Positions 1 through 64,000 of a stretch of DNA of 64,000 nucleotides are shown in pieces. The stretch lies in the IMG/VR virus record IMGVR_UViG_2645727901_000008; one strand, written 5' to 3'. The notes beneath the pieces are model-generated. The model made no database searches. It was not told the DNA's origin and saw nothing but the letters and a program-made list of their open reading frames with translations. The DNA comes from a virus. Lineage: Duplodnaviria; Heunggongvirae; Uroviricota; Caudoviricetes. The position numbers were made by a program, and so were the translations under genes. How positions within the stretch are numbered: position 1 is the first letter of the stretch; each line of letters begins with the position of its first letter.

Positions 1-321
1 TTCTATCTCCGGTTCCGCGCTCGCGTAATCACGGATCTTGTTCCTCAGCCATGCCACATCAGGAAGAGTTAACGTGGTCCCGGCGGGCATTTCTTCCATT
101 TCTGACTCATGGCCCACCAGCACCCGGAATACCCAGCGCAAATCTGCATTGCCATACGCCCTGTAGGCTGCAAGGTCTGAACGATATACTTCATCAATCT
201 TTATCGTGTACTGGAAATTATCAGAGTGATACTCCGATACCCGCTTAATCATTTCCTGGTGAAACAGCGCACGAAAAATATCGTCTTCAATGTACCTATC
301 GTCGAGTCTGCTATAGCCCAT
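1..321 (-). CDS. hypothetical phage protein, N-terminal part only (gene runs off the window start)
   Basis: Minus-strand frame opens with ATG near 321 (MGYSRLDDRYIEDDIFRALFHQEMIK...) and has no stop before position 1; GAGAGG-like RBS upstream. Absent from ORF track because truncated by the window edge. Confidence 0.45.
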   Translation of the reverse strand, partial: MGYSRLDDRYIEDDIFRALFHQEMIKRVSEYHSDNFQYTIKIDEVYRSDLAAYRAYGNADLRWVFRVLVGHESEMEEMPAGTTLTLPDVAWLRNKIRDYASAEPEIE

Positions 322-514
322 AACAAAGCCTCTCAGTCATAACATGGGGGAAACTGTATGCAGGGTGTGAAATGCGAGAAACAGACAGGCCACCAGTTCA
401 GGGGGATGTGGTTCATAAATCCCCTCACTGGTGACAAGTGACTTTCATTAATCTTTATGCGGGGGCCAGCTTCATTTGCTGGCATTAGATTAAAAATTAA
501 ACGGAGTGAATGAC

Positions 515-649
515 ATGGATGTTATTCTAGAATTGTTAAAGCTTATTGATCTGTTTATGAACGCCTCATTGACCACTCAAATACTGGCGTCAATATTTTT
601 GTTACTCTTCTACCTGGTATTGAGGGAGTTAACAAAGCTACTAATGTGA
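515..649 (+). CDS. small hydrophobic protein (44 aa, one predicted TM helix)
   Basis: ATG preceded by GGAG; product MDVILELLKLIDLFMNASLTTQILASIFLLLFYLVLRELTKLLM; below track size cutoff. Confidence 0.25.
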   Translation: MDVILELLKLIDLFMNASLTTQILASIFLLLFYLVLRELTKLLM

Positions 650-1303
650 TCAAAGTATCACGGTATCTTCATCAACTTCTTTCCCAGCCAGTGACTTTGG
701 CTGGGAGGTGCCTGCTTTAACTTTTTCATGCCCAATAATGGAAAGGAACGAAGCGAGTATGCCTGTTTTTTGCTCTTTCTCGACTGTACCGGTCATCTGC
801 TCTACATAATCTGCACTGGCAACGTTGTGGTATACGGTCGCGTAGCAACACAGGATCATCAGAATATGCTCCGGCCTGATATCCTGCCAGTTCACCCTGT
901 AGACTTCTTCTCCGTTACCGTTGTATTCGGTATCAACGATAGAGTCGGGGATTTCGAAAGCACCTTTGTTATTTTGCGGCAGGGATAATAGTTTCTGGAG
1001 TTTTAACTCTCTGTATCTTTCCATCCCGACGATGATTGCTGCTCTTCCATCGGCATGACGGGTCTTGAGAGTCACCTGACTTGCTCCGGTGCCAGCGGAG
1101 ATCGTTGGCGTAATTTCGTCTACCAGTACCTTAAATTTGCTTTTCCGCAGGGCTGCTATAGCTGGAGGAATTTTTTGCTTTTGCTCCAATGCTGACGCGG
1201 GAAGGGGTTTTACTTCGTTAATAATGAGAGCACCGTCTTTCAGTATTGCAGTGAGCATTTGAGGCTTGCTGGTGGTCAGGCTGAATATTGCGATCTTTTC
1301 CAT
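650..1303 (-). CDS. hypothetical phage protein
   Basis: Track ORF 650..1345; start moved to MEKIAIF, which has a GGAGGAAGG RBS. The longer N-terminus would overlap a hairpin-terminator. Confidence 0.6.
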   Translation of the reverse strand: MEKIAIFSLTTSKPQMLTAILKDGALIINEVKPLPASALEQKQKIPPAIAALRKSKFKVLVDEITPTISAGTGASQVTLKTRHADGRAAIIVGMERYRELKLQKLLSLPQNNKGAFEIPDSIVDTEYNGNGEEVYRVNWQDIRPEHILMILCCYATVYHNVASADYVEQMTGTVEKEQKTGILASFLSIIGHEKVKAGTSQPKSLAGKEVDEDTVIL

Positions 1304-1330
1304 TGTCCTTCCTCCACGGATGACGGATAC

Positions 1331-1362
1331 AAAAAAAGGCCGCACATGGCGGCCTGCTTTGG
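1331..1362 (-). terminator. rho-independent terminator-like hairpin
   Basis: AGGCCGC-ACAT-GCGGCCT stem-loop followed on the minus strand by a run of 7 T. Confidence 0.45.
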
Positions 1363-1446
1363 CGTTATGACTCCCTACCGCGCTTCGGCTGAAAGTTAAT
1401 CGTCAAAAGAACCTTCAACGGGAGCCGTTAGCGCGATGGATTATGT

Positions 1447-1461
1447 GCAGTTTGTGATTTC
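1447..1461 (-). promoter_or_regulatory. candidate late-promoter element GGAAATCACAAACTG (copy 1) followed by CATAAT
   Basis: The 15-mer is identical to the copy at about 60724-60738 and one mismatch from the copy at about 55021-55038; each is followed within 3 nt by a -10-like hexamer. Confidence 0.35.
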
Positions 1462-1571
1462 CAAAATAGTGTCAACCACTTTTTGTGGATTTTATTTTTT
1501 GACCGAAATTTGGCCTAAATCATGTTGATGTAGTTAATTGTTTTTATAACATAAAACTTCATTTTGTTTAC

Positions 1572-2195
1572 ATGAAGGATGGTGTAGTGAAGTTAAGGGT
1601 TTTAGGGGCCGCGCTCGCGGCTATGTTGGGATGCGTATCTGCTAATACTGCCAATGCAACTGCGTTACCTGCACAATTCAGGGCAGGGCAGCAGGTTATG
1701 AATAATGCTGGTGGGGATCATTCACAAGCGGCCATTATGGACTTTTGCAAGAGGGAGGGCATTCCATTACGGCCTGTTGGAACTCAGTTTATTGGTAAAA
1801 CTGACTTTTGCGTTTTTGCATATACAGCATATCTGACGGACAAAGCTATAACAAAAACAGGTTATTCAACCAAAGATACTCTTTCCAGATTAAGTCAGGG
1901 ATGGCAGCAATTCGAAGTGTATCGCCAGCAAGGATTAGGTGAGTTATTGCAACCACTTTTTATGCTTGCGTTGGTGCCCGAGGGGCAGCAATTTTTGGTT
2001 AAAAAGGGAATGCTTCGCCAAAGTGATATTGCCGGGTTCGATAGCATGATGGCTTATGAGCGCAAACTAACCGAGCAGCGAAATAAAAAACCATCTGCTT
2101 CATGTGTGCAAAGTAAAACAGCAGAATACAGTGCAGTAGCCGGGCCTTTAGCCAAACAAATGGCAGAGCAATGGTGTAAAAAATACGGGCAATAA
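1572..2195 (+). CDS. secreted protein or lipoprotein, unknown function
   Basis: N-terminal signal peptide with MLGC lipobox-like motif (LGAALAAMLGCVSANTANA); RBS-like AGGATGG upstream. Confidence 0.6.
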   Translation: MKDGVVKLRVLGAALAAMLGCVSANTANATALPAQFRAGQQVMNNAGGDHSQAAIMDFCKREGIPLRPVGTQFIGKTDFCVFAYTAYLTDKAITKTGYSTKDTLSRLSQGWQQFEVYRQQGLGELLQPLFMLALVPEGQQFLVKKGMLRQSDIAGFDSMMAYERKLTEQRNKKPSASCVQSKTAEYSAVAGPLAKQMAEQWCKKYGQ

Positions 2196-2215
2196 GTTAC
2201 GCAGCGGAGGCAGAA

Positions 2216-2608
2216 TTGAAAAGATTGACTATTGCTTTACTGGCGTCTTTCCCTTTGATCGCGAGCGCCGGAAATTTACAAGTTAAGTGCGGTCGGTTTG
2301 ATATAAAAATCTATCCAGATGCCATATTTCTGAATGGGAATAAGGTTGATAACGTACACCGAAAAACTAAATCTGACGTAATGAGCTATGTGTTCCAGGA
2401 GTATGCGGAGATGGGGGGAACTTACACGCTGTACTCGCTGGATGTTCCTTCTCGCGGTGATATGACATTATCCCATCAATGGCAGAACGCCGATGGCGAA
2501 GCTCTGCGCGAAGTTAAAACAGAAAAATGCGGCACTTTCCATTCTTTTAAAGGGAAAGTGCCAAATGTTAAATCTGTGCTTGAAAAACAGCGCGCAGGTG
2601 ATTTTTAA
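2216..2608 (+). CDS. secreted protein, unknown function
   Basis: Signal peptide MKRLTIALLASFPLIASA; GGAGG RBS 7 nt upstream; 20 nt after the previous gene. Confidence 0.65.
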   Translation: MKRLTIALLASFPLIASAGNLQVKCGRFDIKIYPDAIFLNGNKVDNVHRKTKSDVMSYVFQEYAEMGGTYTLYSLDVPSRGDMTLSHQWQNADGEALREVKTEKCGTFHSFKGKVPNVKSVLEKQRAGDF

Positions 2609-2629
2609 ACTGCGTTAGCACTTTGAACA

Positions 2630-2680
2630 TGGCGACAACACATCTTGGTGGCTGCGTTGTCGCTGTATGTTTTTATAATA
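2630..2680 (+). terminator. terminator-like hairpin after the two secreted-protein genes
   Basis: GCGACAAC...GTTGTCGC stem followed by TGTATGTTTTTATAAT. Confidence 0.4.
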
Positions 2681-2696
2681 TAAAGCATTAAAGTTT

Positions 2697-3314
2697 TCAT
2701 TTTTGTCGGATCTTTTCCAGCATATTTAATTCATTATCACTTTCTGCTGCTGAGACGGTTGGCCTCACATTTCCGAAATATTTCCTGTGAGACTCATGAC
2801 TTATGTATTCACCGACAGTTTCATTCTTGAATATACGAATTTGACATATGCGAGATCCAACAATAAGTTCTACAGGGCTATTCCCATGATTAAATAACTC
2901 TAAAGATATACAGCCTCTGTACCCTGGTTGTATCATGGTATTTAATGAAAGACCAAGCCTTGTATAGCTGCTTCTGGACAATACATCAGCGTAGCAATCT
3001 GGTGGCAAACAAACATATTCTAATGTTGTTGCCAGTACCACTTGATTCGGGTAAACAATGAATCTATCCCCAAGATCTCTCCTTGTTTCCTGGAAAAATG
3101 TTCTGATTGGTTGATGAGTATCATTGTTTTTTGATGGAATTAACTCTATTGACGGCTTCCTTGTCATAATAGACACTAAAAAATCGTAACCAAGTCTAAG
3201 GTCTATGGTGAAGTTCCCAATTTGGTTTTTATTTAGAAGAGGTTCAATGAACAACGACTCAGGTTCTTCTGATTCATAATATTGCAGCAATTCAGCTTTG
3301 CTTAGGAGATTCAT
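2697..3314 (-). CDS. Dcd-type dCTP deaminase / dUTPase-fold protein (gene C of three-gene operon)
   Basis: Aligns by eye to E. coli Dcd across its conserved blocks: IDLRLG, SRSSYTRLGL (Ser/Arg motif), PGYRGCISLELFNHG (catalytic Glu context). Start ATG overlaps the stop of the upstream gene (ATGA); GGAG RBS. Confidence 0.85.
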   Translation of the reverse strand: MNLLSKAELLQYYESEEPESLFIEPLLNKNQIGNFTIDLRLGYDFLVSIMTRKPSIELIPSKNNDTHQPIRTFFQETRRDLGDRFIVYPNQVVLATTLEYVCLPPDCYADVLSRSSYTRLGLSLNTMIQPGYRGCISLELFNHGNSPVELIVGSRICQIRIFKNETVGEYISHESHRKYFGNVRPTVSAAESDNELNMLEKIRQK

Positions 3315-4384
3315 TGTGCACTCCATTTTTCAAGAATCATTACGTTTCGAATCGATTTTTCAACCAAATCATTTATAGTTTTTTCTATGGCTTCTTGTGA
3401 CAACCCAGACCATATACCCGTAGGTTTTTCCCATTCAGAGCATAAGTACTGCCAGCTGCTGTTAATAAAAGCATGCATTTCATTGTGGTCGCGAATAACA
3501 AAAGGACGCACATTATCAAAAGCTGATTTCACATCAAGCAAAGGTGTCGGCAATGTCAAACAAGGAGAAATAATCTGCCCACCATTATGTAAGGCTGATA
3601 TCACAGCATTGAACATGCCAACAACTGGATTTTCCACTTTGTTCAAAAAGTCGCTTACAATTTTAACTCTATCTTCTGTGGATGGGTGAGTATAGCTTGC
3701 AGGATGAGAGCCAGCTAATTTGTATAAGAAATCTACCCCACTTTTTCCAATAAATTGGGCACTAAATAGATCTGCAAAATATTCTCTGCAATGATTTATC
3801 CAAATAACATCAGGTAGATTACTCCATTCTGGTCCAGGAAGTGTGCCTTTGTCCTTGGAACGATAGTTAAGACAGGCAAGCTCAGAAATACCTTTGCTAA
3901 TATCAACGAAATGTCCCAATTCGTGATATAAAGGTATAGAGCATAATGGTCGTCTTCTGTACATTTCAGGTAATGAAATCTGAATTAATTCGACATCGAA
4001 TTTGACATTTAAAACTTCGTCAAATAAAGAATACAAATTCTTGTTTACAGACTTAAAATAAAACCCATGCATATCTGGAGATAGGGCTGTGGTTATAAGT
4101 GTTTTTTCACTTATCCATTTTTTACAGGCATCATTTAAGCAATAGACAATCTCGTAGGGAATTTTCTTTGTAGTACTGCCAGTGAAAAAATTAACTGCAT
4201 CGGTGATAAAAAAAGTACAATCCGCAATTATTTTATCAGCAACATTCACATGGTTTTCATAGAGCTTATCCACCGCTTCTTGTAGAACAGCAAGATATTC
4301 ATGCATGTCTTTAGAAAAATAGGGAGATTCTGATATCTCCCTTAGCTTATTTCGAACTAATGTAAGTTGTGTAAATGCAAGCAT
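3311..4384 (-). CDS. HExxH zinc metallopeptidase-like protein, ImmA/IrrE (M78)-like core (gene B)
   Basis: HELGH at residues 154-158 and downstream REYFADLFSAQF resembling the ImmA/IrrE E..AN.FA motif; N- and C-terminal regions have no recognisable domain. Start overlaps the upstream stop (TAATG). Confidence 0.8.
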   Translation of the reverse strand: MLAFTQLTLVRNKLREISESPYFSKDMHEYLAVLQEAVDKLYENHVNVADKIIADCTFFITDAVNFFTGSTTKKIPYEIVYCLNDACKKWISEKTLITTALSPDMHGFYFKSVNKNLYSLFDEVLNVKFDVELIQISLPEMYRRRPLCSIPLYHELGHFVDISKGISELACLNYRSKDKGTLPGPEWSNLPDVIWINHCREYFADLFSAQFIGKSGVDFLYKLAGSHPASYTHPSTEDRVKIVSDFLNKVENPVVGMFNAVISALHNGGQIISPCLTLPTPLLDVKSAFDNVRPFVIRDHNEMHAFINSSWQYLCSEWEKPTGIWSGLSQEAIEKTINDLVEKSIRNVMILEKWSAQ

Positions 4385-4689
4385 TAAATGTACTCTAATA
4401 CATTCCGGGCCATTACGGGTTCTAACATATCTTCGCTAGTTACTTTGGTTAGCACCTGGGCGAGCGCCTTAGTGTGGCGTATCTCTACCGCGAGCGAGAT
4501 GGACTCTCTGTGAGAAGGAATCTGTAATTGATCACCTTTATCTACACTTAAGTTTGAGGCTTCTCTGATCACCTCATAAACCCGTAACTTTAACTGCTGT
4601 GACACTTCTTGTTGAGATGCTATAAGCTGAAGTACAGTCTTGATCAACTTCAAAGAATCAGAAGCTTGCTGAGGAACCGCATAGAGCAT
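4384..4689 (-). CDS. small helical protein of unknown function (gene A, first in operon)
   Basis: 101 aa; strong AAGGAGG RBS 5 nt before the ATG; stop overlaps the start of gene B. Confidence 0.7.
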   Translation of the reverse strand: MLYAVPQQASDSLKLIKTVLQLIASQQEVSQQLKLRVYEVIREASNLSVDKGDQLQIPSHRESISLAVEIRHTKALAQVLTKVTSEDMLEPVMARNVLEYI

Positions 4690-4824
4690 AACCCCTCCTT
4701 TCCCTTATCTATAACCGCTTTCTTTTTTCTGTGTATGTTAAAAGTAGAAGCGGTTTTTACCTTTTGTAATATATATAGTGTCTAAAACTAACTTTGGCAC
4801 TATATATGGCATGATATCTATGTT

Positions 4825-4870
4825 TTAAAGACACAAAAGCTCTGTTAAAACAGAGCTTTTGTGTCTTTAA
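4825..4870. promoter_or_regulatory. perfect 22-bp inverted repeat (46-bp palindrome) in the operon's upstream region
   Basis: TTAAAGACACAAAAGCTCTGTT-AA-AACAGAGCTTTTGTGTCTTTAA, about 140-180 nt upstream of gene A; a second 10-bp inverted repeat (ATATATAGTG/CACTATATAT) lies at about 4771-4808. Confidence 0.5.
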
Positions 4871-5014
4871 CTTGATCATTTTCTCGCTGAAGTGTATGTC
4901 AGGCTTAGCTCATAATCAAGTTGCTTCCAAGCTAAAAATGAGCTAGCTCCCTGAAACACTAAGAGCGGGGTGTTTCATTTATTAGCGTTGGGCCTGACGG
5001 TGTGTAGGTGAATT

Positions 5015-5302
5015 TTAGCTCATTACTCGATAACGACGGGGAATGGAATTCTCCATCAGGCCACGAATTACTCCCGCCTCACGTAGTTCCTCTGTCTCCC
5101 AGTATCTGTTTGTCACCAGATCGAGGCTGGCTATGACCTTGTGCCGGTCATTCGGCATAGCTAATTTTTCTGCTATAACCATCAGTGAAAACTCTTCATC
5201 CAGTAGAATTTGATAGCAGTTTTTTGATAGTTCCACTTCCCTTATGAGACTGAAACGTCGCTGGATTGTGGCAGTAGAGTAAGTGAAATCTATTTTCTTC
5301 AT
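5015..5302 (-). CDS. hypothetical protein
   Basis: 95-aa ORF downstream of the Rha-like gene, same strand. Confidence 0.5.
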   Translation of the reverse strand: MKKIDFTYSTATIQRRFSLIREVELSKNCYQILLDEEFSLMVIAEKLAMPNDRHKVIASLDLVTNRYWETEELREAGVIRGLMENSIPRRYRVMS

Positions 5303-5361
5303 CGTGCGGAGAATCCGATTATTTAGCAGTTAAAGCCCCGGACAGGCCGGGGCAACAGTAA

Positions 5362-6288
5362 TTAACTAACAATCCAGTCCATAGCAACCATATCCTCTGG
5401 CGCTAAATCAATAGCATGGATTTTCCCATCCCGGATAGTGCGCCAGTGCTTCCTTGATCCGCCTTCGGGCCATACCCATACACCTTCAGACCATGAGGCG
5501 CGACGGCATACCGTTGCATATCCACTTCTGATCTTCTCTCTGGCGGTATGCAGTGACAGATTATCTTTTGGGATTTCCGGTAAAGGATGATGGATTGCCT
5601 GAAACAGCCCCATCTTGGGATGATACCAGCGTTTGTTGCGTGGTTCTGCCTCCGACATAACCTGCTTGAAGGCTTTCTGGAAGGGGGCCAGGGCCACAAT
5701 GGAGCGTCGCGCAAGCAAACCATCTGGAGTTAAAAACTCATGCGTATCGGTGGGAATCCGGAAAGCGTTAACCAGGTTGCGACATTTGGCTTCGGTCAGG
5801 CCACATTTCGCCGCCAGCTGGCGGTAGCCAATGTAGCCTTCCGGAATATTGCCTTTCTTTATTTGCTCGAGTGTTTCAGCGACCATCGATACTTGTGCTG
5901 ATACCTCGGCTACCTGGGCATTTACGGCGTTGATCCGGCGTTCATGCTCAAGATGCATTTGCGCCATTTCAGCCAGGATTTCGGCTTTTGATTTTAACTG
6001 TACCCGGGCATTCTCCAGTTCGCGCCAGCGGTCCACCAGCCGGGCGGTGAATTCGGGAGAGAGCTGCGCGACGACGACAATACTATCGCGCTTGCCTTGC
6101 TCGCCTTCGAAGACGTAATAGCTCGCCGGGCGGCCTGCGGTGGGCTTTTCCTCAATTTGAGGAAAAGATATTACGCCCCGTTCCGCCAGGTGTTCAATGG
6201 TGCGTTTAACGTTATCAGGGCGCTTACCTACCAGTTCCGCGATCTCAATGCTGGTCATTGTCGCTTTTTGAGAGATGGACAGATTCAT
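5362..6288 (-). CDS. Rha-family phage regulatory protein (antirepressor-like) fused in frame to a C-terminal DUF2829-like module
   Basis: N-terminal region matches the Rha-like protein at 43508..44215 (SIEIAELVGKR..DNVKRTIE, VFEGEQGKRDSI, YRIPTDTHEFLTP). The last ~70 aa match the separate 66-aa gene at 43311..43511 (CRR.SW..GVW.WP...DW). Confidence 0.8.
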   Translation of the reverse strand: MNLSISQKATMTSIEIAELVGKRPDNVKRTIEHLAERGVISFPQIEEKPTAGRPASYYVFEGEQGKRDSIVVVAQLSPEFTARLVDRWRELENARVQLKSKAEILAEMAQMHLEHERRINAVNAQVAEVSAQVSMVAETLEQIKKGNIPEGYIGYRQLAAKCGLTEAKCRNLVNAFRIPTDTHEFLTPDGLLARRSIVALAPFQKAFKQVMSEAEPRNKRWYHPKMGLFQAIHHPLPEIPKDNLSLHTAREKIRSGYATVCRRASWSEGVWVWPEGGSRKHWRTIRDGKIHAIDLAPEDMVAMDWIVS

Positions 6289-6503
6289 CAGTGCGCCTCC
6301 ACGCAGTTCATCGGCAGATTCCAGTAATTGAGGATCTCCATCGCATCAAGAGTGAAGCGAGCAGCAAAAATGCAGGGTTCTTCGGGAAGGTATGAGCGCG
6401 CCTCTGCTTCGGTAGCAGCCATGACGCAGATATACAGGTGTTTTTGGCAGGAATAGAAACGCCAGATAAATTCAGAATGAGTTGGGGTAGGGATAGTAGC
6501 CAT
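6288..6503 (-). CDS. small Icd-like protein upstream of the Rha-like gene
   Basis: 71 aa; paralog of 44215..44439 (shared EFIWRF.S.QKH and AATE.EARS); AAGGAGG RBS; stop overlaps Rha start. Confidence 0.6.
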   Translation of the reverse strand: MATIPTPTHSEFIWRFYSCQKHLYICVMAATEAEARSYLPEEPCIFAARFTLDAMEILNYWNLPMNCVEAH

Positions 6504-6700
6504 ATTGGCAGCCTCCTTTGACTAAGTTAAGGAGCTACCGCGTGAGGTTCCAATCTCAATGGCGGTAGCACTGACTGGGTTGGAACTACCGGCGTCAAAG
6601 GGAACCGGCCTGCCTTTCGGCAGCCCAGCCAGCACTACCATTGATCTCTGAGCTAAACGCTACGTATGGCTGTGCGATGGCATGACACAAAAAAAGACGC
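6504..6700 (-). ncRNA. candidate c4-like antisense/leader RNA region upstream of icd-like gene (copy 1)
   Basis: Minus-strand RNA contains CCCUUUGAC (about 6594-6602) complementary to GUCAAAGGAGG covering the icd-like SD (about 6512-6522); also a UAGCUCAG tRNA-like stretch. Confidence 0.3.
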
Positions 6701-6754
6701 TTTCGGCGTCTGTGTCGCCTTTGACATTATCCGGGGTTCCAATCCCGGCACCCG

Positions 6755-6777
6755 TTTTTCTAAGGTGCCGTAGAAAT
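6755..6777. promoter_or_regulatory. TTTCTA-N8-TAGAAA palindromic operator-like element upstream of immI-like copy 1
   Basis: cgTTTTTCTAAggtgccgTAGAAATAtacc; a related inverted arrangement sits upstream of copy 2 at about 44770-44800. Confidence 0.35.
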
Positions 6778-6815
6778 ATACCCCACGATAATGCCAGGGC
6801 GCAACAGTCAGTATT

Positions 6816-6983
6816 TTATGCTTTGGCGGATTTCTTCCGGGCTTGCTTGCAGGCGTAGGCCATTGCTTTAGCTTTCACTTCATCCAGCTTCCCGGTGATC
6901 GCTTCTTTTCCGAGAGTGACAAACCAGTCATAGCAACCGCCAGTGATGTTCTGGATTTGAAAGTTGAGGTAGCGAACGGTCAT
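6816..6983 (-). CDS. small basic protein (55 aa), unknown function
   Basis: ATG preceded by GGGGG; product MTVRYLNFQIQNITGGCYDWFVTLGKEAITGKLDEVKAKAMAYACKQARKKSAKA; below track size cutoff. Confidence 0.3.
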   Translation of the reverse strand: MTVRYLNFQIQNITGGCYDWFVTLGKEAITGKLDEVKAKAMAYACKQARKKSAKA

Positions 6984-7302
6984 TTTGACACCCCCAGCGC
7001 GAGTAAAGAATGCAGATTATCGCGTGAGTGGCGGACAACGAGTGATGGGAAAAGACAGTAGCTGTTCATAGTGTAGTGACTCCTTGCTTTCGGAGCCGCC
7101 ATCGACTGTTCCACGGTCTGGTGGCGGCGCAATAAAGGCTGGAACACCGTGAGTCAACGGGGGCTTTTCAGCCACCTATATTGCACCGCCATAGGTATAG
7201 CGGCGGCAATAATACGAAAAACTAAACAGTTTGTCTCAAAAAGTTGACCGGTGTGCCAATCGGTAGTGAATGTACATCGGAGAAATTTACAATTCAACTT
7301 AA

Positions 7303-7320
7303 AATGTTAGAAAACTAATT
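7303..7320 (+). promoter_or_regulatory. operator-like motif copy (AATGTTAGAAAACTAATT)
   Basis: Member of the dispersed TGTTAGAAA(A/T)(C/T)TAATTT family; abuts the stop of 7315..7893. Confidence 0.4.
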
Positions 7321-7893
7321 TATCAATTCAATCGCCATCTGATACAACGTCATTTCATCGGCATTGTGCCGCATGAAATCTGCTTTTCCGCCTATTTTTC
7401 CGTCAGCATGAACAGGGACCAGCCAGGGATATTGTTCTCGGACCTCGGCTGGCGCTGCGTACTGGTGGTGCCATTTACACAAAGGGAGGACATATTTATG
7501 CGCGTTCTCTGCCGTTCTCCCGAAGATATGGTGCAGGGATACTACTGGGCTATGTTGTCCGTGAATATGGCAGGCAATGCAGGGGAGAGTACCGATAGCG
7601 GTCTGTATCCGGCGTTCATCAGCTGTGAGTGATCTGCCCTTCAGGCCGCGTGACGTGCGTGTTTTTTTGGGCGGAGCGGATACAGCTTTATCTTTTCTCC
7701 GCTGTTCATATTGCTTTGCTTTTTCAATTTTCTTTTGCCGATATTCAGGCGATGCGGCTTTTTCTCTCGCTCGCTGCTGCTGGCGTTGAGCTTGTTGAAG
7801 GCGCTTTGCCCTTTGTTCCTCTCGCCAGGCCGGGTCAGCCAATTTTTGCATGGCTTTTTGTCTCTGTTTCTCCCAATAGCTCTGTTTCTGCAT
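7315..7893 (-). CDS. zinc-finger (Cys/His-rich) phage protein with basic coiled N-terminus, HNH/DUF968-C-terminal-like
   Basis: CIACHIHG...SLHHIFGRT...PLCKWHH cluster resembles the C-terminal Cys/His cluster of 11350..12345; flanked on both sides by operator-like motifs in inverted orientation. Confidence 0.65.
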   Translation of the reverse strand: MQKQSYWEKQRQKAMQKLADPAWREEQRAKRLQQAQRQQQRAREKAASPEYRQKKIEKAKQYEQRRKDKAVSAPPKKTRTSRGLKGRSLTADERRIQTAIGTLPCIACHIHGQHSPVVSLHHIFGRTAENAHKYVLPLCKWHHQYAAPAEVREQYPWLVPVHADGKIGGKADFMRHNADEMTLYQMAIELIN

Positions 7894-7952
7894 GATGGCA
7901 GTCTCTTACTTTTCAATGATTTTTCTATGATTGATCAAAACTGTTAGATATT

Positions 7953-7972
7953 CAAAATTGATTTTCTAACAC
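7953..7972 (-). promoter_or_regulatory. operator-like motif copy (TGTGTTAGAAAATCAATT on minus strand) with partner half-site TGTTAGA at about 7942
   Basis: About 65 nt upstream of the 7893 start codon; GTTAGA-N16-TCTAAC inverted arrangement. Confidence 0.4.
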
Positions 7973-8165
7973 AAAACATTAATATCATTCCTGATAACTG
8001 TTTGGAGGACATGATGCTTATAGCTTTAAGTGCGATCCACCAGCCATCTGTGAATGAAATTGGCCTGTTCTATGTGTTGTTTTTCGGGGCGTTGGCGCTA
8101 CTTGAGCTTGGTATTGAGCTTTTCGCAGTGCTTATGTTTTGCGTCACGATTTTGGGGAAATTTTG

Positions 8166-8789
8166 ATGGTGAAACGAGTTTTGAAAATTTACATCGCGGG
8201 GCCGATGACTGGTTATCCAGATTACAACCGTGCTGCGTTTAATGCGAAAGCGAGCGAGCTGATGGCTGAAGGGCATATCGTTCTGAATCCAGCTGTGTTA
8301 CCTGGTGGCCTTTGTCAGAGTGAATACATGGATATTTGCCTGGCAATGGTGCGTTCTGCTGATGCGATCTACTTGCTCAATCGATGGGAGGAATCGATTG
8401 GTGCTCGTGCAGAGCACGCGCTGGCTGAAAAGCTGGGGCTGACTGTAATTTATGAATCACCAACCAACATTGAATGCCAGGTTGCTCCGCATATTTACCG
8501 GGAACTGGTCAATGCGTTACGTGATGTTGCTATTGAATGTCACGGCACGGATCAGCTTCGCGCTCGCTTAAGCCAAACCCTTTCCAGTTACCTGTCTTTG
8601 GCTGAAGGATACAACCTCCGACAGCGAAGAATGGTCAAATTAATCACTCTTTTATCGCAATCCCTTGCAAATGCTGAACCAACCAATCCGCTACCTGGTG
8701 ACGCAATGAATTATCTGAAGTCATGCGGTGTTGTTTCTGAAGATGCAGTTCGTTTTGTGGAGTTTATGTCTCGGAGGATGTCGGCGTGA
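8166..8789 (+). CDS. DUF4406-like (nucleoside deoxyribosyltransferase-fold) phage protein
   Basis: KIYIAGPMTGYPDYN motif; start moved to MVKRVLK with GGGGA RBS. C-terminal ~35 aa resemble 16882..17505. Confidence 0.6.
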   Translation: MVKRVLKIYIAGPMTGYPDYNRAAFNAKASELMAEGHIVLNPAVLPGGLCQSEYMDICLAMVRSADAIYLLNRWEESIGARAEHALAEKLGLTVIYESPTNIECQVAPHIYRELVNALRDVAIECHGTDQLRARLSQTLSSYLSLAEGYNLRQRRMVKLITLLSQSLANAEPTNPLPGDAMNYLKSCGVVSEDAVRFVEFMSRRMSA

Positions 8790-9103
8790 GCTGGCGGGGA
8801 TGGGGAAGGGCAGAAATCATGATACTCCGCCAGTGCGCCGGAACTATGACGGTAGAGAGTATTGGGAAGCTGATCGGTCGTACCGGTGATGCCGTCAGGA
8901 CTAAAGCGCGGGAGCTGGGGATCAGCATGATTCTGAAAGGAGACTTTCATCCGTCAGCCAAATACCGGCAGAGCGATATAGAACTGGCACGGCAGCTTCA
9001 TCAGTGTGGTGTTCCCCGCCGTGAGATCGCGGAAAAACTCGAAATGCCCCTGGGCATGATTAATCAGTACGTTTATTTCGAAAGGAGAGTACATGAAGTC
9101 TGA
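8786..9103 (+). CDS. small helix-turn-helix-like protein
   Basis: Overlapping start/stop with neighbours; SIGKLIGRTGDAVRTKARELG HTH-like stretch. Confidence 0.5.
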   Translation: MSWRGWGRAEIMILRQCAGTMTVESIGKLIGRTGDAVRTKARELGISMILKGDFHPSAKYRQSDIELARQLHQCGVPRREIAEKLEMPLGMINQYVYFERRVHEV

Positions 9104-9518
9104 AGGTTTAACGCCAGAGCAACTGGCGGAGCGTAACGCTCAGTATGTGACGGAAATTTCCCGTCTTGAGAAAGAGCGCGCGGCGCTGGCGGCGGAGAAT
9201 GCAGGGCTAAAGGCGATATGTGATGACTGTCGCAGGTTCATCATGAATGGTGTGCAGATGGGTTATATCAAGGTGCCAACAGCGGAAACAGATCCAGACC
9301 TTGAGACAATACGTATTGCTATATCACCACAAAAGCCCATTCCAGCCACCGATGCTTTTCTGGCTGAAGTCCGGGCACAGGGATTGGAGATGTTTGCTCA
9401 GAAATGTAACTCAAAATCAGAACAGTCGATTGCATCTGATATACGCGATAACTGGAAACTACTCGGTGAACATGCCACTGACTTTGCCGCAGAGCTTCGC
9501 AAGGGAGGGAAACAGTGA
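9093..9518 (+). CDS. hypothetical phage early protein (coiled-coil N-terminus)
   Basis: 141-aa ORF in an operon of overlapping genes. Confidence 0.55.
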   Translation: MKSEGLTPEQLAERNAQYVTEISRLEKERAALAAENAGLKAICDDCRRFIMNGVQMGYIKVPTAETDPDLETIRIAISPQKPIPATDAFLAEVRAQGLEMFAQKCNSKSEQSIASDIRDNWKLLGEHATDFAAELRKGGKQ

Positions 9519-9763
9519 GTAATTCAGCACGACTACAGCTTGGTTTTTCACCGCTATCAAAAACCATCGTGTTGGCAAAAATGCGTGACTTAGGGGATGG
9601 AACAAAACGTCGTGTTGGCAATGATCGCGGTCGTGATGTAACCAACGAGGCCGCTCAACTCGTCTGGCATCTGGTCATGGCAGAAGGCGGTGAAATTAAT
9701 TGGGAGCTGGATGATGGTTCGCGCATGGTATTGAAGGCAGAAAAGCAGGAGCCACCACAGTGA
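9515..9763 (+). CDS. hypothetical protein
   Basis: 82 aa; 4-nt overlap with the upstream gene. Confidence 0.5.
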   Translation: MSNSARLQLGFSPLSKTIVLAKMRDLGDGTKRRVGNDRGRDVTNEAAQLVWHLVMAEGGEINWELDDGSRMVLKAEKQEPPQ

Positions 9764-10053
9764 ATATCGACACCACGATAACGATCGATACGGCCCTCAA
9801 CACAGGTTTGGCCCTGCTCGGTTGGTTTTACATCATGTTCAGTGCGGGGAAGTGGGCGGCCTCTGTTTTTCTAAAGCAGTGGGGAAAGCGCCGCAAACAG
9901 GAGATACGCCAGAAAGCGTTAGAGGCGTTCTATGACGCCTTTGAACTTAGCCGCATTGAGCCTGGCACAACAGCCAGGGTAGCAACAAAAGATGACCTGA
10001 TGATCGTGATGTTCCGACAGGAGAAAGCAAATGGCAGCAAAGCGAATGACTAA
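9760..10053 (+). CDS. hypothetical membrane protein
   Basis: 97 aa; hydrophobic segment LALLGWFYIMF; overlaps neighbours. Confidence 0.5.
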   Translation: MNIDTTITIDTALNTGLALLGWFYIMFSAGKWAASVFLKQWGKRRKQEIRQKALEAFYDAFELSRIEPGTTARVATKDDLMIVMFRQEKANGSKAND

Positions 10054-10255
10054 TCGCGAACTTGTTGATGCCGCGATTGAACTTGCTGGCGATTTTTATT
10101 CCATGATGGGGTACACGCATCGCCCAGGCTTCAAATATTGGGAGTCTCCGCACCCGCAAGAGCAACGGGTATTTCAAATGGCCTGTCGCGCTTTTGAAGT
10201 TATTCGCGGTTCTGATGTGATGGACGCGATTGCTGATTTGGAGGATGAAGAGTGA
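10031..10255 (+). CDS. hypothetical protein
   Basis: 74 aa; translationally coupled. Confidence 0.5.
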   Translation: MAAKRMTNRELVDAAIELAGDFYSMMGYTHRPGFKYWESPHPQEQRVFQMACRAFEVIRGSDVMDAIADLEDEE

Positions 10256-10563
10256 ACACAATTAAAGAAATGCCGGTAGAACGTGATGAATATGGCTGCT
10301 GGACACATCCGGAGTATGAGAAGTTTTGCGCAGGTCGTGAATATATTTCCACTGAGGAATTTGACGCCTGGATGAAGGAAAATAATCTTCAGTGGACTAT
10401 TCGCAGTATGGATGAAGATGATTTTGATCTGGACGCAGCTGGTCCCGATATTGCCGCCTGGGAACCGGAGCGACCAGAAGGTGAAGGCTGGTTTGTTGGC
10501 TCTATTCATGACACTGAAGATGGTCCAGTTTGTATCTGGCTGCGGGAGAAGGTTGCCGCATGA
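10252..10563 (+). CDS. hypothetical acidic protein
   Basis: 103 aa; stop overlaps the phosphatase start (ATGA). Confidence 0.5.
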
Positions 10564-11252
10564 TCCAAGCTATGCATGAAGTGAATTTATATAGCCGTAT
10601 TGATGGTTCTGGCTACAGAAACATATGGGTAGTTGGTGATCTGCATGGTTGCTACACCAGACTGATGTCCGAACTCCATCGTGTGGATTTTGACCCGGCG
10701 CAGGATTTACTGATATCGGTTGGCGACCTTATCGATCGCGGTACTGAAAATGTCGAATGTCTGGAACTATTACAGATGCCCTGGTTCAGGGCAGTAATGG
10801 GGAACCATGAGCGGTTGATGCTTGATGCGTTAAGTCCTGATGGCAACGTGAATAACTGGCTAATGAATGGCGGACAATGGTTCTTCATGCTGGACACTGA
10901 TCAGGAAATATTAGCCAAGGCGCTGGTGGAGCTGGTAAAGCGTCTGCCATATATCATTGAGTTGAACACCGGACATGAAACTATCGTTATAGCCCATGCC
11001 GACTATCCAGGTGGAGAGTACCAGTTCGGTAAGGATGTATCGCTTTTTGATGTTGTCTGGTCGCGCAGTCGCGTCGGTGATTCGATAGATGGCATTGGTG
11101 GAGAAATCACAGGCGCAGATCGCTTTATCTTTGGGCACACACCGGTACGAAGACCAAAAGCATACTGGAATCAGCACTACATAGACACGGGCGCGGTTTT
11201 TTGTGGAAATCTGACGCTAATGCAGGTGAAGGGAGGGCAGCTTAAAGTCTGA
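10560..11252 (+). CDS. serine/threonine protein phosphatase (lambda PPase / NinI-like calcineurin fold)
   Basis: Metallophosphatase motifs GDLHG, GDLIDRG, GNHE present; start moved to MIQAMHEV. Confidence 0.85.
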
Positions 11253-11292
11253 TCAAATCATTTACGCACTCAAAATGCGTTAGAACATTGAT

Positions 11293-11312
11293 TTTAGTTT
11301 TCTAACATATTA
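11293..11312 (-). promoter_or_regulatory. operator-like motif copy (ATGTTAGAAAACTAAAAT on minus strand) with GTTAGAA partner at about 11279
   Basis: Intergenic, between the phosphatase and DUF968-like genes; GTTAGAA-N14-TTCTAAC inverted repeat. Confidence 0.4.
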
Positions 11313-11349
11313 TTTTACCACTCGGAACAAAACAGAGTCGGTATGCATT

Positions 11350-12345
11350 ATGAGTGCAATAATCACCCCATATGTCGTAAATGAAACTGGTGTGGCTGTC
11401 TTTCCGGTAGACAAGCCCACCAGCAACTACATCGGCGCAGGTCGCCGTTTCATTATCTCACCACTTCCGCGAGAACAGGCTGAAAACACTCCAGATGGCG
11501 TAGTGGATCTGAATTATTCGCTGGTTGCCAACCAGTCGCTGAAACCATTTTTTCAAAGCGAGCGCGTATTTAACGCGTTAGGCGGTGAAGATTCGCTTGT
11601 TCATTGGGTAAGTTCCAATATCCACGATTGCCAGGCGCACGATAAGCGCGATTGCAGCCACCAGCTAACCACTCATTTCTATAACGGCTCTGCCGTTCGC
11701 CTGTGCTGGAAGCATGATGCGGAATACATGATGAAGGGGTACAGCAAGCTGGACGACCAGTTATCCCTGAATCGCGCCAACTGGGTTATGAACTGGGCTG
11801 CGAGCGAGTTAAAACTACCGCCAGAACGCGATCTGAGCATGGTTGAACTCACTTTTTGGGCCATTCGCCGGAATCTGAAAGATGAGCTGCCAGATGAAGC
11901 CGGGCGCATTGCATTTTGTCAGCCAAAAACTGAAATCCCTACCGGTACGCTGAAAGAATCAGATATCACCTGGGAGCACAGTACCCGCGAGCTGGTGGAC
12001 ATAACCGCAGAGCAGATCGTCAACCTGTCTGTAGATGAGGATTCCGGCCTGCTTTATATGCGCCGACCAAAAGCGGTCCTCGGTAAAAGCCCAGCTTATC
12101 TCCGGTTTGTGGTTTCTCGTCCGTGCATCGGATGCGGTGGCAAAGTTAACCACCCGTTCATGTACCGCGCCCGCTCGTTAAACGAACACGACCGCTGGGC
12201 TGTTCCTCTTTGTGATGACTGCGCCAGAAGCGCAGAACACGATGTCCGGGCATGGGAAAAAGCACATGGCATACGCCTTTATGTAGCCGCTAACCAGCTT
12301 TTCGACTTCGCCATCGAGCGCGGAGTGATCACGTTCAATAACTGA
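11350..12345 (+). CDS. DUF968-like phage protein with C-terminal Cys-rich zinc-binding region
   Basis: 331 aa; CIGCGG...HPFMYRARSLNEHDRWAVPLCDDC cluster. Confidence 0.65.
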   Translation: MSAIITPYVVNETGVAVFPVDKPTSNYIGAGRRFIISPLPREQAENTPDGVVDLNYSLVANQSLKPFFQSERVFNALGGEDSLVHWVSSNIHDCQAHDKRDCSHQLTTHFYNGSAVRLCWKHDAEYMMKGYSKLDDQLSLNRANWVMNWAASELKLPPERDLSMVELTFWAIRRNLKDELPDEAGRIAFCQPKTEIPTGTLKESDITWEHSTRELVDITAEQIVNLSVDEDSGLLYMRRPKAVLGKSPAYLRFVVSRPCIGCGGKVNHPFMYRARSLNEHDRWAVPLCDDCARSAEHDVRAWEKAHGIRLYVAANQLFDFAIERGVITFNN

Positions 12346-12358
12346 TGGGAACAACGCA

Positions 12359-12658
12359 ATGAGTCAAGGTAACGGTGGTGGAGCTGCAAAGTGCAGAATC
12401 TCCACTTGTTTGATTAATGGCAGAAAAATAGAACCGTGCGCGGCGCTGGCACAATCTCTGGAGCAGGATGCTGAATACACGACGCGAAAAGGCCTGCTGA
12501 AATACAAAGTCTATAACCATGAATTAATTCATTCACAGGACCTGATCATGCTGCGGTCTGGTGAATTTTCTAAATCGCCTATTCGAGTTTCATTTTGCCC
12601 ATTCTGTGGTGAAAGTCTGAAAACGTGGGAAGCGGAGGCAACCAGTGAGCAAAATTAA
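12359..12658 (+). CDS. small Cys-containing protein, paralog A1 (CPFCGESLKTW family)
   Basis: Shares C-terminal FCPFCGESLKTW and central IEPCA with 14151..14414. Confidence 0.6.
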   Translation: MSQGNGGGAAKCRISTCLINGRKIEPCAALAQSLEQDAEYTTRKGLLKYKVYNHELIHSQDLIMLRSGEFSKSPIRVSFCPFCGESLKTWEAEATSEQN

Positions 12659-13103
12659 CTATCAAGAACTGCGCGAGGCGGCGGAACAGGCAACGCAAGA
12701 TGAATGGGTAGCATATATTTTGCCGGGTCATAACGGCATTTATCCTGCGCGCACGTCTGAAGGTAGGCATTGCGGATACTTTATTGACTGGCCTGGCATT
12801 GATGGACAAAGGAATGCTGGTGCTAATGCCCGTTATATCGCGGCTATCCCACCAAAAGTTGCACTGTCACTCCTAGGCGAAATTAAGCGCCTGGAGGACA
12901 AAAATATTGATGCCATGTGCCAAATTGCAGAGCTGGAGAGCAATCGCGCGGCGCTGGCGGCGGAGCATGGTATTCAGATTGCAATAAATGAACTGCTTGC
13001 TCTGGCCCCGCGTCTGGATAAACGAGCGATGGATGCACTCTCTGTGGCTGTGGAGCACCTGTGTAAACTGATTAAGAAGGAGGCAGTCAGTGAGCAAAAT
13101 TAA
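12645..13103 (+). CDS. Ea22-like early protein, paralog B1
   Basis: GTG start; N-terminus MSKINYQELREAAE shared with 13090..13770 and 14407..14961. Confidence 0.6.
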   Translation: MSKINYQELREAAEQATQDEWVAYILPGHNGIYPARTSEGRHCGYFIDWPGIDGQRNAGANARYIAAIPPKVALSLLGEIKRLEDKNIDAMCQIAELESNRAALAAEHGIQIAINELLALAPRLDKRAMDALSVAVEHLCKLIKKEAVSEQN

Positions 13104-13770
13104 TTACCAGGCACTGCGTGAGGCGGCAGAAAAAGCACTACATGGTGAATGGGGTTACGAGGCAGGGGCAATCTGGAATACCTGTGATAGCGGCTATGTT
13201 CAGCACATGGCAGCGGTCGAGACTGGCGATGATGTTAGCGATGAAGAGCATATGAGCAATATGCGTTTTATCACGCTCGCCACGCCAACTGTTGTTCTTG
13301 GATTGCTTGATGAGCTTTCTGAAGCTAAAGCTGCCGAAGAGAATGAGTCCAGTTGTGCTAACAGCGTTATCGACATCGCTATCAACTGGCAGATGCGAGC
13401 CAAAGATGCAGAAGCCAAGCTGGAAGCCGCAGAGAAGCGCATTGCGGAACTGGAAACAAAAGCGAACCAGCAAACCAGAATAAGCGATAAGAATCTGACC
13501 AGGCTGATTGCCGATGCTGACAAAATGCTGGGTATGCGTTCGCCGGTTATAGACAGCGAGTGGTGGACGCTTTTACGGCAGTTCCTGATTGAACTTCAGG
13601 ATCGCCGCAGAAACAGCATTTCTGAATCTGGAATCCGTGCTGAAACCCTGAATGATTTAATCCGACATATTGACAGAAACCTGGATATTGACGCGATGAA
13701 ATCGCCGTTTGAACTGTCATCTGAAATTGTGGATTACGTTAATAGGCAACTGCACAAGGAGAATTCGTAA
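13090..13770 (+). CDS. Ea22-like early protein, paralog B2
   Basis: N-terminus MSKINYQALREAAE; internal NQQTRISDKNLTRLIADADKMLG segment repeated downstream at about 13990. Confidence 0.6.
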   Translation: MSKINYQALREAAEKALHGEWGYEAGAIWNTCDSGYVQHMAAVETGDDVSDEEHMSNMRFITLATPTVVLGLLDELSEAKAAEENESSCANSVIDIAINWQMRAKDAEAKLEAAEKRIAELETKANQQTRISDKNLTRLIADADKMLGMRSPVIDSEWWTLLRQFLIELQDRRRNSISESGIRAETLNDLIRHIDRNLDIDAMKSPFELSSEIVDYVNRQLHKENS

Positions 13771-13946
13771 TGCAGGTGGCATTTGTTGGCCTGTTACCGC
13801 ATCCGATCCGCCTTTGGGCGGATATGTCACTCATAAAAACGCATTTTTTTACTACTGATGGCGGCATTCCGGCACCAAAGCGCCGTCATACCGGTATTGC
13901 AGCGGCACGACGAGCAGCAAAGAGACGCAGGAGAGCAAAGCGATGA
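13770..13946 (+). CDS. small Arg/Lys-rich protein (58 aa)
   Basis: AAGGAG RBS; ATG overlaps upstream stop (TAATG); C-terminus RRAAKRRRRAKR; below track cutoff. Confidence 0.35.
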   Translation: MQVAFVGLLPHPIRLWADMSLIKTHFFTTDGGIPAPKRRHTGIAAARRAAKRRRRAKR

Positions 13947-13989
13947 AAAACCGTAAAGCAAATAAAGTGGCAAAACAGGAGGCGGCGCA

Positions 13990-14154
13990 GTGAACCAGCA
14001 AACCAGAATAAGCGATAAGAGCCTGACCAGACTGATTGCCGATGCGGACAAGGTGCTGGAGCGGAACACACCCGTTGCCGATGAGGAATGGTGGCAGGAT
14101 TTCCGGGCTGCAATGCTGGAACTTCAGGAACGTCGTCGGGAGGAGTTGAAGTGA
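13990..14154 (+). CDS. truncated Ea22-like paralog fragment (54 aa, GTG start)
   Basis: AGGAGG RBS 5 nt before GTG; product matches the central part of 13090..13770; stop overlaps the GTG start of the next gene. Confidence 0.4.
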   Translation: MNQQTRISDKSLTRLIADADKVLERNTPVADEEWWQDFRAAMLELQERRREELK

Positions 14155-14414
14155 GTGAATTAAAGTGTCGAATTAATGGCAATCAGATAGAACCGTGTGC
14201 GGTACTGGCAAAAGCACTCGAATATGGAAATCCAGCCTTTAAGAGTAAAGGCATATTTATCCCGGAACGCGTGAATATAAATACCGGCGAGCCAGGCTTA
14301 GACATTGCTCAAATTCACTCCGGCCAATATGTCGGTCGTGGTGTTGCCATGTGTTTTTGCCCGTTCTGTGGTGAAAGTCTGAAAACATGGAAAAAGGAGG
14401 CAACCAGTGAGTGA
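14151..14414 (+). CDS. small Cys-containing protein, paralog A2 (CPFCGESLKTW family)
   Basis: Start moved to GTG (VSELKCRINGN) with GGGAGGAG RBS; C-terminus matches 12359..12658. Confidence 0.6.
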   Translation: MSELKCRINGNQIEPCAVLAKALEYGNPAFKSKGIFIPERVNINTGEPGLDIAQIHSGQYVGRGVAMCFCPFCGESLKTWKKEATSE

Positions 14415-14961
14415 AGTTAACTATCAGGCACTGCGTGAGGTGGCAGAGGCCGCGAAGGGGGATACGACGTGGCAGAACCTACAGGCTTTTCATGCTGCGG
14501 CAACGCTGGAGGTTGTGCAGGCGTTGCTGGATGAAAACGAAAGACTGTGTCGCGATCTGATAGCTCGTAATGGTGAGATTGAAGGGCTTCGGGAGTGGGC
14601 AGAAGAACTGGAGGCACGGGAAGTGGCTTTGCCAGTAGCGTCATGCATTGTTGAAGATGGATGCATGTGTGTTGATGGGTTCAGTGAGTATGTAGGTCAC
14701 TCGCTACCTGATGGAATGCATGAGCTTTATGCTGCCCCACCAGCGTCGGTAGTGCCGGAAGGACTAGTTAAAGCAGTGCGTTTCTATGAACAGGTAAAGT
14801 GTGAGAATCCGCCAGTCGAAACCGGAGCATGGAAAGACGCTATTGACTGGGTGCTCAAAGAGGCTTGCCAGGCTGTAAACATTGGCATCAAAGGAGAGAG
14901 ATATGGCAACTTTAACAAAAAAAGAACAAGCATGGTTGAACGAATTACAGGACGTTCTTGA
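14407..14961 (+). CDS. Ea22-like early protein, paralog B3
   Basis: GTG start; N-terminus SEVNYQALREVAE. Confidence 0.6.
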   Translation: MSEVNYQALREVAEAAKGDTTWQNLQAFHAAATLEVVQALLDENERLCRDLIARNGEIEGLREWAEELEAREVALPVASCIVEDGCMCVDGFSEYVGHSLPDGMHELYAAPPASVVPEGLVKAVRFYEQVKCENPPVETGAWKDAIDWVLKEACQAVNIGIKGERYGNFNKKRTSMVERITGRS

Positions 14962-15166
14962 TCGCTGTCCGTCACCGAAAAAAATAGGCTTTTACACCAT
15001 TGGCGATAAAAACATTTACCTGTATGACCTACGCCGCATGGATGTAATCATGGAGGCTCTTGATAATCGTTCGTCGATGGATTGGTGTGCTGCTGTCCAT
15101 GATATGAATGCCGGATTTGATGAAACGATTTTGTTCCCCTCATCAGTTGAAAGCACTGCGGGTTAA
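14903..15166 (+). CDS. hypothetical protein
   Basis: Start moved to MATLTKKEQ with AAGGAGAG RBS; overlaps the 3' end of the previous gene in another frame. Confidence 0.4.
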   Translation: MATLTKKEQAWLNELQDVLDRCPSPKKIGFYTIGDKNIYLYDLRRMDVIMEALDNRSSMDWCAAVHDMNAGFDETILFPSSVESTAG

Positions 15167-15176
15167 GGAGTAACAC

Positions 15177-15560
15177 ATGACCACTATTACCAAAGAACGT
15201 ATTGAATTGTTCATTAAAAATCCGCTTGAAAACGGACTTACCCGTGGCGAACAAATGGAACTGGCACGAATTGCACTGGCCTCGCTTGAGGCAGAGCCAG
15301 TTGGTGCATTCCACATTGCTGAACAGCAAGTTGACGGCACAAGTGACTACATCAAGGATGGGGAGTGGCCTATTGATAATGGGACAATTGAAGTCTACGC
15401 CGCCCCGCCAGTACCGGTAGTACCTGCTGCATTACCTGAGAACGACGATGAGGACGGGCAGGACATTGATTATCTTGAGCCATCTGAAGTTTACGCGCTT
15501 GGGCGAACAGCTGGCTGGAACGCCTGCCGTGCTGCCATGCTTAAGGGAGATAAATCATGA
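15177..15560 (+). CDS. hypothetical phage protein
   Basis: 127 aa; AAGGAG RBS. Confidence 0.55.
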   Translation: MTTITKERIELFIKNPLENGLTRGEQMELARIALASLEAEPVGAFHIAEQQVDGTSDYIKDGEWPIDNGTIEVYAAPPVPVVPAALPENDDEDGQDIDYLEPSEVYALGRTAGWNACRAAMLKGDKS

Positions 15561-15928
15561 TTAATCGTACCAAGCTGGAGCACATCCTCGAATATGCCAG
15601 ACAGCAGAAGCGCTTTGGTCAGCATTGCAAAATTCCGCCAGGAGATATGGTTGAAATCGTGGAGATTGCCATGCGTAAGGCTGGCAACTATCCGGTAACT
15701 CCGGATAGTTGGATAAGCTGTAGTGATCGAATGCCTGAAAAGGGCCAGAACGTGCTTATTTCGGTGAATTTCGATAGCTCTCTGGTTGAACCGCTAATAT
15801 GCTCCGCACGCTATACCGGAAGCACCTTTCGGCGCGGAGATGCAACGATTAAGCCGGGTAATGGTATTGAGCAAGCAACTCACTGGATTCCGCTACCGGA
15901 ACCGCCGCAGGAGGTTAACCGTGGCTAA
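15557..15928 (+). CDS. DUF551-like phage protein
   Basis: 123 aa; WISCSDRMPE...THWIPLPEPP pattern typical of small DUF551 proteins (family assignment by memory). Confidence 0.5.
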   Translation: MINRTKLEHILEYARQQKRFGQHCKIPPGDMVEIVEIAMRKAGNYPVTPDSWISCSDRMPEKGQNVLISVNFDSSLVEPLICSARYTGSTFRRGDATIKPGNGIEQATHWIPLPEPPQEVNRG

Positions 15929-16202
15929 CCTGCAACTTGCCGTCAAAGGTGAATACTTCGATGCCATGATTCGCGGGGAGAAAACAGAAGAATATCGCCT
16001 GTGTAATGACTACTGGAATAAGCGAATTATGTTCCGGGAATATGACCGCCTGATTATCACAAAGGGATATCCGAAGCGCGACGATTCCAGTCGCAGAATA
16101 GACGTCCCGTATAACGGATATGAAATCAAGACAATCACACATCCGCACTTCGGTGATAAACCGGTAAAGGTGTTCGCGATAAAAGTGAAGATTAATAGCT
16201 AA
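15921..16202 (+). CDS. hypothetical protein (possible ASCH-like fold)
   Basis: GTG start with AGGAGG RBS, overlapping the previous stop. Confidence 0.5.
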   Translation: MANLQLAVKGEYFDAMIRGEKTEEYRLCNDYWNKRIMFREYDRLIITKGYPKRDDSSRRIDVPYNGYEIKTITHPHFGDKPVKVFAIKVKINS

Positions 16203-16225
16203 ATTTCAATTAACACGGAGTAATT

Positions 16226-16519
16226 ATGTGGCGCGGTAATAATCATGGCGGAAGCCAGATGATACTTACCGAATATACGTTCGACCCCAAAACCTATAAA
16301 TCACGTTCAGTATATTTGCTTCGGCACAATAGCCGCGTAAGGAATACCGTGCTGGAGCAAAATCTGACCGTTGAAATGGATAATTTTGGGAACTTCAAGC
16401 CAACAATTGCGCTTGATGATTTTCCGCGTGGTTTAAGCGAAAGAGAAGCAATGCTGAAATTAGCAGAATGGCTACAAAGATTAAGCATTGCTATTGAAGA
16501 TAACTGGTCTGAACCTTAA
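16226..16519 (+). CDS. hypothetical protein
   Basis: 97 aa; GGAG RBS. Confidence 0.5.
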   Translation: MWRGNNHGGSQMILTEYTFDPKTYKSRSVYLLRHNSRVRNTVLEQNLTVEMDNFGNFKPTIALDDFPRGLSEREAMLKLAEWLQRLSIAIEDNWSEP

Positions 16520-16525
16520 ATTTAT

Positions 16526-16900
16526 ATGATGACACTAAAACATTTTCTTGACCGCCCATTATGGGCGGCAGCCGCAGGCTATGATTTTAATTATATGGAT
16601 TGCATGTCTTATACTGCCAATGCATACGACCATTCGTTCAGCCTGCTGTTTAATTCTTTAAGAATATTGCCGGAAACAGAAGTTGGAGAGCTTCATTTAT
16701 GGCTATTGGGTTTTATCGCGGCTGTCGTTGGTATTGCTGTATGGCCTTTTATTTTCTGGCTGGTGGCTGTTGTAGTGTGGTTTAAGTGCAAGACATACCG
16801 GAAAAAGTATTTCTTAGGTGATGGAATGACTGATATTGCCAAAATGAACATTGAAAAATGGACTAAGGAATGTGAAAAGAAATGGCGCAAAAAGAAATGA
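16526..16900 (+). CDS. membrane protein (two TM helices)
   Basis: WLLGFIAAVVGIAVWPFIFWLVAVVVWF hydrophobic stretch. Confidence 0.5.
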   Translation: MMTLKHFLDRPLWAAAAGYDFNYMDCMSYTANAYDHSFSLLFNSLRILPETEVGELHLWLLGFIAAVVGIAVWPFIFWLVAVVVWFKCKTYRKKYFLGDGMTDIAKMNIEKWTKECEKKWRKKK

Positions 16901-17505
16901 CCAGAATCACTGAAGAGCGTATATCAGAGATTATTTCCCGTATCGAAATGTATGGTCACGGAGCTGGATATACGGCAGATGAAGTATTGGAAATAGCCCA
17001 GCAGATGCTGGCCTTGAGACAAAAAGAGCAACATGAAAGTAATACGTGTAGATTGAATTTTGAGCAGTGGCTGGAACAGCAACGCGGGAAAATCGATGTG
17101 GACTGTGGTTGTGTGTCCACTGAAACATTCATGCACTGGCTGCGGGTAGCTTACGAGGCTGGCAACTATCCGGATATTCCGGATAGTTCGGCGCAAGCAC
17201 CAGGGAAGGGGGGGTTCCCCGGAGAGCGGATCCGAATTAAGCCGCATGTTTACCGTGAACTGGTTAACCGCCTCCACGATACAGCGATCAAGTGTGCTGG
17301 CACCCAGCAATTACGGGAAAGAATTAGCCGCGTTTTGGGCGAAGTTATTACACCAGATCGTCATAAACAAGCCGAGAAAAGCGGCCTGGAAAGGAGTCAT
17401 CTTGAGGCGGCATTAAACATTAAACCGGGGCATACGCTAGGTGTCATTGATGCCATGTTGGTTCATGAAATGGCTAAGGCGTTATTGCCACTGGAGGCTG
17501 ATTAA
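16882..17505 (+). CDS. hypothetical phage protein sharing a C-terminal module with 8166..8789
   Basis: HVYRELVNRLHDTAIKCAGTQQLRERISRVLG versus HIYRELVNALRDVAIECHGTDQLRARLSQTLS. Confidence 0.55.
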   Translation: MAQKEMTRITEERISEIISRIEMYGHGAGYTADEVLEIAQQMLALRQKEQHESNTCRLNFEQWLEQQRGKIDVDCGCVSTETFMHWLRVAYEAGNYPDIPDSSAQAPGKGGFPGERIRIKPHVYRELVNRLHDTAIKCAGTQQLRERISRVLGEVITPDRHKQAEKSGLERSHLEAALNIKPGHTLGVIDAMLVHEMAKALLPLEAD

Positions 17506-17568
17506 ATTCCGGATAAAGCTGATATCTGATCACCATGCTAAAATCCCCTCAATTCACAGAGGGGATTT

Positions 17569-17841
17569 TTGTATATGTTGCGTAGATTTTTAGGTAAAAG
17601 CGTTATTGTCGGTGCGATGTTGGCTATGTCTGGGTGTGCTATGGTGCAATACAATGACGGAGAAAAGGTTAGCATCCAGTCAGATGGTTGGTATGGCCTG
17701 GATAGCCTGCAAAAAACAGCGGATAAAGCCTGCCAGCAATACGGAAAGTCTAAAGCCGTATATCAGCATAGCGCGAACGCTAACCCTCATCTTGCGCCCG
17801 GTTCGGGTGTTCAGAATACCATCTGGAAATGTGAGCCTTAA
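17569..17841 (+). CDS. small lipoprotein
   Basis: Signal peptide with lipobox AMSGC. Confidence 0.55.
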
Positions 17842-17843
17842 AC

Positions 17844-18092
17844 ATGAGCGACTGGAATATTGCAGCCAAAAGTCAGGAAGAACGGGATAAGGTTAACGTA
17901 GATCTGGCTGCCAGCGGTGTGGCGTACAAAGAGCGATTGAACATACCAGTCATAGCGGAACAGGTGGCCAGGGAACAACCTGAGCACTTGCGTGCATATT
18001 TCATGGAAAGACTACGTTATTACCGCGAGCAGAGCGTGAAACTACCAAAAGGAAGTGATCCGGTATATCAAAAGGCAGATCCACAAAAATAA
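17844..18092 (+). CDS. hypothetical protein
   Basis: 82 aa; 2 nt after the lipoprotein gene. Confidence 0.5.
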
Positions 18093-18203
18093 GCCTTTTC
18101 AATAAGCTATATCACCACCAGCTAAAAAATACATTCTGACTTGCATGAAATGCGCCCTTTAGCGATATACTGTATATAAACACAGTATTTAGGAGGGCGT
18201 ATA

Positions 18204-18596
18204 ATGGGATTCCCATCACCAGCAGCCGATTTTGCTGAAAGCAGAATTTCGCTTGACGCACAATTCATCAAACGACCAACCGCAACATATTTCATGCGGG
18301 CCGCCTGCTCACATCTCCGTGAGGGGATTTTGCAAGGTGCAATGCTGGTGGTTGATTCATCTCTTCCACCACTGGATGGTTCTCTACTCATATGTGCCGT
18401 AGAGGGAGAATTTCGCGTAAAGCGATACCGCAAGCATCCTCGCCCACACCTTGAGGATCTGGAAAGCGGAAGACGTGAGTCACTGCCAGATGATGATGAC
18501 AGCAGCTATTCCGGGAGTCAGGCCATATTCGGGGTAATCACATACATCATTAACGATGCCAGGAGTGGGGAATTTGATGATTGCCCGGTGATTTAA
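18204..18596 (+). CDS. humD: UmuD'-like protein beginning at the position of the UmuD autocleavage site (HumD-like)
   Basis: Starts MGFPSPAADF, matching UmuD residues from Gly25 (the Cys24-Gly25 cleavage site); the canonical SGDSM serine is replaced (AACSHL); sits immediately upstream of phd-doc as in P1. Confidence 0.75.
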   Translation: MGFPSPAADFAESRISLDAQFIKRPTATYFMRAACSHLREGILQGAMLVVDSSLPPLDGSLLICAVEGEFRVKRYRKHPRPHLEDLESGRRESLPDDDDSSYSGSQAIFGVITYIINDARSGEFDDCPVI

Positions 18597-18668
18597 GCTG
18601 CAAAGAGCTGGTGCTTTATGCTTGTGAAGTTTATACTTGTGTACACATAACGAGTACACGAGGTGTTT

Positions 18669-18890
18669 ATGCAATCCATTAACTTCCGTACCGCGCGTGG
18701 CAACCTTTCTGAAGTGCTCAACAATGTTGAAGCCGGGGAAGAGGTTGAAATCACCCGCAGAGGCCGTGAGCCAGCAGTAATTGTCAGCAAGGCTACTTTC
18801 GAAGCCTACAAAAAAGCGGCGCTGGATGCTGAATTTGCATCCCTGTTTGACACCCTGGACTCCACCAACAAGGAACTGGTTAACCGATAA
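18669..18890 (+). CDS. phd: Phd antitoxin
   Basis: Product [49 protein letters not shown]... recognised as Phd/YefM family, essentially P1 Phd; stop overlaps doc start. Confidence 0.9.
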
Positions 18891-19270
18891 TGAGGCATAT
18901 ATCACCGGAAGAACTTATTGCGCTTCATGATGCGAATATAAGCCGCTACGGCGGCCTGCCGGGAATGTCAGATCCGGGTAGGGCAGAGGCCATTATCGGG
19001 AGAGTTCAGGCCAGAGTTGCCTACGACGAGATCACCGACCTTTTCGAAGTCTCCGCCACCTACCTGGTGGCTACGGCGAGAGGGCATATATTCAATGATG
19101 CCAATAAGCGTACCGCGCTAAACAGTGCGCTGCTATTTCTACGCCGTAACGGTATACAGGTATATGATTCTCCCGTGCTGGTGGAACTTGCGGTGGGGGC
19201 CGCAACTGGTGAAATCCCCGTATCTTCAGTAGCGGAAAAACTACGTGAATTATTTGGTTCCAATATTTGA
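18890..19270 (+). CDS. doc: Doc toxin (Fic/Doc family kinase)
   Basis: 126 aa with Fic/Doc signature [11 protein letters not shown]; translationally coupled to phd. Confidence 0.9.
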
Positions 19271-19274
19271 AAAG

Positions 19275-19305
19275 AAGCCCGCTCAACCAGGCGGGCTTCC
19301 TACTA
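19275..19305 (-). terminator. terminator hairpin between doc and the convergent minus-strand operon
   Basis: GAAGCCCGC-loop-GCGGGCTTC followed on the minus strand by TTTTC. Confidence 0.45.
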
Positions 19306-19353
19306 TCACTCAATGATTTTTTCTGCTGTCAGCCAGCTAATTCGGTGATGTTT

Positions 19354-20160
19354 TTAGGCGTCAGCATCAGCATCCTCCGCTACCTCTGCTTCCACATCAG
19401 CCACGGCTTCATCGGACGGTTCTTCTTTGGCCTGATCTGCAATCGCCGCACGGCATTTCGCCCTGGCTGTAGCGATTGCTTCAGCTCGCACATCATCAGG
19501 AATCGTTGACGTGATATACATATCCACTTCTTCGGCGCGGAACACTGTTTGGTCCAGATATTCGCGTAGCATCCAGGTAAATTCGAAATCACACGCGATA
19601 ATCTCTGCGCTACCTTCTGCACCATTTGAGAAATGAATAAATGCCTGTTTAGCCAAACCGATAACACGACATGCGGTTGCCAAAACAGCGACAACTAGGT
19701 TTACATTTTCACACGCTACGGGCTGATTAACGCCGGAGATTACTCCATTTAACTGTCGGTTATATGGAAGGTAGTTTGAGATGCGTTCTACGCGCCATGT
19801 GCCAGTCAGGCTGCCATTTTTAAATATAATTGGTGTAACGGATAGCCCAAGCTCGCGTATAAGTCGTTGCGCTATAGCAGGATCATTAAACAGGTCTAAT
19901 GCTATACATTCGAAAGACTGCGCAAGGGCAAACAGTTCTTCCAGAGAGTAGTCTTTGCCCCTGGCGGTGATGTAACGACGAACGCCGCTGTCTGCATCAC
20001 TCCATATAGCTACGCCATGCTCTTCATTCAGCACTTCATTAAAGCCGAGATACGTCATGATAGTGCGTTCAATCGTGTCAAACGGCAGTGACATGTCGGC
20101 GTTAACAGCCACCAGCAGGCCATTACGCAAGCGGTATTGAATTGTTTTGGTGCTTTCCAT
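19354..20160 (-). CDS. hypothetical protein with acidic Ala/Glu/Asp-rich C-terminal tail
   Basis: 268 aa; last gene of a minus-strand operon starting near 22167. Confidence 0.6.
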   Translation of the reverse strand: MESTKTIQYRLRNGLLVAVNADMSLPFDTIERTIMTYLGFNEVLNEEHGVAIWSDADSGVRRYITARGKDYSLEELFALAQSFECIALDLFNDPAIAQRLIRELGLSVTPIIFKNGSLTGTWRVERISNYLPYNRQLNGVISGVNQPVACENVNLVVAVLATACRVIGLAKQAFIHFSNGAEGSAEIIACDFEFTWMLREYLDQTVFRAEEVDMYITSTIPDDVRAEAIATARAKCRAAIADQAKEEPSDEAVADVEAEVAEDADADA

Positions 20161-20166
20161 GTCAAA

Positions 20167-20844
20167 TCACTCCACTACAAACCAGTCACATGCCAGTAAG
20201 TCGCCTACAGAAGGAACCCACGGAACAACTACACCTTGTGCATTTTTTAAGGCGAAATAAGCACCATACGGAACGAGGTCGCCGGGGAAATATCCCTTAA
20301 TGGGTTCCATTCGTGCCGGGTACTGTCCTTCAGGAACCAGCCAGCAGAATTGGTTTTCGCCGTTCCACCCGCGTCGAGCAACTTTCTTGCCATCCTTCAG
20401 CCACATCAGCGCGTCAGAAAAGTCGGCTGCTTCAAGGTCGATTTCTTCTTGCTGGGTGGTGATGCCACCAGCAGAAATAGTTACGCTCCCGGTAAGATTA
20501 ATCATCACGCCGTTGTCATCCGTAATGATGACCGTGGTTCCATTTTTGGCGGCGTCGTTAACCAGGCCATAGCGTTCCTCAAATGGTTTCTCCGGGGCAT
20601 AGAACAAATAACCGTTTTCATAAACGATCAGATACCCGCCAGTTTTTGGTCGGTGTTTTTGTAAAAACATTGCGTCAACACAAACTGTTGCCCCTTTTGG
20701 CTCAACGAGTTCGATGCAGCCCCAAAGTGGGGCATCAGTTACTCCGAAAATAACAACATTTTTGATTTTCGATGCACTAACGTTTTTGTGAGCTTTGTAT
20801 TTGGGAAGGAACTTAAAAAGCTCTTTCGTTGCCATGTTATTCAT
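20167..20844 (-). CDS. phage protein with C-terminal DUF2829-like module
   Basis: C-terminus WLKDGKKVARRGWNG...WVPSVGDLLACDWFV matches the 66-aa proteins at 43311 and 34221. Confidence 0.6.
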   Translation of the reverse strand: MNNMATKELFKFLPKYKAHKNVSASKIKNVVIFGVTDAPLWGCIELVEPKGATVCVDAMFLQKHRPKTGGYLIVYENGYLFYAPEKPFEERYGLVNDAAKNGTTVIITDDNGVMINLTGSVTISAGGITTQQEEIDLEAADFSDALMWLKDGKKVARRGWNGENQFCWLVPEGQYPARMEPIKGYFPGDLVPYGAYFALKNAQGVVVPWVPSVGDLLACDWFVVE

Positions 20845-20858
20845 AGTCTTTTCTCTGC

Positions 20859-21353
20859 TTATAACTTTTCGTACTGAAGCGGTGAACGCTTAATTTCAAA
20901 GTGGCCTTCCGATGTGCTACCAAAGCCACCAGCACCACGTTCCGTTTCGTTGAGTTCCTCAACCTCGACTAGTGAGACTTGTTCAACACGCTCAAAAATG
21001 CCTTGCATGACAGCCATTCCTGGCTTGAGACAAACGCCTTCCCCGCCGGGATCAGTAATCAGTTTTGCCATGATTTCACCGCGATAATCGGAGTCGATAA
21101 TTCCTACGCAGTTAGCCAGGCGAGTATGTTTTTTGCAGCCCAATCCGGATCGCGGATAGAGTTTCAGACACCAGCCGGGCGGGATCTCCATAGCCAGTCC
21201 GGTATACACCCACCAGCTTGAGGAAATTGCACCATTGCTATCGACGCATGTTTTTATTTCAACAGCCTCAAAATCCATCGCCGCCGATCCGGAGGTGGCA
21301 TAAGCTGGAAGTTTTGCTGCCGGATGTAGGCGTTTCACTTTTACGTAAATCAT
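20859..21353 (-). CDS. dut: dUTP diphosphatase (dUTPase)
   Basis: All dUTPase motifs present: AAMDF, YPRSGL, GIIDSDYRGE, RGAGGFGSTS. Confidence 0.85.
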   Translation of the reverse strand: MIYVKVKRLHPAAKLPAYATSGSAAMDFEAVEIKTCVDSNGAISSSWWVYTGLAMEIPPGWCLKLYPRSGLGCKKHTRLANCVGIIDSDYRGEIMAKLITDPGGEGVCLKPGMAVMQGIFERVEQVSLVEVEELNETERGAGGFGSTSEGHFEIKRSPLQYEKL

Positions 21354-21826
21354 TGTTTTTTAGCTCTCTGCGTGAAGGTGTAAACCCGACGTTTGATATG
21401 TGGAACGGTAGGAACAGGAAGACAGGAACTTTCAATAACCCCTTGCTCCTCCAGCGATCGCACCGCCCGCAAGAACTGCGACGTGTCGCCGCCAAACTGG
21501 CGGGCATAGGTGCTGCCGTTAAGAAGTATTTGAGCTATTACCCGAGCTTTTGTCTGGCTGTCACGATATGCGAATAGCCGCACGGCCTCTTCTGGCGCAA
21601 TCGCTAACTGATAGCCTTTACCGGCACGGTGTCGAATGAATCCATGCGCCAGTAGGTTTTTGAGTTCGTTACGAGTGCGAACAGATCCGTAATCCAGGAA
21701 GTGCGGATTAATAACGACTGGCTTAAACCATTCCGTAGGTGCTTTAGCTAATAGAGCTAACAGCTTTCCGGACAATTCTGGATAGGAAGACGGGTAACAA
21801 TTCAGAGATGGGTAATAAGTTTTCAC
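21350..21826 (-). CDS. hypothetical protein (possible winged-helix DNA-binding)
   Basis: 158 aa; overlaps neighbours by 4 nt on both sides. Confidence 0.5.
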   Translation of the reverse strand: MKTYYPSLNCYPSSYPELSGKLLALLAKAPTEWFKPVVINPHFLDYGSVRTRNELKNLLAHGFIRHRAGKGYQLAIAPEEAVRLFAYRDSQTKARVIAQILLNGSTYARQFGGDTSQFLRAVRSLEEQGVIESSCLPVPTVPHIKRRVYTFTQRAKKQ

Positions 21827-22167
21827 CGACGCCCCCTTGCAGGATATCGACCTGCATCAGTATCCGGTGCGATAAAGCCGGTAGTGGGGCGAGTGAAAGC
21901 GAGATTAATCTTCTCGACCATAGTGCGATAATTTTCCTGATAGTGGGCCAGGAGTTTTTCGGCGGCAATGATGGTTACTTTCCGGACGTAGCTTTCTGCT
22001 TCCTCCAGATTTCGCCAGTTTTTTTCGAGGGTAAACACAGGGACGGCCTCAAGCCCGGTCATGATGCCGAATACAACGACAGCATGACTGTTCTTAACAC
22101 CAGCAGCGAAGGTTACGGTGTAACCATCCACCTTAAAGCGTCTTGATTCCGTGATTTGACTCTGCAA
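21823..22167 (-). CDS. hypothetical protein, first gene of the dut operon
   Basis: 114 aa; operator-like motif about 55 nt upstream. Confidence 0.5.
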   Translation of the reverse strand: MQSQITESRRFKVDGYTVTFAAGVKNSHAVVVFGIMTGLEAVPVFTLEKNWRNLEEAESYVRKVTIIAAEKLLAHYQENYRTMVEKINLAFTRPTTGFIAPDTDAGRYPARGRR

Positions 22168-22221
22168 AGCACCCTCCGAAATAGGCGAGGGTACTTTACA
22201 GCAAAGATAACAATCTAAAAA

Positions 22222-22241
22222 GATGTGTTAGAAATTTAATT
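22222..22241 (+). promoter_or_regulatory. operator-like motif copy (TGTGTTAGAAATTTAATTTA)
   Basis: Near-identical to the copy at 45988-46007; between the dut operon start and the recombinase stop. Confidence 0.4.
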
Positions 22242-23269
22242 TATGAATCCATCAGGCGGCTATTAGCCCCCACAGACACGCCGCCACGGCGCAGATACCG
22301 CATAAGTGTTTCCGGTTTCTTCCAGGTTCCTTCCTGCATGATCTCCACCATAGACACCTGCTTTTCAGCCATATCGATAGCGGCCCCGACACGAGCACTA
22401 TGCCCGGTCCACGTCCGGTATCTCCCTTTGTTTGGCGTGGCATCTCTTTTATTCAGCAACACCCAGGCGTCGCTGAATATTTTCTCCATTGCAGGTGCAG
22501 TAAGGGGAGTTGTCGTAATCCTGGCCTTATTGCTACGGTGTATCGGCGGGAACAGCACCGCGTCAGGATGTTCACGAAGCCCGGAAACATCCAGCCAGTC
22601 ATTCAGCACTGCGGTAGTGCGACGGGAAAGCACCTTATCAAGCCCGGCGGCGGTCGTTATTGTCTTCGTGTGTGAAATATGTAGCGTGACAGTGTCACCT
22701 GTTTGGTCCAGATCTCCTACACGAATACGCGAGATTTCAGACATTCGCATCAGCGTATTGTATGCAACGAAGAGGAAAGCCCGGTTACGCAGGTCCACCA
22801 GCCGTTCTGACCTGGACAACAGGACGTCGAGCAGTTTCAGATCGTCCCACCGCAGCGGTATAGCCTGGCCTGTTCGTTCGCCTTTTTCCGTTGCCGCTTC
22901 GCGCCGGATGCGCCGCATAGCCAGAGAAACACTTTTATCATCCGAAAGTGGCGGAAGGCCACAATGCGAAAGCAGCATGTTAAGCATGGCGTAGTGCTTA
23001 TCAATGGTGGTCGAAGCCAGATCAGCATCATGCAGCTGAAGAAAATACTCGCGGGCCATCTCTGGTGAGATCGGGAACCAAGCGAGCTGGCGAGCGTGGC
23101 ACCATCGCGCCCAGGAGTGAAACACTAACCGGAGATCGCGCAAAGTATTCGGCGCGTAAGCCCCCTGGTCATTCATGAACCGCATAAAGTTTTCTGCGGC
23201 CTCCTGGTACTCTTTGCCAATGTTGCGCAGAAAACCACCGGAGCTGCCAGAGATAATTAATTCACTCAT
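22241..23269 (-). CDS. dre: Cre-family tyrosine recombinase (Dre-like)
   Basis: 342 aa; C-terminal catalytic region RYRTWTGHSARVGAAIDMAEKQVSMVEIMQEGTWKKPETLMRYLRR aligns with Cre (...WSGHSARVGAARDMARAGVSIPEIMQAGGWTNVNIVMNYIR); a rox-type 14-4-14 site lies about 150 bp upstream. Confidence 0.85.
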   Translation of the reverse strand: MSELIISGSSGGFLRNIGKEYQEAAENFMRFMNDQGAYAPNTLRDLRLVFHSWARWCHARQLAWFPISPEMAREYFLQLHDADLASTTIDKHYAMLNMLLSHCGLPPLSDDKSVSLAMRRIRREAATEKGERTGQAIPLRWDDLKLLDVLLSRSERLVDLRNRAFLFVAYNTLMRMSEISRIRVGDLDQTGDTVTLHISHTKTITTAAGLDKVLSRRTTAVLNDWLDVSGLREHPDAVLFPPIHRSNKARITTTPLTAPAMEKIFSDAWVLLNKRDATPNKGRYRTWTGHSARVGAAIDMAEKQVSMVEIMQEGTWKKPETLMRYLRRGGVSVGANSRLMDS

Positions 23270-23420
23270 GAAACTATTTAACCTCTATATACAGATGACG
23301 CTACGCAAAAATATAAAAATGACAGGGTAGCTATAAGTTAATTTTCAAAATTCAAGCCTTTGATTCGAGGCACGTATTTTTAGTGATGTCAACACTGATC
23401 ATCTACCCATGATTATAGTC

Positions 23421-23452
23421 TAACTTTAAATAATGCCAATTATCTAAAGTTA
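23421..23452. other. lox/rox-type recombination site (14-bp inverted arms, 4-bp spacer)
   Basis: TAACTTTAAATAAT-GCCA-ATTATCTAAAGTTA; arms are inverted repeats with one mismatch; differs by one base from the rox site as I recall it. Confidence 0.8.
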
Positions 23453-23625
23453 GAAACTTAGGAATTTTTTTCCTTTCCCCGTAGATGGGCAATGCATTGC
23501 TGGCGTGGGCTTTAAGTTATGCCTGGCAGTTTTTAAGCAGAATTTTCTAAATTGGATGACAAAAAAATGCATCTTGATCCTTTACTCACCCTGTTATTCG
23601 GCATAGATTTGTCATAGTAATTTTA

Positions 23626-23645
23626 TGTTAGAAAACTAAATCGAG
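23626..23645 (+). promoter_or_regulatory. operator-like motif copy (TATGTTAGAAAACTAAATCG)
   Basis: About 12 nt upstream of the 23654 start codon. Confidence 0.4.
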
Positions 23646-23653
23646 TAGGAATA

Positions 23654-24691
23654 ATGAGTAAGAAGTCGATCGAGAAAGAGTACAAACGGTTCCTGCAAAC
23701 CGCTGAACGGTGGAAAGAGCTGGTGGTCGCAAACTCTGTTTTCCATGATACCAGTTATGCCGGCGAGGAATTCCGCCACGTTGCACTAACACATGATCAG
23801 AATGTACTAGAAGAAGCTGAAAAGTGCCTCACAGAATGGAAAGCCTTTGTTGACTTGTGCCGTAACGCTGACGGCAAAGCGTCCAACATTGTTGAGTCTG
23901 TATATTCTCCGATCCCATTCATTATTGAGGACACAAATCAAAGCACGCATATTGTTGTGCAAAGCGCGACCACCACCCGCTCATTTACGCGCGAAAATCT
24001 GCTCAAAAAATATGATGCAATTATAAAGAAAAGCCTGAAAAACAAGATATTTTCGCAGATTGTTGGTGCACTTGAAGAAGAGCGCCGTTTTTTCGCATCA
24101 GAACCTGAAGGGGAAGTTTACCGGGCGCGCAAAGATGGATACACAGATGTAGTGCTTACAACAAACATTGAAGGCAGCAATGCTCTGTCACGATTCAGGG
24201 TAGGCGCACACGGAGCCTTAGTGTTCGCAAAACTTCCGAACACCACAGTGCCCGTTGTTAATAATGTCGGCGAACGTCGCAGCATTACTATTTATTCTGG
24301 GGTTGAGTCGATACCTTGCGGCCTGCTTGGTGACTTTAGCCTCTATCGCGTTCGCGATCTGGAGAAACACCAACCAAGCTATGTTGCGAAGTCATATATC
24401 TTGCGAAACATCGACATCCGCAATGAGAGCTTAAAGAACAAATCAGCCAAAATGCTTGAGGAAGCCGATCCGGCTATTCGCCATATCATTGAGCGTAAAA
24501 TACAGACAGCACGCGAAGCGATGGCGAGACTGAATAAAATGGATCTGGAGTTGTTAGACGTAATGATGACATCCGGAGATGACCTGACAGGCATAAAACT
24601 GACAGACGCGCGGAAAAGATACGGTAAAACCATAGAAGAACGTTACGGGTTCACTTTCTCCCAAACACAGCACGCCGCTAAACTCTGGTAA
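23654..24691 (+). CDS. hypothetical protein at the c1-equivalent position between the recombinase and pac genes (candidate regulator)
   Basis: 345-aa ORF divergent from the recombinase; operator-like motif just upstream; no recognisable similarity to P1 C1 by eye. Confidence 0.55.
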   Translation: MSKKSIEKEYKRFLQTAERWKELVVANSVFHDTSYAGEEFRHVALTHDQNVLEEAEKCLTEWKAFVDLCRNADGKASNIVESVYSPIPFIIEDTNQSTHIVVQSATTTRSFTRENLLKKYDAIIKKSLKNKIFSQIVGALEEERRFFASEPEGEVYRARKDGYTDVVLTTNIEGSNALSRFRVGAHGALVFAKLPNTTVPVVNNVGERRSITIYSGVESIPCGLLGDFSLYRVRDLEKHQPSYVAKSYILRNIDIRNESLKNKSAKMLEEADPAIRHIIERKIQTAREAMARLNKMDLELLDVMMTSGDDLTGIKLTDARKRYGKTIEERYGFTFSQTQHAAKLW

Positions 24692-24716
24692 TCACAAGCC
24701 CCGCATTGCCGGGGCT

Positions 24717-26225
24717 TTATATATCCAGATCTGGCATTTCCACATCTGCAAGAACCTGATCGCGGAAGGTAGCCATTTCAGCGCCGATATCTTCATTAGC
24801 AGGAACATAGTCCACCAGCATTGTAAAGCAGTAGGTATCCCATCGGTCAGGTGATTTGATGTTCAGCTTTTGCCGCATGTGCTCCTTGCGCATCATCGCC
24901 ATCTTCCCTTCTTCATTAAGTAAAAAGGGGATTTTTGACGCTTGCTCTGCCGTTTTAGGGTCACTGTCTATTCGCATACGACCTGACTTTATGGCATCAC
25001 GAGCCATAATATTTGCGTAGGCACGTTGGTTAACAAAACGCTCCTTGTCTTTGTTCGAAAACATGGGTTTCCCCCACCGAATACGTACCGGATTAGCCCC
25101 ACGGCGCACCAGCTGCGCACAGGTATCTGAACCAAAACCGTCTGCGTCAACCGCGATTGTAATATTCGGGTATTTATCCGGCGTGCATTCGTTGTATATA
25201 AAGTCAGCAAAAGCCAGCGGGTCCATAGTCCCTGGCATTTCCATTATCTTAAAGTTAACAACGCGCCGCTTATTCCTGTGACCTGACACCTTGCAGATGT
25301 TAAGGACCGACTTGTCTCGCCCGTTCCCAACGTCAGCTGTCGCTACCCACCCCCAATTTTTCTCCAACAACACCTTGCGCCGCGCAGCGCGATCGCATTC
25401 ATCACGACCAAGCAAATAGCCGTTAATCTCCCGAGGGAACTGACCAAGCACCTTAACCATATACTCAATAGAATCGCGCCCGCCATATTCCAGGAGTTTC
25501 TGCCTGATGAATTGTGGTGTGACGAACGGTGATTCTTCTGAGTTAAGAACAATTGCTGTCCAGATCCCTTTCGGGTTGTCTGGGGTTTTAGCTTGAGAAT
25601 GGTGCGAATCGTAGAAATAACCACTTGGCCTTGTTGGCTGGGATAGCATCAACATTCGGTTATCTTCTTCAGTAAGAGCACCGGTCATTACGCCGATCGC
25701 CTTATCAGATATACCAGATGCTTCATCCAGAATTAGAAGCAAATGTGCCGCGTGTTCCCCCGCCAGCGCTTCTTCGTTGCCGAGTCGATAACCTTTGCAG
25801 AGAACTTCCCAAATCCCCTTACGGGAGCGCTCATAAAACATGGTGTCAGAGAGGACAAAATAGGTCTGCAACCACCCATGACGCTTAACTGCATTCGCCC
25901 AATACTGTTTAACGTATTTGAATACGCCTGTTTTTACCTGGCCTATCTTGTTAGCAACAATGATGACACGGGCATCGGGGAACAGGATCATAAAAATCAA
26001 CAGCAACATCGCGGTAAGGGACGACTTCCCCGTTCCGTGTCCGGACGTGACGGTAGTCCTACTCCCCGTTTCCTGCACTGACTGAATGATCTGCTGCTGC
26101 TGGTGGGAGGGGAACATCCCAAAAATATCGACAACAGCCTGGGTAAAGTTGTAGCGGTATTTGATTACCATATCGCGCCAGCGTGGATCGCTGGTGACGC
26201 ATTTAATCTTGCGCCCGCCAGCCAT
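24717..26225 (-). CDS. pacB: terminase large subunit (PacB-like)
   Basis: 502 aa; Walker A-like SGHGTGKSS; LILDEAS Walker B-like; position and size match P1 pacB. Confidence 0.75.
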   Translation of the reverse strand: MAGGRKIKCVTSDPRWRDMVIKYRYNFTQAVVDIFGMFPSHQQQQIIQSVQETGSRTTVTSGHGTGKSSLTAMLLLIFMILFPDARVIIVANKIGQVKTGVFKYVKQYWANAVKRHGWLQTYFVLSDTMFYERSRKGIWEVLCKGYRLGNEEALAGEHAAHLLLILDEASGISDKAIGVMTGALTEEDNRMLMLSQPTRPSGYFYDSHHSQAKTPDNPKGIWTAIVLNSEESPFVTPQFIRQKLLEYGGRDSIEYMVKVLGQFPREINGYLLGRDECDRAARRKVLLEKNWGWVATADVGNGRDKSVLNICKVSGHRNKRRVVNFKIMEMPGTMDPLAFADFIYNECTPDKYPNITIAVDADGFGSDTCAQLVRRGANPVRIRWGKPMFSNKDKERFVNQRAYANIMARDAIKSGRMRIDSDPKTAEQASKIPFLLNEEGKMAMMRKEHMRQKLNIKSPDRWDTYCFTMLVDYVPANEDIGAEMATFRDQVLADVEMPDLDI

Positions 26226-27589
26226 TAATCATCCTCCGGCGGTTCTATCGCGATATCATCATCTCCGGCGTCATACCCTGCATCAGATACATCATAATCA
26301 CCGTAAATTTCAGCCGTTGCCGAAGGGTCAATATCCAGCTCTTCGTCGTTGGCCTCGAATTCTCCAGCTTTACGCTCGCCATTGCGGTCGTAATCTCCGC
26401 ACCCCAATTCTTCAACAATGGTTGCCACATCCGCCCGGCGCTCTGCCAGCCATTGCGGATGGTTAGCCTGAAGCGTTGCAAACTCCCTTGCCTCTTTGTC
26501 CAGCTGTTCATCATCAACATCATTGACGTCAGAAACAGGTGGTTCGAGAAGAGTGATAGCTTTCGCCGCGCGCGCCGCGAGGATAGCCGGGACGCTGACC
26601 CCCTGGCGCTCGATGTATTCAGCAACACCGATATCATCCAGTTCCTCGCGCTCACGCATACGTATAGCGGCGGCGATAACTCTGGCTGCGCGTGCGTCAG
26701 CGCCAATGCGATATTCAATCTCTTTGCCACGCTGTTCGGCCTGTAGGCGTGCTAATTCGAGTTTTTCTCTGGCCTCAGCCTCTTTGAATGCTTGCTGGCG
26801 AGCGCTCTGACGAAGCTTTTCATCCCCCTGTCGCAGCTTTTGTTCGGACTGATATATAGCTGCCAACCTACTGATAAAATCATTCATGTAGTAGGCCGCG
26901 TCACTGATTAGACCGAGAAGACGCTGCCCAGGGTGCATTCCTTCTGGCTCTTTATCGCCCAAGGCGTCTATTTCCGCCTGTAGGCGTTCGGCCTCCTGAT
27001 CAACAATGCTTTGATACTGAAGTGCGCGCTCTTGCGCCATTTGAATTGCTAACCGCAGGTGTTCTTCTGCGCCGTTCTTCATCATATCGCGAGCCACATT
27101 CGTAGTGGGCAATGTGGCACGCTGCACAGCACCGTCAGGGATCATTGCAGAAGATCCCTCAATTTTTGGGGCGCTTTTATCTTCTTCGGGGATCATTTTC
27201 GCCATTTTTTCGCGCAATGATCTCCTGACAGATTCTTTTATCTCATTGTTATTATTTGCATTATTTTCATGATCCGAAGTTTTCTTTCTCGGCATACTTC
27301 GGAAAGAACCTGCGCCCTGCGAATTGTCAATTTCTGTAAATTTTGTTTTTTCTGCACCCTCTTCCAGCTTTTTTGTTGCTCTTCCCGCCCGTTTTTTTTC
27401 AGGTGATTTGGTGCTTTTTTTTGTTGTCTTTACCTGCGACCGCACCTCATTTTTTTTCATATTGAGATGCTTTCTGGCTGTATTGAAGCTAAGGCCATGC
27501 TCCTCACAGTATTCCTTTACAGTGATCCCTTTTTCTTCACGCAACGCTATAAAGCGGGCGCGGTGCTCCTCCCAATTAACCAGACTCAT
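26225..27589 (-). CDS. pacA: terminase small subunit (PacA-like) containing a candidate pac site
   Basis: 454 aa, highly charged; translationally coupled to the large subunit; cluster of 4 GATC within about 27140-27273. Confidence 0.65.
   Translation of the reverse strand: MSLVNWEEHRARFIALREEKGITVKEYCEEHGLSFNTARKHLNMKKNEVRSQVKTTKKSTKSPEKKRAGRATKKLEEGAEKTKFTEIDNSQGAGSFRSMPRKKTSDHENNANNNNEIKESVRRSLREKMAKMIPEEDKSAPKIEGSSAMIPDGAVQRATLPTTNVARDMMKNGAEEHLRLAIQMAQERALQYQSIVDQEAERLQAEIDALGDKEPEGMHPGQRLLGLISDAAYYMNDFISRLAAIYQSEQKLRQGDEKLRQSARQQAFKEAEAREKLELARLQAEQRGKEIEYRIGADARAARVIAAAIRMREREELDDIGVAEYIERQGVSVPAILAARAAKAITLLEPPVSDVNDVDDEQLDKEAREFATLQANHPQWLAERRADVATIVEELGCGDYDRNGERKAGEFEANDEELDIDPSATAEIYGDYDVSDAGYDAGDDDIAIEPPEDD
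27140..27273. other. candidate pac (packaging) site: GATC cluster inside the pacA-like gene
   Basis: Four GATC sites in about 130 bp (GGATCAT, AGATCC, GGATCAT, TGATCC). Confidence 0.3.
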
Positions 27590-27978
27590 AAAGCAACACC
27601 ACGCTTTTTAACGGCGGCATTCCACAGCTTATTCGCCATGTCCACCAGCTCTCGTTGCTCTTTTCGCGCCTGTTCGACTGATTTCCTGCTACAGTTTTTA
27701 ACCAGTAAGCTACCGTATTCAGGCGTGCGCCCGCGCACCTTGAACTGATATCCGTTCAGACCATGTAGCCAATATTTTCGTGGATACACACGATCATCCA
27801 GCTCACAGATTGCCCTGCTTGAACGAACAAAATGACGAATGATGTTAGTTACACTTACTCGTGAAACATGGAGATGAGGGTATTTTTCTTTGGCGAGAGT
27901 GGTAATTTCAGTGACTGTCAGATAGCAGTCAGCCCTGATCATGATATCCGCAATTTCTGCGCTGCTGATTTGTTCCAT
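27586..27978 (-). CDS. small regulatory-type protein upstream of the pac genes (Lpa-like position)
   Basis: 130 aa; first gene of the pac operon; weak operator-like motif at about 28056-28075. Confidence 0.5.
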   Translation of the reverse strand: MEQISSAEIADIMIRADCYLTVTEITTLAKEKYPHLHVSRVSVTNIIRHFVRSSRAICELDDRVYPRKYWLHGLNGYQFKVRGRTPEYGSLLVKNCSRKSVEQARKEQRELVDMANKLWNAAVKKRGVAL

Positions 27979-28055
27979 TAATCCCCCGGGCAGGAAATGA
28001 CCGAGGGGATGATAATGAGAATGTTAAAACTGTATAGACTGGTAAAAAGATGATT

Positions 28056-28075
28056 ATATTAGAAAATTAATATTA
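28056..28075 (+). promoter_or_regulatory. weak operator-like motif copy (ATTAGAAAATTAATATTAAA)
   Basis: Partial match to the dispersed motif, upstream of the pac operon. Confidence 0.25.
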
Positions 28076-28086
28076 AATACCTAACG

Positions 28087-28479
28087 CTACCAGCGAGACA
28101 AACGAACAACATGTTTCACTTTTGCGATCCACTTTCCGCGATAACTATTGATTACGGCCTGTGCCAGCTTCAAATTGGCTTCAAAATCAGCCTTACTACC
28201 ATCAGACTCCACCAGCATTCCTCCATCTATTTCTGGTAAACATAGATAATCCTGCTCAACCTGCAGCGGCATTGATGGCTCTCTGAATGGCGTTACTTGC
28301 TCTGCTTTCCAGCGAAATCTAACCCTCATCCCCCTGGTGGTCATTACTAGATAGCCTGTTATAGTGCTTTTATGGCCCACATCAGTACGCGTGGCATTGC
28401 ATGACACGATCTTACAGTTAGCGATAGACCACTCCATATTGGTGGCCTGTTGAGTGCTTAATTTGGTAGTCCCGTACAT
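28087..28479 (-). CDS. hypothetical protein
   Basis: 130 aa; coupled to the upstream gene. Confidence 0.5.
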   Translation of the reverse strand: MYGTTKLSTQQATNMEWSIANCKIVSCNATRTDVGHKSTITGYLVMTTRGMRVRFRWKAEQVTPFREPSMPLQVEQDYLCLPEIDGGMLVESDGSKADFEANLKLAQAVINSYRGKWIAKVKHVVRLSRW

Positions 28480-29054
28480 CAGAAAGCCTCCCAGTCAGTC
28501 GCGATAATATCCACACCAGTTGCAAACCAGTCTGTCTGCGCCTGTAAATCACCATTCATCATTACCAGGCGAGGCATCACCATCACATCGCACCCTTCCA
28601 CAATATCGAATGCCTCTTCCGGCAAGAATTCGAAGAGCTTTTCTTTGCTGCCAATGCTGCCACGGAACATCGATATATAGCTCCCTTTAGGCCATGATGT
28701 CCGCCGGGCATCAAGCCCTTTCATCATCCAGTAAAAAGCCGAGGAAAAAGGGATATTCTTTTTGCCAATGATTACATTATTCGCTTCTGTGTACTTCAGG
28801 AACTTAACTAACCTTACCATTGACTCGGATAACGCAACGTATGGCTCATGATTGATTGCTGACACGCTTACACCGTGCAATCCAACGCTTACCACTGTCA
28901 TATCGCCGCTTTGTGCGGTTTCGATATTGACGCCTTTGCGAACTAATGAGGCGTAAAGTTCCTCTCGCTTTTGGGTCCAGCGTTCACGCTTCCCTATGAA
29001 GTCACTCAAAATGAGATCTTCTTCTGCATATGCGTTATCGTTCGCCATTAACAT
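28479..29054 (-). CDS. phage protein with C-terminal DUF2829-like module
   Basis: C-terminus FYWMMKGLDARRTSWPKG...TDWFATGVDIIATDWEAF. Confidence 0.55.
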   Translation of the reverse strand: MLMANDNAYAEEDLILSDFIGKRERWTQKREELYASLVRKGVNIETAQSGDMTVVSVGLHGVSVSAINHEPYVALSESMVRLVKFLKYTEANNVIIGKKNIPFSSAFYWMMKGLDARRTSWPKGSYISMFRGSIGSKEKLFEFLPEEAFDIVEGCDVMVMPRLVMMNGDLQAQTDWFATGVDIIATDWEAF

Positions 29055-29508
29055 AACGTCTCCTTTTTTACACGCGCGACTATCCCCCGGAAGTACCGGT
29101 AGTGATGTCGTAACTTCGTATTAATTAAGGGGTACAGCCTGAGCGGCTATATGATGAATTGAAAGGAGTTGTGGCGGTGGTGCCTCCACCTGCCAGGTTA
29201 GCCACTCCCGGCGACGTCACTTATCAGAACGTAGTGAATGAAAATGGCTTCGTCACGAGCGCATAGCCGCAATTACCACAACGGAAACGGCGCTCACGCT
29301 AATTAAACGCCTTTTCCTGTTGTGCGCCGTACTCTTCCGGCTGTCACACCGAATCGCCAGGATGGTGAGTCCTCGGTCCGACGATATGAACGGGGCTTGC
29401 ACATTCCGGCTACCTGGTTTGTTGCCTGAGCTAGGGGAAAAGGTAACCCCTTTAACGTCACCAGACCGCTAACGACGCATGTGCCATACGCCGTGTTACA
29501 ACCAAATA

Positions 29509-29584
29509 TGGTGGCCCCTACCGGACTTGAACCGGTGACCGTGCGATTATGAGTCGCCAGCTCTAACCACTGAGCTAAAGGGCC
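29509..29584 (-). tRNA. tRNA with CAU anticodon (Ile2/lysidine-type, or Met)
   Basis: 76 nt with encoded CCA; sequence is very close to E. coli tRNA-Ile2 (ileX) as recalled. Confidence 0.85.
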
Positions 29585-29594
29585 AATTAGTGTT

Positions 29595-29708
29595 TTATTT
29601 TCGACGCCTGAGATTCTTCGCGACTTGTTCTACGCCGTATACGATCACAAGTAGAAACAGCAAAAACCATCCAGGGTTCTTATCGATATACGTCCAAAAA
29701 TCCATCAT
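29595..29708 (-). CDS. micro membrane protein (37 aa)
   Basis: MMDFWTYIDKNPGWFLLFLLVIVYGVEQVAKNLRRRK; start overlaps upstream stop (ATGA); below track cutoff. Confidence 0.3.
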   Translation of the reverse strand: MMDFWTYIDKNPGWFLLFLLVIVYGVEQVAKNLRRRK

Positions 29709-29869
29709 GAGTTCCTGAACGCACCTTCAATAATCGGCAATAGCAATACCACAGCTACTGAAACTAATGCCCCATCAGCCAACACCGACATCACTTTGCT
29801 GGTGAAATCCACCAGTACGGACAAAACGAGAAAGCCAATGGCGCCCGCAATACGCGCCTTGCCAATCAT
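29705..29869 (-). CDS. small membrane protein (54 aa)
   Basis: MIGKARIAGAIGFLVLSVLVDF...; start overlaps the TerB-like stop (TAATG). Confidence 0.35.
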   Translation of the reverse strand: MIGKARIAGAIGFLVLSVLVDFTSKVMSVLADGALVSVAVVLLLPIIEGAFRNS

Positions 29870-30324
29870 TACAGATAATCTTCCACACGAAGGCCAAGAC
29901 GGCGACCAACCTCTTCCAGAACCTTATGCTCCGCAGGTTCGATTTCACCATCTGCTTCAGCGATCGTGAGCATGTTCACGAAGACTTCTTCCGCTTCTTT
30001 GGGATCGTTTTTGATATCTTCAATTTCGCGGAGGATATTCATGCGACCAACACGGAAACCAGCTTCCAGTTGCTCAGTAAAACGGGTGATTGTTGCGGTA
30101 ATTTCGTTGCCAAAATGACTTAAGCGAGGATTAGAGCGGACAAGCTGATCAAGTTTCGCTGTTTCTTCCTTTTCGATTTCACCATCTGCGGCAGACACCA
30201 GCAAACAGCCACCGATGATGGCCTCCATCAGATCGCGATTCTCAACCCTTTTCAGCTCTACTTTTGCTGAAGCGACTTTCTTACCGAAAAATTTACCGAA
30301 CATTGGTTTTCCCTCAATAAACAT
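29869..30324 (-). CDS. TerB-like protein (tellurite-resistance TerB fold)
   Basis: Two AADGEIE/AEADGEIE repeats typical of TerB-like domains. Confidence 0.65.
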   Translation of the reverse strand: MFIEGKPMFGKFFGKKVASAKVELKRVENRDLMEAIIGGCLLVSAADGEIEKEETAKLDQLVRSNPRLSHFGNEITATITRFTEQLEAGFRVGRMNILREIEDIKNDPKEAEEVFVNMLTIAEADGEIEPAEHKVLEEVGRRLGLRVEDYL

Positions 30325-30570
30325 GACGTATTTATTAGGTTGCGGTGCCTGGTGCCTCCAGGTGACGTTAACCAGTTAACAATTAACGCCGGGATTTTTG
30401 TCTTCACAATTAAGGAGGATTGTTTTAACTGTTCCGCGTGCGCTTAGCCGCATTCACCGCAATGGTAAGAGCACTTGGCTGGCTGGGCGGCGATGACGCC
30501 TGTACGCATTTGGTGAACCGGTTCTGCTTCCGGCATTCGCTTAATTAGCCAAATACTCTTAACGTTGCAC

Positions 30571-30657
30571 TGGCGGAGAGTAATGGAATCGAACCATCAT
30601 CGCTTGCGCAATGGGACGGTTTTCAAGACCGCTTGAGCACCATGCTCCCTACTCTCC
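30571..30657 (-). tRNA. class II tRNA, anticodon UGA (Ser-like), atypical short D-arm
   Basis: Perfect 7-bp acceptor stem plus CCA; anticodon loop CUUGAAA; long variable arm; T-loop TTCGATT. Confidence 0.55.
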
Positions 30658-30794
30658 CGTTATTGTGGCGACCGGTGCTGATCTCCGGCTTGCGGTTATT
30701 TCAGACTCTCACGGGCGTTTAATTGCCCCGCCGAACAGCTCTTTTCCGCAATAGCTGCAATGTCTTTCGCGCATCAGCCTGCGCATTCACCACA

Positions 30795-30878
30795 ATGTTG
30801 AGAACACTGGTTGTCACGCTGCAACGCAACATTTATTCGTAGATTGGGATATGACCCCGTTACGCCAGTGTTCTCAAC
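30795..30878. repeat. 13-bp perfect inverted repeat pair (TTGAGAACACTGG / CCAGTGTTCTCAA) with about 58-nt spacer
   Basis: Lies between tRNA genes in noncoding sequence. Confidence 0.4.
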
Positions 30879-31028
30879 GTTGTAGTGCCGGTTACGGTTC
30901 CGGCCAGGCCTCTTCCTCAACGGGTTGTTCTCCATACGGACTACCGTTTATTGGTCGTTCCTGCGGTTTATGTTGTGAAGCCAGATGCTTATCTTCTGGT
31001 TGCTTCAAAGAGCTGCACTTCATCACAA

Positions 31029-31100
31029 CGGTAAGGGTACTTCGTAGGGATTCGAACCCTCTGCCAAGCACGGCGATCTCCGACGTCGCAAAATACCCTT
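31029..31100 (-). other. tRNA-like structured element or tRNA remnant
   Basis: Contains a GGTTCGAATCC T-arm-like segment enclosed by a perfect 10-bp inverted repeat (GGTAAGGGTA / TACCCTTACC); no canonical D-arm. Confidence 0.25.
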
Positions 31101-31111
31101 ACCTGTTGCGT

Positions 31112-31187
31112 TGGTGCCGATTAACGGGATCGAACCGCTGACCATTCGCTTACAAAGCGACTGCTCTACCAACTGAGCTAAACCGGC
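31112..31187 (-). tRNA. tRNA-Thr (anticodon UGU)
   Basis: 76 nt; canonical cloverleaf; anticodon loop TTTGTAA; T-loop GGTTCGATCC; CCA encoded. Confidence 0.85.
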
Positions 31188-31191
31188 AATT

Positions 31192-31278
31192 TGGTGGGGA
31201 GTGATGGAGTCGAACCACCCGAGTCGCAATGACAGTAGATTTACAGTCTACCCCGCTACCCCTACGGACTAACTCCCC
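31192..31278 (-). tRNA. tRNA-Tyr (anticodon GUA), class II
   Basis: 87 nt; acceptor GGGGAGT/ACTCCCC; anticodon loop CTGTAAA; long variable arm. Confidence 0.8.
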
Positions 31279-31283
31279 TAAAG

Positions 31284-31360
31284 TGGCGATGGTGGGTGGA
31301 TTCGAACCACCGACCGACAGCTTAGAAGGCTGCTGCTCTATCCTACTGAGCTACACCATC
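31284..31360 (-). tRNA. tRNA-Arg (anticodon UCU)
   Basis: 77 nt; anticodon loop CTTCTAA; T-loop GGTTCGAATCC; CCA encoded. Confidence 0.8.
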
Positions 31361-32429
31361 ACTTGCCGGGTACGTCTCCGGCGAGGGCTTCCACCTCCGT
31401 ATGCTTTTCGGCGCACCGCGCCCTGGCTGCAATTCAGTAACAGGGGATGCATAACCCTGGCTTCCAGCGTGATTAGCGCCTTCAGCATGACGGGATATAC
31501 CCGTAACCAACAAACTTTCCCATATACCATCAAACAATGGCTGTTACGCGGGAGGGACGTAACAGGTAAGGGCGCTGACCAGAAAGACCTGACCCTTCTC
31601 ATTCATCTGGTTAATCACACCAGCGCCCTTGCCTGTTATGTCTCCCCGTTCCCTAATACACAGACGGGGACACTCTGCGGTCGATTTTTTGACGGGGGAC
31701 GACTCATACCCCGTGGCGTCTGGCTTCTTAGGCCGCTACCATCATCAGATCATCGTTTGCATTTACTTTAATGGTCGGTTTCTAAACCGCCGCAAAGCCG
31801 CTAACCATGACGAAAACCCTAAAAAAGCCCACCCGAAGATGGGCAAATACGCTACATCTCACACAAGAAAGAAGCCGACTGCCTGAGCTGGATTCACTTT
31901 CAAATGCCCGCAGAAAGGGAACACAAGTCGGCTTCTTTCTTGATGCGGCACTCTCTCCGCCCGTCACCGTTCTGTCTCGGTTGTCGCGTTTGCCACGCCA
32001 GCCGTAACGAGGTTTAAAGTCTTTGCACGTTTCCATCACTCGACTGCCGTCTGTGGCTGTTCGTTGCAGCGGGGGTGCCTCCCCCTGGGGATATCCCCGG
32101 CCTTACCCCATTCTTTCAAGACACAATGCAAGGCCGCATCCGCATAGGTGCATTACCGCAACATTAAGGAGACTTAGGGCAAAAGGTAATCGCCACAAAA
32201 AAAATCCCTATGCCTCCTTAATGTTGAGGATGTGCATTGATGATGATTCGATGCGGCGAGTCCCGTTACTCTCTGCCGGACCATCATCAATGAACATCTT
32301 AAAAAGACCTTCCGTGGCTCAACATGTCTTGTCGTTTACTCCGTAAAGTGCTCTCTCTGAAACCACTTTACGCACTAAACCTGCTGAACTTTGGCTTGCT
32401 CGGTGCCAAAGCGAGTCCCTGTATGTATG

Positions 32430-32450
32430 TAATTTTCTAACACTTTAATT
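32430..32450 (-). promoter_or_regulatory. operator-like motif copy
   Basis: taattTTCTAACActttaat on the plus strand. Confidence 0.35.
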
Positions 32451-32585
32451 TGTTATTTGCTGGTGGGCGAACAACAACCAATAAGTGACTATCAAGCCCA
32501 GCAAGCGAAATGTGGCAACGCTCCACCAGCAAGGAAAATTCTAAGTTAAGTTACTCTCACAATCAATACGTTCGTTTAGTGAAAT

Positions 32586-32605
32586 TAGATTTCTAACATT
32601 TTATT
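32586..32605 (-). promoter_or_regulatory. operator-like motif copy abutting the stop of 32601..33809
   Basis: agatTTCTAACAttttattt on the plus strand. Confidence 0.35.
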
Positions 32606-33809
32606 TCCCATAAAGATCTTCTACGCCCCCATTCTTCTTGTCCCATTCGTTAGCCCACACCCGGCAGGCATCAATAATTTCTTGACGACGGTCGCCCTGC
32701 ATAAAGGGGATGCTTTCATGAAAACTACTTGGGATACAGGCCACGCTGAATACGGTATCAAACGCAGTCTGTTTGATAGCTTCCAACGTCTCTGGGCGCA
32801 TTTTCAATTCATCGATCGGCGCATCCTTAGAGTCCATAATCCGGCGATGCAGGCGCGGGAAATCAGTCTCCAGGTACGCCATAATTTTATCTGCCAGGCA
32901 TTCGTCTATATCGGTATTCCAGTCCGTTTCGAAGCCGGGCAGGCGATAGTAAAGCGGCGTTCCCCATACTGATGGGATCACATCCATCGTCAGCAGGCGG
33001 TTGGTTCTAATTTGTTGATGGTAATTAGCCGTCAACAGAGCTTCACCACGCTGACCAGTCTCCGCAACCAGACCATGCGGGTACTCATGGATATAGGCAA
33101 TAGCATCCACCCCGTCATACATGAGCGGGAATGTCTCTGGCCTTTGTCCCATACCACAAGCGCGGTTCAGATCATGACCAAGCTGTGAGCACTCTCGTTT
33201 CAGCGTTTCAATAATGTTCTGCGCTGTTGCTAACTTTTTACGCAGTGTGACGCCTTCGCCTTGATACTTAATGCATTGCTGATTCAGCTCTGTTAAACGC
33301 TCTTTTAGTTCCCGACGCTCTCTTTTCAGCGCACGGTTATCCTTCTCCGCAACATCCAGTCGTTTTGACAGACTGGCTGGATAGTCTTTTTTGTAACGAC
33401 TCAAATCGGCTTCTGCGGATTTGCGCAGTGTGTTTGCCTGTTCAAGACGCGCTTCCAGATTACCGATCTCACTACGCATATTCGCGGCAAATTGATTAAC
33501 AGCATTGCCAAGACTTTCAACTGTCGCTGATACGCCTGTGACTTGTGAAAAACGGATCAAGCCATCATTAACGGCTTGTTGATATCCCTCAAACTGATCC
33601 ACCAGCTTGTTGTAATCAACCGTCCCTTCCTCAAGTAGCTGGTTGATCTCCGCGACCAGGTTATCAGTAGTGGCAATGACGCTCTCATGTAACCGTCTGG
33701 ACAGGTCATCCCCCGGATTCCGCTTTTGAATAAGGGCGATCTGTGTCCGCAGCGTTTCAATCGCGGCTGAGATGATTTCCAGATTAGAAGTATCAGTTTG
33801 TTGACTCAT
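32601..33809 (-). CDS. hypothetical phage protein with coiled-coil N-terminal half
   Basis: Track ORF 32601..33893; start moved to MSQQTD (GGGAA RBS) because the first 28 codons overlap the operator/promoter region. Confidence 0.6.
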   Translation of the reverse strand: MSQQTDTSNLEIISAAIETLRTQIALIQKRNPGDDLSRRLHESVIATTDNLVAEINQLLEEGTVDYNKLVDQFEGYQQAVNDGLIRFSQVTGVSATVESLGNAVNQFAANMRSEIGNLEARLEQANTLRKSAEADLSRYKKDYPASLSKRLDVAEKDNRALKRERRELKERLTELNQQCIKYQGEGVTLRKKLATAQNIIETLKRECSQLGHDLNRACGMGQRPETFPLMYDGVDAIAYIHEYPHGLVAETGQRGEALLTANYHQQIRTNRLLTMDVIPSVWGTPLYYRLPGFETDWNTDIDECLADKIMAYLETDFPRLHRRIMDSKDAPIDELKMRPETLEAIKQTAFDTVFSVACIPSSFHESIPFMQGDRRQEIIDACRVWANEWDKKNGGVEDLYGK

Positions 33810-33835
33810 TGCAGTTCCCATTGTTTTTTGCAAGA

Positions 33836-33855
33836 TTAGTTTTCTAACATATTTT
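33836..33855 (-). promoter_or_regulatory. operator-like motif copy (AAATATGTTAGAAAACTAAT on minus strand)
   Basis: About 30-45 nt upstream of the 33809 start; identical core to the copy at 11293-11312. Confidence 0.4.
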
Positions 33856-33892
33856 ATTAGTATGAGAACAAGAGCGAAAGATGTGATAAACA

Positions 33893-33920
33893 AAAAACCC
33901 GCTAATCGGCGGGTTTTTGA
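33893..33920. terminator. bidirectional rho-independent terminator
   Basis: AAAAAACCCGC-TAAT-CGGCGGGTTTTT. Confidence 0.5.
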
Positions 33921-33924
33921 GCGG

Positions 33925-34239
33925 TTATTGTGTCATTGCCTGGTAGATAAAATACACGATGCATACCGGTACGATAGCCCATTGCAGCAATGAAAGCAGC
34001 CTCATGGCTGTCATGGGAGTAACTCCATCTACGTATTCCTTCTCTGACATTTTCCCTAACCAACTAACCGACAAAAGGGTCGAGTTCTCCCCCATTTCCA
34101 GCTCCCTGAGGGCTTCCCGGATTAAAGGCGCTGTTACCACCTTGCGGGCAGTGTTGAGCGTAATGCTCCGCGTCCTCCCGGCGTCATCGGCAAACGCCAG
34201 GTTCACATGATATTTTTTGCTCAATGTACAAACTCCCAA
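33925..34239 (-). CDS. small membrane protein
   Basis: 104 aa; C-terminal TM helix LSLLQWAIVPVCIVYFIY. Confidence 0.5.
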   Translation of the reverse strand: MGVCTLSKKYHVNLAFADDAGRTRSITLNTARKVVTAPLIREALRELEMGENSTLLSVSWLGKMSEKEYVDGVTPMTAMRLLSLLQWAIVPVCIVYFIYQAMTQ

Positions 34240-34421
34240 TCATTGGCTTTCGCGCTTTCCGGGGTAATGCATACCTTGTCGCCGGTAACTATGTTTCGGG
34301 CTTCTAATGCCCCATCATCCATCTTTTTAAGCTCTATACAGAAAGAATGAGGCCATGAGCAGCGACGAGCAACAACGTTAGCACCAGCAGGGATAAGTTC
34401 AGCCACGTTAAGTAAACGCAA
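34221..34421 (-). CDS. DUF2829-like small protein
   Basis: 66 aa; VARRCSWPHS...ANDWEFV matches the other DUF2829-like copies. Confidence 0.5.
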   Translation of the reverse strand: MRLLNVAELIPAGANVVARRCSWPHSFCIELKKMDDGALEARNIVTGDKVCITPESAKANDWEFVH

Positions 34422-34435
34422 AACGATTTCTCCGT

Positions 34436-34879
34436 TTAATCAAGACAAACATATTCCGTGATAGCTTTTATGGCTTCATCGGCACTGCGCGCCTCAAAGC
34501 AGTAATAGCCTGCTTCCGTGAGGCGAGTCATCCAGACGAGCTGTTCGGGAGTCAGACGGTTTCTCCCGTGCTTCATCTCAATGCGCATTCCGTGATACCC
34601 ACCACGAGCAAGGTCAATAGAAAGGTCCGGATAGCCCTTCTTCTGACCTTCTGCCACCATCTTAATGGCTGTCCTTTTGCCTCTCAGGCCGCCGTTCGGT
34701 GTTGAGTGTGTGTGCTCATACACGTATCGCATGTTGCGATACAGCCAATCCAGAACGCGAACCTGTTCGTAATGTTCGTAATTCCGTTTTAATAAGTCAG
34801 GATTTCTTTCTAACTCTCTCAGTGCAGCAGCGTGCGGGGATATTTCAGAATACGCACTATGATGCCTGCGTCTTCGCAT
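34436..34879 (-). CDS. VRR-NUC domain nuclease-like protein (PD-(D/E)xK fold)
   Basis: KKGYPDLSIDLARGGYHGMRIEMKHG carries the PD...E.K motif; operator-like motif directly upstream. Confidence 0.6.
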   Translation of the reverse strand: MRRRRHHSAYSEISPHAAALRELERNPDLLKRNYEHYEQVRVLDWLYRNMRYVYEHTHSTPNGGLRGKRTAIKMVAEGQKKGYPDLSIDLARGGYHGMRIEMKHGRNRLTPEQLVWMTRLTEAGYYCFEARSADEAIKAITEYVCLD

Positions 34880-34880
34880 C

Positions 34881-34900
34881 AAATTTCTAACACAAACTTA
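34881..34900 (-). promoter_or_regulatory. operator-like motif copy (TGTGTTAGAAATTT on minus strand)
   Basis: aaaTTTCTAACACAaactta on the plus strand; immediately 5' of the VRR-NUC start. Confidence 0.35.
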
Positions 34901-35067
34901 CTGAATTCATGAACACGATAATAACAAGAGCGTTAGTTTTATCAAACCGAGGGGAATACTACTGAAGAGATAGGCGGATGCAACAGGTCGGACTTGTTTT
35001 TAGAGTAAATGGTGATGCGGGTCAACAAGCCGGGTAAATTGTATGTCATTTACCCAACTTGTTATTT

Positions 35068-35328
35068 TTAATGGTTTATTTTATCAGGTTCGTTAATTTC
35101 CGTAACCGCCTTGTCGATAGCAATCATCCATCCTTCATAGGATAAATCATCAACAAGTCCCACCAGCTTATCGTCAGTGTGCGGAAAATAAATCCATCCC
35201 CATTTCGAAGGGTTTCCTATATGCCGCAGGGTAAATACCCGCTTATAACGGTGGTATTCAAGGGCGTATCCCTTCCCTTGTGAGTACGCTTTTAAGTCGT
35301 CGATCGTAAACCTACGATTCTTCCGCAT
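35068..35328 (-). CDS. hypothetical protein
   Basis: 86 aa; coupled to the upstream gene. Confidence 0.5.
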   Translation of the reverse strand: MRKNRRFTIDDLKAYSQGKGYALEYHRYKRVFTLRHIGNPSKWGWIYFPHTDDKLVGLVDDLSYEGWMIAIDKAVTEINEPDKINH

Positions 35329-35330
35329 GG

Positions 35331-35765
35331 CTACCCCACGATTCGATATTTCTCTATAGACTCGTCGTAACTTGTGTATACGTATGGCTCTGTATCATCA
35401 GCATAAGGCGCGACTTCCAGAGCATGAACGGGATTGTATACCGCGTCATTTTCCAGGCGATCGCTCGAATACAGATGCCCGGCTAAAACCGTAAGCGCCG
35501 GGCGACTCATTTTGTAGATTTCTGCCACATCACTATCTACAACTTGTCCAAATGATATGTCGCCACGCTCCAGCAATAACGTTTTAAGCGCAGGCCACCA
35601 CGGCCCATAAAGATGATAAAGCTGTGGATCTCTTTTCAGCCTTTCCGCCATGCCATCCAGATATGCATCCAGAAACGCCTCTTCACTCCTGCCATTGAGC
35701 GCCTGCGGCAAAATGTCCTCAAGGTAGGATTCCGTCGGTTTTACAGTGTCAATTAATGTCGTCAT
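35331..35765 (-). CDS. hypothetical protein
   Basis: 144 aa; follows the giant gene after a GC-rich hairpin (about 35773-35790). Confidence 0.5.
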   Translation of the reverse strand: MTTLIDTVKPTESYLEDILPQALNGRSEEAFLDAYLDGMAERLKRDPQLYHLYGPWWPALKTLLLERGDISFGQVVDSDVAEIYKMSRPALTVLAGHLYSSDRLENDAVYNPVHALEVAPYADDTEPYVYTSYDESIEKYRIVG

Positions 35766-35801
35766 TCAAATTCGGCCCCGGTTGGGGCCGCTCCTTATCT
35801 G

Positions 35802-38800
35802 TTAGGCCGCATCGGCGATTATTTTACGCAATTCATCTACCGAGTAACGCGTAGATACCATCCATGCAGGACGGTCAAAGTTCACATCAGCAACCGGGTT
35901 TGCTTCAAAATTCCAGAAACGCCCGCCAATCTTCTTAATCGCGTCTTTGGCGTTCCGTATTGTCGAGGAACCAGGTTGGTCGGCAATGAGATAAACCGCA
36001 CCGACGTCCTCGCTGACACTCCACCAGCGCCCGCGAACACGCGCCTTAGCGCGAATCGGCTTATCATTAACCACAATGATATAGTCATCATTCGCCGCTT
36101 CATCAGCTCTGGCTTCAGCCACTGCCGCCTGCTCTTCTCTTTTGCTTTCAGCCTGTTCAAGCCTTTCCGCGATCTCTGATTCGGTGGCCCCGCCGTTTTT
36201 CAGCGATACATAGTCTTGCCACGTTGCTGATTTGAGCGCATCCGGCAACTCATTCACATAGTCACCGTCTTTCAACTCACGGGCGCGGCGGGTAGCCATT
36301 TCTACCAGGCGATTAACAGAAACAGCATCAGCAAAATCGTCCTTACTAATGTGTTTTTCATCAAATGCATTGATGACAGCCCCCACCTTAATCCACTGCG
36401 CTGCTGGCGAATCCAGAGGATTATCGGCCTGAACAATGGCTAATTTCGCTCCATCGACACCATTATTAGCCAGCTGCTCCAATGCCGACCAGCCATCGGC
36501 ATCGCTGAGTGATTTATATTGCTCAAACAATGCATCGCGCCAGGCCACCAGCGCAGCTCGTGTTTTCTCAATTTTCGCCGTAATTTTCGCGGCCTTCACC
36601 TGATTAAACATCCGTTCAATGTCATCAGTGTTGCTAAAGGCTTTCATCCTGCCCTGGAATAAACGGTATGCCACCACGGTCTTCCAGAAAGATTCCAGCC
36701 CTTCTCCGGACGGTTTACGGAACAGGCTAAGAATATCTTCAGAAGTAACTTTATTAAGTGAGCGACCGGACAAACCACGCCCTGCCATCCAGTTTTCAAA
36801 CTCCTGGGAAACATCATCCATCGTGGCCTGTGACCCCCATGCCTGCATTCCCTGGATGTAATCATATCCATACAATGCCTGGAGGAATCCCTCGCCGTCC
36901 ACGACATTCAGCGGGTTATCACTGGCTTGTATTTTTGCCACTTCACGCTTCAGCGCCTCATCGTTGCCATCAGGGTAAATCCACCGCTCAGGCGCTATAT
37001 CCGATGCTCGCCCGATTTTTTGACCTATTACGCCATCATAAGCCGATGACAGTGCAATCTGACCATCATCGGTGCGATAAGCCCAGTATTTAATAGCTGA
37101 ACCACCGCCCCATACTCTACTAGGCTTCCCGGCAGTGACATTCATTACCCCATTGCGAATAGCATCATAGAACTGATCGCGCGTAAGTGTTGTTGATAGC
37201 TGGTGGCATTGAACACCACGTGCAGCTGTTTCACGCGATTCTGCAACTCCCTCTTCAAAGGTTACCGATTCAATTATCAGGTTAAAGGGCAAAAATAATG
37301 CCGTCCCCGGAGAACGAGAGTAACGACTAGCCACATCCAGCCAGGATATGCGGCACGTACACCCGCCCCTTTCCGCATCAATGGCGGTAACACGAACAAT
37401 TGCTGTCGTATTGTGATTCTCATCGATGATCGCGCGATAATGGCTGCCCTTGTGCAACAAGATATTTTTCTCAGTGCGTACATACTCCTGTGGGTTCTGC
37501 AATACATCGGCATCAAGCTCCAGAACCCCGGCTTTAATCGCACGTTCCAGATCACCACGAGAACGTTTCATAACGGTGTCAGCGTCTTTAGCTCTGGTGA
37601 TCGCAAAGCGTAGCTCCCGCACACGTTTTCTGTAGTCTCGCAACTGTTCCAGAACATATTTCTGCCCGTTCCTGTTCGTCCCCGCTTTAATCAGGTCGTC
37701 AAGATTGCGCTGGTAATGCTCTACCTGCTCCATCGCGCTTTTCAGTTCTGTCTCCATCATGCCGATATCTTTCCCGGCAGCATTCGCCGCTTTCAGGTAG
37801 TTATCGAGAGCATTATTGGCTTCGCGTAGGGCTTTCAGTTTCAGACGTTCTTCACGCTCTTGCGCCTGACGACTCATGATTGCACGGCGTTCTTCCGGAT
37901 TTGCCGCCAGCATAATGGCGCGTTCATCTGCGTCATCCGCATCACCATTGGCGATCTCTGACATGTCGGAGGTCATCACCATATTGATCCAGTCCTTCTT
38001 ACGTTTCAGCGTATCCAGACGGAAGTCATCAAATGTGCCTTTGCCACAATAGTAGTGAACATTGACCTTTTCTTGTGGTGAGCCTACCCGAGCGCCGCGC
38101 CCATTACGTTGGTCGATACTGGCAGGAGTCCAGGGTAGTGTCAGATGGTGGATATCGGTTGTCCCGATGTGCAAGTTAATACCTACTTCAGCCTTCTTGT
38201 TACAGATTATGATGCGCGTGCGACCTTCGTTATAGTCGGCGGCAATACCTTCCATGCCCTCAAGGCCAGCATCATTTTTAGCTGAGAGATAATCCTCATA
38301 TTGGGCAAGTTTGCTGTAGTAGGTTTCCCATGCACCTTCTTTGTATTCACCGTTTTTATTTGGCGTAGGTTCAGTCGGCTTATTCACCTTCTTCAGCTTG
38401 ACGCCGCCAGCCTGGCTAACTGTCGTCGCATTGATAATGCCTATCTCCTGCTCCGGCATTTGCAGTGCACTGGCAATAATACGGCGCAGCTTCTGGTGCT
38501 GGGCTTTTTCATCAATGAAGACGATTTGTTTACCGTTCTTCAGACCTTCACGAAGGTTTTCGATCAGCGCGGCATACTTCGGCGGGATGGGGTGTGATAC
38601 CTGCTGCATATCAATACCGGCAGCCGCAATGGCCTTCAGTATTTCAGCTTCCAGTTCAATGCCAGCACGTATTTCAACATGCGACGGATGTTCGCTAAAG
38701 GTGGTCTTCACTACCTTGCTGGCACGCGTACTGACCAGCCCACCAGCGCCATCTTCTTCGGCCTCGTCTACATCATCTGCCACTTTACCGCCAGCTACTT

Positions 38801-41800
38801 TTGGCAGGGCATCAGCAATAGCTTTTACCTTGTCTGCAAGCTCAACGGGGAACTGGAATGTAATCGCACTGGCATACAGATCAGGATCTATAGCAACCTT
38901 ATCCATGTCGCGGATGATGGAGAAGATGAAATCATCCGGTTTTTCGTTTGTGATATGCCCGTTTTCATCGACCGTCAGCGCATCTTTACTACTTAACTCC
39001 TGTGCACGCTTACGAAGTTCTTCGTAAATGGCCTCTTGCTCTCCTGTCATCGGGATCTGCAAGGTATTCTCGACAATATCAGGGATTTTTACCGTCGCCC
39101 CGACGTCCGCAGCAGTCTTCAGAGTAGTCCAGCGATGGAAAATACCACGCAGACCATCCAGGTTCTGGAAGCCCACCAGTCCCTGCTTCTCTTCCACCTC
39201 ACCGGAAATTTTCTGAACCTGAACTGTGGCTGTTTTACCGAACACGCGAACGAAATCATCCGGCGTAACAATACCCATGCGCATCCACTCTTCCTGCGGA
39301 ATGACAGTAGACAGCATGTTGAAAGCATCAATCGGGCTGTTCACCAGCGGTGTTGCCGTCAGCATAACCACACCACGCCCGTTGTTGCGTTTCATCATGT
39401 ACGCAGCTTTTACAGCCATGTCGCGGGCCATTTTGGATACTGCCGGGTTAGGCAAATATGCCAGTTGCCCCGCTTCGCGCCCGGCGCTAAAGGAGTTGCG
39501 GTAGTTATGCCCTTCGTCGGCAATTACGCTATCGAAGTTCATATCCTCAAAGTACGGGATATTCTGCTTCTTCGTTGTACCGGTATTTGCGGCCTGGTCC
39601 TTAATCTTGTTCTTCTTCTGCGCGTCACGGTGTTTGCCAGATGCCAGGTCAAGACGCCCCATTTCCACAGCATTAAAGACCGCTTGCTGTGAGTTTTCCT
39701 CAATGGTTTCTTCTCGTAGCGGGATAGACGCGAATTGCTCTTTTGTCATGATGACCGTTCGCCAATTTGACGACGGGATCATGTTCATGCGCTGAACGAT
39801 AACGGCGCTGGCGGACTCTTTCACAACATTTCTGGTAAGAGCCTGCCCGTTACTGTCGAGGCGTGGTTCGCCATTTTCATCAAGCACCGGCGCGGTCAGA
39901 ATATTTCCGCTGTCATCACGAACTTCATCCAAACCGATAAACATCATATTGGCGAAGGCATCAGAACTGTAGAAACTCTGTGCCTCGTGATACCAGTTCT
40001 GATAAACCGCCTTCGGAACAACAATACACGTGCGTTTAGTGCGACCTGTTTCGAAGTTATACGCCTCAAGCGCAAGCGCGGTCGTGGTTTTACCCAGCCC
40101 GGTGCCAAATCCCATGATGCCGCGCCCATCTTCTGATAAGCGACGAACTTCTTCATTCTGATAAGTCAGAGGAATGCGCTTCCCACTAATCCCCTCCAGG
40201 CCAAGCGGTGCGTCAGAATGCGTAAACGGGATGAAGCCATTAAATGCGTCGTTATAGTCGCGGGCTATCTGATCAGCCTGCGGGTGAGTGCGTAACCAGT
40301 CGTTGAAGCTAATTTCCAGTTGAGCAATCTTATCCAGGTACTCGTTAGCGTTCTGCCCACGCGGTTTAATGCCGTTCAGGTAGTTTTCTAACTGGTTCAG
40401 GAAGCCGTCTTTATTGTTGGCCTTCTTGAACTCATTCCCGTTTTTGCCGTTTACGGTTCGTAGTTGATAGCCAGTAAATACCCCGTCCTTACCTTCGTAA
40501 TCGTCCGGAGATACCAGAATGCCGTCCTCAACCTTAAGGTCGGGTTCTGTATACTTAAACTCGTCATAGCCCTGCTCTGCCAGGAACTCTTTTATCAAGC
40601 GGCGATCCAGCCAGCGGGCGTTCAGATTAACGGTGACTTTATTTAGTGGCGTGAAAATGCGTTTCTCTTCGATTTTCGCCAACTGACGCTCAAAGTTCGC
40701 TTTCTGCTCACCTGTTGACGCATCACGCCAGCCCACCAGCAATGCTGTTTTGGTTGCAATATCGCCGCTGGTGGCGCGGTCCATCGGCAGCAGGCAGCCA
40801 TACCCATCAATAGCGATATCATCAAATTTCGCCAGGTATTCCAGAGCAGCATCGTCGTCTCCTGGCAGTTCGCCAGCAAACGCCTCACGAAAATCGTCCA
40901 GTGTGATTGGATTAAGTGCCACGTCACTGAAAAGGTGGGTTACAACTTGTTCCGGGCGTGTAAAGTCAATACCGGCAGCACCATCCGTTACATCAAGTCG
41001 TCCAGCAAGGAGGTCAGAAGCAGAGCCGTCCTGTTTCACGTTGCCAGTGAAAGTCATCCAGTTTTTAGCGCCAGCTTCAGCAATCCCATTCAGCTTAATC
41101 GCGTGCGGCGGACCATACTTCGCAATTTCGGCTTCCGCCAGGCGCGCGGCATCAGCAAGTACATCATCAACATTTTCCCCCAGATTACGCTTATCAAGCG
41201 CCTTGTTGATCAACTGCCCTATCAGTGCGCCGCGCATAACGCGTTCTCTGTCTTTTTCTCTCTGCTTGCCAGCAAAGCGAATCATTGCCGCTACTTCATC
41301 ACTGATAACCGATGGATAGTCGGACGCGATCGCCGATATCTGGTCCCATGACAACGCCAGAATGCCATTTGTTGACTGAAACGCGATCTGCAGATCACCA
41401 AACGTCGTAACACCATATCGATTTACATCAAGCGCGGAGGATTTGGTTGTCGCGTCCTTGACCCATTTCAGACCATCAAACTCATGCCAGATGCCGCCTA
41501 CAAGGCGTTTATCGCCCACTTTCGCGCCCTGCCATGCCTGAGTAGTTACGCCAAGCAAATCCCAATTAATGCGGCTTTCAAAGCGGCGCGATAGAGCGGT
41601 TTTCATCGACTCATTGGATACACGACCGTCCTTTTTCACCACCAGGGTATTGCGGAAGCTGGTACGCTCCATATCGCCGTAAACAAATCGCTTCCCTTCG
41701 GTTGTAAACCATTTTCCTTTGAGGAAGGTATCCCAAAGGACGTTTGCCGATTTGAGCGTTGCATCATCCGTGTCGGGGATCATCTCCAGGAAGGTTTCCG

Positions 41801-42641
41801 GGTGTTTACGCAATACCCATACGTCCACCACGGTATCTGTACCGGATTCGCTGAACGTACCAGAAGGCATACGATGTGCGCCCAAAAATTCCGCTTTACG
41901 GCTGACTTTATCGCGCAATTTTTTGTATTTCGTACCATCGGTCATGCCATTCGGCACCACCAATACAATTAGTCCACCAGGTTTAACCTTGTCGATCGTG
42001 CGCAACACAAAGTAATTGCCAACGTTCTTCTCGTTTGCATATGCCGGATCAAGCCCGGCAACGCCGGAACGCCCTTCACCAAACGGTACGTTACCAACAG
42101 CGTGGTCATACATTGCGTCTTTCGCCGCCAGCGCCTCAAACGCCCCGATATTCACATCGTCTTCCGGGTGCAAAAGCTGGTTTATTCGACCGGAAATCGG
42201 AGACAGTTCGGCGCTGGTCATTATCATGCCCTGCCGTTTTGTCTCCTGGAAAATACCTGTGCCCGCTGATGGTTCCAGTACGTGCCCACCATCAATACCG
42301 TAGTCAGCAAACAGATCCCATATACCTTCAGCCATAAACTGTGGCGTGTAGTATTCGTATTGGCTGCCCTCACCATCTGTCAGGCCGCCTTCACCGGTAT
42401 ACCCGGCAAGAATCTGACGTTGTTCGTCAGTTAATTTCGCCCCATCGAAGCCGGGCGGAAGGGAATTAAGAAGATTTACTGCGGCATTGTTTGCTGCCCG
42501 GCGTGTTTTCTGAATACTGACGCCATCGGCTTTCCTGACGCCAAAGGTCGCAACAGCACGTAATTTATGCAACCGACTAACAATTTCAATCAGTTCGCCT
42601 AAGCTGGAGGCTTCACTGATTGAATGAAGTAGTTTGTCCAA
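35802..42641 (-). CDS. darB: giant DarB-like protein: N-terminal SAM-dependent DNA methyltransferase domain plus SF2 (DExH) helicase domain
   Basis: 2279 aa; MTase motif I VLEPSAGTGIF and NVPFG; helicase Walker A GFGTGLGKTT, motif II VIADEGHNYRN, motif VI RNGRGARVG; size and architecture match P1 DarB. Confidence 0.8.
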   Translation of the reverse strand: MDKLLHSISEASSLGELIEIVSRLHKLRAVATFGVRKADGVSIQKTRRAANNAAVNLLNSLPPGFDGAKLTDEQRQILAGYTGEGGLTDGEGSQYEYYTPQFMAEGIWDLFADYGIDGGHVLEPSAGTGIFQETKRQGMIMTSAELSPISGRINQLLHPEDDVNIGAFEALAAKDAMYDHAVGNVPFGEGRSGVAGLDPAYANEKNVGNYFVLRTIDKVKPGGLIVLVVPNGMTDGTKYKKLRDKVSRKAEFLGAHRMPSGTFSESGTDTVVDVWVLRKHPETFLEMIPDTDDATLKSANVLWDTFLKGKWFTTEGKRFVYGDMERTSFRNTLVVKKDGRVSNESMKTALSRRFESRINWDLLGVTTQAWQGAKVGDKRLVGGIWHEFDGLKWVKDATTKSSALDVNRYGVTTFGDLQIAFQSTNGILALSWDQISAIASDYPSVISDEVAAMIRFAGKQREKDRERVMRGALIGQLINKALDKRNLGENVDDVLADAARLAEAEIAKYGPPHAIKLNGIAEAGAKNWMTFTGNVKQDGSASDLLAGRLDVTDGAAGIDFTRPEQVVTHLFSDVALNPITLDDFREAFAGELPGDDDAALEYLAKFDDIAIDGYGCLLPMDRATSGDIATKTALLVGWRDASTGEQKANFERQLAKIEEKRIFTPLNKVTVNLNARWLDRRLIKEFLAEQGYDEFKYTEPDLKVEDGILVSPDDYEGKDGVFTGYQLRTVNGKNGNEFKKANNKDGFLNQLENYLNGIKPRGQNANEYLDKIAQLEISFNDWLRTHPQADQIARDYNDAFNGFIPFTHSDAPLGLEGISGKRIPLTYQNEEVRRLSEDGRGIMGFGTGLGKTTTALALEAYNFETGRTKRTCIVVPKAVYQNWYHEAQSFYSSDAFANMMFIGLDEVRDDSGNILTAPVLDENGEPRLDSNGQALTRNVVKESASAVIVQRMNMIPSSNWRTVIMTKEQFASIPLREETIEENSQQAVFNAVEMGRLDLASGKHRDAQKKNKIKDQAANTGTTKKQNIPYFEDMNFDSVIADEGHNYRNSFSAGREAGQLAYLPNPAVSKMARDMAVKAAYMMKRNNGRGVVMLTATPLVNSPIDAFNMLSTVIPQEEWMRMGIVTPDDFVRVFGKTATVQVQKISGEVEEKQGLVGFQNLDGLRGIFHRWTTLKTAADVGATVKIPDIVENTLQIPMTGEQEAIYEELRKRAQELSSKDALTVDENGHITNEKPDDFIFSIIRDMDKVAIDPDLYASAITFQFPVELADKVKAIADALPKVAGGKVADDVDEAEEDGAGGLVSTRASKVVKTTFSEHPSHVEIRAGIELEAEILKAIAAAGIDMQQVSHPIPPKYAALIENLREGLKNGKQIVFIDEKAQHQKLRRIIASALQMPEQEIGIINATTVSQAGGVKLKKVNKPTEPTPNKNGEYKEGAWETYYSKLAQYEDYLSAKNDAGLEGMEGIAADYNEGRTRIIICNKKAEVGINLHIGTTDIHHLTLPWTPASIDQRNGRGARVGSPQEKVNVHYYCGKGTFDDFRLDTLKRKKDWINMVMTSDMSEIANGDADDADERAIMLAANPEERRAIMSRQAQEREERLKLKALREANNALDNYLKAANAAGKDIGMMETELKSAMEQVEHYQRNLDDLIKAGTNRNGQKYVLEQLRDYRKRVRELRFAITRAKDADTVMKRSRGDLERAIKAGVLELDADVLQNPQEYVRTEKNILLHKGSHYRAIIDENHNTTAIVRVTAIDAERGGCTCRISWLDVASRYSRSPGTALFLPFNLIIESVTFEEGVAESRETAARGVQCHQLSTTLTRDQFYDAIRNGVMNVTAGKPSRVWGGGSAIKYWAYRTDDGQIALSSAYDGVIGQKIGRASDIAPERWIYPDGNDEALKREVAKIQASDNPLNVVDGEGFLQALYGYDYIQGMQAWGSQATMDDVSQEFENWMAGRGLSGRSLNKVTSEDILSLFRKPSGEGLESFWKTVVAYRLFQGRMKAFSNTDDIERMFNQVKAAKITAKIEKTRAALVAWRDALFEQYKSLSDADGWSALEQLANNGVDGAKLAIVQADNPLDSPAAQWIKVGAVINAFDEKHISKDDFADAVSVNRLVEMATRRARELKDGDYVNELPDALKSATWQDYVSLKNGGATESEIAERLEQAESKREEQAAVAEARADEAANDDYIIVVNDKPIRAKARVRGRWWSVSEDVGAVYLIADQPGSSTIRNAKDAIKKIGGRFWNFEANPVADVNFDRPAWMVSTRYSVDELRKIIADAA

Positions 42642-42792
42642 AGGATTTCCCCCTCTAAACCGTAAAAAATTCCGCTATGCGGTACGGTTGAGAGGGTATG
42701 GAGAATGTTATTTTCAGGGGGACGATACTACCGTCAAAATCACATACTCCCCATAGTTTGCCTACTTATTAACCCATGACCGGGAGAAAAAT

Positions 42793-43278
42793 ATGGCAAA
42801 CATTGAACCTCGCTGGCTAATTGAAGCCCGTAAGCACATTGGCCTGACTGAAATAAAAGGCGCTAAACACAACCCTGAAATCGTTCAGTTCTGGCGCGAC
42901 ATCAAGCGCGGCGGAATTAAAGACGATGAAACGCCGTGGTGCGCAGCATTTGTCGGTGCAATGCTGGAACGTGTAGGCATCCGCTCAACAAGATTTGAGT
43001 CGGCAAAATCCTATCTGGATTGGGGCGAGAAATTAGATACACCGGCATACGGATGTATCGTTGTATTTACCCGCGTAGGCGGTGGGCACGTAGGCTTCGT
43101 TGTCGGACGCCGTGCCAATGGCGATCTGCTTGTCCTGGGTGGGAACCAGGGGGATGCTGTTAATATTCGCGCATTCCCAACATCAAGAGTGTCTGGCTAT
43201 CGCTGGCCTGCTGGCGAACCACGCAATACCGCTCTGTTACCAGTCGGAGACGCAGCAACCTCAACTAATGAGGCATGA
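42793..43278 (+). CDS. cell-wall hydrolase-like protein (CHAP / NlpC-P60-like, TIGR02594-type)
   Basis: Cys...His pattern (ETPWCAAFVGA ... GGGHVGFVV); GGAG-type RBS. Confidence 0.55.
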   Translation: MANIEPRWLIEARKHIGLTEIKGAKHNPEIVQFWRDIKRGGIKDDETPWCAAFVGAMLERVGIRSTRFESAKSYLDWGEKLDTPAYGCIVVFTRVGGGHVGFVVGRRANGDLLVLGGNQGDAVNIRAFPTSRVSGYRWPAGEPRNTALLPVGDAATSTNEA

Positions 43279-43281
43279 AAA

Positions 43282-43305
43282 AAGCCCCGGCCAGGCCGGG
43301 GCATC
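43282..43305 (-). terminator. rho-independent terminator
   Basis: GCCCCGGCC-loop-GGCCGGGGC followed on the minus strand by TTTTTT. Confidence 0.5.
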
Positions 43306-43310
43306 ACGCT

Positions 43311-43511
43311 TCAATTCACGATCCAATCATTACCGACTATATCAGCCGTCGATAAATCAACTTCCCGGATCTGGAGTCCATTAATACAAAACCATCCGGT
43401 AGTAGAGTAATTATCAGGCCAGGCCCATACACCAACACTCCATGCTTTACGGCGGCACACTTCAGCCTGTCCTTCCCTGATTTTTTTTACCGCCTGCATG
43501 ATGTCCATCAC
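43311..43511 (-). CDS. DUF2829-like small protein
   Basis: 66 aa; start overlaps the Rha stop (ATGA); CRRKAWSVGVWAWP...GNDWIV. Confidence 0.6.
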   Translation of the reverse strand: MMDIMQAVKKIREGQAEVCRRKAWSVGVWAWPDNYSTTGWFCINGLQIREVDLSTADIVGNDWIVN

Positions 43512-44215
43512 TCACCTCCCCAACCGATCACCTGGAATTGCCCCATTTTGGGGTGATACCAGCGTTTTCCTCGGTGTTCAGCCTCCGACATCATCCGGTT
43601 AAAAGCATTCATGAAGGGAGATAAGGCCACGATGGAACGACGCGACAATACCCCCTCTGGAGTTAAAAACTCATGTGTATCGGTGGGGATCCGGTAAGCG
43701 TTAACCAGGTTGCGACATTTGGCTTCGGTCAGGCCGCATTTTGCCGCCAGCTGGCGGTAGCCAATGTAACCTTCCGGCATGTTGCCCTTCTTGATTTGCT
43801 CGACGGTTTCTACCACCTGGCTAACCTTTGACTCAACAACATGAAGCCGCTTTTGCTGCTGAACTGCATTTGCAGCCATTGCGGCGATCATCTCTATTTC
43901 GGTCAACGGCTGGCGTGCTTGTTCTTCCAGTTCGCGCCAGCGGTCCACCAGCCGGGCGGTGAATTCGGGAGAGAGCTGCGCGACGACGATAATGCTATCG
44001 CGCTTGCCTTGCTCGCCTTCGAAGACGTAAGCCTCAACACTACGTCGTAGTCCTAAGTTATTGATTTTTTCGAAAACCTCAATTTGAGGACGAACAATAA
44101 CGCCACCTTTGTCTAATGTCTCAATAGTGCGTTTCACATTGTCATGACGTTTTCCCACCAGCTCCGCGATCTCAATGCTGGTCATTGATGGCTTTTCGAG
44201 AATGCAGATATCCAT
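43508..44215 (-). CDS. Rha-family phage regulatory protein (antirepressor-like), copy 2
   Basis: 235 aa; shares segments of 90-98% nucleotide identity with 5362..6288. Confidence 0.8.
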   Translation of the reverse strand: MDICILEKPSMTSIEIAELVGKRHDNVKRTIETLDKGGVIVRPQIEVFEKINNLGLRRSVEAYVFEGEQGKRDSIIVVAQLSPEFTARLVDRWRELEEQARQPLTEIEMIAAMAANAVQQQKRLHVVESKVSQVVETVEQIKKGNMPEGYIGYRQLAAKCGLTEAKCRNLVNAYRIPTDTHEFLTPEGVLSRRSIVALSPFMNAFNRMMSEAEHRGKRWYHPKMGQFQVIGWGGE

Positions 44216-44439
44216 CAGTGAGCCTCCGCAATGCCGGGATTGGTAATATTGCGATACCAGGGATTGGTGTTTGGTTGTGGGGAAGTGGAGAAACGACCAG
44301 TGAGAACGCCATACTGATCAGGGATCAGAGAACGGGCTTCTTTTTCAGTTGCGGCAATTGCGAAGTGATCGCAGTGTTTTTGCAGGGAGTGAAAACGCCA
44401 GATGAATTCTGGACGTGAGCAAGGATTGGCATTAACCAT
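44215..44439 (-). CDS. small Icd-like protein, copy 2
   Basis: 74 aa; paralog of 6288..6503; stop overlaps Rha start. Confidence 0.6.
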   Translation of the reverse strand: MVNANPCSRPEFIWRFHSLQKHCDHFAIAATEKEARSLIPDQYGVLTGRFSTSPQPNTNPWYRNITNPGIAEAH

Positions 44440-44570
44440 AGTTACGGCCTCACTAACAGGTTTAACAACCTGCTACCCGCTGCTAAACAGGTGGCAGGAC
44501 GTGACGGGGTTAGCAGACTGGCGTTAGTGAAACCAGCAGGCCGAAGCCTCCCCATCACGCCCCACCATAA
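44440..44570 (-). ncRNA. candidate c4-like antisense/leader RNA region (copy 2)
   Basis: Minus-strand RNA has UUCACUAAC (about 44523-44531) complementary to GUUAGUGAGG spanning the icd-like SD (about 44448-44457), and CUGCUAACC pairing with GUUUAGCAG. Confidence 0.3.
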
Positions 44571-44785
44571 TTTGGGCGTAACGCGGTTTTACGGACACAA
44601 AAATACCGCAATATCGGATATCTGCGGTTGTCCGCACTAACATTCAGGCTGCTAAACCCGGTCGCAGAATTTGCTACGACGACATGAATATAAGCCTGAA
44701 AACATGGAAGATCAACTAAAAATTTCAGCAATAGATGACTTCAGTCGATGATGCAGATCATACATTCCGATTTAGAAACGGCAAA

Positions 44786-44805
44786 TTAATTTTCTAACAC
44801 AAAAT
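44786..44805 (-). promoter_or_regulatory. operator-like motif copy with inverted partner (TTAGAAA-N12-TTTCTAA)
   Basis: atTTAGAAAcggcaaattaaTTTTCTAACACaaaatg. Confidence 0.4.
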
Positions 44806-44853
44806 GTCGAGCGAGCATTTTCCGATCATTGGGATGTTTTGTAGACGCACAGG

Positions 44854-45816
44854 TCACCCCCTAAAGCCAGCCGGGATTGACCAATCCTCACGGTCAAATT
44901 CAGACCGATAGCCACGCTGTTTCATCAGGTCAAAGGCTTCACCAATGGTTGCACACCCCTGGGAGCCAGAATAATCCATTGAGAAATCCAGGGCACTGGA
45001 TTGTTTAGGCTTATTCACTGCGGTAGCGGCACTACGTATCCATGCAAATTTTTTTGCCAGCTTTTCAGCGGTACGATACAGAGCCTGCCGTTTTGTGTGC
45101 CCCTCGTCTGAACGACGCTTTGCAGCTCTCGCTTTTGCCGCCGCCAGGCAGTGGTTGGTCTGTTCTTCCCTGATTACTGTTTTTTTATCCAGCACCCCGT
45201 TATCCGTTTGAGAACTATCTGCTGGTGAAGCCTTTGGCTGAACCGCGCATGATCTTTCTCTTCTTTTGGCTATAGAGTGACTCTTATTTTCTATTGGCTG
45301 TTCATTTTGAACATGGGGGGACTTGTTCAATTTGAACAGGGGGTTCCCAGTTTCAAAAAAATAACGAACCTTTGAAATCAACTGCTTAACCAGTTTTGTG
45401 GCGTTGGCAAATTTGATGCCCTGCTTACCCCCTATCTCCATTGCTACATGAATGAAGTGGAGAAATTGTGTCGTAAACCGATATACGTTACACACCTGGG
45501 CATTGTTATTCGCTACCTGATGTTGCTTAACAAGCATTCCGCACTTCGTCGCTTCAGCAAATGCCCGGCGTACAGTAGAAATACTGCGTCCTGTAATCTC
45601 GGACATATCAGCATATGAGCGACGGATCATGTATTCATCGGTAGACCCTGCCAGGTTGGCGAACTCGGCAATAATGGCGCTATGTGAAGGGGAAAGAAGA
45701 CCGCTATGACGAGCAAAAAAACTCAACTGATGACCTTTGATTTTTTTGTGGTATTCAGTGTTGTTTTTATACTCAGAAGTGTTGAAAGTTACTGAAACTG
45801 AATTTAAAATATTCAT
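44854..45816 (-). CDS. hypothetical DNA-binding protein (possible replication/regulatory protein)
   Basis: 320 aa; HTH-like stretch SISTVRRAFAEATKCGMLV; basic C-terminal half. Confidence 0.55.
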   Translation of the reverse strand: MNILNSVSVTFNTSEYKNNTEYHKKIKGHQLSFFARHSGLLSPSHSAIIAEFANLAGSTDEYMIRRSYADMSEITGRSISTVRRAFAEATKCGMLVKQHQVANNNAQVCNVYRFTTQFLHFIHVAMEIGGKQGIKFANATKLVKQLISKVRYFFETGNPLFKLNKSPHVQNEQPIENKSHSIAKRRERSCAVQPKASPADSSQTDNGVLDKKTVIREEQTNHCLAAAKARAAKRRSDEGHTKRQALYRTAEKLAKKFAWIRSAATAVNKPKQSSALDFSMDYSGSQGCATIGEAFDLMKQRGYRSEFDREDWSIPAGFRG

Positions 45817-45879
45817 CAGATAGTTCCGTGCAAAAATCTATCTACCGTATAAATCTATGCCAGTGGATTTATACACCAA

Positions 45880-45912
45880 AAAGCCGCTTCTCAGCGGCTT
45901 TTGCTTTTTTTG
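45880..45912. terminator. bidirectional rho-independent terminator
   Basis: AAAAAGCCGC-TTCTCA-GCGGCTTTTGCTTTTTTT. Confidence 0.5.
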
Positions 45913-45987
45913 GCAGTCGCTACCGGAGCAGTGACCGCGATCCTACTCAATCACATCGGACAGGATCAACAGTGTATATAAATACAC

Positions 45988-46007
45988 TATGTTAGAAATT
46001 TAATTTC
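45988..46007 (+). promoter_or_regulatory. operator-like motif copy (TATGTTAGAAATTTAATTTC) next to palindrome AGTGTATATAAATACACT
   Basis: Near-identical to the copy at 22222-22241. Confidence 0.4.
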
Positions 46008-46016
46008 ATGCAGCGG

Positions 46017-47015
46017 TTATCCCCGTCGCGAAACGAAGAGTAATGGGGTAGTATTTTTGCTCTCCTTCGGCGATAACTCCGGCTCTTTCTTGCCTGATAT
46101 CGGCAAGCCATAAGTCGCATTTGCCCCCAGAGATTCAAGCATCGCAGCCACTATGCGAGCATCATCTTCAGACTGCATACGGCAGAGCGCCCGACGCTGT
46201 TCTGCGCTGATAAAAACAGGCAGCTCCTGGATAGCATCACGCAAAATCCTACGGCATTTCTTCGCATCTTCGCCCTGGCTTTCCATCATTGCGGCCTGGT
46301 TGCGTAATTCGTCGCGAAGTTGCATATTTTCCACTTCAAGGAGCATCAATTCTGACTCAAGGGCTTCACGCTGTGCTGACTCGAAAATAGCCTGCTGATT
46401 CTTCATTGCTGAAAAGTGGTGAACAAGATCCGTAGCCGCGTTATCGGTAAAACCTTGTTCGATAAGTGCCGCATGAATAGCCGCGTCGCGCTCTTCTGCT
46501 GATTCCAGCATCAGACTTTTCTTGTCGAGGCTGATATAGTTAGGCACAGTTACGTAATCAAAGCCGTGGAAAGACTTTACCAGGGATACCGATGAATCTG
46601 GACCAGATGTAGCCCACGACCAACCACCAGCACCAGAGTTAATCATGCCCTGAACAATACGCCCGGTGTCTGTATCCAGTATTTCCTGCGTATGAGTAAC
46701 AATGCCGTTGTCGTCAATCGAAATGTCGATAGTCCTGTTTGACGGCACGTTCTCCAATACAACAGGCTTCCCATCTACCATCACAACAGAGACTTCCGGC
46801 AAGTTCAGGCTTTTCGTTTTGTTATAGTGCATCGCCCGGCGACCATGACCGTAATAACCATACATCTCACCCAGCGCGATACGCTCTTTTGTTTCTGGCG
46901 AGTTGAATGTGTCTCGTACCGACTGAATGACGTAATTTCGGTTGTTCTGCGGTGTGTGTTTGCGGATTTTCTCTACCAGGGAGAAGCGATCCGTAACAGT
47001 ATTCAGTGATTGCAT
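46017..47015 (-). CDS. head morphogenesis protein (possible prohead protease/scaffold)
   Basis: 332 aa; directly downstream of the portal-like gene; coiled-coil C-terminal half. Function inferred from position only. Confidence 0.5.
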   Translation of the reverse strand: MQSLNTVTDRFSLVEKIRKHTPQNNRNYVIQSVRDTFNSPETKERIALGEMYGYYGHGRRAMHYNKTKSLNLPEVSVVMVDGKPVVLENVPSNRTIDISIDDNGIVTHTQEILDTDTGRIVQGMINSGAGGWSWATSGPDSSVSLVKSFHGFDYVTVPNYISLDKKSLMLESAEERDAAIHAALIEQGFTDNAATDLVHHFSAMKNQQAIFESAQREALESELMLLEVENMQLRDELRNQAAMMESQGEDAKKCRRILRDAIQELPVFISAEQRRALCRMQSEDDARIVAAMLESLGANATYGLPISGKKEPELSPKESKNTTPLLFVSRRG

Positions 47016-47028
47016 TATTTCCCTCCGG

Positions 47029-48711
47029 TTAATTGCTCATCACAAATTTTGCAAAGTTTATTAACTGTTCTGGCGTCCAGTTTTCCGGATCGTCACCGGA
47101 CGACAACGGCGCGGATTCGTACATACCATGCTCGTTGTTTTGCTCTGATTCATTCGCCTTAAACTCTTTGATCATGGTGTTGAGAGTGTCATCGTCGATG
47201 TGCAACTGCTCAGTGAACAGATAACGCATAAACGCGTCGCTACCAGCCAGTTTCGGGTTGTTCTGGATCTGGTCCATAATTTGGGAGATGACAGCAACAA
47301 AGTTGGCGCGTGCATCCAGTTCTCGGTTTTCCTCTTCCTGGATAGCAGTGTTCATTGAGTTGAATTGCACGTCATAAGGGCGGTTTGTTTCGGTGTAAAC
47401 CTTGCCGTATTTATAAGCGAGGTGAATGTCCAGAAGCCGATAAATAGTTCGCTGGGCGGCCTGTCTGATCCAGTTCGCACGCAATGCAGCCTGGATAGCA
47501 GTTTGCTGCCAGCCGCCTTCTCCAAGCCCTCCGCTCATCTGATCAGCCCAGCCAAGCATTGTTGCGTCAATGCCGAGGCTTGCAGCAAGCTGCCGGAGGT
47601 GAAACATAACGTCTTCGATACCACTGATATCTGCGGGTATGGATTGCGTATCAATGGTGATGCCGTTCTTCCCGTCTCCCATAACAGGTATCAGATGGTT
47701 AAGCACAGTCGGAATAGCGTTGGCATTAATCGACCTTTGCGCCACCAGGTCACTATGACGCTTCAATGCCTGGCTGACGCCACGCGTATAGTTCGCCGCA
47801 TTAACCGGGTCCAGTGTGTTCGTCGTAAGAGCAATCAGGCGGTCAATTTTGGCTGCATTATTTCGCGTTGATTTCAGCGCGGCGAGCGAAGCACATAAAT
47901 TAAGGTAAGGTTCATAGCTGTATTCCAGGAATGAAGTTCCGTAATTCTGCGTCTCCATTAACGGCTTATCAGCCTGATCACTTAACAGTGAATACCCTTT
48001 TGTACCGTAGCTAACCGGAATAACCTTATGCTGCGGCGTCCAATACGGGTTTTTCATGGAAACAAGATTCCACGGTTCGGTTATTACCCTGCGCAAACTA
48101 TGCGTATCCAGAATGTAATCACCACTAAAACCGACCAGCTGGCTACCGCGATAAAATTCCTGGACGAAGTGTGGAAGAGTGTAATAACTGGATTCAATGC
48201 CAGTTATCCCTCTGCCCTGTTCAGCATAAGGTCGGACATAAGACACCCCAAAGATCGCCATAATCATGGCCCATGAAGGAAGTCCGTCATTAATCATTGC
48301 CCCCAAATCAGCTGTTAACTCTTCACACCTACTTACCGCCTCGGCATCGGAACCATCTTTTGGCGAAAGCATGAATGCCAGCCCGGTTTTCTTTGAAGGC
48401 GCAAGCGCATGTGCAATATGAATGTTTAAAGCCGTTGAGATAGTCGGGCTTTTAGCCATCGTTTCCAGGATGTTGTACTTTTGCAGGCGCTCGCCGGGCA
48501 GTTCAGCGGATAAAGAAATTGAATCTGCTGCACTCGTCATGCCATCGCTGTTGCTACCCAGGATGCCTGGACGTAAAGCGGACAGGCCGGAACGAGCAAC
48601 GACACTATGCCCGCTCGTAAAAACGACCGGATCGGCGGGCGTAACATCACCACCGTTGAAGGCTTTCTTCAATGCCGACAGAAAGCCTTTGTTTTTGTCT
48701 TTCGTTGCCAT
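47029..48711 (-). CDS. large virion protein, putative portal
   Basis: 560 aa; first gene of a head operon; function inferred from size and position. Confidence 0.5.
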   Translation of the reverse strand: MATKDKNKGFLSALKKAFNGGDVTPADPVVFTSGHSVVARSGLSALRPGILGSNSDGMTSAADSISLSAELPGERLQKYNILETMAKSPTISTALNIHIAHALAPSKKTGLAFMLSPKDGSDAEAVSRCEELTADLGAMINDGLPSWAMIMAIFGVSYVRPYAEQGRGITGIESSYYTLPHFVQEFYRGSQLVGFSGDYILDTHSLRRVITEPWNLVSMKNPYWTPQHKVIPVSYGTKGYSLLSDQADKPLMETQNYGTSFLEYSYEPYLNLCASLAALKSTRNNAAKIDRLIALTTNTLDPVNAANYTRGVSQALKRHSDLVAQRSINANAIPTVLNHLIPVMGDGKNGITIDTQSIPADISGIEDVMFHLRQLAASLGIDATMLGWADQMSGGLGEGGWQQTAIQAALRANWIRQAAQRTIYRLLDIHLAYKYGKVYTETNRPYDVQFNSMNTAIQEEENRELDARANFVAVISQIMDQIQNNPKLAGSDAFMRYLFTEQLHIDDDTLNTMIKEFKANESEQNNEHGMYESAPLSSGDDPENWTPEQLINFAKFVMSN

Positions 48712-48795
48712 GAATCACCGCGAATTGTTTCCAGTTTCGCGGCAGCATAATCAGTATGTGATTTGATAGGAGAGTTTTATTGGTGCTGTTAATGA

Positions 48796-49128
48796 TTACT
48801 TACACGCTTCCCTGCCCACATAGTCAGCGATGGAACCACTTACAATCCCCCCCATTTTGGGATCAGGTTTTGAATTTTTCATCTGTTCAAGCGTCTCCCC
48901 AGAACCAAGATACTTCACTTCATTTGTCATGCAATTATATATTCTCTTCGAATATGCTGTCCCAGATGGGCCTTCCCTTTTTGTAATGATAGTTTTATAT
49001 TCACCTTCACGACCAATATCCAGCACTGTATAAGTAGCTTTTGGATCAGAAGGGATTTTTATCTTATAGGGCGCAGCACAAACTGATGCAGAAGCTAATA
49101 AAGCACAAACCAGGATTATATTTCTCAT
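48796..49128 (-). CDS. secreted protein, unknown function (AT-rich island)
   Basis: Signal peptide MRNIILVCALLASASVCAAP; low GC. Confidence 0.55.
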   Translation of the reverse strand: MRNIILVCALLASASVCAAPYKIKIPSDPKATYTVLDIGREGEYKTIITKREGPSGTAYSKRIYNCMTNEVKYLGSGETLEQMKNSKPDPKMGGIVSGSIADYVGREACK

Positions 49129-49172
49129 AACTATACTCCATGTTATAAATTATCAAAGCTAAGTAAGTAAAA

Positions 49173-49730
49173 CTAATCTGGATCAACAATAAGTTGTGAA
49201 ACCTTCGCTGCAAGTCTTATATAGCGTTCAGCTTCATTTCTGGTGATTTCAAAATCCAGAAAGTGCGCGGCTTCATTTCTTAGCGAGCGAAGCCGTTTTA
49301 ACAGCAAAGCAGCGGAATCTTCAAGTTTTCCTTCTTGAATCAACCAGTCAATGAATAGTTCTGGATTCCGTTTCGGCTTTAACCCTCCCTGTATAAAACC
49401 AGAGCGCCCGGCAGCCTCCTCTACCATCAACCATGACTCCATAATAGCAGCTCTAGGTGAAAAATCAGCAATTCTCTCTAATTGTGCGATTTTATTTATA
49501 TATTCAGAGTTATTATTACCATTGTTAATATTTTTATTCCCAACTGATGCATCTGTTGCTAATACTTCTGCTGCGGTTAGTCCCGCATTAAACTCAGCTT
49601 CAGCTGCTCCAATCTTGAATCTACTCAGACGTACTATTAACTCCTTAATATCAACCCCATACTTATTAACAAACCACACAAACACCAATGGCCATGCAAG
49701 AGCTGAAACCAAATCTGTAAATGATGACAT
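49173..49730 (-). CDS. membrane-anchored protein with HEPN-like R-x4-H motif
   Basis: N-terminal TM helix (LVSALAWPLVFVWFV); C-terminal LRSLRNEAAHF fits the HEPN Rx4-6H signature; AT-rich gene. Confidence 0.55.
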   Translation of the reverse strand: MSSFTDLVSALAWPLVFVWFVNKYGVDIKELIVRLSRFKIGAAEAEFNAGLTAAEVLATDASVGNKNINNGNNNSEYINKIAQLERIADFSPRAAIMESWLMVEEAAGRSGFIQGGLKPKRNPELFIDWLIQEGKLEDSAALLLKRLRSLRNEAAHFLDFEITRNEAERYIRLAAKVSQLIVDPD

Positions 49731-49855
49731 CGGTTATCCTCATTCATTATATTCTCAGCTAGTTTACATATTATTAAACAGGAACAAAAATGAATTATGC
49801 GCCCATCTTCAGATATGTTATGAACGCACAGAAAGAGCATTAAGTTACATTGATG

Positions 49856-51232
49856 TTACCCAACAGAGGTTGACTCAAACATAGAAAAAATTAACCCTTT
49901 ACCTTCGCCAAACTCAGTCTCAATTTCATCAGAAACGGCAGATAAAATGCTACGCAGATCGACATCTCCGCCGCCGAACATATCGCCTAACGCTTGTTGT
50001 TGGTGAATAAGTTCATCGTTAATTTTTTGCGCCAGTTTCTTGAAAGCGGCCCCCATTCGCTTAGCGCTTCGGTTGTTGGCAACAATAAACAGAGCAAGCG
50101 CTTCTGCTTCCGGAGTGCTATCTCCAAACAATCCACGCTGTGCGATCACCTCTTCTACTGCCTGACCGTTATCTTTTGCTTCACGAACAAGGTTAATTGC
50201 TTCCTGGAGTGCTGCTATCGCCTGTGTATCCAGGCCATTAACCTGCTCTATACCGTCCACTAAGCCTGTTACTGCGTCATGGTGAGCGTCGCCAGACAGC
50301 GACTGCATTTGCGCAAAATCGCTGGCTGCCGTATTTAATGCGGTCAGGATATTACGCATTTCCGGATCTGGCTCTTCCGACACTAGCCGAACAAGCCTTT
50401 CATCCTTGTACGCTTTGGCAAAAATTGCATTCTGGATGCGATCGATAAGCTGTTTCGTGGGACGCCCATCGGCAGTAAGCAAGCCTGCCGTCGCTGTATC
50501 GCCAATTTCGCGCAAAAACGCACGAATAAACGCATCATTGGACCGCGCCAGCAGATTTCCATCATCTGAAGGATTAAATAGCGCCATGACGCTCTCAGTG
50601 AGAAATTGCGCATCCGCATACGCTTTTTCACTTGCTGCCATCTCTTGCAGATCGCTAATGTTTGAATCGCGGGCAAATTGAGCGCGGTCTACATCTGTGA
50701 GTCTTTCTCGCACTAGTACGGGCATAGACATTTGCGAAATTTCGTCAGGATTCAGACCAAACTCTTTCGCATGGTCGATCAGGTACTGGCGATACTCATC
50801 CGCCTGTCCTTGCTCATAGGCACGCCAGATACCCATACTCCTTCCGTTGCCGGATTCAACAACGTTGTCCGGACCAACTATCGGCGCTCCGTGGCTGCTC
50901 ATACCGGAATCCGTTAATTGTGCCGGGCGTAAATTGGAGGCAATACGGTTAACCTGGAGTTTGCTGGATAGCCGGGTACGATCTCGTGGTTGGAGTTCTT
51001 CCGGGAAGGCCGGGTTAATCATACCGTCAAGGTTGTTCGAAATGATCAGACTGCTGGCATCAACGACCTTAAAAGCCGTCTTTACCTCTGCACCTTTGCT
51101 GGTGACTACGTAGCTACTTCGCCCCAGGCGTGTTTCTTTCCTCTCTAATGAAGAAACCAGAGCAATGACGCTGTTAATATCTGCGGCCTCGGAAAGCGCA
51201 GAAGTAACTGATTTGTTCAAAATACACTCCAA
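49856..51232 (-). CDS. hypothetical virion-associated protein (Dar-operon-like region)
   Basis: 458 aa; start uncertain; no motif recognised. Confidence 0.55.
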   Translation of the reverse strand: MECILNKSVTSALSEAADINSVIALVSSLERKETRLGRSSYVVTSKGAEVKTAFKVVDASSLIISNNLDGMINPAFPEELQPRDRTRLSSKLQVNRIASNLRPAQLTDSGMSSHGAPIVGPDNVVESGNGRSMGIWRAYEQGQADEYRQYLIDHAKEFGLNPDEISQMSMPVLVRERLTDVDRAQFARDSNISDLQEMAASEKAYADAQFLTESVMALFNPSDDGNLLARSNDAFIRAFLREIGDTATAGLLTADGRPTKQLIDRIQNAIFAKAYKDERLVRLVSEEPDPEMRNILTALNTAASDFAQMQSLSGDAHHDAVTGLVDGIEQVNGLDTQAIAALQEAINLVREAKDNGQAVEEVIAQRGLFGDSTPEAEALALFIVANNRSAKRMGAAFKKLAQKINDELIHQQQALGDMFGGGDVDLRSILSAVSDEIETEFGEGKGLIFSMFESTSVG

Positions 51233-51288
51233 CTATAGAGAAAGCTGTGAGTGTAAAAAGAGTGTGATTTATGTGAGAACAGAGAAGT

Positions 51289-51313
51289 GAAAGGGGCATT
51301 TCGCCCCCTTTTG
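51289..51313. terminator. terminator-like hairpin
   Basis: AAAGGGGC-ATTT-CGCCCCCTTTTGA. Confidence 0.4.
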
Positions 51314-51314
51314 A

Positions 51315-51683
51315 TTACCCGGCATAACCGTTGGCTTTCACCCAGCTTATGGTCTGTTCTTTAGCCTGCTCCAACGTAAGGAACTCGCCAACATAGTTTG
51401 AGATCCCACGCAGCGCATCAATAAATTCCATTTGTGTGGACTTTGTGAACACACCGCCCAGGAAGTCAGTCACTATCTTAGGGACTTCATCTACAACAGG
51501 ATCAGTCTGTTGTTGCGGTTCCGCTGCCGGTTGCGCGGCAGTCCCCAGGCCCAATTTCAGCATCACATCAACAATCTGCTTACCAATGGTGACGCGTTGC
51601 AATACTGGCGCAGTTTTCTGCGCCTGCATTAGATCTGATAGCTCTTTACCTAATTTCAGGCGGTCTAAAACAGAGATGGTCAT
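51315..51683 (-). CDS. hypothetical protein
   Basis: 122 aa; stop/start overlap with the upstream gene. Confidence 0.55.
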   Translation of the reverse strand: MTISVLDRLKLGKELSDLMQAQKTAPVLQRVTIGKQIVDVMLKLGLGTAAQPAAEPQQQTDPVVDEVPKIVTDFLGGVFTKSTQMEFIDALRGISNYVGEFLTLEQAKEQTISWVKANGYAG

Positions 51684-53608
51684 TAAGCACCTCCCTGCTG
51701 AATTTCAGCCAGAATGTTGATCAGGTAGTCAACTGCTGCACCCACAGTGGCTTCGTTCTCGTCGTATCGACCTGCACTGATTAGAGCATTTGCTGCTTCC
51801 TGTACATGATCAAGTTCAGTACTGATGACCGTCAGATCGCGGGGTGTAAACTGCTCCGGAACGGATTTCAGGTACTCCAGCGCTTTATCTGCCTCCTGAT
51901 CAGCTTCACTTGCTGATTCACCAGCTTCTTCTGGCTCCGGCTCCTGTTCTGTTGCTGGTTGTGGTTGTGATTCCGGATCAACCACATGCTCTGTTTTTAC
52001 TTCGATTGAATGATTTTGAAGGGCGTTATACACGTCCATAATGAAAAGGTTCTCCCCATCACCAAGTGGATACGCCACGTTTGGAAACGCTTTGCGGAAA
52101 AGAATTTTCACTTGCGCCTTGAATGTTTTCAGGTCACTGCCAAACAGGTCTACATAGCCATCAATATGTTTCGACATGCTGGACACAACCAATTGGCCTG
52201 CAAAATCTTTCAGCTCATCTTCATCAGGAAGATAGAGCAACTCGTACTGGCTGACTTCTTCATCTGTCAGTTTACGGTCATACGTAATGATACCGTGACG
52301 AGCATATTCGTAATACTGATCAGCCTGGTCAGGACGATCAATCACGGCTTTATTTCCATCCGGCACAGCACCAACACCAGCCGGGCGAGATTGAAGTGCA
52401 TAGTGGTATTTACCTACATCCTGGCTCTCTTGTTGTGATACTGGGTTCGTCTCGGGGTCTGTCTGTGGTGGTTCGGAGTCTTCCTGCTGGCCTGGTAACA
52501 CATCAACTTTATATTTATCTGCGTTATGCTCTCGGTAGGCTTTAAGTAATTTGGTTGCAGCATCTGCCAAACTGCCTCCTTTGACAGCACTGGCATCAAT
52601 ACTGAATTTACCTTCAGGTGCTACTATCGTAACGAAATTGTCACTGCCGGACGTGACATAATTAACTTCAGCGCCATTATCCAGCACTGTTTTTCCGTCA
52701 ATGGCAAGATTATGTTTTACATGTCGCAGCTGGTCACTAAACGCTCGCTCTTTCGTTTTTTCACCTTTAGCAGACAACAATTTATCGCGTTTTGCTTGTA
52801 ATTCCTCGTTGATGGCTTTCTGGGCATCAAGTTTTTTTTGCATCTCCGTAAGAGCAGCACGCTTTTCAGTCAGCCCACGTTGCGCAACTTCCACCTGATC
52901 AATCATTATTGACCGTTCTTCTGCCAGTTTATCTGCTTCATTGAGATAACTCTCAATATCTGCCTTCATTTTGTCCTGGCGCTCTTTTGCTTTCTTAAAT
53001 TTTTCGCTGTTACGCTCAATCAAATTAGATAGCGCCTGGCATACCTGGCTTAAAGAAACATCTCTCCCACCAATCGGGGCGACAACGTGAGTTACGTTAC
53101 GTTTATTAAGTAAAAACTGAAATGCAACAAGCTCGTCGTTACTCTTTATTTTTGCCCCGTCAGATGTTGGAGAGTGGAAAATTATGCTTGTACTCTGCCC
53201 GTCAGTAAGCGGTATCTGCGCGGTCAAAACAGGGATATTAGCTACCCGACGTACACGACCGATAATCGCACCACCAATACAATTACGTCCATTTTCATCG
53301 GCCCCGGCTTCATCAGTCCCTGCCATAATATTCGTACCATTCAGGCCACGATTCAGCGCACGGACGAAAGCTCGCATTGTTTGAGCTAACCGAATTCTGG
53401 TTGTAGTTATGGACTCAAACATAGCTTCGTCAGACACAACCAGAATTTCATTGCCCATATAGGCAAGCTCAATATCTTCTAAGGTCGCCGCCTCAAAAAT
53501 CAGGTCATCTTCGCTTAATTCTTCTGAAGACCAGCGACTTGGCATATAGCCGGGGATCGTATCAGCAAAAGTAGACTGAATATTAATTCGTAAAGGATTG
53601 TTAATCAT
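51683..53608 (-). CDS. large hypothetical protein, candidate DarA-like internal head/antirestriction protein
   Basis: Start moved to MINNPLR (GGAGG RBS 6 nt upstream); 641 aa with coiled-coil centre and acidic C-terminus; downstream of the lysis-like genes as in the P1 darA operon. Assignment is by context only. Confidence 0.55.
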   Translation of the reverse strand: MINNPLRINIQSTFADTIPGYMPSRWSSEELSEDDLIFEAATLEDIELAYMGNEILVVSDEAMFESITTTRIRLAQTMRAFVRALNRGLNGTNIMAGTDEAGADENGRNCIGGAIIGRVRRVANIPVLTAQIPLTDGQSTSIIFHSPTSDGAKIKSNDELVAFQFLLNKRNVTHVVAPIGGRDVSLSQVCQALSNLIERNSEKFKKAKERQDKMKADIESYLNEADKLAEERSIMIDQVEVAQRGLTEKRAALTEMQKKLDAQKAINEELQAKRDKLLSAKGEKTKERAFSDQLRHVKHNLAIDGKTVLDNGAEVNYVTSGSDNFVTIVAPEGKFSIDASAVKGGSLADAATKLLKAYREHNADKYKVDVLPGQQEDSEPPQTDPETNPVSQQESQDVGKYHYALQSRPAGVGAVPDGNKAVIDRPDQADQYYEYARHGIITYDRKLTDEEVSQYELLYLPDEDELKDFAGQLVVSSMSKHIDGYVDLFGSDLKTFKAQVKILFRKAFPNVAYPLGDGENLFIMDVYNALQNHSIEVKTEHVVDPESQPQPATEQEPEPEEAGESASEADQEADKALEYLKSVPEQFTPRDLTVISTELDHVQEAANALISAGRYDENEATVGAAVDYLINILAEIQQGGA

Positions 53609-54236
53609 GCTCATCCTCCAGGCGCGCGATTTCTTCTTTAAGAGCACGTGTCTTAGCTACTTCCTGAGACAAGGCAGCTTTAACGTTACCCGTATCTTGC
53701 ATTACTTTGTCTGACTTGCTCTGGAGTTTAGACAGTTTGTCGTTAGCATTAGCGATATCTTCACGGAGTGCATCACGTGATTCTTTCGCTTCAGCTAATT
53801 TCTGAGCGTTAGATTTAACTCCCTGCCGCTTCTTATTTCCGTCATCAATATTTTTTGCTGCACGAGCAAGTTTTCGAGCTAATGACTTCTGGAAAGAAGT
53901 TGCTCCGCGATTAAATAAAGCCGCAAGAGATTGCCCCAAAGCCGACATTGTTTTTACTGGCTTGAACGGTACTGTTTTACCATTCAGTTTGATCCCAGAT
54001 ATATCACCGGTATCGTTAACCTGAACTTCCATTGTCTGTTCATCAATACCAATAAGGGTAAACGTGCGCGTCATGATCCCATCTTTCTTCCTGCCATTAC
54101 TTGCAGGGATCACCCTCGCTATCTTGTAACCACCTTTGCTGATTTCTTTGACGAGTTTTGCCAGCCCCTTTTCGTTTAACTCATCATAATTAAGAAGAAC
54201 ATAATTATTCTTATTTGACATCCCAGTCTCCTTCAC
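53601..54236 (-). CDS. hypothetical protein with coiled-coil C-terminus
   Basis: 211 aa; likely GTG or internal ATG (MSNKNNYV) start. Confidence 0.5.
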   Translation of the reverse strand: MKETGMSNKNNYVLLNYDELNEKGLAKLVKEISKGGYKIARVIPASNGRKKDGIMTRTFTLIGIDEQTMEVQVNDTGDISGIKLNGKTVPFKPVKTMSALGQSLAALFNRGATSFQKSLARKLARAAKNIDDGNKKRQGVKSNAQKLAEAKESRDALREDIANANDKLSKLQSKSDKVMQDTGNVKAALSQEVAKTRALKEEIARLEDEHD

Positions 54237-54657
54237 GCTTTTCGATCGTAAACTGGCGCTCTATGCAGTCATTGATAGGGAAAATGCGATAAAGCGGATT
54301 CAGTCGACAGTTACCGTTAGTCAATGTGACTTTCAGATCCCACTTCGTTGGCTCAAGATATTTCGTATCGATGAGCAAATACTCTTCTCTCTCACCGCGT
54401 TTTGAGGCGTCAACTGGTCGCGTTTTCCCTGAAATAACCACAGATGGATTTTTCAGGTCTTGCAACCAATATTCGATTTGAGCATTGCTGACCCAGCTTC
54501 GCTTAACACGTAGCGAAACAGGAAATGCTATAGCGGATTCTTTCACTACAGCGTCACCAATACTCAAAATCTCAACACTCTTGCGACGAAAAATGAAACG
54601 GTCAATGATGGCAACAAATGCCATGATAAAAATGAAATAATTTCCAAAGTTACCCAT
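54211..54657 (-). CDS. membrane protein, possible antiholin/lysis regulator (LydB-like position)
   Basis: 148 aa; N-terminal TM helix YFIFIMAFVAIIDRFIF. Confidence 0.5.
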   Translation of the reverse strand: MGNFGNYFIFIMAFVAIIDRFIFRRKSVEILSIGDAVVKESAIAFPVSLRVKRSWVSNAQIEYWLQDLKNPSVVISGKTRPVDASKRGEREEYLLIDTKYLEPTKWDLKVTLTNGNCRLNPLYRIFPINDCIERQFTIEKREGDWDVK

Positions 54658-54983
54658 TATTTCTCTCCACCTTTTCCCCCATTCGCTATTACGCTTAAGA
54701 GATTCAAGACGTTACTAGCTCTGGACTTCAAGCCCTGTAAAATTTCACTACCGTTGTTACTGGCAATCAGAACAACGCAGAAAATGATACCTTCAGGCCA
54801 TTCTTGGCTAACCGCCACCCCATACCCCGCAAGCCCGGCTGTTACCGCAGTAAACAATTCACTCGCAAGATTGAGCAGGGACGCAGAAATGCGCCCGTCT
54901 CTAACTCCGAGAAGGAATACGCCGGTTCCACTTAGTAGGGATGTTATGACTACTACAGCCAGATTTTCATAATCTGCAAACAT
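54657..54983 (-). CDS. holin-like small membrane protein (LydA-like position)
   Basis: 108 aa with two or three hydrophobic helices; first gene of the operon; preceded by a late-promoter-like element. Confidence 0.5.
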   Translation of the reverse strand: MFADYENLAVVVITSLLSGTGVFLLGVRDGRISASLLNLASELFTAVTAGLAGYGVAVSQEWPEGIIFCVVLIASNNGSEILQGLKSRASNVLNLLSVIANGGKGGEK

Positions 54984-55020
54984 ACCCCTCCAGAAATAAC
55001 ATCTAATGCGCCACTAACTT

Positions 55021-55038
55021 AGTCAGTTTGTTATTTCC
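55021..55038 (-). promoter_or_regulatory. candidate late-promoter element (GGAAATAACAAACTG, one mismatch to the 15-mer)
   Basis: About 40 nt upstream of the holin-like start. Confidence 0.3.
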
Positions 55039-55088
55039 TTACAGGACATCTTCTAGAATCTCCCCCCTTAACATACAAGGGGGGACAT

Positions 55089-55649
55089 ATGCTTATTGGA
55101 TACATTCGCGTATCAACTAATGACCAAAACACCGCTTTACAACGAAACGCCCTTGAAAGCGCAGGATGTGAGCTAATTTTTGAGGATAAGGCGAGCGGCA
55201 AAAAGGCTGAACGCCCAGGGTTAAAAAAGGTTCTGCGTATTCTTTCCAGAGGTGACACCCTGGTCGTATGGAAGTTAGATCGTCTTGGGCGCAGCATGCG
55301 TCACTTGGTTGTGCTGGTGGAAGAGCTGCGTGACAGAGGCATTAACTTCCGGAGTCTCACTGACTCCATCGACACCAGTACACCAATGGGGCGCTTTTTC
55401 TTTCACGTAATGGGGGCGCTGGCAGAAATGGAACGTGAGCTTATCATTGAACGTACACGCGCTGGACTTGATGCAGCTCGCGCAGAAGGTCGTATAGGTG
55501 GGCGTCGGCCTAAATACCAAGAAGAAACATGGCAGCAAATGCGGCGATTGCTGGAGAAGGGCATCCCTCGTAAGCAAGTTGCAATCATCTATGATGTGGC
55601 TGTTTCCACGCTTTATAAGAAGTTTCCGGCATCATCATTTCAATCCTAA
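55089..55649 (+). CDS. cin: serine-recombinase DNA invertase (Cin/Gin/Hin/Pin family)
   Basis: MLIGYIRVSTNDQ with catalytic Ser; resolvase/invertase N-domain motifs; C-terminal HTH; adjacent to the invertible segment. Confidence 0.9.
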   Translation: MLIGYIRVSTNDQNTALQRNALESAGCELIFEDKASGKKAERPGLKKVLRILSRGDTLVVWKLDRLGRSMRHLVVLVEELRDRGINFRSLTDSIDTSTPMGRFFFHVMGALAEMERELIIERTRAGLDAARAEGRIGGRRPKYQEETWQQMRRLLEKGIPRKQVAIIYDVAVSTLYKKFPASSFQS

Positions 55650-55668
55650 ACCTTGGTTTAAGAGAACT
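55641..55668. other. cix/gix-type inversion crossover site (left)
   Basis: caatcctAAACCTTGGTTTaagagaa imperfect palindrome at the outer edge of the left inverted repeat. Confidence 0.6.
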
Positions 55669-55696
55669 CGGTACCAGCGGTGAAAAGATCCCCCTG

Positions 55697-56761
55697 TTGA
55701 GTACGGCTAACACATGGAGTGCGCGCCAGACTTTCAACGGCGGGATCACCGGGGCGCTGACAGGGAACGCCGACACCGCGACGAAATTGAAAACAGCTCG
55801 AACAATCAACGGGGTGGGATTTGATGGTTCTAAAGATATTACACTGACTCCTGAAAATCTTGGCTTGACGGATATCGTGTCTCAAGCTGGTAACGCCGTT
55901 CAGCGTTCCGGCGATAAAATGACCGGAGAACTGAAAATTGGTACGGTGAATGCGCTTCGGATATTTGATGAAGCATTCGGTCTTATTTTCCGTCGTTCAG
56001 AAGATTTTCTTCATTTCATTCCGACGGCTGAAGGACAAGGCGAAAACGGTGATATCGGCCCATTAAGGCCATTCGCTATAAATCTGAGAACAGGTGCTAT
56101 ATCTGTCAGCCACGGGGCCAAAATTGAAGGAGGTCTAGCTATTGGTGCTACTGATAACGCACTGGGTGAAAACTCCATTGTTCTGGGAGATAACGACACC
56201 GGATTTAGGCAAGATGGAGATGGTATTATTAGCTTCTATTCAAATGGTTCGCGCATCGGACATATTGATGGGTTAGGATTATATCTTTATAAAGATATTG
56301 AATCTAATGGCAGCAATTTTAGATTAAAAAGTAATTACCGCCACCACATTACATTCGCCAACGAAGACGGAAGTATTCGTATGTTTTTGTGGAAAGATAA
56401 CGGTGGTGATGGTGTTCATATTAATAACGGTTCAGATGGTGGTGGTGACTTCATCTTTAAAAGGGATGGCGGTTTCACTCTGGGAAGTGGTGCGCAAGTC
56501 GCGTCTAGTGGCGATATTTATGGTTCAGTGTGGGAAAACAACTGGTTAAGCACATGGCTGCATAATCATGTCGTTCGGGATATTCGTCTTGGCAGCATTG
56601 AACATAAAAACGTATGGCGCGACTACGGCTTTGGCGATGCGTCAGGTTATGTTTTAACAGCCGCAATTAACAGCAATGCGGATGATATTGTCGACACTGT
56701 TGCCAGAAGGCCAATTCAGAAATTGATTGGGGGAATATGGTACAACGTGGGGAGTGTTTAA
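55697..56761 (+). CDS. alternative tail-fibre C-terminal cassette (Sv'-type, currently in the silent orientation)
   Basis: N-terminal 45 aa identical to the internal segment of 57855..60239; the listed start is inside the inverted repeat, so this is a cassette not an independent gene. Confidence 0.7.
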
Positions 56762-56762
56762 G

Positions 56763-57290
56763 ATGATGCACCTGAAAAATATTAAGGCCGGGAATCCGAA
56801 AACACCGGAACAATACCAGCTAACTAAAAAAGCGGGCGTGGTATGGCTCTTTTGCGAAGATGGCAAGAACTGGTATGAGGAACAAAAGAATTTTCAGCCA
56901 GACACCATAAAAATTGCTTACGATGAGAACAACATCATCGTTGCTGTCAGTAAAGACGTTTCAACTATTAATCCTGAAGGGCTAAGCATAGTTGAAGTTC
57001 CTGATATTACGGCAAATCGTCGCGCAGACAATAACGGAAAATGGATGTTTCTGGATGGTAAAGTAGTAAAGAGGGAATATACAGAACAGGAACTGCAACA
57101 ACAGGCCGAATCACAAAAGGCCGCGTTACTTTCCGAAGCAGAAAGCGTTATTCAGCCACTGGAACGCGCCGTCAGGCTGAATATGGCGACGGATGAGGAA
57201 CGCGCACGACTGGAGTCATGGGAACGCTACAGTGTTCTGGTCAGCCGTGTGGATACGGCAAATCCTGAATGGCCACAAAAGCCTGAATAA
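56763..57290 (+). CDS. tail fibre assembly protein (U'-type, alternative)
   Basis: [22 protein letters not shown]...; paralog of 57319..57852. Confidence 0.8.
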
Positions 57291-57318
57291 AAATTAAGGC
57301 CCGATATCGGGCCTTGTC

Positions 57319-57852
57319 TCATTCAGGTTGTTCGGGAAACGTTACTGGCAGGCAGGAGGTGTCTGTGGATTCGACTTTCTGCGCATAGAGCATCCACTCT
57401 GTTAATTTTTGTTTATTCTCGTCGGAAATGATGCCCAGCCGTAGCTGTGAGTCCCATAGCTGGGTTTTATCCCTGACGAGCTGTAGCAGGCTTTGCTTTT
57501 CATTTTCCGCCTGCTGCCTCTGCTCTTCCTCGGTATAAGTTCGCTTTACCACTACGCCATCTTTGAACATCCATTTACCAGAAATATCAGCCCGGCGATT
57601 TGCTGTAATATCAGGAACCTCAACGACGCTTGCGCCTTCTGGATTAATTGCTGAAACATCCTTTTCAATACAAATAATAACGCCGTTGTGGTCATAGACC
57701 ATTTTCAACGTATCAGACTGGAAATTCTTTTGTTCCTCATACCAGTTTTTTCCATCCTCTGTATAAAGCCATTTGATGTTAAATTGTTTCGTTAGCTGGT
57801 ATTGCTCTTTTGTTTTAGGGTTGCCCGCTGTAATATTTTTTAAGTGCATCAT
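57319..57852 (-). CDS. tail fibre assembly protein (U-type, currently expressed orientation)
   Basis: MMHLKNITAGNPKTKEQYQLTK...; follows the tail-fibre gene. Confidence 0.8.
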   Translation of the reverse strand: MMHLKNITAGNPKTKEQYQLTKQFNIKWLYTEDGKNWYEEQKNFQSDTLKMVYDHNGVIICIEKDVSAINPEGASVVEVPDITANRRADISGKWMFKDGVVVKRTYTEEEQRQQAENEKQSLLQLVRDKTQLWDSQLRLGIISDENKQKLTEWMLYAQKVESTDTSCLPVTFPEQPE

Positions 57853-57854
57853 AA

Positions 57855-60239
57855 TTAAATGCTCCCCGCGTTATACCACGTCCCATTAATACAATACTGA
57901 ATTGGCCTTGCCTGTGTTGTATCAATTAATTCATCACGGTTTCCATTAACTGAACCCGTAACGACATAACCTGACCTGTCAGACCAGCCGGGACCATTCC
58001 ATGTCTGAACAGATGACAGACCGCCCAGGCGAATACCTGTAATAAACCTTGAGTTACATTCTGCCTGTGTATATGCACCAACATCCCCCGCAGAGGGTTT
58101 GCGGGTTGTGGTGTAAAACTCTGACCAGTTAGCTTCAAAGCCATAACCATCACGCGCTGAACGATAAAAGATACCGCCGTTCTTATAATTCACGCGGAAC
58201 TGTACAGCAGGGCAACTCCCCGCATTCATATTAAAGTGGAGGATTAATGTCGATGCACCACTGATATCTGCATCATAAACGCCGCTATTCCAGTTCCAGC
58301 CAACAGCTTTATCATGTGCAACCCTGCTTCCTGTTTGCCCTAAAGCAAATGCAGGCTGCTGGTTTTTCGTATTGTAGTCTCTTCGCCAGCCAGGAGCATA
58401 AGCATCACCATGATTAATATAAGTGAATTGAGCGTTAGTGATTCCGCCGCCGCTGGACGTACTCGGAGTAGTAACGCGTATGGTCATTGCGCCGCGAGTG
58501 CCAATAACTTCCACCACAGCACCTGCAAGACAAATATTTCCGCAACCTGTATCTGTAATGACCTTATTATTTGCATAAGCCCATGAGCCTTTGCACATCC
58601 AGTAAGGATGGTTAAATGCCCCCTGACTCTCCAGCCACGAAATAAATTGCGCAGTTGTCCAGATCTGACTATCGCCACCAATATCCACCCATGCGCTATA
58701 TGCGCGGCAGGCACCAATATTTTTGGTGAAGGTATCTTTTCCCGGAATATCTGCGCCGTTCTGGTTTTTCTGTAATGCTCCTGCGGCTAATTCTACGGTT
58801 TGTTCAAGATTTAAATCTTCCGCCGTTAGCTCAATGTTTTTAGAACCATCAAATCCCACCCCGTTGATTGTTCGAGCTGTTTTCAATTTCGTCGCGGTGT
58901 CGGCGTTCCCTGTCAGCGCCCCGGTGATCCCGCCGTTGAAAGTCTGGCGCGCACTCCATGTGTTAGCCGTACTCAACAGGGGGATCTTTTCACCGCTGGT
59001 ACCGAGTTCTCTTAAACCAAGGTATTGGATAACGGCCAGTGTGCTTGTTTTAGCCAGAATATCGCGACCGACTGACGTTAAATCAGTCTGCGCTACCGTA
59101 TCCTTATCAATGAAATAAGGCAGTTTGTTTGCACCAGTCGCAAGACCAGCAAGCGCGGTTAAAGTTGCATCCAGAGGCTGTTTGCCTGCCAGCGCATTTG
59201 TCATTGTTGTCGCAAAGTTCGGGTCATTGCCCAGTGCTGCTGCAAGCTCATTCAGGGTATCAAGAGCTTCAGGTGATGAGCCGATCAATGCAGAGATAGC
59301 AGCTCTTACATAAGCGGTCGTAGCAATCTGCGTGTTATTCGTACCCTGTGCAGCGGTAGGCGCAGTAGGTATTCCCGTTAATGCAGGGCTTGCTAAAGGC
59401 GCTTTGAGAGCCAGGGCATTGTTGATAGTTGTGCTGAAATTCGGGTCGTTATTGATCGCAGCCGCTATTTCTTTCAGCGTGTCCATCGTTCCCGGAGCAC
59501 CATTGATAAGCGCATTTATAGCAGCATAGACAAAGGCCGCATTTGCGATCTGTGTGTTGTTTGTACCGGGTTCAGGTGTTGGCGAAGTCGGCGTACCTGA
59601 CAGATGCGGACTATCGAGCGGAGCTTTTGTATCAACCAAATCATGGAGAGTTTTGACAGCCAGAGGTGTAGCCGCTTTTCTTTCTTCTGTACTGCTTATT
59701 TCATTAGAGAATTCGACACCAACAGCACGGTTAACTCGGTATTTAAGCACAATCATTTCTTTAGTCACAGCCGTTGCGCCGCTAGGCACGATAACTCGAC
59801 ATAATTCAATTTGATTCTGCCCAATAGTATTGTCCGTACGCACGTAAATTCTTGCAGCGCTGACAGAAGATGCGCTATCTACCTGTGTCGTTTTTACACC
59901 ATGTTCAAAATTGGCTTCCAGCACAATAATGTTGGTAGCCCCAGCCTTTACCGAGACAGTCACATCTTCTATTTGCTGAACGGATATCTGAACATTATTT
60001 ACATCTACTGAAGCAGCCCCTTTACCTTCTGAGTTTTCAGAAGTTATACGGACGCTCAACCCTGTGCCGGGAACTGGTTCAAATCCACAGTAAAAGCCAG
60101 GCAAAACAATATTTTTAAGTTTTCTGTTAAGAGCCGAACTACTATAGAGTTCGAAATATTGAACATCAGCAAGCAACGGCTGTGAGACACCAGAGGATAG
60201 TGTCATTATGTTGTTCGTTTTATCAGCCCCCATAATCAA
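57855..60239 (-). CDS. tail fibre protein (constant N-terminal part outside, variable C-terminal part inside the invertible segment)
   Basis: 794 aa; Ala/Thr-rich repeats (NTQIANAAFVYAAINALI / NTQIATTAYVRAAISALI) typical of myovirus fibres; crosses the right inverted repeat. Confidence 0.85.
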   Translation of the reverse strand: MIMGADKTNNIMTLSSGVSQPLLADVQYFELYSSSALNRKLKNIVLPGFYCGFEPVPGTGLSVRITSENSEGKGAASVDVNNVQISVQQIEDVTVSVKAGATNIIVLEANFEHGVKTTQVDSASSVSAARIYVRTDNTIGQNQIELCRVIVPSGATAVTKEMIVLKYRVNRAVGVEFSNEISSTEERKAATPLAVKTLHDLVDTKAPLDSPHLSGTPTSPTPEPGTNNTQIANAAFVYAAINALINGAPGTMDTLKEIAAAINNDPNFSTTINNALALKAPLASPALTGIPTAPTAAQGTNNTQIATTAYVRAAISALIGSSPEALDTLNELAAALGNDPNFATTMTNALAGKQPLDATLTALAGLATGANKLPYFIDKDTVAQTDLTSVGRDILAKTSTLAVIQYLGLRELGTSGEKIPLLSTANTWSARQTFNGGITGALTGNADTATKLKTARTINGVGFDGSKNIELTAEDLNLEQTVELAAGALQKNQNGADIPGKDTFTKNIGACRAYSAWVDIGGDSQIWTTAQFISWLESQGAFNHPYWMCKGSWAYANNKVITDTGCGNICLAGAVVEVIGTRGAMTIRVTTPSTSSGGGITNAQFTYINHGDAYAPGWRRDYNTKNQQPAFALGQTGSRVAHDKAVGWNWNSGVYDADISGASTLILHFNMNAGSCPAVQFRVNYKNGGIFYRSARDGYGFEANWSEFYTTTRKPSAGDVGAYTQAECNSRFITGIRLGGLSSVQTWNGPGWSDRSGYVVTGSVNGNRDELIDTTQARPIQYCINGTWYNAGSI
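59000..59027. other. cix/gix-type inversion crossover site (right)
   Basis: ttctctTAAACCAAGGTattggataa, mirror of the left site. Confidence 0.55.
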
Positions 60240-60682
60240 CCCTCAACTTGCTCGATTGTCATGAGAATACTGTAACGTTTACCTTTATAGAGGGTATCTT
60301 GCTGGGTGCAAAGCACACCAAAAGCCTGTTCCTCAGCATCAACAAGCACAAGCGTGTTAAAGTCGTAAGGCGTGTTATCCGGCATTCTTTCTTGAGGGAA
60401 GGCTGCATTGATAGTGATAATCCCATCCACACTGGACAATATCAGATCGGACACTGCAAACTGTTGAGCATCACTCAATTTAAAATCGAGTGGAATGTCA
60501 GCTATATTCCAGCCTCCTGCACCATTAGCAGTTACCAGACTAGATTTGCACCAATACGCCTTAGAGATAACAAAACGCGCACCTTTGCCGATCGCCGACT
60601 CAGCGCGGCGTGAATAATAGTAGGAAAGCAATTGCGCCTTATACAGGCGGTTACCATCTCTTGCCTTTAAATTTTCAGCCAT
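60236..60682 (-). CDS. tail protein upstream of the fibre gene
   Basis: 148 aa; stop overlaps the fibre start; late-promoter-like 15-mer about 45 nt upstream. Confidence 0.55.
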   Translation of the reverse strand: MAENLKARDGNRLYKAQLLSYYYSRRAESAIGKGARFVISKAYWCKSSLVTANGAGGWNIADIPLDFKLSDAQQFAVSDLILSSVDGIITINAAFPQERMPDNTPYDFNTLVLVDAEEQAFGVLCTQQDTLYKGKRYSILMTIEQVEG

Positions 60683-60723
60683 ACGAACATAGCCCCTTCA
60701 TAAGCAATGAACCAAAGGAGAGT

Positions 60724-60738
60724 ATGCTCAGTTTGTGA
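60724..60738 (-). promoter_or_regulatory. candidate late-promoter element GGAAATCACAAACTG (copy 2) followed by CATACT
   Basis: Identical 15-mer to the copy at 1447-1461; adjacent 10-bp GC hairpin (TTCTTCCCCC/GGGGGAAGAA) at about 60738-60765. Confidence 0.35.
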
Positions 60739-60776
60739 TTTCCGTTGTTCTTCCCCCAAATGCGGGGGAAGAATTA

Positions 60777-61622
60777 TTAAACAGGTTGAAGGTGGTAATC
60801 CAAAGGCCACGCATCGAGTGGGGTTACATCAAGATGTAATTGCTTTTCTGCCGTTCGGTTCGGTATGGCGTTAAGAGAAATATTGTCTACCTGGCAGGAG
60901 GTATCACTACGGGATAGCATATCAGCCATACTCTCAGTAACATAAACACCTTCAATTACCGAAACATCCGTAGACAAGCAATTTAGTATTTCTGCCACTT
61001 CAGGGAATACAGCACTAAGCCGAAACGAGACGCCATCAAAAACAATATGCAATGGCAACAAAGGGGCTATTACTGTTTCGAAGTCAGATAACAATTTCTG
61101 CACAGCGGCTTCTTTATCCTGCTCTCCATATGAGCGATATAGCTTGTTCTGATCAACAACGACCAGCCCCCTTGATGTCAGGAAGAACTCACCGAATTGA
61201 GCCTGTGCCGTAGGTATTTCTATTTCGGTCGCAAAATATGAACCATAGGGGTGTTTTTCTATATTTACAGGTGCATATAGCGGTTCCCAACTAACAGGAA
61301 TACAACCGAATTCACGCCAGAATGTCTGCTCAATAGGCAAGATAGTGCCTTTAAAGTGCACTTCATCTAAACGTTGCGCCAGCAGCATTGGCCTACGGGC
61401 CTTATCTTTTTCAGTGATAACGAAAAAACGCCCGTATTCAGCAATGCGGGCATCCATATCCTCACTGTCCATAGTGAAGAAGGATTTTCTGTTACTTATT
61501 CTTGTTAATATTGGTTCTACTGCCTCATTCCAGACATCTTGCAAAGCGTCTATAAAGGCACTCCAGAGATGGGAATCCTGTTTTACTTTAGTTAATCGTT
61601 CCTTAAGCCAATTATCTTTCAT
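60777..61622 (-). CDS. baseplate/tail protein
   Basis: 281 aa; between the baseplate J-like gene and the fibre operon. Confidence 0.6.
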   Translation of the reverse strand: MKDNWLKERLTKVKQDSHLWSAFIDALQDVWNEAVEPILTRISNRKSFFTMDSEDMDARIAEYGRFFVITEKDKARRPMLLAQRLDEVHFKGTILPIEQTFWREFGCIPVSWEPLYAPVNIEKHPYGSYFATEIEIPTAQAQFGEFFLTSRGLVVVDQNKLYRSYGEQDKEAAVQKLLSDFETVIAPLLPLHIVFDGVSFRLSAVFPEVAEILNCLSTDVSVIEGVYVTESMADMLSRSDTSCQVDNISLNAIPNRTAEKQLHLDVTPLDAWPLDYHLQPV

Positions 61623-61632
61623 GCTAACCTCA

Positions 61633-63063
61633 TTACGGGTAAGAAATGCTGAACGTTGAAGATTTCACGTCAAGATAAATGAAGTCATTAAAGTAAACAG
61701 CATCTTTCATATTTTGTATTGTTATGTCGTAAGACAGAAACATGTCCAGAGACTCTATTACTCGCCAAATATCTTTAACTTTTACCTGTGCATAACATTG
61801 CTGGGAATCATCATCACTCTGTAGTAATAAACTGAATGATGACGAATCACGGCCAAAATTATCTTCCAACGCTGCTTTAATAGCATTTTGAGCATCGTCT
61901 ATCAGAACATTTTTACGTGCAATACCTATAAAATTTATAGTAAATGGCTGTTCATTTGTATCTACATACTCGAACCGCTTGTTCAACTCATTTGGAACAT
62001 TCTCTAGAGCTTTCAGTATTTCTGATTTTAGCTGAGCCTGGCTTACACCCGGCTTATGTCCGCAAAAGAAAATTTTGTTGATGTTTCGAACGTCAAACCC
62101 AGTTATTTTCTCTTGTAACGCTTCGCCCCAAACGTTCAACCATGAAGTTCCATGAACAACATTCTGAATGAATTGGCGATAATCACCGCCCCATATCACT
62201 TGTTCATCGTATGCAACATAATACTGAGCACGATTTCGAGTTTCTTCTGTAGTTTCCATACCACTACCACCGGTAATGATCGAATCTGTTTTAAACTCTA
62301 GTGACTCCACATATTGAGCGATATTTCCAGCCGGTTCTAACTTTTGTCCTTCAGCCAAAGTATAGTCGCCAAGGCTAGCCATAACATCGATTCGAACCTG
62401 ACAGCCTGCTGGAGGCATCATACCCATAGAACCATCACCAAACTTGACTCCAAGTTGTTCTGTAGGTTTATATGCCAATGAATAGTGCTTACTCTTGTCT
62501 CTGGACATTCTAAATAATGGGTTATATGTCCATTTTTCTTCTACGCCATCTGTAATAATATAAACATCCAGGCTAGAGACTTCTTTTGTTAACTCTCTGG
62601 AAAGCAACAATGTCAGAAATAAAGTTTCCTTCTCAATATCAAATGTAACGCTAACAGCTTCATGCTGTTTAGTTTCTACGCCAGAAACAGTTCCTCCAGC
62701 AGGAATTACAACACTGTTAATAATTGCCAAAGGTGTTTGGTCATTGGCAAGCAATTCAGCCCCGGCTGGCAACGTAATATCCCGATCAGTTTTATTGGTT
62801 ATAGACGTTGTTCCGTATGAAGCACTAACAAATCGCCCTACGTAGCTACGGTCTTCAGCAACCGCTAAAATACTTGAGCGGCGCGTAGCCGTTGAAATAA
62901 GTCCCTCAGTGAGGCCGCGGCTTGCAAATGTACGGGCAATATAAATAAGCTGTGATCCGAATATAGCGTGCATCTGCACAAACTGACTATTTACAAATCG
63001 TGACCACCATGTGTTTTCATTTAACTTGGCATTAAATTTGTCCAGTAATTCTGTAATCGTCAC
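61633..63063 (-). CDS. baseplate J-like protein
   Basis: 476 aa; size and position (after the gp25/W-like gene) typical of myovirus baseplate J/gp47. Confidence 0.6.
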   Translation of the reverse strand: MTITELLDKFNAKLNENTWWSRFVNSQFVQMHAIFGSQLIYIARTFASRGLTEGLISTATRRSSILAVAEDRSYVGRFVSASYGTTSITNKTDRDITLPAGAELLANDQTPLAIINSVVIPAGGTVSGVETKQHEAVSVTFDIEKETLFLTLLLSRELTKEVSSLDVYIITDGVEEKWTYNPLFRMSRDKSKHYSLAYKPTEQLGVKFGDGSMGMMPPAGCQVRIDVMASLGDYTLAEGQKLEPAGNIAQYVESLEFKTDSIITGGSGMETTEETRNRAQYYVAYDEQVIWGGDYRQFIQNVVHGTSWLNVWGEALQEKITGFDVRNINKIFFCGHKPGVSQAQLKSEILKALENVPNELNKRFEYVDTNEQPFTINFIGIARKNVLIDDAQNAIKAALEDNFGRDSSSFSLLLQSDDDSQQCYAQVKVKDIWRVIESLDMFLSYDITIQNMKDAVYFNDFIYLDVKSSTFSISYP

Positions 63064-63434
63064 GCGCCCACCCCACTTGATTTCTGCATAACAATATCCA
63101 TGCTCCCACCTTTCGCATAAAAACTAATTAATAAAGAATCTTCAGAAATTGATGTGCAACGAATCCCCTGCACATCCAAACCTGGCAAGTCTTGTCGTAG
63201 TTTTTTCATCATTCTCCCTTCAATAGCCACTTCAACTATGTGCGAAGTTTCAGAGCCGAATGGTTCATGCTTAAATTCTTCCATTGGATTCCCCCAAGAG
63301 GGTAAACCATAAACACTCCCTTCAGGGGTTCGTAGCCACTCGTCAAGTCGGGCCATCCATGCTGCGGTACTTCCTTCTGCAATAATGACACCGCTCTCAT
63401 TCGTTTGAAGTCTTGCGTCTATTTCATAAAGCAT
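63060..63434 (-). CDS. baseplate wedge protein (gp25/W-like)
   Basis: 124 aa; coupled to the J-like gene. Confidence 0.55.
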   Translation of the reverse strand: MLYEIDARLQTNESGVIIAEGSTAAWMARLDEWLRTPEGSVYGLPSWGNPMEEFKHEPFGSETSHIVEVAIEGRMMKKLRQDLPGLDVQGIRCTSISEDSLLISFYAKGGSMDIVMQKSSGVGA

Positions 63435-63439
63435 CTGTA

Positions 63440-63961
63440 TTAATCCTCAAGCAGAGCATCCAGCGACGGGTCATTAATAGTTGTGCTAGCACGTGGTCGC
63501 GGTTGCGGCTGCGATGTTTTGACAACCTTATCCGGATCGCCTTTTGTATTGTTCTTGTTCACATTCAGAAGATCGTTCAGGATAGAGCAGATGTTATCCA
63601 GCGCCTTCAACATAGCAGGATCGTTATTTATAGTGTCAGTAGTTAATGGTTGTCTTATTCCGCTTCGTGCGAGATCTGTTACAGTAGGAAGCTGTGGTGG
63701 CAAAGCAAGAAAAGGTTCTTGCACGGCTGACGCAGAGCCAAATATGGCATTATTGGCTTCGTTTGATATACCTCTAATGCTATCTGCGGTTTGTTGAATA
63801 CCATTATTCAGCCAACTACCGGCGCTCTTGGTAAGCGGGCTAATAGCCCTGGCAATTGTTGAGTTCTGCCCAGTAGCCTGATAAACCAAATCATTAACAA
63901 TACCTGTGCCATCTACCCCACCAATAAGTTGTGAAACGTTATCGCCAATTGCAGGTAACAC
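63440..63961 (-). CDS. tail/baseplate protein (may extend beyond the annotated start toward the window end)
   Basis: 173-aa ORF in the same operon; Gly/Asn-rich. Confidence 0.5.
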   Translation of the reverse strand: MLPAIGDNVSQLIGGVDGTGIVNDLVYQATGQNSTIARAISPLTKSAGSWLNNGIQQTADSIRGISNEANNAIFGSASAVQEPFLALPPQLPTVTDLARSGIRQPLTTDTINNDPAMLKALDNICSILNDLLNVNKNNTKGDPDKVVKTSQPQPRPRASTTINDPSLDALLED

Positions 63962-64000
63962 AGCAGAGCTAATACGTTTCAGACCTGTTAATGACGAGTC

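Follow-up and report, generated by a model that had tools for sequence, protein, structure and literature searches.

The largest gene in the 64,000-nucleotide stretch of DNA analysed here (the window) raises the question of what a protein of 2279 amino acids, which appears to unite a methyltransferase with a helicase, does for the element that encodes it. An earlier note had proposed that it matches DarB of phage P1. The window belongs to a D6-type, P1-like plasmid prophage of E. coli, and we consider it highly probable that it carries a complete Dar (defence against restriction) system. The features on which this reading is based are collected in Table 1.

Table 1. Features of the dar loci in the window
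Feature	Position	Strand	Basis or remarks
ulx (144 aa)	35331-35765	-	46% identity to P1 Ulx, E = 8e-45; phrog_1629 'Ulx-like anti-restriction'
darB	35802-42641	-	2279-aa methyltransferase/SNF2-helicase protein; orthologue of P1 DarB and D6 gene 15
Remaining C-terminal module of DarB	35805-37259	-	aa 1795-2279; AF2
Tudor/BAH/SH3-like beta-barrel	37260-37487	-	aa ~1719-1794; dimorphic cassette among D6-type plasmids
Predicted long helical/coiled-coil segment	37488-37961	-	aa 1561-1718; single-sequence AF2; 29% identity to P1
SNF2-type SF2 ATPase/translocase	37962-40181	-	Pfam and motif alignment with P1
Region between methyltransferase and helicase, no assigned function	40182-41771	-	aa 291-820; 39% identical to P1
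EcoKI/TaqI-like (HsdM-type) N6-adenine methyltransferase domain	41772-42374	-	Motifs, Pfam N6_Mtase, family profile
N-terminal 30 aa, positional equivalent of P1 DarB capsid-targeting sequence	42552-42641	-	Alignment with P1
ddrB, short form (454 aa)	49856-51220	-	DdrB-type ParB-like domain and helical region; Pfam ddrB-ParB 144.7 bits
ddrA (122 aa)	51315-51683	-	33% identity to P1 DdrA, E = 2e-23; phrog_1855
darA (641 aa, ATG 53608)	51683-53608	-	P1 DarA, NCBIfam, Pfam and PDB matches
hdf (206 aa, ATG 54221)	53601-54221	-	40% identity to P1 Hdf; Pfam DarA_N; PDB 9ukm_H, E = 1.6e-25
lydB antiholin	54211-54657	-	34% identity to P1 LydB
lydA holin, first gene of dar operon	54657-54983	-	43% identity to P1 LydA; D6 annotation
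Candidate P1-type late promoter AAGTTAGTG-GCGC-ATTAGA	55001-55020	-	~18 nt upstream of lydA; sequence comparison

The reading frame of darB is uninterrupted and begins at a TTG codon, with a GAGGGGG Shine-Dalgarno sequence 8 nt 5' of it, at a position that matches residue 1 of P1 DarB. The match to P1 DarB proposed earlier is borne out by BLASTP, which aligns the two proteins collinearly over their full length (944/2370 identities, 40%, E = 0); phrog_1685 covers the protein end to end, and phrog_10089 ('DarB-like antirestriction') is matched at E = 6e-78. The depositors of phage D6 annotated its gene 15 as 'defense against restriction, similar to P1 gene darB', and the alignments identify the window protein as an orthologue of both. 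At the nucleotide level darB is 92.9% identical to D6 (95% in amino acids) and 99.6% identical to ~89-kb E. coli plasmids, and its dN/dS against D6 of ~0.06 indicates strong purifying selection.

Both motif sets that the earlier note had read in this frame, those resembling N6-adenine methyltransferases and the complete SF2 helicase set, are present. Methyltransferase motif I (LEPSAGTGIF) occupies aa 122-131 (42249-42278) and motif IV (GNVPFG) aa 183-188 (42078-42095), and both are invariant across diverse homologues, one of which has the canonical GNPPFG. The NVPF variant itself is non-canonical. Profile searches placed the helicase families above their cut-offs (SNF2-rel_dom 52.5 bits, ResIII 24.7, Helicase_C 24.2), whereas the methyltransferase was marginal with a single DarB sequence (Pfam N6_Mtase, 20.2 bits, just under the gathering threshold of 20.4) and positive with a 7-sequence DarB family profile. 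This profile matched type I HsdM structures (StySJI, EcoKI, EcoR124; HsdM at E = 1e-6) and other adenine methyltransferases, over a range of E = 1e-6 to 3e-3 and with both motifs aligned. DarB shares with HsdM the gamma-class N6-adenine methyltransferase core, including motif I (YxTP...xPxxGxG) and motif IV (N-x-P-F), but has NVPF rather than NPPF, a fused SNF2 motor and no HsdS or HsdR partners; by analogy with P1 its role would be anti-restriction, where that of HsdM is restriction. We know of no demonstration of methyltransferase activity for any DarB so far. The helicase motifs were located at aa 844-852 (I), 1039-1049 (II, DEGH), 1093-1103 (III), 1371-1379 (IV), 1481-1490 (V) and 1510-1520 (VI), with Ia also present and an insertion of ~270 aa splitting III and IV. 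A Pfam search of aa 291-820 found no family. All catalytic motifs, methyltransferase and SNF2 I-VI, are kept in the alignment of the window and P1 proteins, and on its motifs DarB is an HsdM-like N6-adenine methyltransferase domain joined to an SNF2-type ATPase, both catalytically intact in sequence.

In P1, the first 30 aa of DarB suffice for capsid targeting (PMC9024508). Here 8/30 of these positions agree with P1, and residues 6-10, mapped in P1 as critical for packaging, are not conserved (0 shared; counted by hand from the alignment), while an 'SS[VLM]xE[IL]' helix motif in the same segment is mostly kept across the DarB family. Comparison of homologues marks out the C-terminal ~680 aa as a module that diverges fast and is confined to DarB-sized proteins (about 2,200-2,300-aa P1-type DarBs) and with just 27 cluster representatives among 1.84 billion proteins. 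Identity to P1 is about 17-21% over the C-terminal ~560 aa, yet the alignment runs collinearly as far as the final residue (E = 7e-9). In the model of aa 1561-1718 only helices H2-54 and H58-104 reach a pLDDT of ~80-87. The barrel occurs among D6-type plasmids as two discrete alleles that are ~70% identical, and their dN/dS of 0.15 shows an old divergence under purifying, not positive, selection. The prediction for aa 1795-2279 comprises a mixed alpha/beta part and a long helical domain, and ends in a conserved beta-sheet/helix domain (aa ~2187-2279) that bears a 'WW[LF]I' motif; Foldseek of this model against BFVD and PDB gave no significant match. We infer that the C-terminal module, which includes the Tudor/SH3-like barrel, serves to bind a partner or target rather than to catalyse a reaction.

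Ulx, Hdf, DarA, DdrA and DdrB are likewise identified by sequence and not by position alone. Named PHROGs are matched for Ulx, Hdf and DdrA, and Pfam DarA_N, DarA_C and ddrB-ParB all score above their cut-offs. The 641-aa protein, previously called DarA-like from context, is now secured by 38% identity to P1 DarA (E = 5e-140), by 1132 bits against a cut-off of 350 for the NCBIfam equivalog anti_RE_DarA, by the presence of both DarA_N and DarA_C, and by its match to the solved P1 DarA chain 9ukm_I (E = 4.8e-122); its best start, with a GGAGG Shine-Dalgarno sequence, is that of Table 1. The capsid-internal P1 proteins DarA and Hdf, solved in PDB 9ukm, are both matched by window proteins. DdrB is 64% identical to aa 2-446 of the 995-aa P1 protein, and tblastn with the C-terminal metallopeptidase half of the latter (HELGH at 872) found no match in the window, so that details of assembly may differ from those in P1.

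The reading frames lydA-lydB-hdf-darA-ddrA overlap or abut, and ddrB lies 94 nt beyond ddrA. The Dar-like operon recognised in the earlier note, at 49856-53608 and downstream of darB, stands as an operon; it begins, however, not at 53608 but at lydA (54983), and it lies upstream of darB on the coding strand, because it has the higher plus-strand coordinates and the genes are on the minus strand. It is a transcription unit separate from darB, from which ~7 kb with portal, protease, repL and an antirepressor-like gene divide it; hdf, darA, ddrA and ddrB accordingly sit in a lydA-lydB-led operon adjoining portal and protease genes, and ulx directly follows darB, as it does in P1. The element 5' of lydA corresponds in position to P1 LPdar (AAGTTACTT-TGCA-TACCAT) and is a weak candidate for a late promoter; its core motif shows no enrichment across the window.

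Phage D6 (MF356679) is of the same lineage, with genes 25-28 and 14 as further counterparts besides gene 15 and a shared order lydA-lydB-hdf-darA-ddrA-short ddrB-orf24-orf23-portal-protease ... darB-ulx-orf13. Its darB differs in length by 1 codon and in a mosaic fashion along the gene, including the other barrel allele (aa ~1700-1800, 63-72% nt), and the tRNA set nearby is different. P1 has all six Dar components, equal in domain content in five, with identical catalytic motifs, and the same two loci, a lydAB-led dar operon and darB-ulx, but darB adjoins prt/pro in P1 and not in the window, where ulx is also followed by no lxc homologue. The methyltransferase-SNF2 fusion recurs in DarB-like 'polyvalent' proteins of Bcep22-like podophages, which are virion-associated (PMC9144972), and in conjugative elements, where an EcoKI/TaqI-like adenine methyltransferase fused to a SWI2/SNF2 ATPase forms a dyad (Iyer et al. 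2017, PMC5512222). The podophage proteins, of about 4,500 aa, have many extra domains and, unlike the window protein, no Ulx, DarA, Hdf, DdrA or DdrB partners.

Could DarB serve chiefly in the architecture of the large P1-type head or in ejection, with vestigial enzymatic domains and any protection due to non-catalytic steric occlusion of the DNA end? Dar proteins are linked to head morphogenesis, with DarA and Hdf as capsid-bound scaffolds (PMC12810830), 'physical shielding' has been raised in review (PMC12707154), motif IV is unusual, and no enzymatic activity of DarB has been published. Against this, the SAM-binding and catalytic motifs of the methyltransferase, like the full set of seven helicase motifs, do not vary among homologues only 40-69% identical in these domains, the dN/dS of darB is tighter than would be expected of vestigial domains, and ~40 DarB copies are too few for passive coating of roughly 90 kb of DNA; we consider this reading unlikely.

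Another reading is that DarB is an HsdM mimic or decoy. Its HsdM-like domain would then capture HsdS or HsdR of type I enzymes on the incoming DNA and disrupt complex assembly; DNA methylation would not be needed, and specificity could come from the variable C-terminal module. The closest solved relatives of the domain are indeed M subunits of the enzyme class that Dar counters, and the module is fast-evolving and dimorphic, but the similarity does not extend beyond the catalytic Rossmann core (20-31 bits over about 100-180 aa), the helical N- and C-terminal regions by which HsdM contacts HsdS have no similarity seen in DarB, the barrel alleles lack the mark of positive selection, and cis-only Dar action disfavours a freely diffusing inhibitor (PMC12707154), which leaves this proposal very improbable. 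We give hardly any credence to a defence module of the plasmid prophage (DISARM-like, type ISP-like or otherwise R-M-like) directed at incoming foreign DNA. Prophage plasmids often carry defence genes, the methyltransferase is HsdM-like, and DrmD (DISARM), DpdE, ZorD and BrxHII weakly match the C-terminal helicase lobe; these matches, however, reflect generic helicase motifs far under family cut-offs (DrmD, 43.7 bits against 610), DarB lacks a nuclease or PLD domain, DrmA/B/C/E, HsdS and HsdR are absent from its neighbourhood, and its full-length orthologue in P1 is a head component (PMC9024508), with ulx adjoining and the remaining Dar set nearby.

The anti-restriction reading extends P1 experiments to the window element across only 33-64% protein identity. 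P1 virions contain about 40 copies of DarB, which is targeted by a signal at its N-terminus (PMC9024508), the packaging order and restriction spectrum of the Dar proteins have been described (PMC12810830), and Dar acts in cis only and also counters BREX (PMC12707154); published plasmid-based assays are confounded by restriction alleviation driven by Chi and EcoKI sites (PMC11109961). By analogy, Hdf and DarA would enter the procapsid first, late in infection, followed by DdrA, DdrB, Ulx and lastly about 40 copies of DarB, targeted by its N-terminus. Expelled with the DNA, they would act in cis only to shield it from type I restriction, DarB, Ulx and DdrB against EcoK/EcoB-type enzymes and DarA and DdrA against EcoA-type enzymes, and might also counter BREX. 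EcoKI and EcoBI sites are not avoided (7 observed against 7.4 expected, and 15 against 8), and protection must therefore be protein-based. DarB may load onto the entering duplex and be moved along it by the SNF2 motor, in keeping with the dyad hypothesis (PMC5512222), while the HsdM-like domain would methylate adenines, and/or the moving complex would occlude or displace type I enzymes before these assemble a cleavage-competent translocating complex.

The finding is already known, as the D6 GenBank record labels 5 of the 6 genes as P1 dar homologues, with the ddrB homologue noted only as similar. The present analysis makes small additions: a DdrB without the metallopeptidase half, a fast-diverging C-terminal module of DarB with a barrel, and two alleles of that barrel.

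The gene darB is an uninterrupted ORF and the largest within the listed 30-56 kb stretch of the window, and it opens at a TTG codon that is preceded by a ribosome-binding site, GAGGGGG, and lines up with residue 1 of DarB from the reference phage P1. The earlier note had read it from sequence as a DarB-like methyltransferase-helicase; its coordinates, size and motif content proved correct when the ORF and the motifs were located, and the assignment itself is confirmed by full-length collinear homology, as BLASTP against P1 DarB (2255 aa) returned a single collinear HSP from residue 1, with 944/2370 identities and E = 0. End to end, the DNA is 92.9% identical to gene 15 of Escherichia phage D6 (MF356679), labeled by its depositors "defense against restriction; similar to P1 gene darB," and genes 99.0-99.6% identical are found on 15 non-mobilizable plasmids (14 from E. 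coli and one from Shigella flexneri), which with one exception are 88-96 kb in size. The identity of darB to D6, together with the plasmid genes, identifies the window as a D6-type, P1-like plasmid prophage, and a dN/dS of ~0.06 relative to D6, one patch excepted, indicates that darB is functional. A scan for sigma-70 promoters and terminators around darB found no more than were found in shuffled sequence.

Identity to P1 DarB is distributed unevenly. It is highest in the helicase (56%, aa 820-1560) and the methyltransferase region (54%, aa 1-300), lower over aa 300-820 (39%) and along a helical/coiled-coil stretch (29%, aa 1560-1720), and lowest over aa 1720-2279 (17%). Comparison of P1 and D6 parts a constrained enzymatic core from a fast-diverging C-terminal module. 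Profile searches for the two catalytic domains, as proposed in the earlier note, matched an HsdM-type methyltransferase and an SNF2 helicase. As a single sequence, DarB scores 20.2 bits against Pfam N6_Mtase, for a cutoff of 20.4; a seven-sequence profile of its N-terminal 330 aa matches HsdM of StySJI, EcoKI and EcoR124 as well as BsaXI and CamA, with E values from 1e-6 to 3e-3 and alignments running through both methyltransferase motifs, in agreement with the published placement of DarB among EcoKI/TaqI-like adenine methyltransferases (PMC5512222). Neither of the core motifs, EPSAGTG and GNVPFG, varies among P1, D6, Cronobacter phage JK004 and five distant homologues from the databases, and the canonical GNPPFG present in one homologue confirms the identity of the motif IV site. 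In the helicase region the Pfam scores are 52.5 bits for SNF2-rel_dom (cutoff 24.9) and 24.2 for Helicase_C (cutoff 23.5), ResIII is also above its cutoff, and motifs I, Ia, II (DEGH), III, IV, V and VI of the SWI2/SNF2-type SF2 set were all located.

The strict retention of both catalytic sites in the sequence favors an enzymatic role for DarB over a purely structural one, and the same conservation speaks against DarB as a passive coating of the DNA. Less likely, DarB might act as an HsdM decoy, which is suggested only by the similarity of its core fold to HsdM. A reading of DarB as part of a defense system, of the DISARM or type ISP-like kind, is rejected, as it scores 43.7 bits against DrmD and 31.6 against DpdE, for equivalog cutoffs of 610 and 500, respectively. 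Its PADLOC matches reach at most 37 bits and cover the helicase motifs only, and neither a nuclease within DarB nor DISARM partner genes nearby were found.

For the way in which DarB protects, we adopt the methyltransferase-SNF2 dyad model (PMC5512222). The SNF2 motor would carry DarB along the entering duplex, where the HsdM-like domain may methylate adenines, DarB may occlude or displace type I enzymes, or both. In P1, the Dar proteins were identified as head components by mass spectrometry of virions, with ~40 copies of DarB packaged per virion (PMC9024508), while Hdf and DarA enter first, bind the inner capsid surface and are needed for the others (PMC12810830); protection is conferred in cis alone, reaching only the DNA of the same head, and extends to several type I systems as well as BREX (PMC12707154). 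By analogy, the DarB of the window is presumably packaged into the head and ejected with the DNA, and would protect it in cis against type I restriction of the EcoK/EcoB type. The first 30 aa of P1 DarB direct a reporter to the capsid, and residues 6-10 were mapped as critical (PMC9024508). The N terminus encoded here has the same length, position and helical character as this signal, and a helix motif is mostly kept across the family; by manual count on the alignment, only 8/30 residues match P1, none of them at positions 6-10.

The window contains 7 EcoKI sites (7.4 expected) and 15 EcoBI sites (8.0 expected), and as neither is depleted, escape by site avoidance does not apply to these enzymes. 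The EcoAI target, GAG(N7)GTCA, is scarce, occurring once where 7.2 copies would be expected (sd 2.5). There is an extreme excess of Chi sites (GCTGGTGG), of which the 64 kb contain 38 (25 on the minus and 13 on the plus strand) when shuffled sequences predict 1.6; those inside darB lie at gene positions 1902, 3895, 6090 and 6614 (sense) and 1868 and 5436 (antisense). P1 is reportedly rich in Chi as well, its darB containing 11 sites; such sites gave cloned darB DNA an artefactual "anti-restriction" effect, and plasmid-based Dar assays are confounded by restriction alleviation driven by Chi and EcoKI sites (PMC11109961).

A sequence homologue is present for every component of the P1 Dar system. 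The earlier note had proposed the 641-aa DarA from its position, and this is now proven homology: the protein scores 1132.4 bits against the NCBIfam equivalog anti_RE_DarA (NF052326; cutoff 350) and 135.6 and 68.2 bits against Pfam DarA_N and DarA_C (PF18788 and PF18789; cutoff 27), and it matches the solved P1 DarA chain 9ukm_I with E = 4.8e-122. The operon was also described in that note as downstream of darB; in the sense of transcription it lies upstream of darB, on the same strand and ~7 kb away, with the portal, protease and repL genes and an antirepressor-like gene in between. As in P1, it is led by lydA and lydB (43% and 34% identity), and the lydA-lydB-hdf-darA-ddrA frames overlap or abut, with ddrB 94 nt further on. 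A weak candidate for a late promoter resembling LPdar of P1 is placed ~18 nt upstream of lydA by position, and the P1 late-promoter core AAGT[GT]A[CT]T shows no enrichment in the window (10 copies, 9.7 expected).

Features of the dar loci and their surroundings in the window
Feature	Location	Strand	Description
Cluster of five tRNA genes	29509-31360	-	Met(cat), Ser(tga), Thr(tgt), Tyr(gta), Arg(tct)
86-aa ORF	35068-35328	-	After ulx, at P1 lxc position; only match phrog_6844, uncharacterised
ulx	35331-35765	-	144 aa, 36 nt after darB stop; 46% to P1 Ulx; phrog_1629
darB	35802-42641	-	Uninterrupted ORF, 2279 aa
MTase motif I, LEPSAGTGIF	DarB aa 122-131		Motif alignment
MTase motif IV, GNVPFG	DarB aa 183-188		Motif alignment
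Barrel cassette	37242-37544 (DarB aa ~1700-1800)	-	Dimorphic recombination cassette; Tudor/SH3-like barrel in AF2 model
CHAP-domain protein	42793-43278	+	161 aa, putative peptidoglycan hydrolase; TIGR02594 family in RefSeq
110-aa ORF	48796-49128	-	Between ddrB and portal gene, as D6 orf24/orf23 pair
185-aa ORF	49173-49730	-	Between ddrB and portal gene, as D6 orf24/orf23 pair
ddrB, short form	49856-51220	-	454 aa; 64% to P1 DdrB aa 2-446
ddrA	51315-51683	-	After darA; 122 aa; 33% to P1 DdrA, E = 2e-23; phrog_1855, E = 5e-50
darA	51683-53608	-	641 aa; 38% to P1 DarA
hdf	53601-54221	-	Just upstream of darA; 40% to P1 Hdf; DarA_N 64.8 bits; solved P1 Hdf chain 9ukm_H, E = 1.6e-25

The DdrB of the window differs from that of P1 in its extent. 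Its N-terminal ParB-like domain is present (Pfam ddrB-ParB, 144.7 bits for a cutoff of 27.6), and the ORF comes to an end opposite P1 residue ~446; D6 has this short DdrB as well. The C-terminal half of P1 DdrB, a zincin-like peptidase that carries HELGH at residue 872, has been proposed to auto-process the protein (PMC5512222); a tblastn search of the whole window with P1 DdrB aa 441-995 found no such metallopeptidase half (best E = 0.45).

The pair of ORFs next to the portal gene is missing from the closest plasmid, NZ_CP029365, despite a 99.6% identical darB, and thus occupies a variable slot. The larger product has weak, sub-threshold matches to DUF4145 and HEPN-like families, and none of the small ORFs flanking ddrB and ulx has a PADLOC match. 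The 86-aa ORF was considered as an Lxc homologue and rejected, as it has no similarity to Lxc. The CHAP-domain gene, transcribed divergently from darB, stands where P1 has portal and protease genes, and where the five tRNA genes lie, the D6 annotation lists tRNAs for Asn, Thr and Ser. The closest plasmid also carries a gene for a TnpB-family RNA-guided endonuclease between repL and icd (NZ_CP029365.1, 9441-10610), whereas the D6 annotation has none there.

Beyond the enzymatic core, the C-terminal ~560 aa of DarB form a module without a recognisable fold except for a Tudor/SH3-like barrel, and this module is confined to P1-type DarBs. It can barely be aligned with its P1 counterpart, at 21% identity, but the C-terminal third taken by itself is still collinear to the last residue (E = 7e-9). 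A word-indexed search with the C-terminal 680 aa gave near-identical fragments only, and 1.84 billion cluster representatives were therefore searched exhaustively with HMMER, which recovered just 27 relatives, the full-length ones all being DarB-like proteins of 2,190-2,300 aa. Prediction of the region from the single sequence was unusable (pLDDT 41), whereas AlphaFold2 with 13 aligned sequences gave a confident model (mean pLDDT 84.3). In it, a small beta-barrel (aa ~1719-1794) is followed by a part of mixed alpha/beta structure and then by a long domain of helices, and a sheet/helix domain closes the chain. Foldseek comparison of this model with PDB and BFVD gave nothing significant at E <= 0.001.

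The barrel coincides with the patch in which darB departs from D6, where nucleotide identity falls to 63-72%. Among plasmids this segment is dimorphic, 27 having the allele of the window (at least 99% identity) and 88 an allele of ~70% identity, with one record between, whereas a helicase-core segment of the same length forms a 90-100% continuum in the same plasmid population. Within the patch dS is 1.56, which is saturated, compared with 0.23 elsewhere in darB, and dN/dS is 0.15, which together indicate an old allele moved by recombination and rule out positive selection as the cause. Lesser mosaic segments are seen at aa ~450-600 and ~1100-1250 of DarB.

The P1 Dar system has been under study since 1987, and its counterpart here is already known, the GenBank record of D6 labeling five genes as homologues of P1 dar genes and ddrB as "similar." What is new is modest in extent: DdrB is short, the C-terminal module is restricted to one lineage, and the Tudor-like cassette is dimorphic. 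On plasmids, the D6-type darB product goes by no more than "SNF2-related protein" in RefSeq/PGAP, and "hypothetical protein" is the label given to DarA, Hdf, DdrA and Ulx; the mapping of all six genes therefore helps to annotate the ~90-kb phage-plasmids of E. coli, Salmonella and Shigella, a common family with D6-type dar genes. The short DdrB and the two barrel alleles provide two natural variants for dissecting the Dar mechanism. We consider rather unlikely a reading in which the C-terminal ~560 aa are the specificity or partner-binding part of DarB, with the barrel alleles as functional variants, and in which, separately, the natural lack of the peptidase in this DdrB shows the metallopeptidase of P1 DdrB to be dispensable for Dar assembly; if this is true, the barrel variants could differ in the host defense engaged (type I families or BREX), or in the host or capsid partner that DarB engages.

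Follow-up and report, generated by a model that had tools for sequence, protein, structure and literature searches.

The window, a stretch of 64,000 nucleotides, is a D6-like phage-plasmid of the P1 family, and it carries an AT-rich accessory cassette whose larger gene, ORF185, encodes a protein with a transmembrane helix and a HEPN domain. [quoted passage not shown] The best explanation, which is somewhat probable, is that ORF185 acts as a single-gene, abortive-infection-type RNase and that the cassette is horizontally acquired cargo (a moron) of the D6-like plasmid-prophage.

Location, composition and distribution of the cassette

The cassette, its genes and its flanks comprise the following features:

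48765..49874, no strand: accessory cassette ("island"), 1,110 bp, GC content 38.6%, replacing 51 bp of the empty site
49731..49855, minus strand: AT-rich leader of 125 nt, which arrived with the cassette and contains a Shine-Dalgarno sequence and candidate sigma-70 promoters
49173..49730, minus strand: ORF185 (D6 orf24), WP-transmembrane and DUF4145-type HEPN protein of 185 aa
49668..49718, minus strand: N-terminal transmembrane helix of ORF185, residues 5-21, TDLVSALAWPLVFVWFV, with W13-P14 (top 17-residue Kyte-Doolittle (KD) window, 1.71)
49176..49514, minus strand: predicted cytoplasmic HEPN (DUF4145-like) domain of ORF185, residues 73-185
49263..49280, minus strand: catalytic-type motif R151-N-E-A-A-H156 (Rx4H) of ORF185, coordinates checked by translation
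48796..49128, minus strand: ORF110 (D6 orf23), small secreted/periplasmic protein of 110 aa
49075..49128, minus strand: signal peptide of ORF110, residues 1-18, predicted cleavage between VCA and A, read from the sequence
49856..51232, minus strand: flanking gene ddrB (ParB-like; PF18763, E=1.9e-42), whose last six codons come from the cassette
47029..48711, minus strand: flanking gene prt (portal; phrog_1497 portal, E=7.9e-229; D6 annotation)

An earlier note had described an AT-rich island at 48780-49860 with two genes, and both open reading frames were verified on the minus strand, each with a Shine-Dalgarno sequence (GAGGA, 6 nt before the ATG of ORF185, and GGAG, 7 nt before that of ORF110). 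The limits of the island were reset to 48765-49874 by comparison with the empty-site plasmid pEHP91H1-2, whose homology to the window stops at 48764 and restarts at 49875. The GC content of the cassette is 38.6%, compared with 47.3% for the window, which puts it in the lowest 3.2% among 1,110-bp windows of this sequence. In 300-nt windows across 48650-49999 the values were 0.36-0.42, versus about 0.46-0.55 in the flanks, and GC3 was 0.31 for ORF185 and 0.32 for ORF110 compared with 0.47-0.53 for prt, pro and ddrB. Three further blocks of the window match the cassette in AT-richness. Neither terminal repeats nor a target-site duplication were found at the cassette ends, and no tandem repeats were found within it.

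On one side of the cassette is the portal gene prt, and on the other ddrB, with which the dar operon for anti-restriction and internal head proteins ends. Because ddrB and prt-pro flank the cassette and all run in the same direction, the earlier description of a position between head genes was right. The 51 bp that it replaces include the final approximately 12 codons of ddrB. The ddrB product, whose C-termini were compared, has about 460 aa throughout D6-like elements. DdrB has 458 aa here and 995 aa in P1, but a replacement of its C-terminal half by the island was ruled out, because empty-site D6-like plasmids likewise have a DdrB of 461 aa.

Among 120 D6-like plasmids, 14 contain the cassette (e.g., NZ_CP047663), whereas the site is empty in about 100 (e.g., NZ_CP149812) and occupied by an IS200/IS605 element in three. 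ORF185 is intact in 12 plasmids (98-100% identity, full length), and the protein of the window is 98.4% identical to that of D6. It is missing from about 88% of the D6-like elements and also from P1 and P7, and the cassette was found in only nine of 5,426 complete E. coli genomes. The cassette is thus a polymorphic accessory insert and not a fixed component of the phage. At first sight the record of pSa1423-90k held, in this position, an allele that had diverged to 50% identity, a hint of cassette swapping; the record was discarded as a low-quality sequence, because it is full of broken open reading frames. D6-like elements are in circulation among E. coli and Salmonella of livestock and clinical origin.

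As both genes lie inside a co-directional block of late genes, their expression may be late rather than in lysogeny. A search upstream of ORF185 for late promoter boxes of the P1 type (AAGTTACTT-N4-TANNNT) and for sigma-70 promoters yielded nothing convincing. The leader contains the candidate promoter ATAACA-16-CATAAT (49821>49794, 9/12 matches) and a TATAAT 8 nt before the Shine-Dalgarno sequence, with a number of sigma-70 candidates that is not above the shuffle expectation.

Domain architecture and genomic contexts of ORF185

From its N- to its C-terminus, ORF185 comprises a transmembrane helix (N-out) that carries a Trp-Pro pair, a stalk of about 40 helical residues, an Asn-rich linker, and a DUF4145-type HEPN domain predicted to be cytoplasmic. 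The N-terminal helix proposed in the earlier note is present and only moderately hydrophobic (mean KD 1.71 over residues 5-21), and the Trp-Pro pair inside it is kept in 44 of 46 homologues. In these homologues a median of five Lys and Arg residues fall within the 20 positions that follow the helix, compared with zero before it. By the positive-inside rule an N-out, C-in topology is predicted, and the HEPN domain would therefore be cytoplasmic. ORF185 is free of cysteines.

The HEPN domain has the all-alpha four-helix core of the superfamily and an Rx4-6H motif whose arginine is followed by a polar residue (R151-N152...H156). The stretch LRSLRNEAAHF, in which the earlier note had recognised this signature, is present, and its Rx4H motif is conserved in the family. 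R151 and A154 are invariant among the 46 homologues, which share 25-59% identity, and conservation of N152 and H156 reaches 90% or more; therefore, the match to Rx4H is not due to chance. In Pfam, ORF185 itself matched DUF4145 and HEPN_RiboL-PSP only, both under the curated cut-off, with DUF4145 (PF13643) reaching 20.0 bits at a gathering threshold of 23.1 (E=7.3e-4, profile positions 4-85 of 88). At the family level, DUF4145 was matched by 37 of the 46 members (E<=0.01; best 3.3e-7). Members also matched six further Pfam families, of which five are HEPN families, namely Swt1, RiboL-PSP, MAE_28990, HepT and Csm6. The sixth is a single weak match to DUF4559. RefSeq already labels the gene product as a DUF4145 protein, and the family comprises 7,282 clusters at 50% identity (E<=1e-3). 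None of the PADLOC models, PD-T7-4 included, matched ORF185 at E<=1, and the NCBIfam and PADLOC searches yielded no defence model; their sole match was a weak one to the N-terminal DUF4145 region of type I HsdR.

The homologues occupy a range of genomic contexts. In satellites with an int-alpA-primase-capsid layout, from Klebsiella and Raoultella, and in one IMG/VR contig, the homologue directly follows the primase and the ori iterons and has its own terminator. These satellites are PICI-like. In a Cronobacter island the homologue occurs together with a TIR protein, AbiTii and ApeA, in Salmonella and E. coli it resides on a tRNA-Thr integrative element, and in Methylobacter and Pseudoalteromonas the homologues are attC-flanked integron cassettes. 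Accessory slots of P2-like and further prophages also house homologues. Immediate neighbours include CBASS cyclases, NACHT, GIY-YIG and Vsr proteins, a qualitative observation of nearby defence genes and not a measured enrichment over the genomic background.

An all-against-all clustering of 594 neighbouring open reading frames from 86 loci revealed no conserved partner or antitoxin, and the largest cluster covers four closely related loci. Nucleotidyltransferase (MNT) families were absent among the matches listed (25 of 107 neighbour families), and no Rfam match at E<=1 indicated an RNA antitoxin or structured RNA at the cassette. The homologues of ORF185 are single-gene cassettes without a conserved partner. 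Because these partnerless cassettes are found in satellites, defence islands, integrons and prophage slots, ORF185 is read as a putative single-gene abortive-infection-type RNase. The putative link to abortive-infection or toxin modules is backed by these genomic contexts.

Proposed function and alternative explanations

In the proposed mechanism, ORF185 would be made in the lysogen and held in the inner membrane as a latent RNase. The arrival of a competitor would supply the trigger, in the form of a phage protein or of a disturbance of envelope or membrane sensed via the WP helix and the stalk. The oligomeric state of ORF185 would then shift, and two HEPN domains would form a composite active site. 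In the HEPN superfamily, RNase activity is metal-independent and depends on an active site that a dimer forms. Cutting of tRNA, rRNA or mRNA could halt translation, and the infection would be aborted to the benefit of sister cells with the plasmid-prophage. ORF185 would act alone, with neither antitoxin nor partner gene. It is tempting to go one step further and to speculate, rather tentatively, that the WP helix and the stalk are a true membrane sensor, which relays an infection event at the envelope across the membrane and switches on the HEPN RNase. Under this equally tentative reading, the event could be injection of the genome, depolarisation of the membrane or a phage protein that is targeted to the membrane.

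An unlikely alternative is that ORF185 helps the host as a stimulus-responsive regulator of RNA turnover or stress, or that it is a factor of inter-element competition or addiction, i.e., an anti-plasmid protein similar to Ishtar. Stimulus-dependent RNA degradation was indeed proposed by Anantharaman 2013 for this architecture, and the WP helix is also found fused to receiver domains, but such a patchy, cassette-like spread over prophage slots, satellites and integrons characterises conflict systems rather than housekeeping regulators. The DUF4145 protein Ishtar1 blocks conjugative plasmids, and the carrier of ORF185 is itself a plasmid; however, Ishtar lacks a transmembrane helix and differs in its C-terminal domain.

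The gene order would also be compatible with a late protein that serves the lytic programme of D6, e.g., in host RNA shut-off, lysis timing or counter-defence: ORF185 is co-directional between the late dar operon (lydA/lydB first) and prt-pro, and a terminator was predicted on neither side of the cassette. This role is quite improbable, as most D6-like elements, P1 and P7 lack the gene, the composition of the cassette is foreign, and homologues exist in non-phage settings such as integrons and chromosomal islands.

The second gene of the cassette raises the question of a two-component system, in which ORF185 would be the effector and ORF110 would act as a sensor at the envelope or confer immunity. 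It was verified that ORF110 is a secreted protein, as claimed before; its signal peptide is MRNIILVCALLASASVCA, followed by A. Its two cysteines are invariant in its family, and some distant homologues have a lipobox in place of the signal peptide; most homologues are not lipoproteins. No Pfam, NCBIfam or PADLOC model matched ORF110, and its single PHROGs match was phrog_13843, a family of unknown function. When the ORF110 profile was searched against PDB sequences, the lone match was a short repeat and was judged spurious. Among the closest known likenesses of ORF110 is the Haemophilus protein E-like fold. The two genes are separated by only 44 nt, are co-directional and always paired in D6-like carriers, and both proteins are linked to the envelope. 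However, among 119 loci their homologues adjoin in D6-like elements only, each family has independent contexts, and the folded domains would lie in different compartments, so that a two-component system is highly improbable. Outside D6-like elements ORF185 and ORF110 are not a functional pair. ORF110 homologues recur in prophage accessory slots, and ORF110 is a prophage moron independent of ORF185 and a disulfide-bonded periplasmic protein. That it acts at the envelope, e.g., in superinfection exclusion, is only a guess; Cor/Llp-type superinfection-exclusion proteins are envelope-acting prophage morons with which it may be compared.

That ORF185 is a catalytically inert HEPN-fold protein, an MtlR-like regulator or scaffold, is hardly credible, as conservation of R-N-x-x-x-H extends over the 46 sequences to identities as low as 25%, while according to Anantharaman 2013 (PMC3710099, Table 1) only about 60% of MtlR family members retain Rx4-6H.

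If the favoured single-gene abortive-infection RNase were active in defence, a function would be assigned to a large, uniform family that was predicted in 2013, phage-plasmids would further be seen as bearers of swappable immunity cargo, the dar/prt junction would be a variable cargo site of D6-like elements, and a minimal system of 185 aa would be at hand for the control of a HEPN RNase by a membrane anchor. If the membrane-sensor reading were true, the family would be a widespread single-gene immune module and the first membrane-gated HEPN defence, for which D6-like plasmids with the island and with an empty site offer a natural isogenic comparison. If ORF185 were inactive or merely regulatory, the cassette would be an ordinary moron.

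Comparison with known systems

In HEPN-MNT type II toxin-antitoxin systems (e.g., PDB 5yep) a nucleotidyltransferase antitoxin is encoded adjacent to the toxin, while ORF185 has a membrane anchor and is flanked by ddrB and ORF110. RAZR/PD-T7-4 (PMC13017515) is a DUF4145 HEPN abortive-infection RNase that requires both R and H. It is soluble, has an N-terminal Cys4 zinc ribbon and assembles on phage portal or ring proteins, whereas the cysteine-free ORF185 has a transmembrane helix instead. BxaP is a DUF4145/HEPN single protein and a proven abortive-infection RNase. Tha of S. aureus phages (PMC11087260) is a prophage-encoded single-protein HEPN abortive-infection RNase; it belongs, like HepS of Gifsy-1 (PDB 9oij/9oik), to another HEPN subfamily without a membrane anchor, and its dedicated inhibitor Ith prevents auto-immunity, while none is evident for ORF185.

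HEPN-based anti-phage genes are cargo of phage satellites in the case of the PICI "HEPN-TM" (Fillol-Salom et al. 2022, Cell 185:3248) and an integron cassette in the case of "Esos" (bioRxiv 10.1101/2024.07.02.601686). Both reside on the same kinds of elements as ORF185 homologues, a likeness that concerns the carrier element. HEPN-TM reportedly consists of two genes, one for a HEPN protein and one for a TM protein, and would thus differ from the fused single-gene ORF185.

The closest counterpart is the WP-TM + DUF4145 HEPN group, which was described computationally by Anantharaman 2013 (PMC3710099; Biol Direct 8:15), with V. cholerae gi 153825856 as an example, and for which signal- or stimulus-dependent RNA degradation was proposed. 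Its members are stand-alone proteins of about 190 aa with a single N-terminal transmembrane helix that contains Trp-Pro and a cytoplasmic DUF4145-like HEPN domain with Rx4H. ORF185 has the same Trp-Pro in its helix and a HEPN domain predicted to be cytoplasmic by the positive-inside rule, and it exhibits no structural difference from the group. To this group the present analysis adds the location on a phage-plasmid and the contexts of satellites, integrons and defence islands.

A two-gene cassette between ddrB and prt

The region was 97.6% identical at the DNA level to Escherichia phage D6, a P1-related plasmid-prophage, and its minus-strand gene order was lydA, lydB, hdf, darA, ddrA, ddrB, ORF185, ORF110, prt, pro and repL. 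In P1 the dar operon terminates with a 995-aa DdrB and hxr, and prt-pro are located elsewhere; counterparts of ORF185 and ORF110 were found in neither P1 nor P7. The genes around the cassette are:

51683-53647, minus strand: darA
51315-51683, minus strand: ddrA
49856-51232, minus strand: ddrB, ParB-like (PF18763, E=1.9e-42)
49173-49730, minus strand: ORF185
48796-49128, minus strand: ORF110
47029-48711, minus strand: prt (portal)
46017-47015, minus strand: pro

Both cassette ORFs were located where the earlier note had placed them, each with a good Shine-Dalgarno sequence, and the AT-richness claimed for the two-gene block was verified (GC 0.36-0.42 versus about 0.46-0.55 in the flanks). The GC3 values of ORF185 and ORF110 were 0.31 and 0.32, and those of the flanking genes 0.47-0.53. 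By GC content the cassette ranked among the lowest 3.2% of windows of its size, with three other stretches of the window being equally AT-rich. An alignment with pEHP91H1-2, a relative with an empty site, placed the cassette edges at 48765 and 49874. There, 51 bp of the empty site are replaced by 1,110 bp of cassette, and therefore the last approximately 12 codons of ddrB are swapped: the DdrB C-terminus reads ...FSMFESTSVG (stop) in the window versus ...FAMFENSTVLNNCSMEN (stop) at the empty site. Neither terminal repeats nor target duplications were detected at the cassette, and an Rfam search of it yielded no match.

The population was surveyed with 120 PLSDB plasmids matching the cassette flanks. 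The cassette was present in 14 of them, ddrB was joined directly to prt in about 100, and an IS200/IS605 element with tnpA and tnpB occupied the same 64-nt gap in three, namely CP057742 (locus L018, 2184-4008) and two sister plasmids. This junction thus accommodates insertions and varies among D6-like elements. Nine of 5,426 complete E. coli genomes carried the cassette, which was plasmid-borne in every case. Among carriers the cassette copies were 99.5-99.9% identical, versus 96-98% for the backbone. Over ORF185 and ORF110 the window differed from D6 at four nucleotides, all nonsynonymous, three of them in the stalk and linker of ORF185. The initial observation is borne out, and the cassette represents an accessory insert that is polymorphic and looks foreign.

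Several further features of the element were recorded. In all D6-like elements DdrB has about 460 aa and comprises only the ParB-like N-terminal half, versus 995 aa in P1 (L002, 5254-8241); the D6 lineage is devoid of hxr and of the putative metallopeptidase half of DdrB. A hairpin (CCGCGAA-N11-TTCGCGG, 48718-48742; RNA fold -15.3 kcal/mol, z = -2.4) stops 7 nt before the prt start codon. In empty-site plasmids it reads CCGCAAA...TTTGCGG, with G:C exchanged for A:T in a compensatory manner, and it may serve the portal gene as a signal for translation or processing. A second AT-rich block lies at 2697-4689 (minus strand) and 1572-2608 (plus strand). It includes a three-gene run encoding a 101-aa protein, a 357-aa protein with an HExxH motif (HELGH) and without a Pfam match, and a 209-aa dCTP-deaminase-like protein (PF22769, E=1.3e-30); PADLOC gave zero matches for all three. 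The run adjoins genes for two proteins with signal peptides (207 and 130 aa), which are without Pfam matches. This block may represent further accessory or defence cargo.

Family, fold and topology of ORF185

With Pfam, ORF185 matched only DUF4145 (20.0 bits versus a cut-off of 23.1; E=7.3e-4) and HEPN_RiboL-PSP, both below cut-off; PHROGs assigned it to a family of unknown function, and PADLOC returned no match. A search of 5.8 billion proteins revealed 95 relatives of 177-210 aa with 25-59% identity, from Enterobacterales and many other phyla. When 1.84 billion cluster representatives were searched with a profile, 7,282 clusters passed E<=1e-3 and 627 passed E<=1e-30; the best 150 were mostly about 190 aa long and matched over the full length. 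In the family alignment S91-P-R-A-A95, E98, W100, E104, R151, A154 and Y170 were invariant, and A12-W13-P14, N152 and H156 were at least 90% conserved. The RNEAAH stretch, proposed in the earlier note as a HEPN signature, thus represents a conserved Rx4H motif rather than a coincidental match. DUF4145 was matched by 37 of the 46 aligned members. Six other Pfam families were matched, five of them HEPN families, namely Swt1 (18 members), RiboL-PSP (8), MAE_28990, HepT and Csm6; the sixth was a single weak match to DUF4559.

The AF2 model built on the family alignment (pLDDT 83) consisted of one long helix (residues 2-60), a disordered Asn-rich linker (64-72) and a five-helix domain (73-182). Lower entries in the structure comparison were the sacsin HEPN domain (7.7), Csm6 (7.4), HepS (7.2) and the HEPN toxin 5yep (7.1), and the values for ORF185 were on a par with those published for RAZR (8.7) and Tha (9.9). 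A moderately hydrophobic helix (KD 1.71) spans residues 5-21; in the family it is followed by a median of five K/R residues and preceded by none, so that an N-out, C-in topology with a cytoplasmic HEPN domain is predicted. It is highly probable that ORF185 is a membrane-anchored HEPN-domain protein.

Genomic settings of the relatives of both proteins

The relatives of ORF185 were always encoded by a lone cassette in variable surroundings, and clustering of 594 neighbouring ORFs from 86 loci revealed no conserved partner. In Klebsiella and Raoultella satellites the order was int-alpA-(hicB)-primase(D5_N/Pox_D5)-[ORF185 relative]-protease/capsid, with the gene immediately past an iteron-rich origin and its own terminator downstream; an IMG/VR contig had the same layout (primase-[ORF185 relative]-major head). 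At Klebsiella loci L019-L021 (about 860-11250) the satellite lies within a prophage head module, with the portal gene on one side and Clp-protease/capsid genes on the other, and seems to have integrated into that prophage. In other viral contigs the gene adjoined P2-type baseplate and fibre genes, or integrases. A Cronobacter defence island contained it amid a CAP12-type TIR protein, AbiTii, a resolvase and ApeA. An integrative element of Salmonella and E. coli carried it at its tRNA-Thr/proA end, where it adjoined an integrase and a 468-aa protein. The latter (L003, 8660-10066; L120, 7447-8853) has no Pfam hit on record and contains an Rx6H motif (...DMRNWASAAH...), and it may therefore be a second, unrecognised HEPN protein on this island. 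In Methylobacter luteus and Pseudoalteromonas amylolytica the gene was flanked by attC-like repeats (...CTAACA...GTTAGGC), and it is therefore a chromosomal-integron cassette in these two species:

L038, 8545-8644, 9340-9439 and 11581-11680: attC-like repeats
L059, 7342-7374 and 8568-8666: attC-like repeats

In the L059 cassette the HEPN gene appears to be the second of two ORFs, the first having 173 aa. Immediate neighbours included CBASS cyclases, NACHT, GIY-YIG, Vsr, IS200 transposases and integrases, in a survey without background control. The ORF185-type gene moves singly through satellites, integrons, islands and phages.

Two further loci are recorded here. A distant homologue, P0085 (L025, 7609-8142), is immediately followed by a dCTP-deaminase-like gene; such a gene is present in the window as well, 45 kb from ORF185, and the parallel is probably a coincidence. 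In Vibrio sp. EA2 (L092, 3181-4937) four direct repeats of about 468 nt with 88-nt sub-repeats are located about 3 kb upstream of the homologue.

ORF110 has 110 aa and a signal peptide, and its two cysteines C66 and C109 are invariant. Searches with Pfam, NCBIfam and PADLOC models yielded no match, and the sole PHROGs match was phrog_13843, a family of unknown function. The AF2 model was confident (pLDDT 91.6) and showed a curved beta-sheet with two short helices, with weak fold neighbours such as the phage 'Surface-adhesin protein E' (TM 0.59). Its 108 relatives (35-68% identity; Enterobacterales, Pseudomonas, Xanthomonas and others) are prophage morons: in prophages of Serratia, Pseudescherichia and Pantoea their genes immediately precede the tape-measure gene, and in a Pseudomonas prophage the gene comes right after that of a cI-like repressor. 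Relatives of the two proteins adjoined each other only in D6-like elements, and therefore ORF185 and ORF110 were treated as independent cargo. As a guess, ORF110 might act at the envelope, e.g., in superinfection exclusion.

Proposed role of ORF185 and comparison with known systems

ORF185 has a membrane anchor and an intact, conserved catalytic-type motif in a HEPN domain predicted to be cytoplasmic. In RAZR/PD-T7-4 the DUF4145 domain is an active RNase in single-protein abortive infection; it needs its R and H residues, cuts ssRNA and blocks translation (PMC13017515). With Tha (PMC11087260), and likewise with HepS (PDB entry), prophages carry latent HEPN RNases for which structural proteins of an incoming phage act as the trigger. 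The DUF4145 proteins BxaP and Ishtar act in BREX-associated defence and against plasmids, respectively. The balance tilts slightly towards ORF185 being an anti-phage abortive-infection module. It would be produced in lysogens and wait in the membrane, an infection-linked signal would turn it on via the stalk and the helix with the conserved Trp-Pro pair (WP), and the active protein would cut RNA, leading to translation arrest. Expression is the weakest link of this proposal. No terminator was found between the cassette and the late dar and head genes, and candidate promoters in the 125-nt leader of the cassette were no better than chance.

The RefSeq label of the gene is already DUF4145. Beyond this label, the present analysis delimits the cassette exactly, gives its frequency in the population, confirms the fold and the motif, and shows how broad and uniform the family is and that its contexts are of cargo type. 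ORF185 is not RAZR, because it has neither a zinc finger nor any cysteine, and it is not a HEPN-MNT toxin, because an MNT neighbour is missing. Two validated systems, 'HEPN-TM' of PICIs and the integron cassette 'Esos', might belong to the same family. By architecture and motifs ORF185 belongs to the WP-TM/DUF4145 HEPN group, for which no experimental work was found in the literature. Among the three groups of membrane-associated HEPN proteins described by Anantharaman et al. (2013; PMC3710099), it corresponds exactly to the first.
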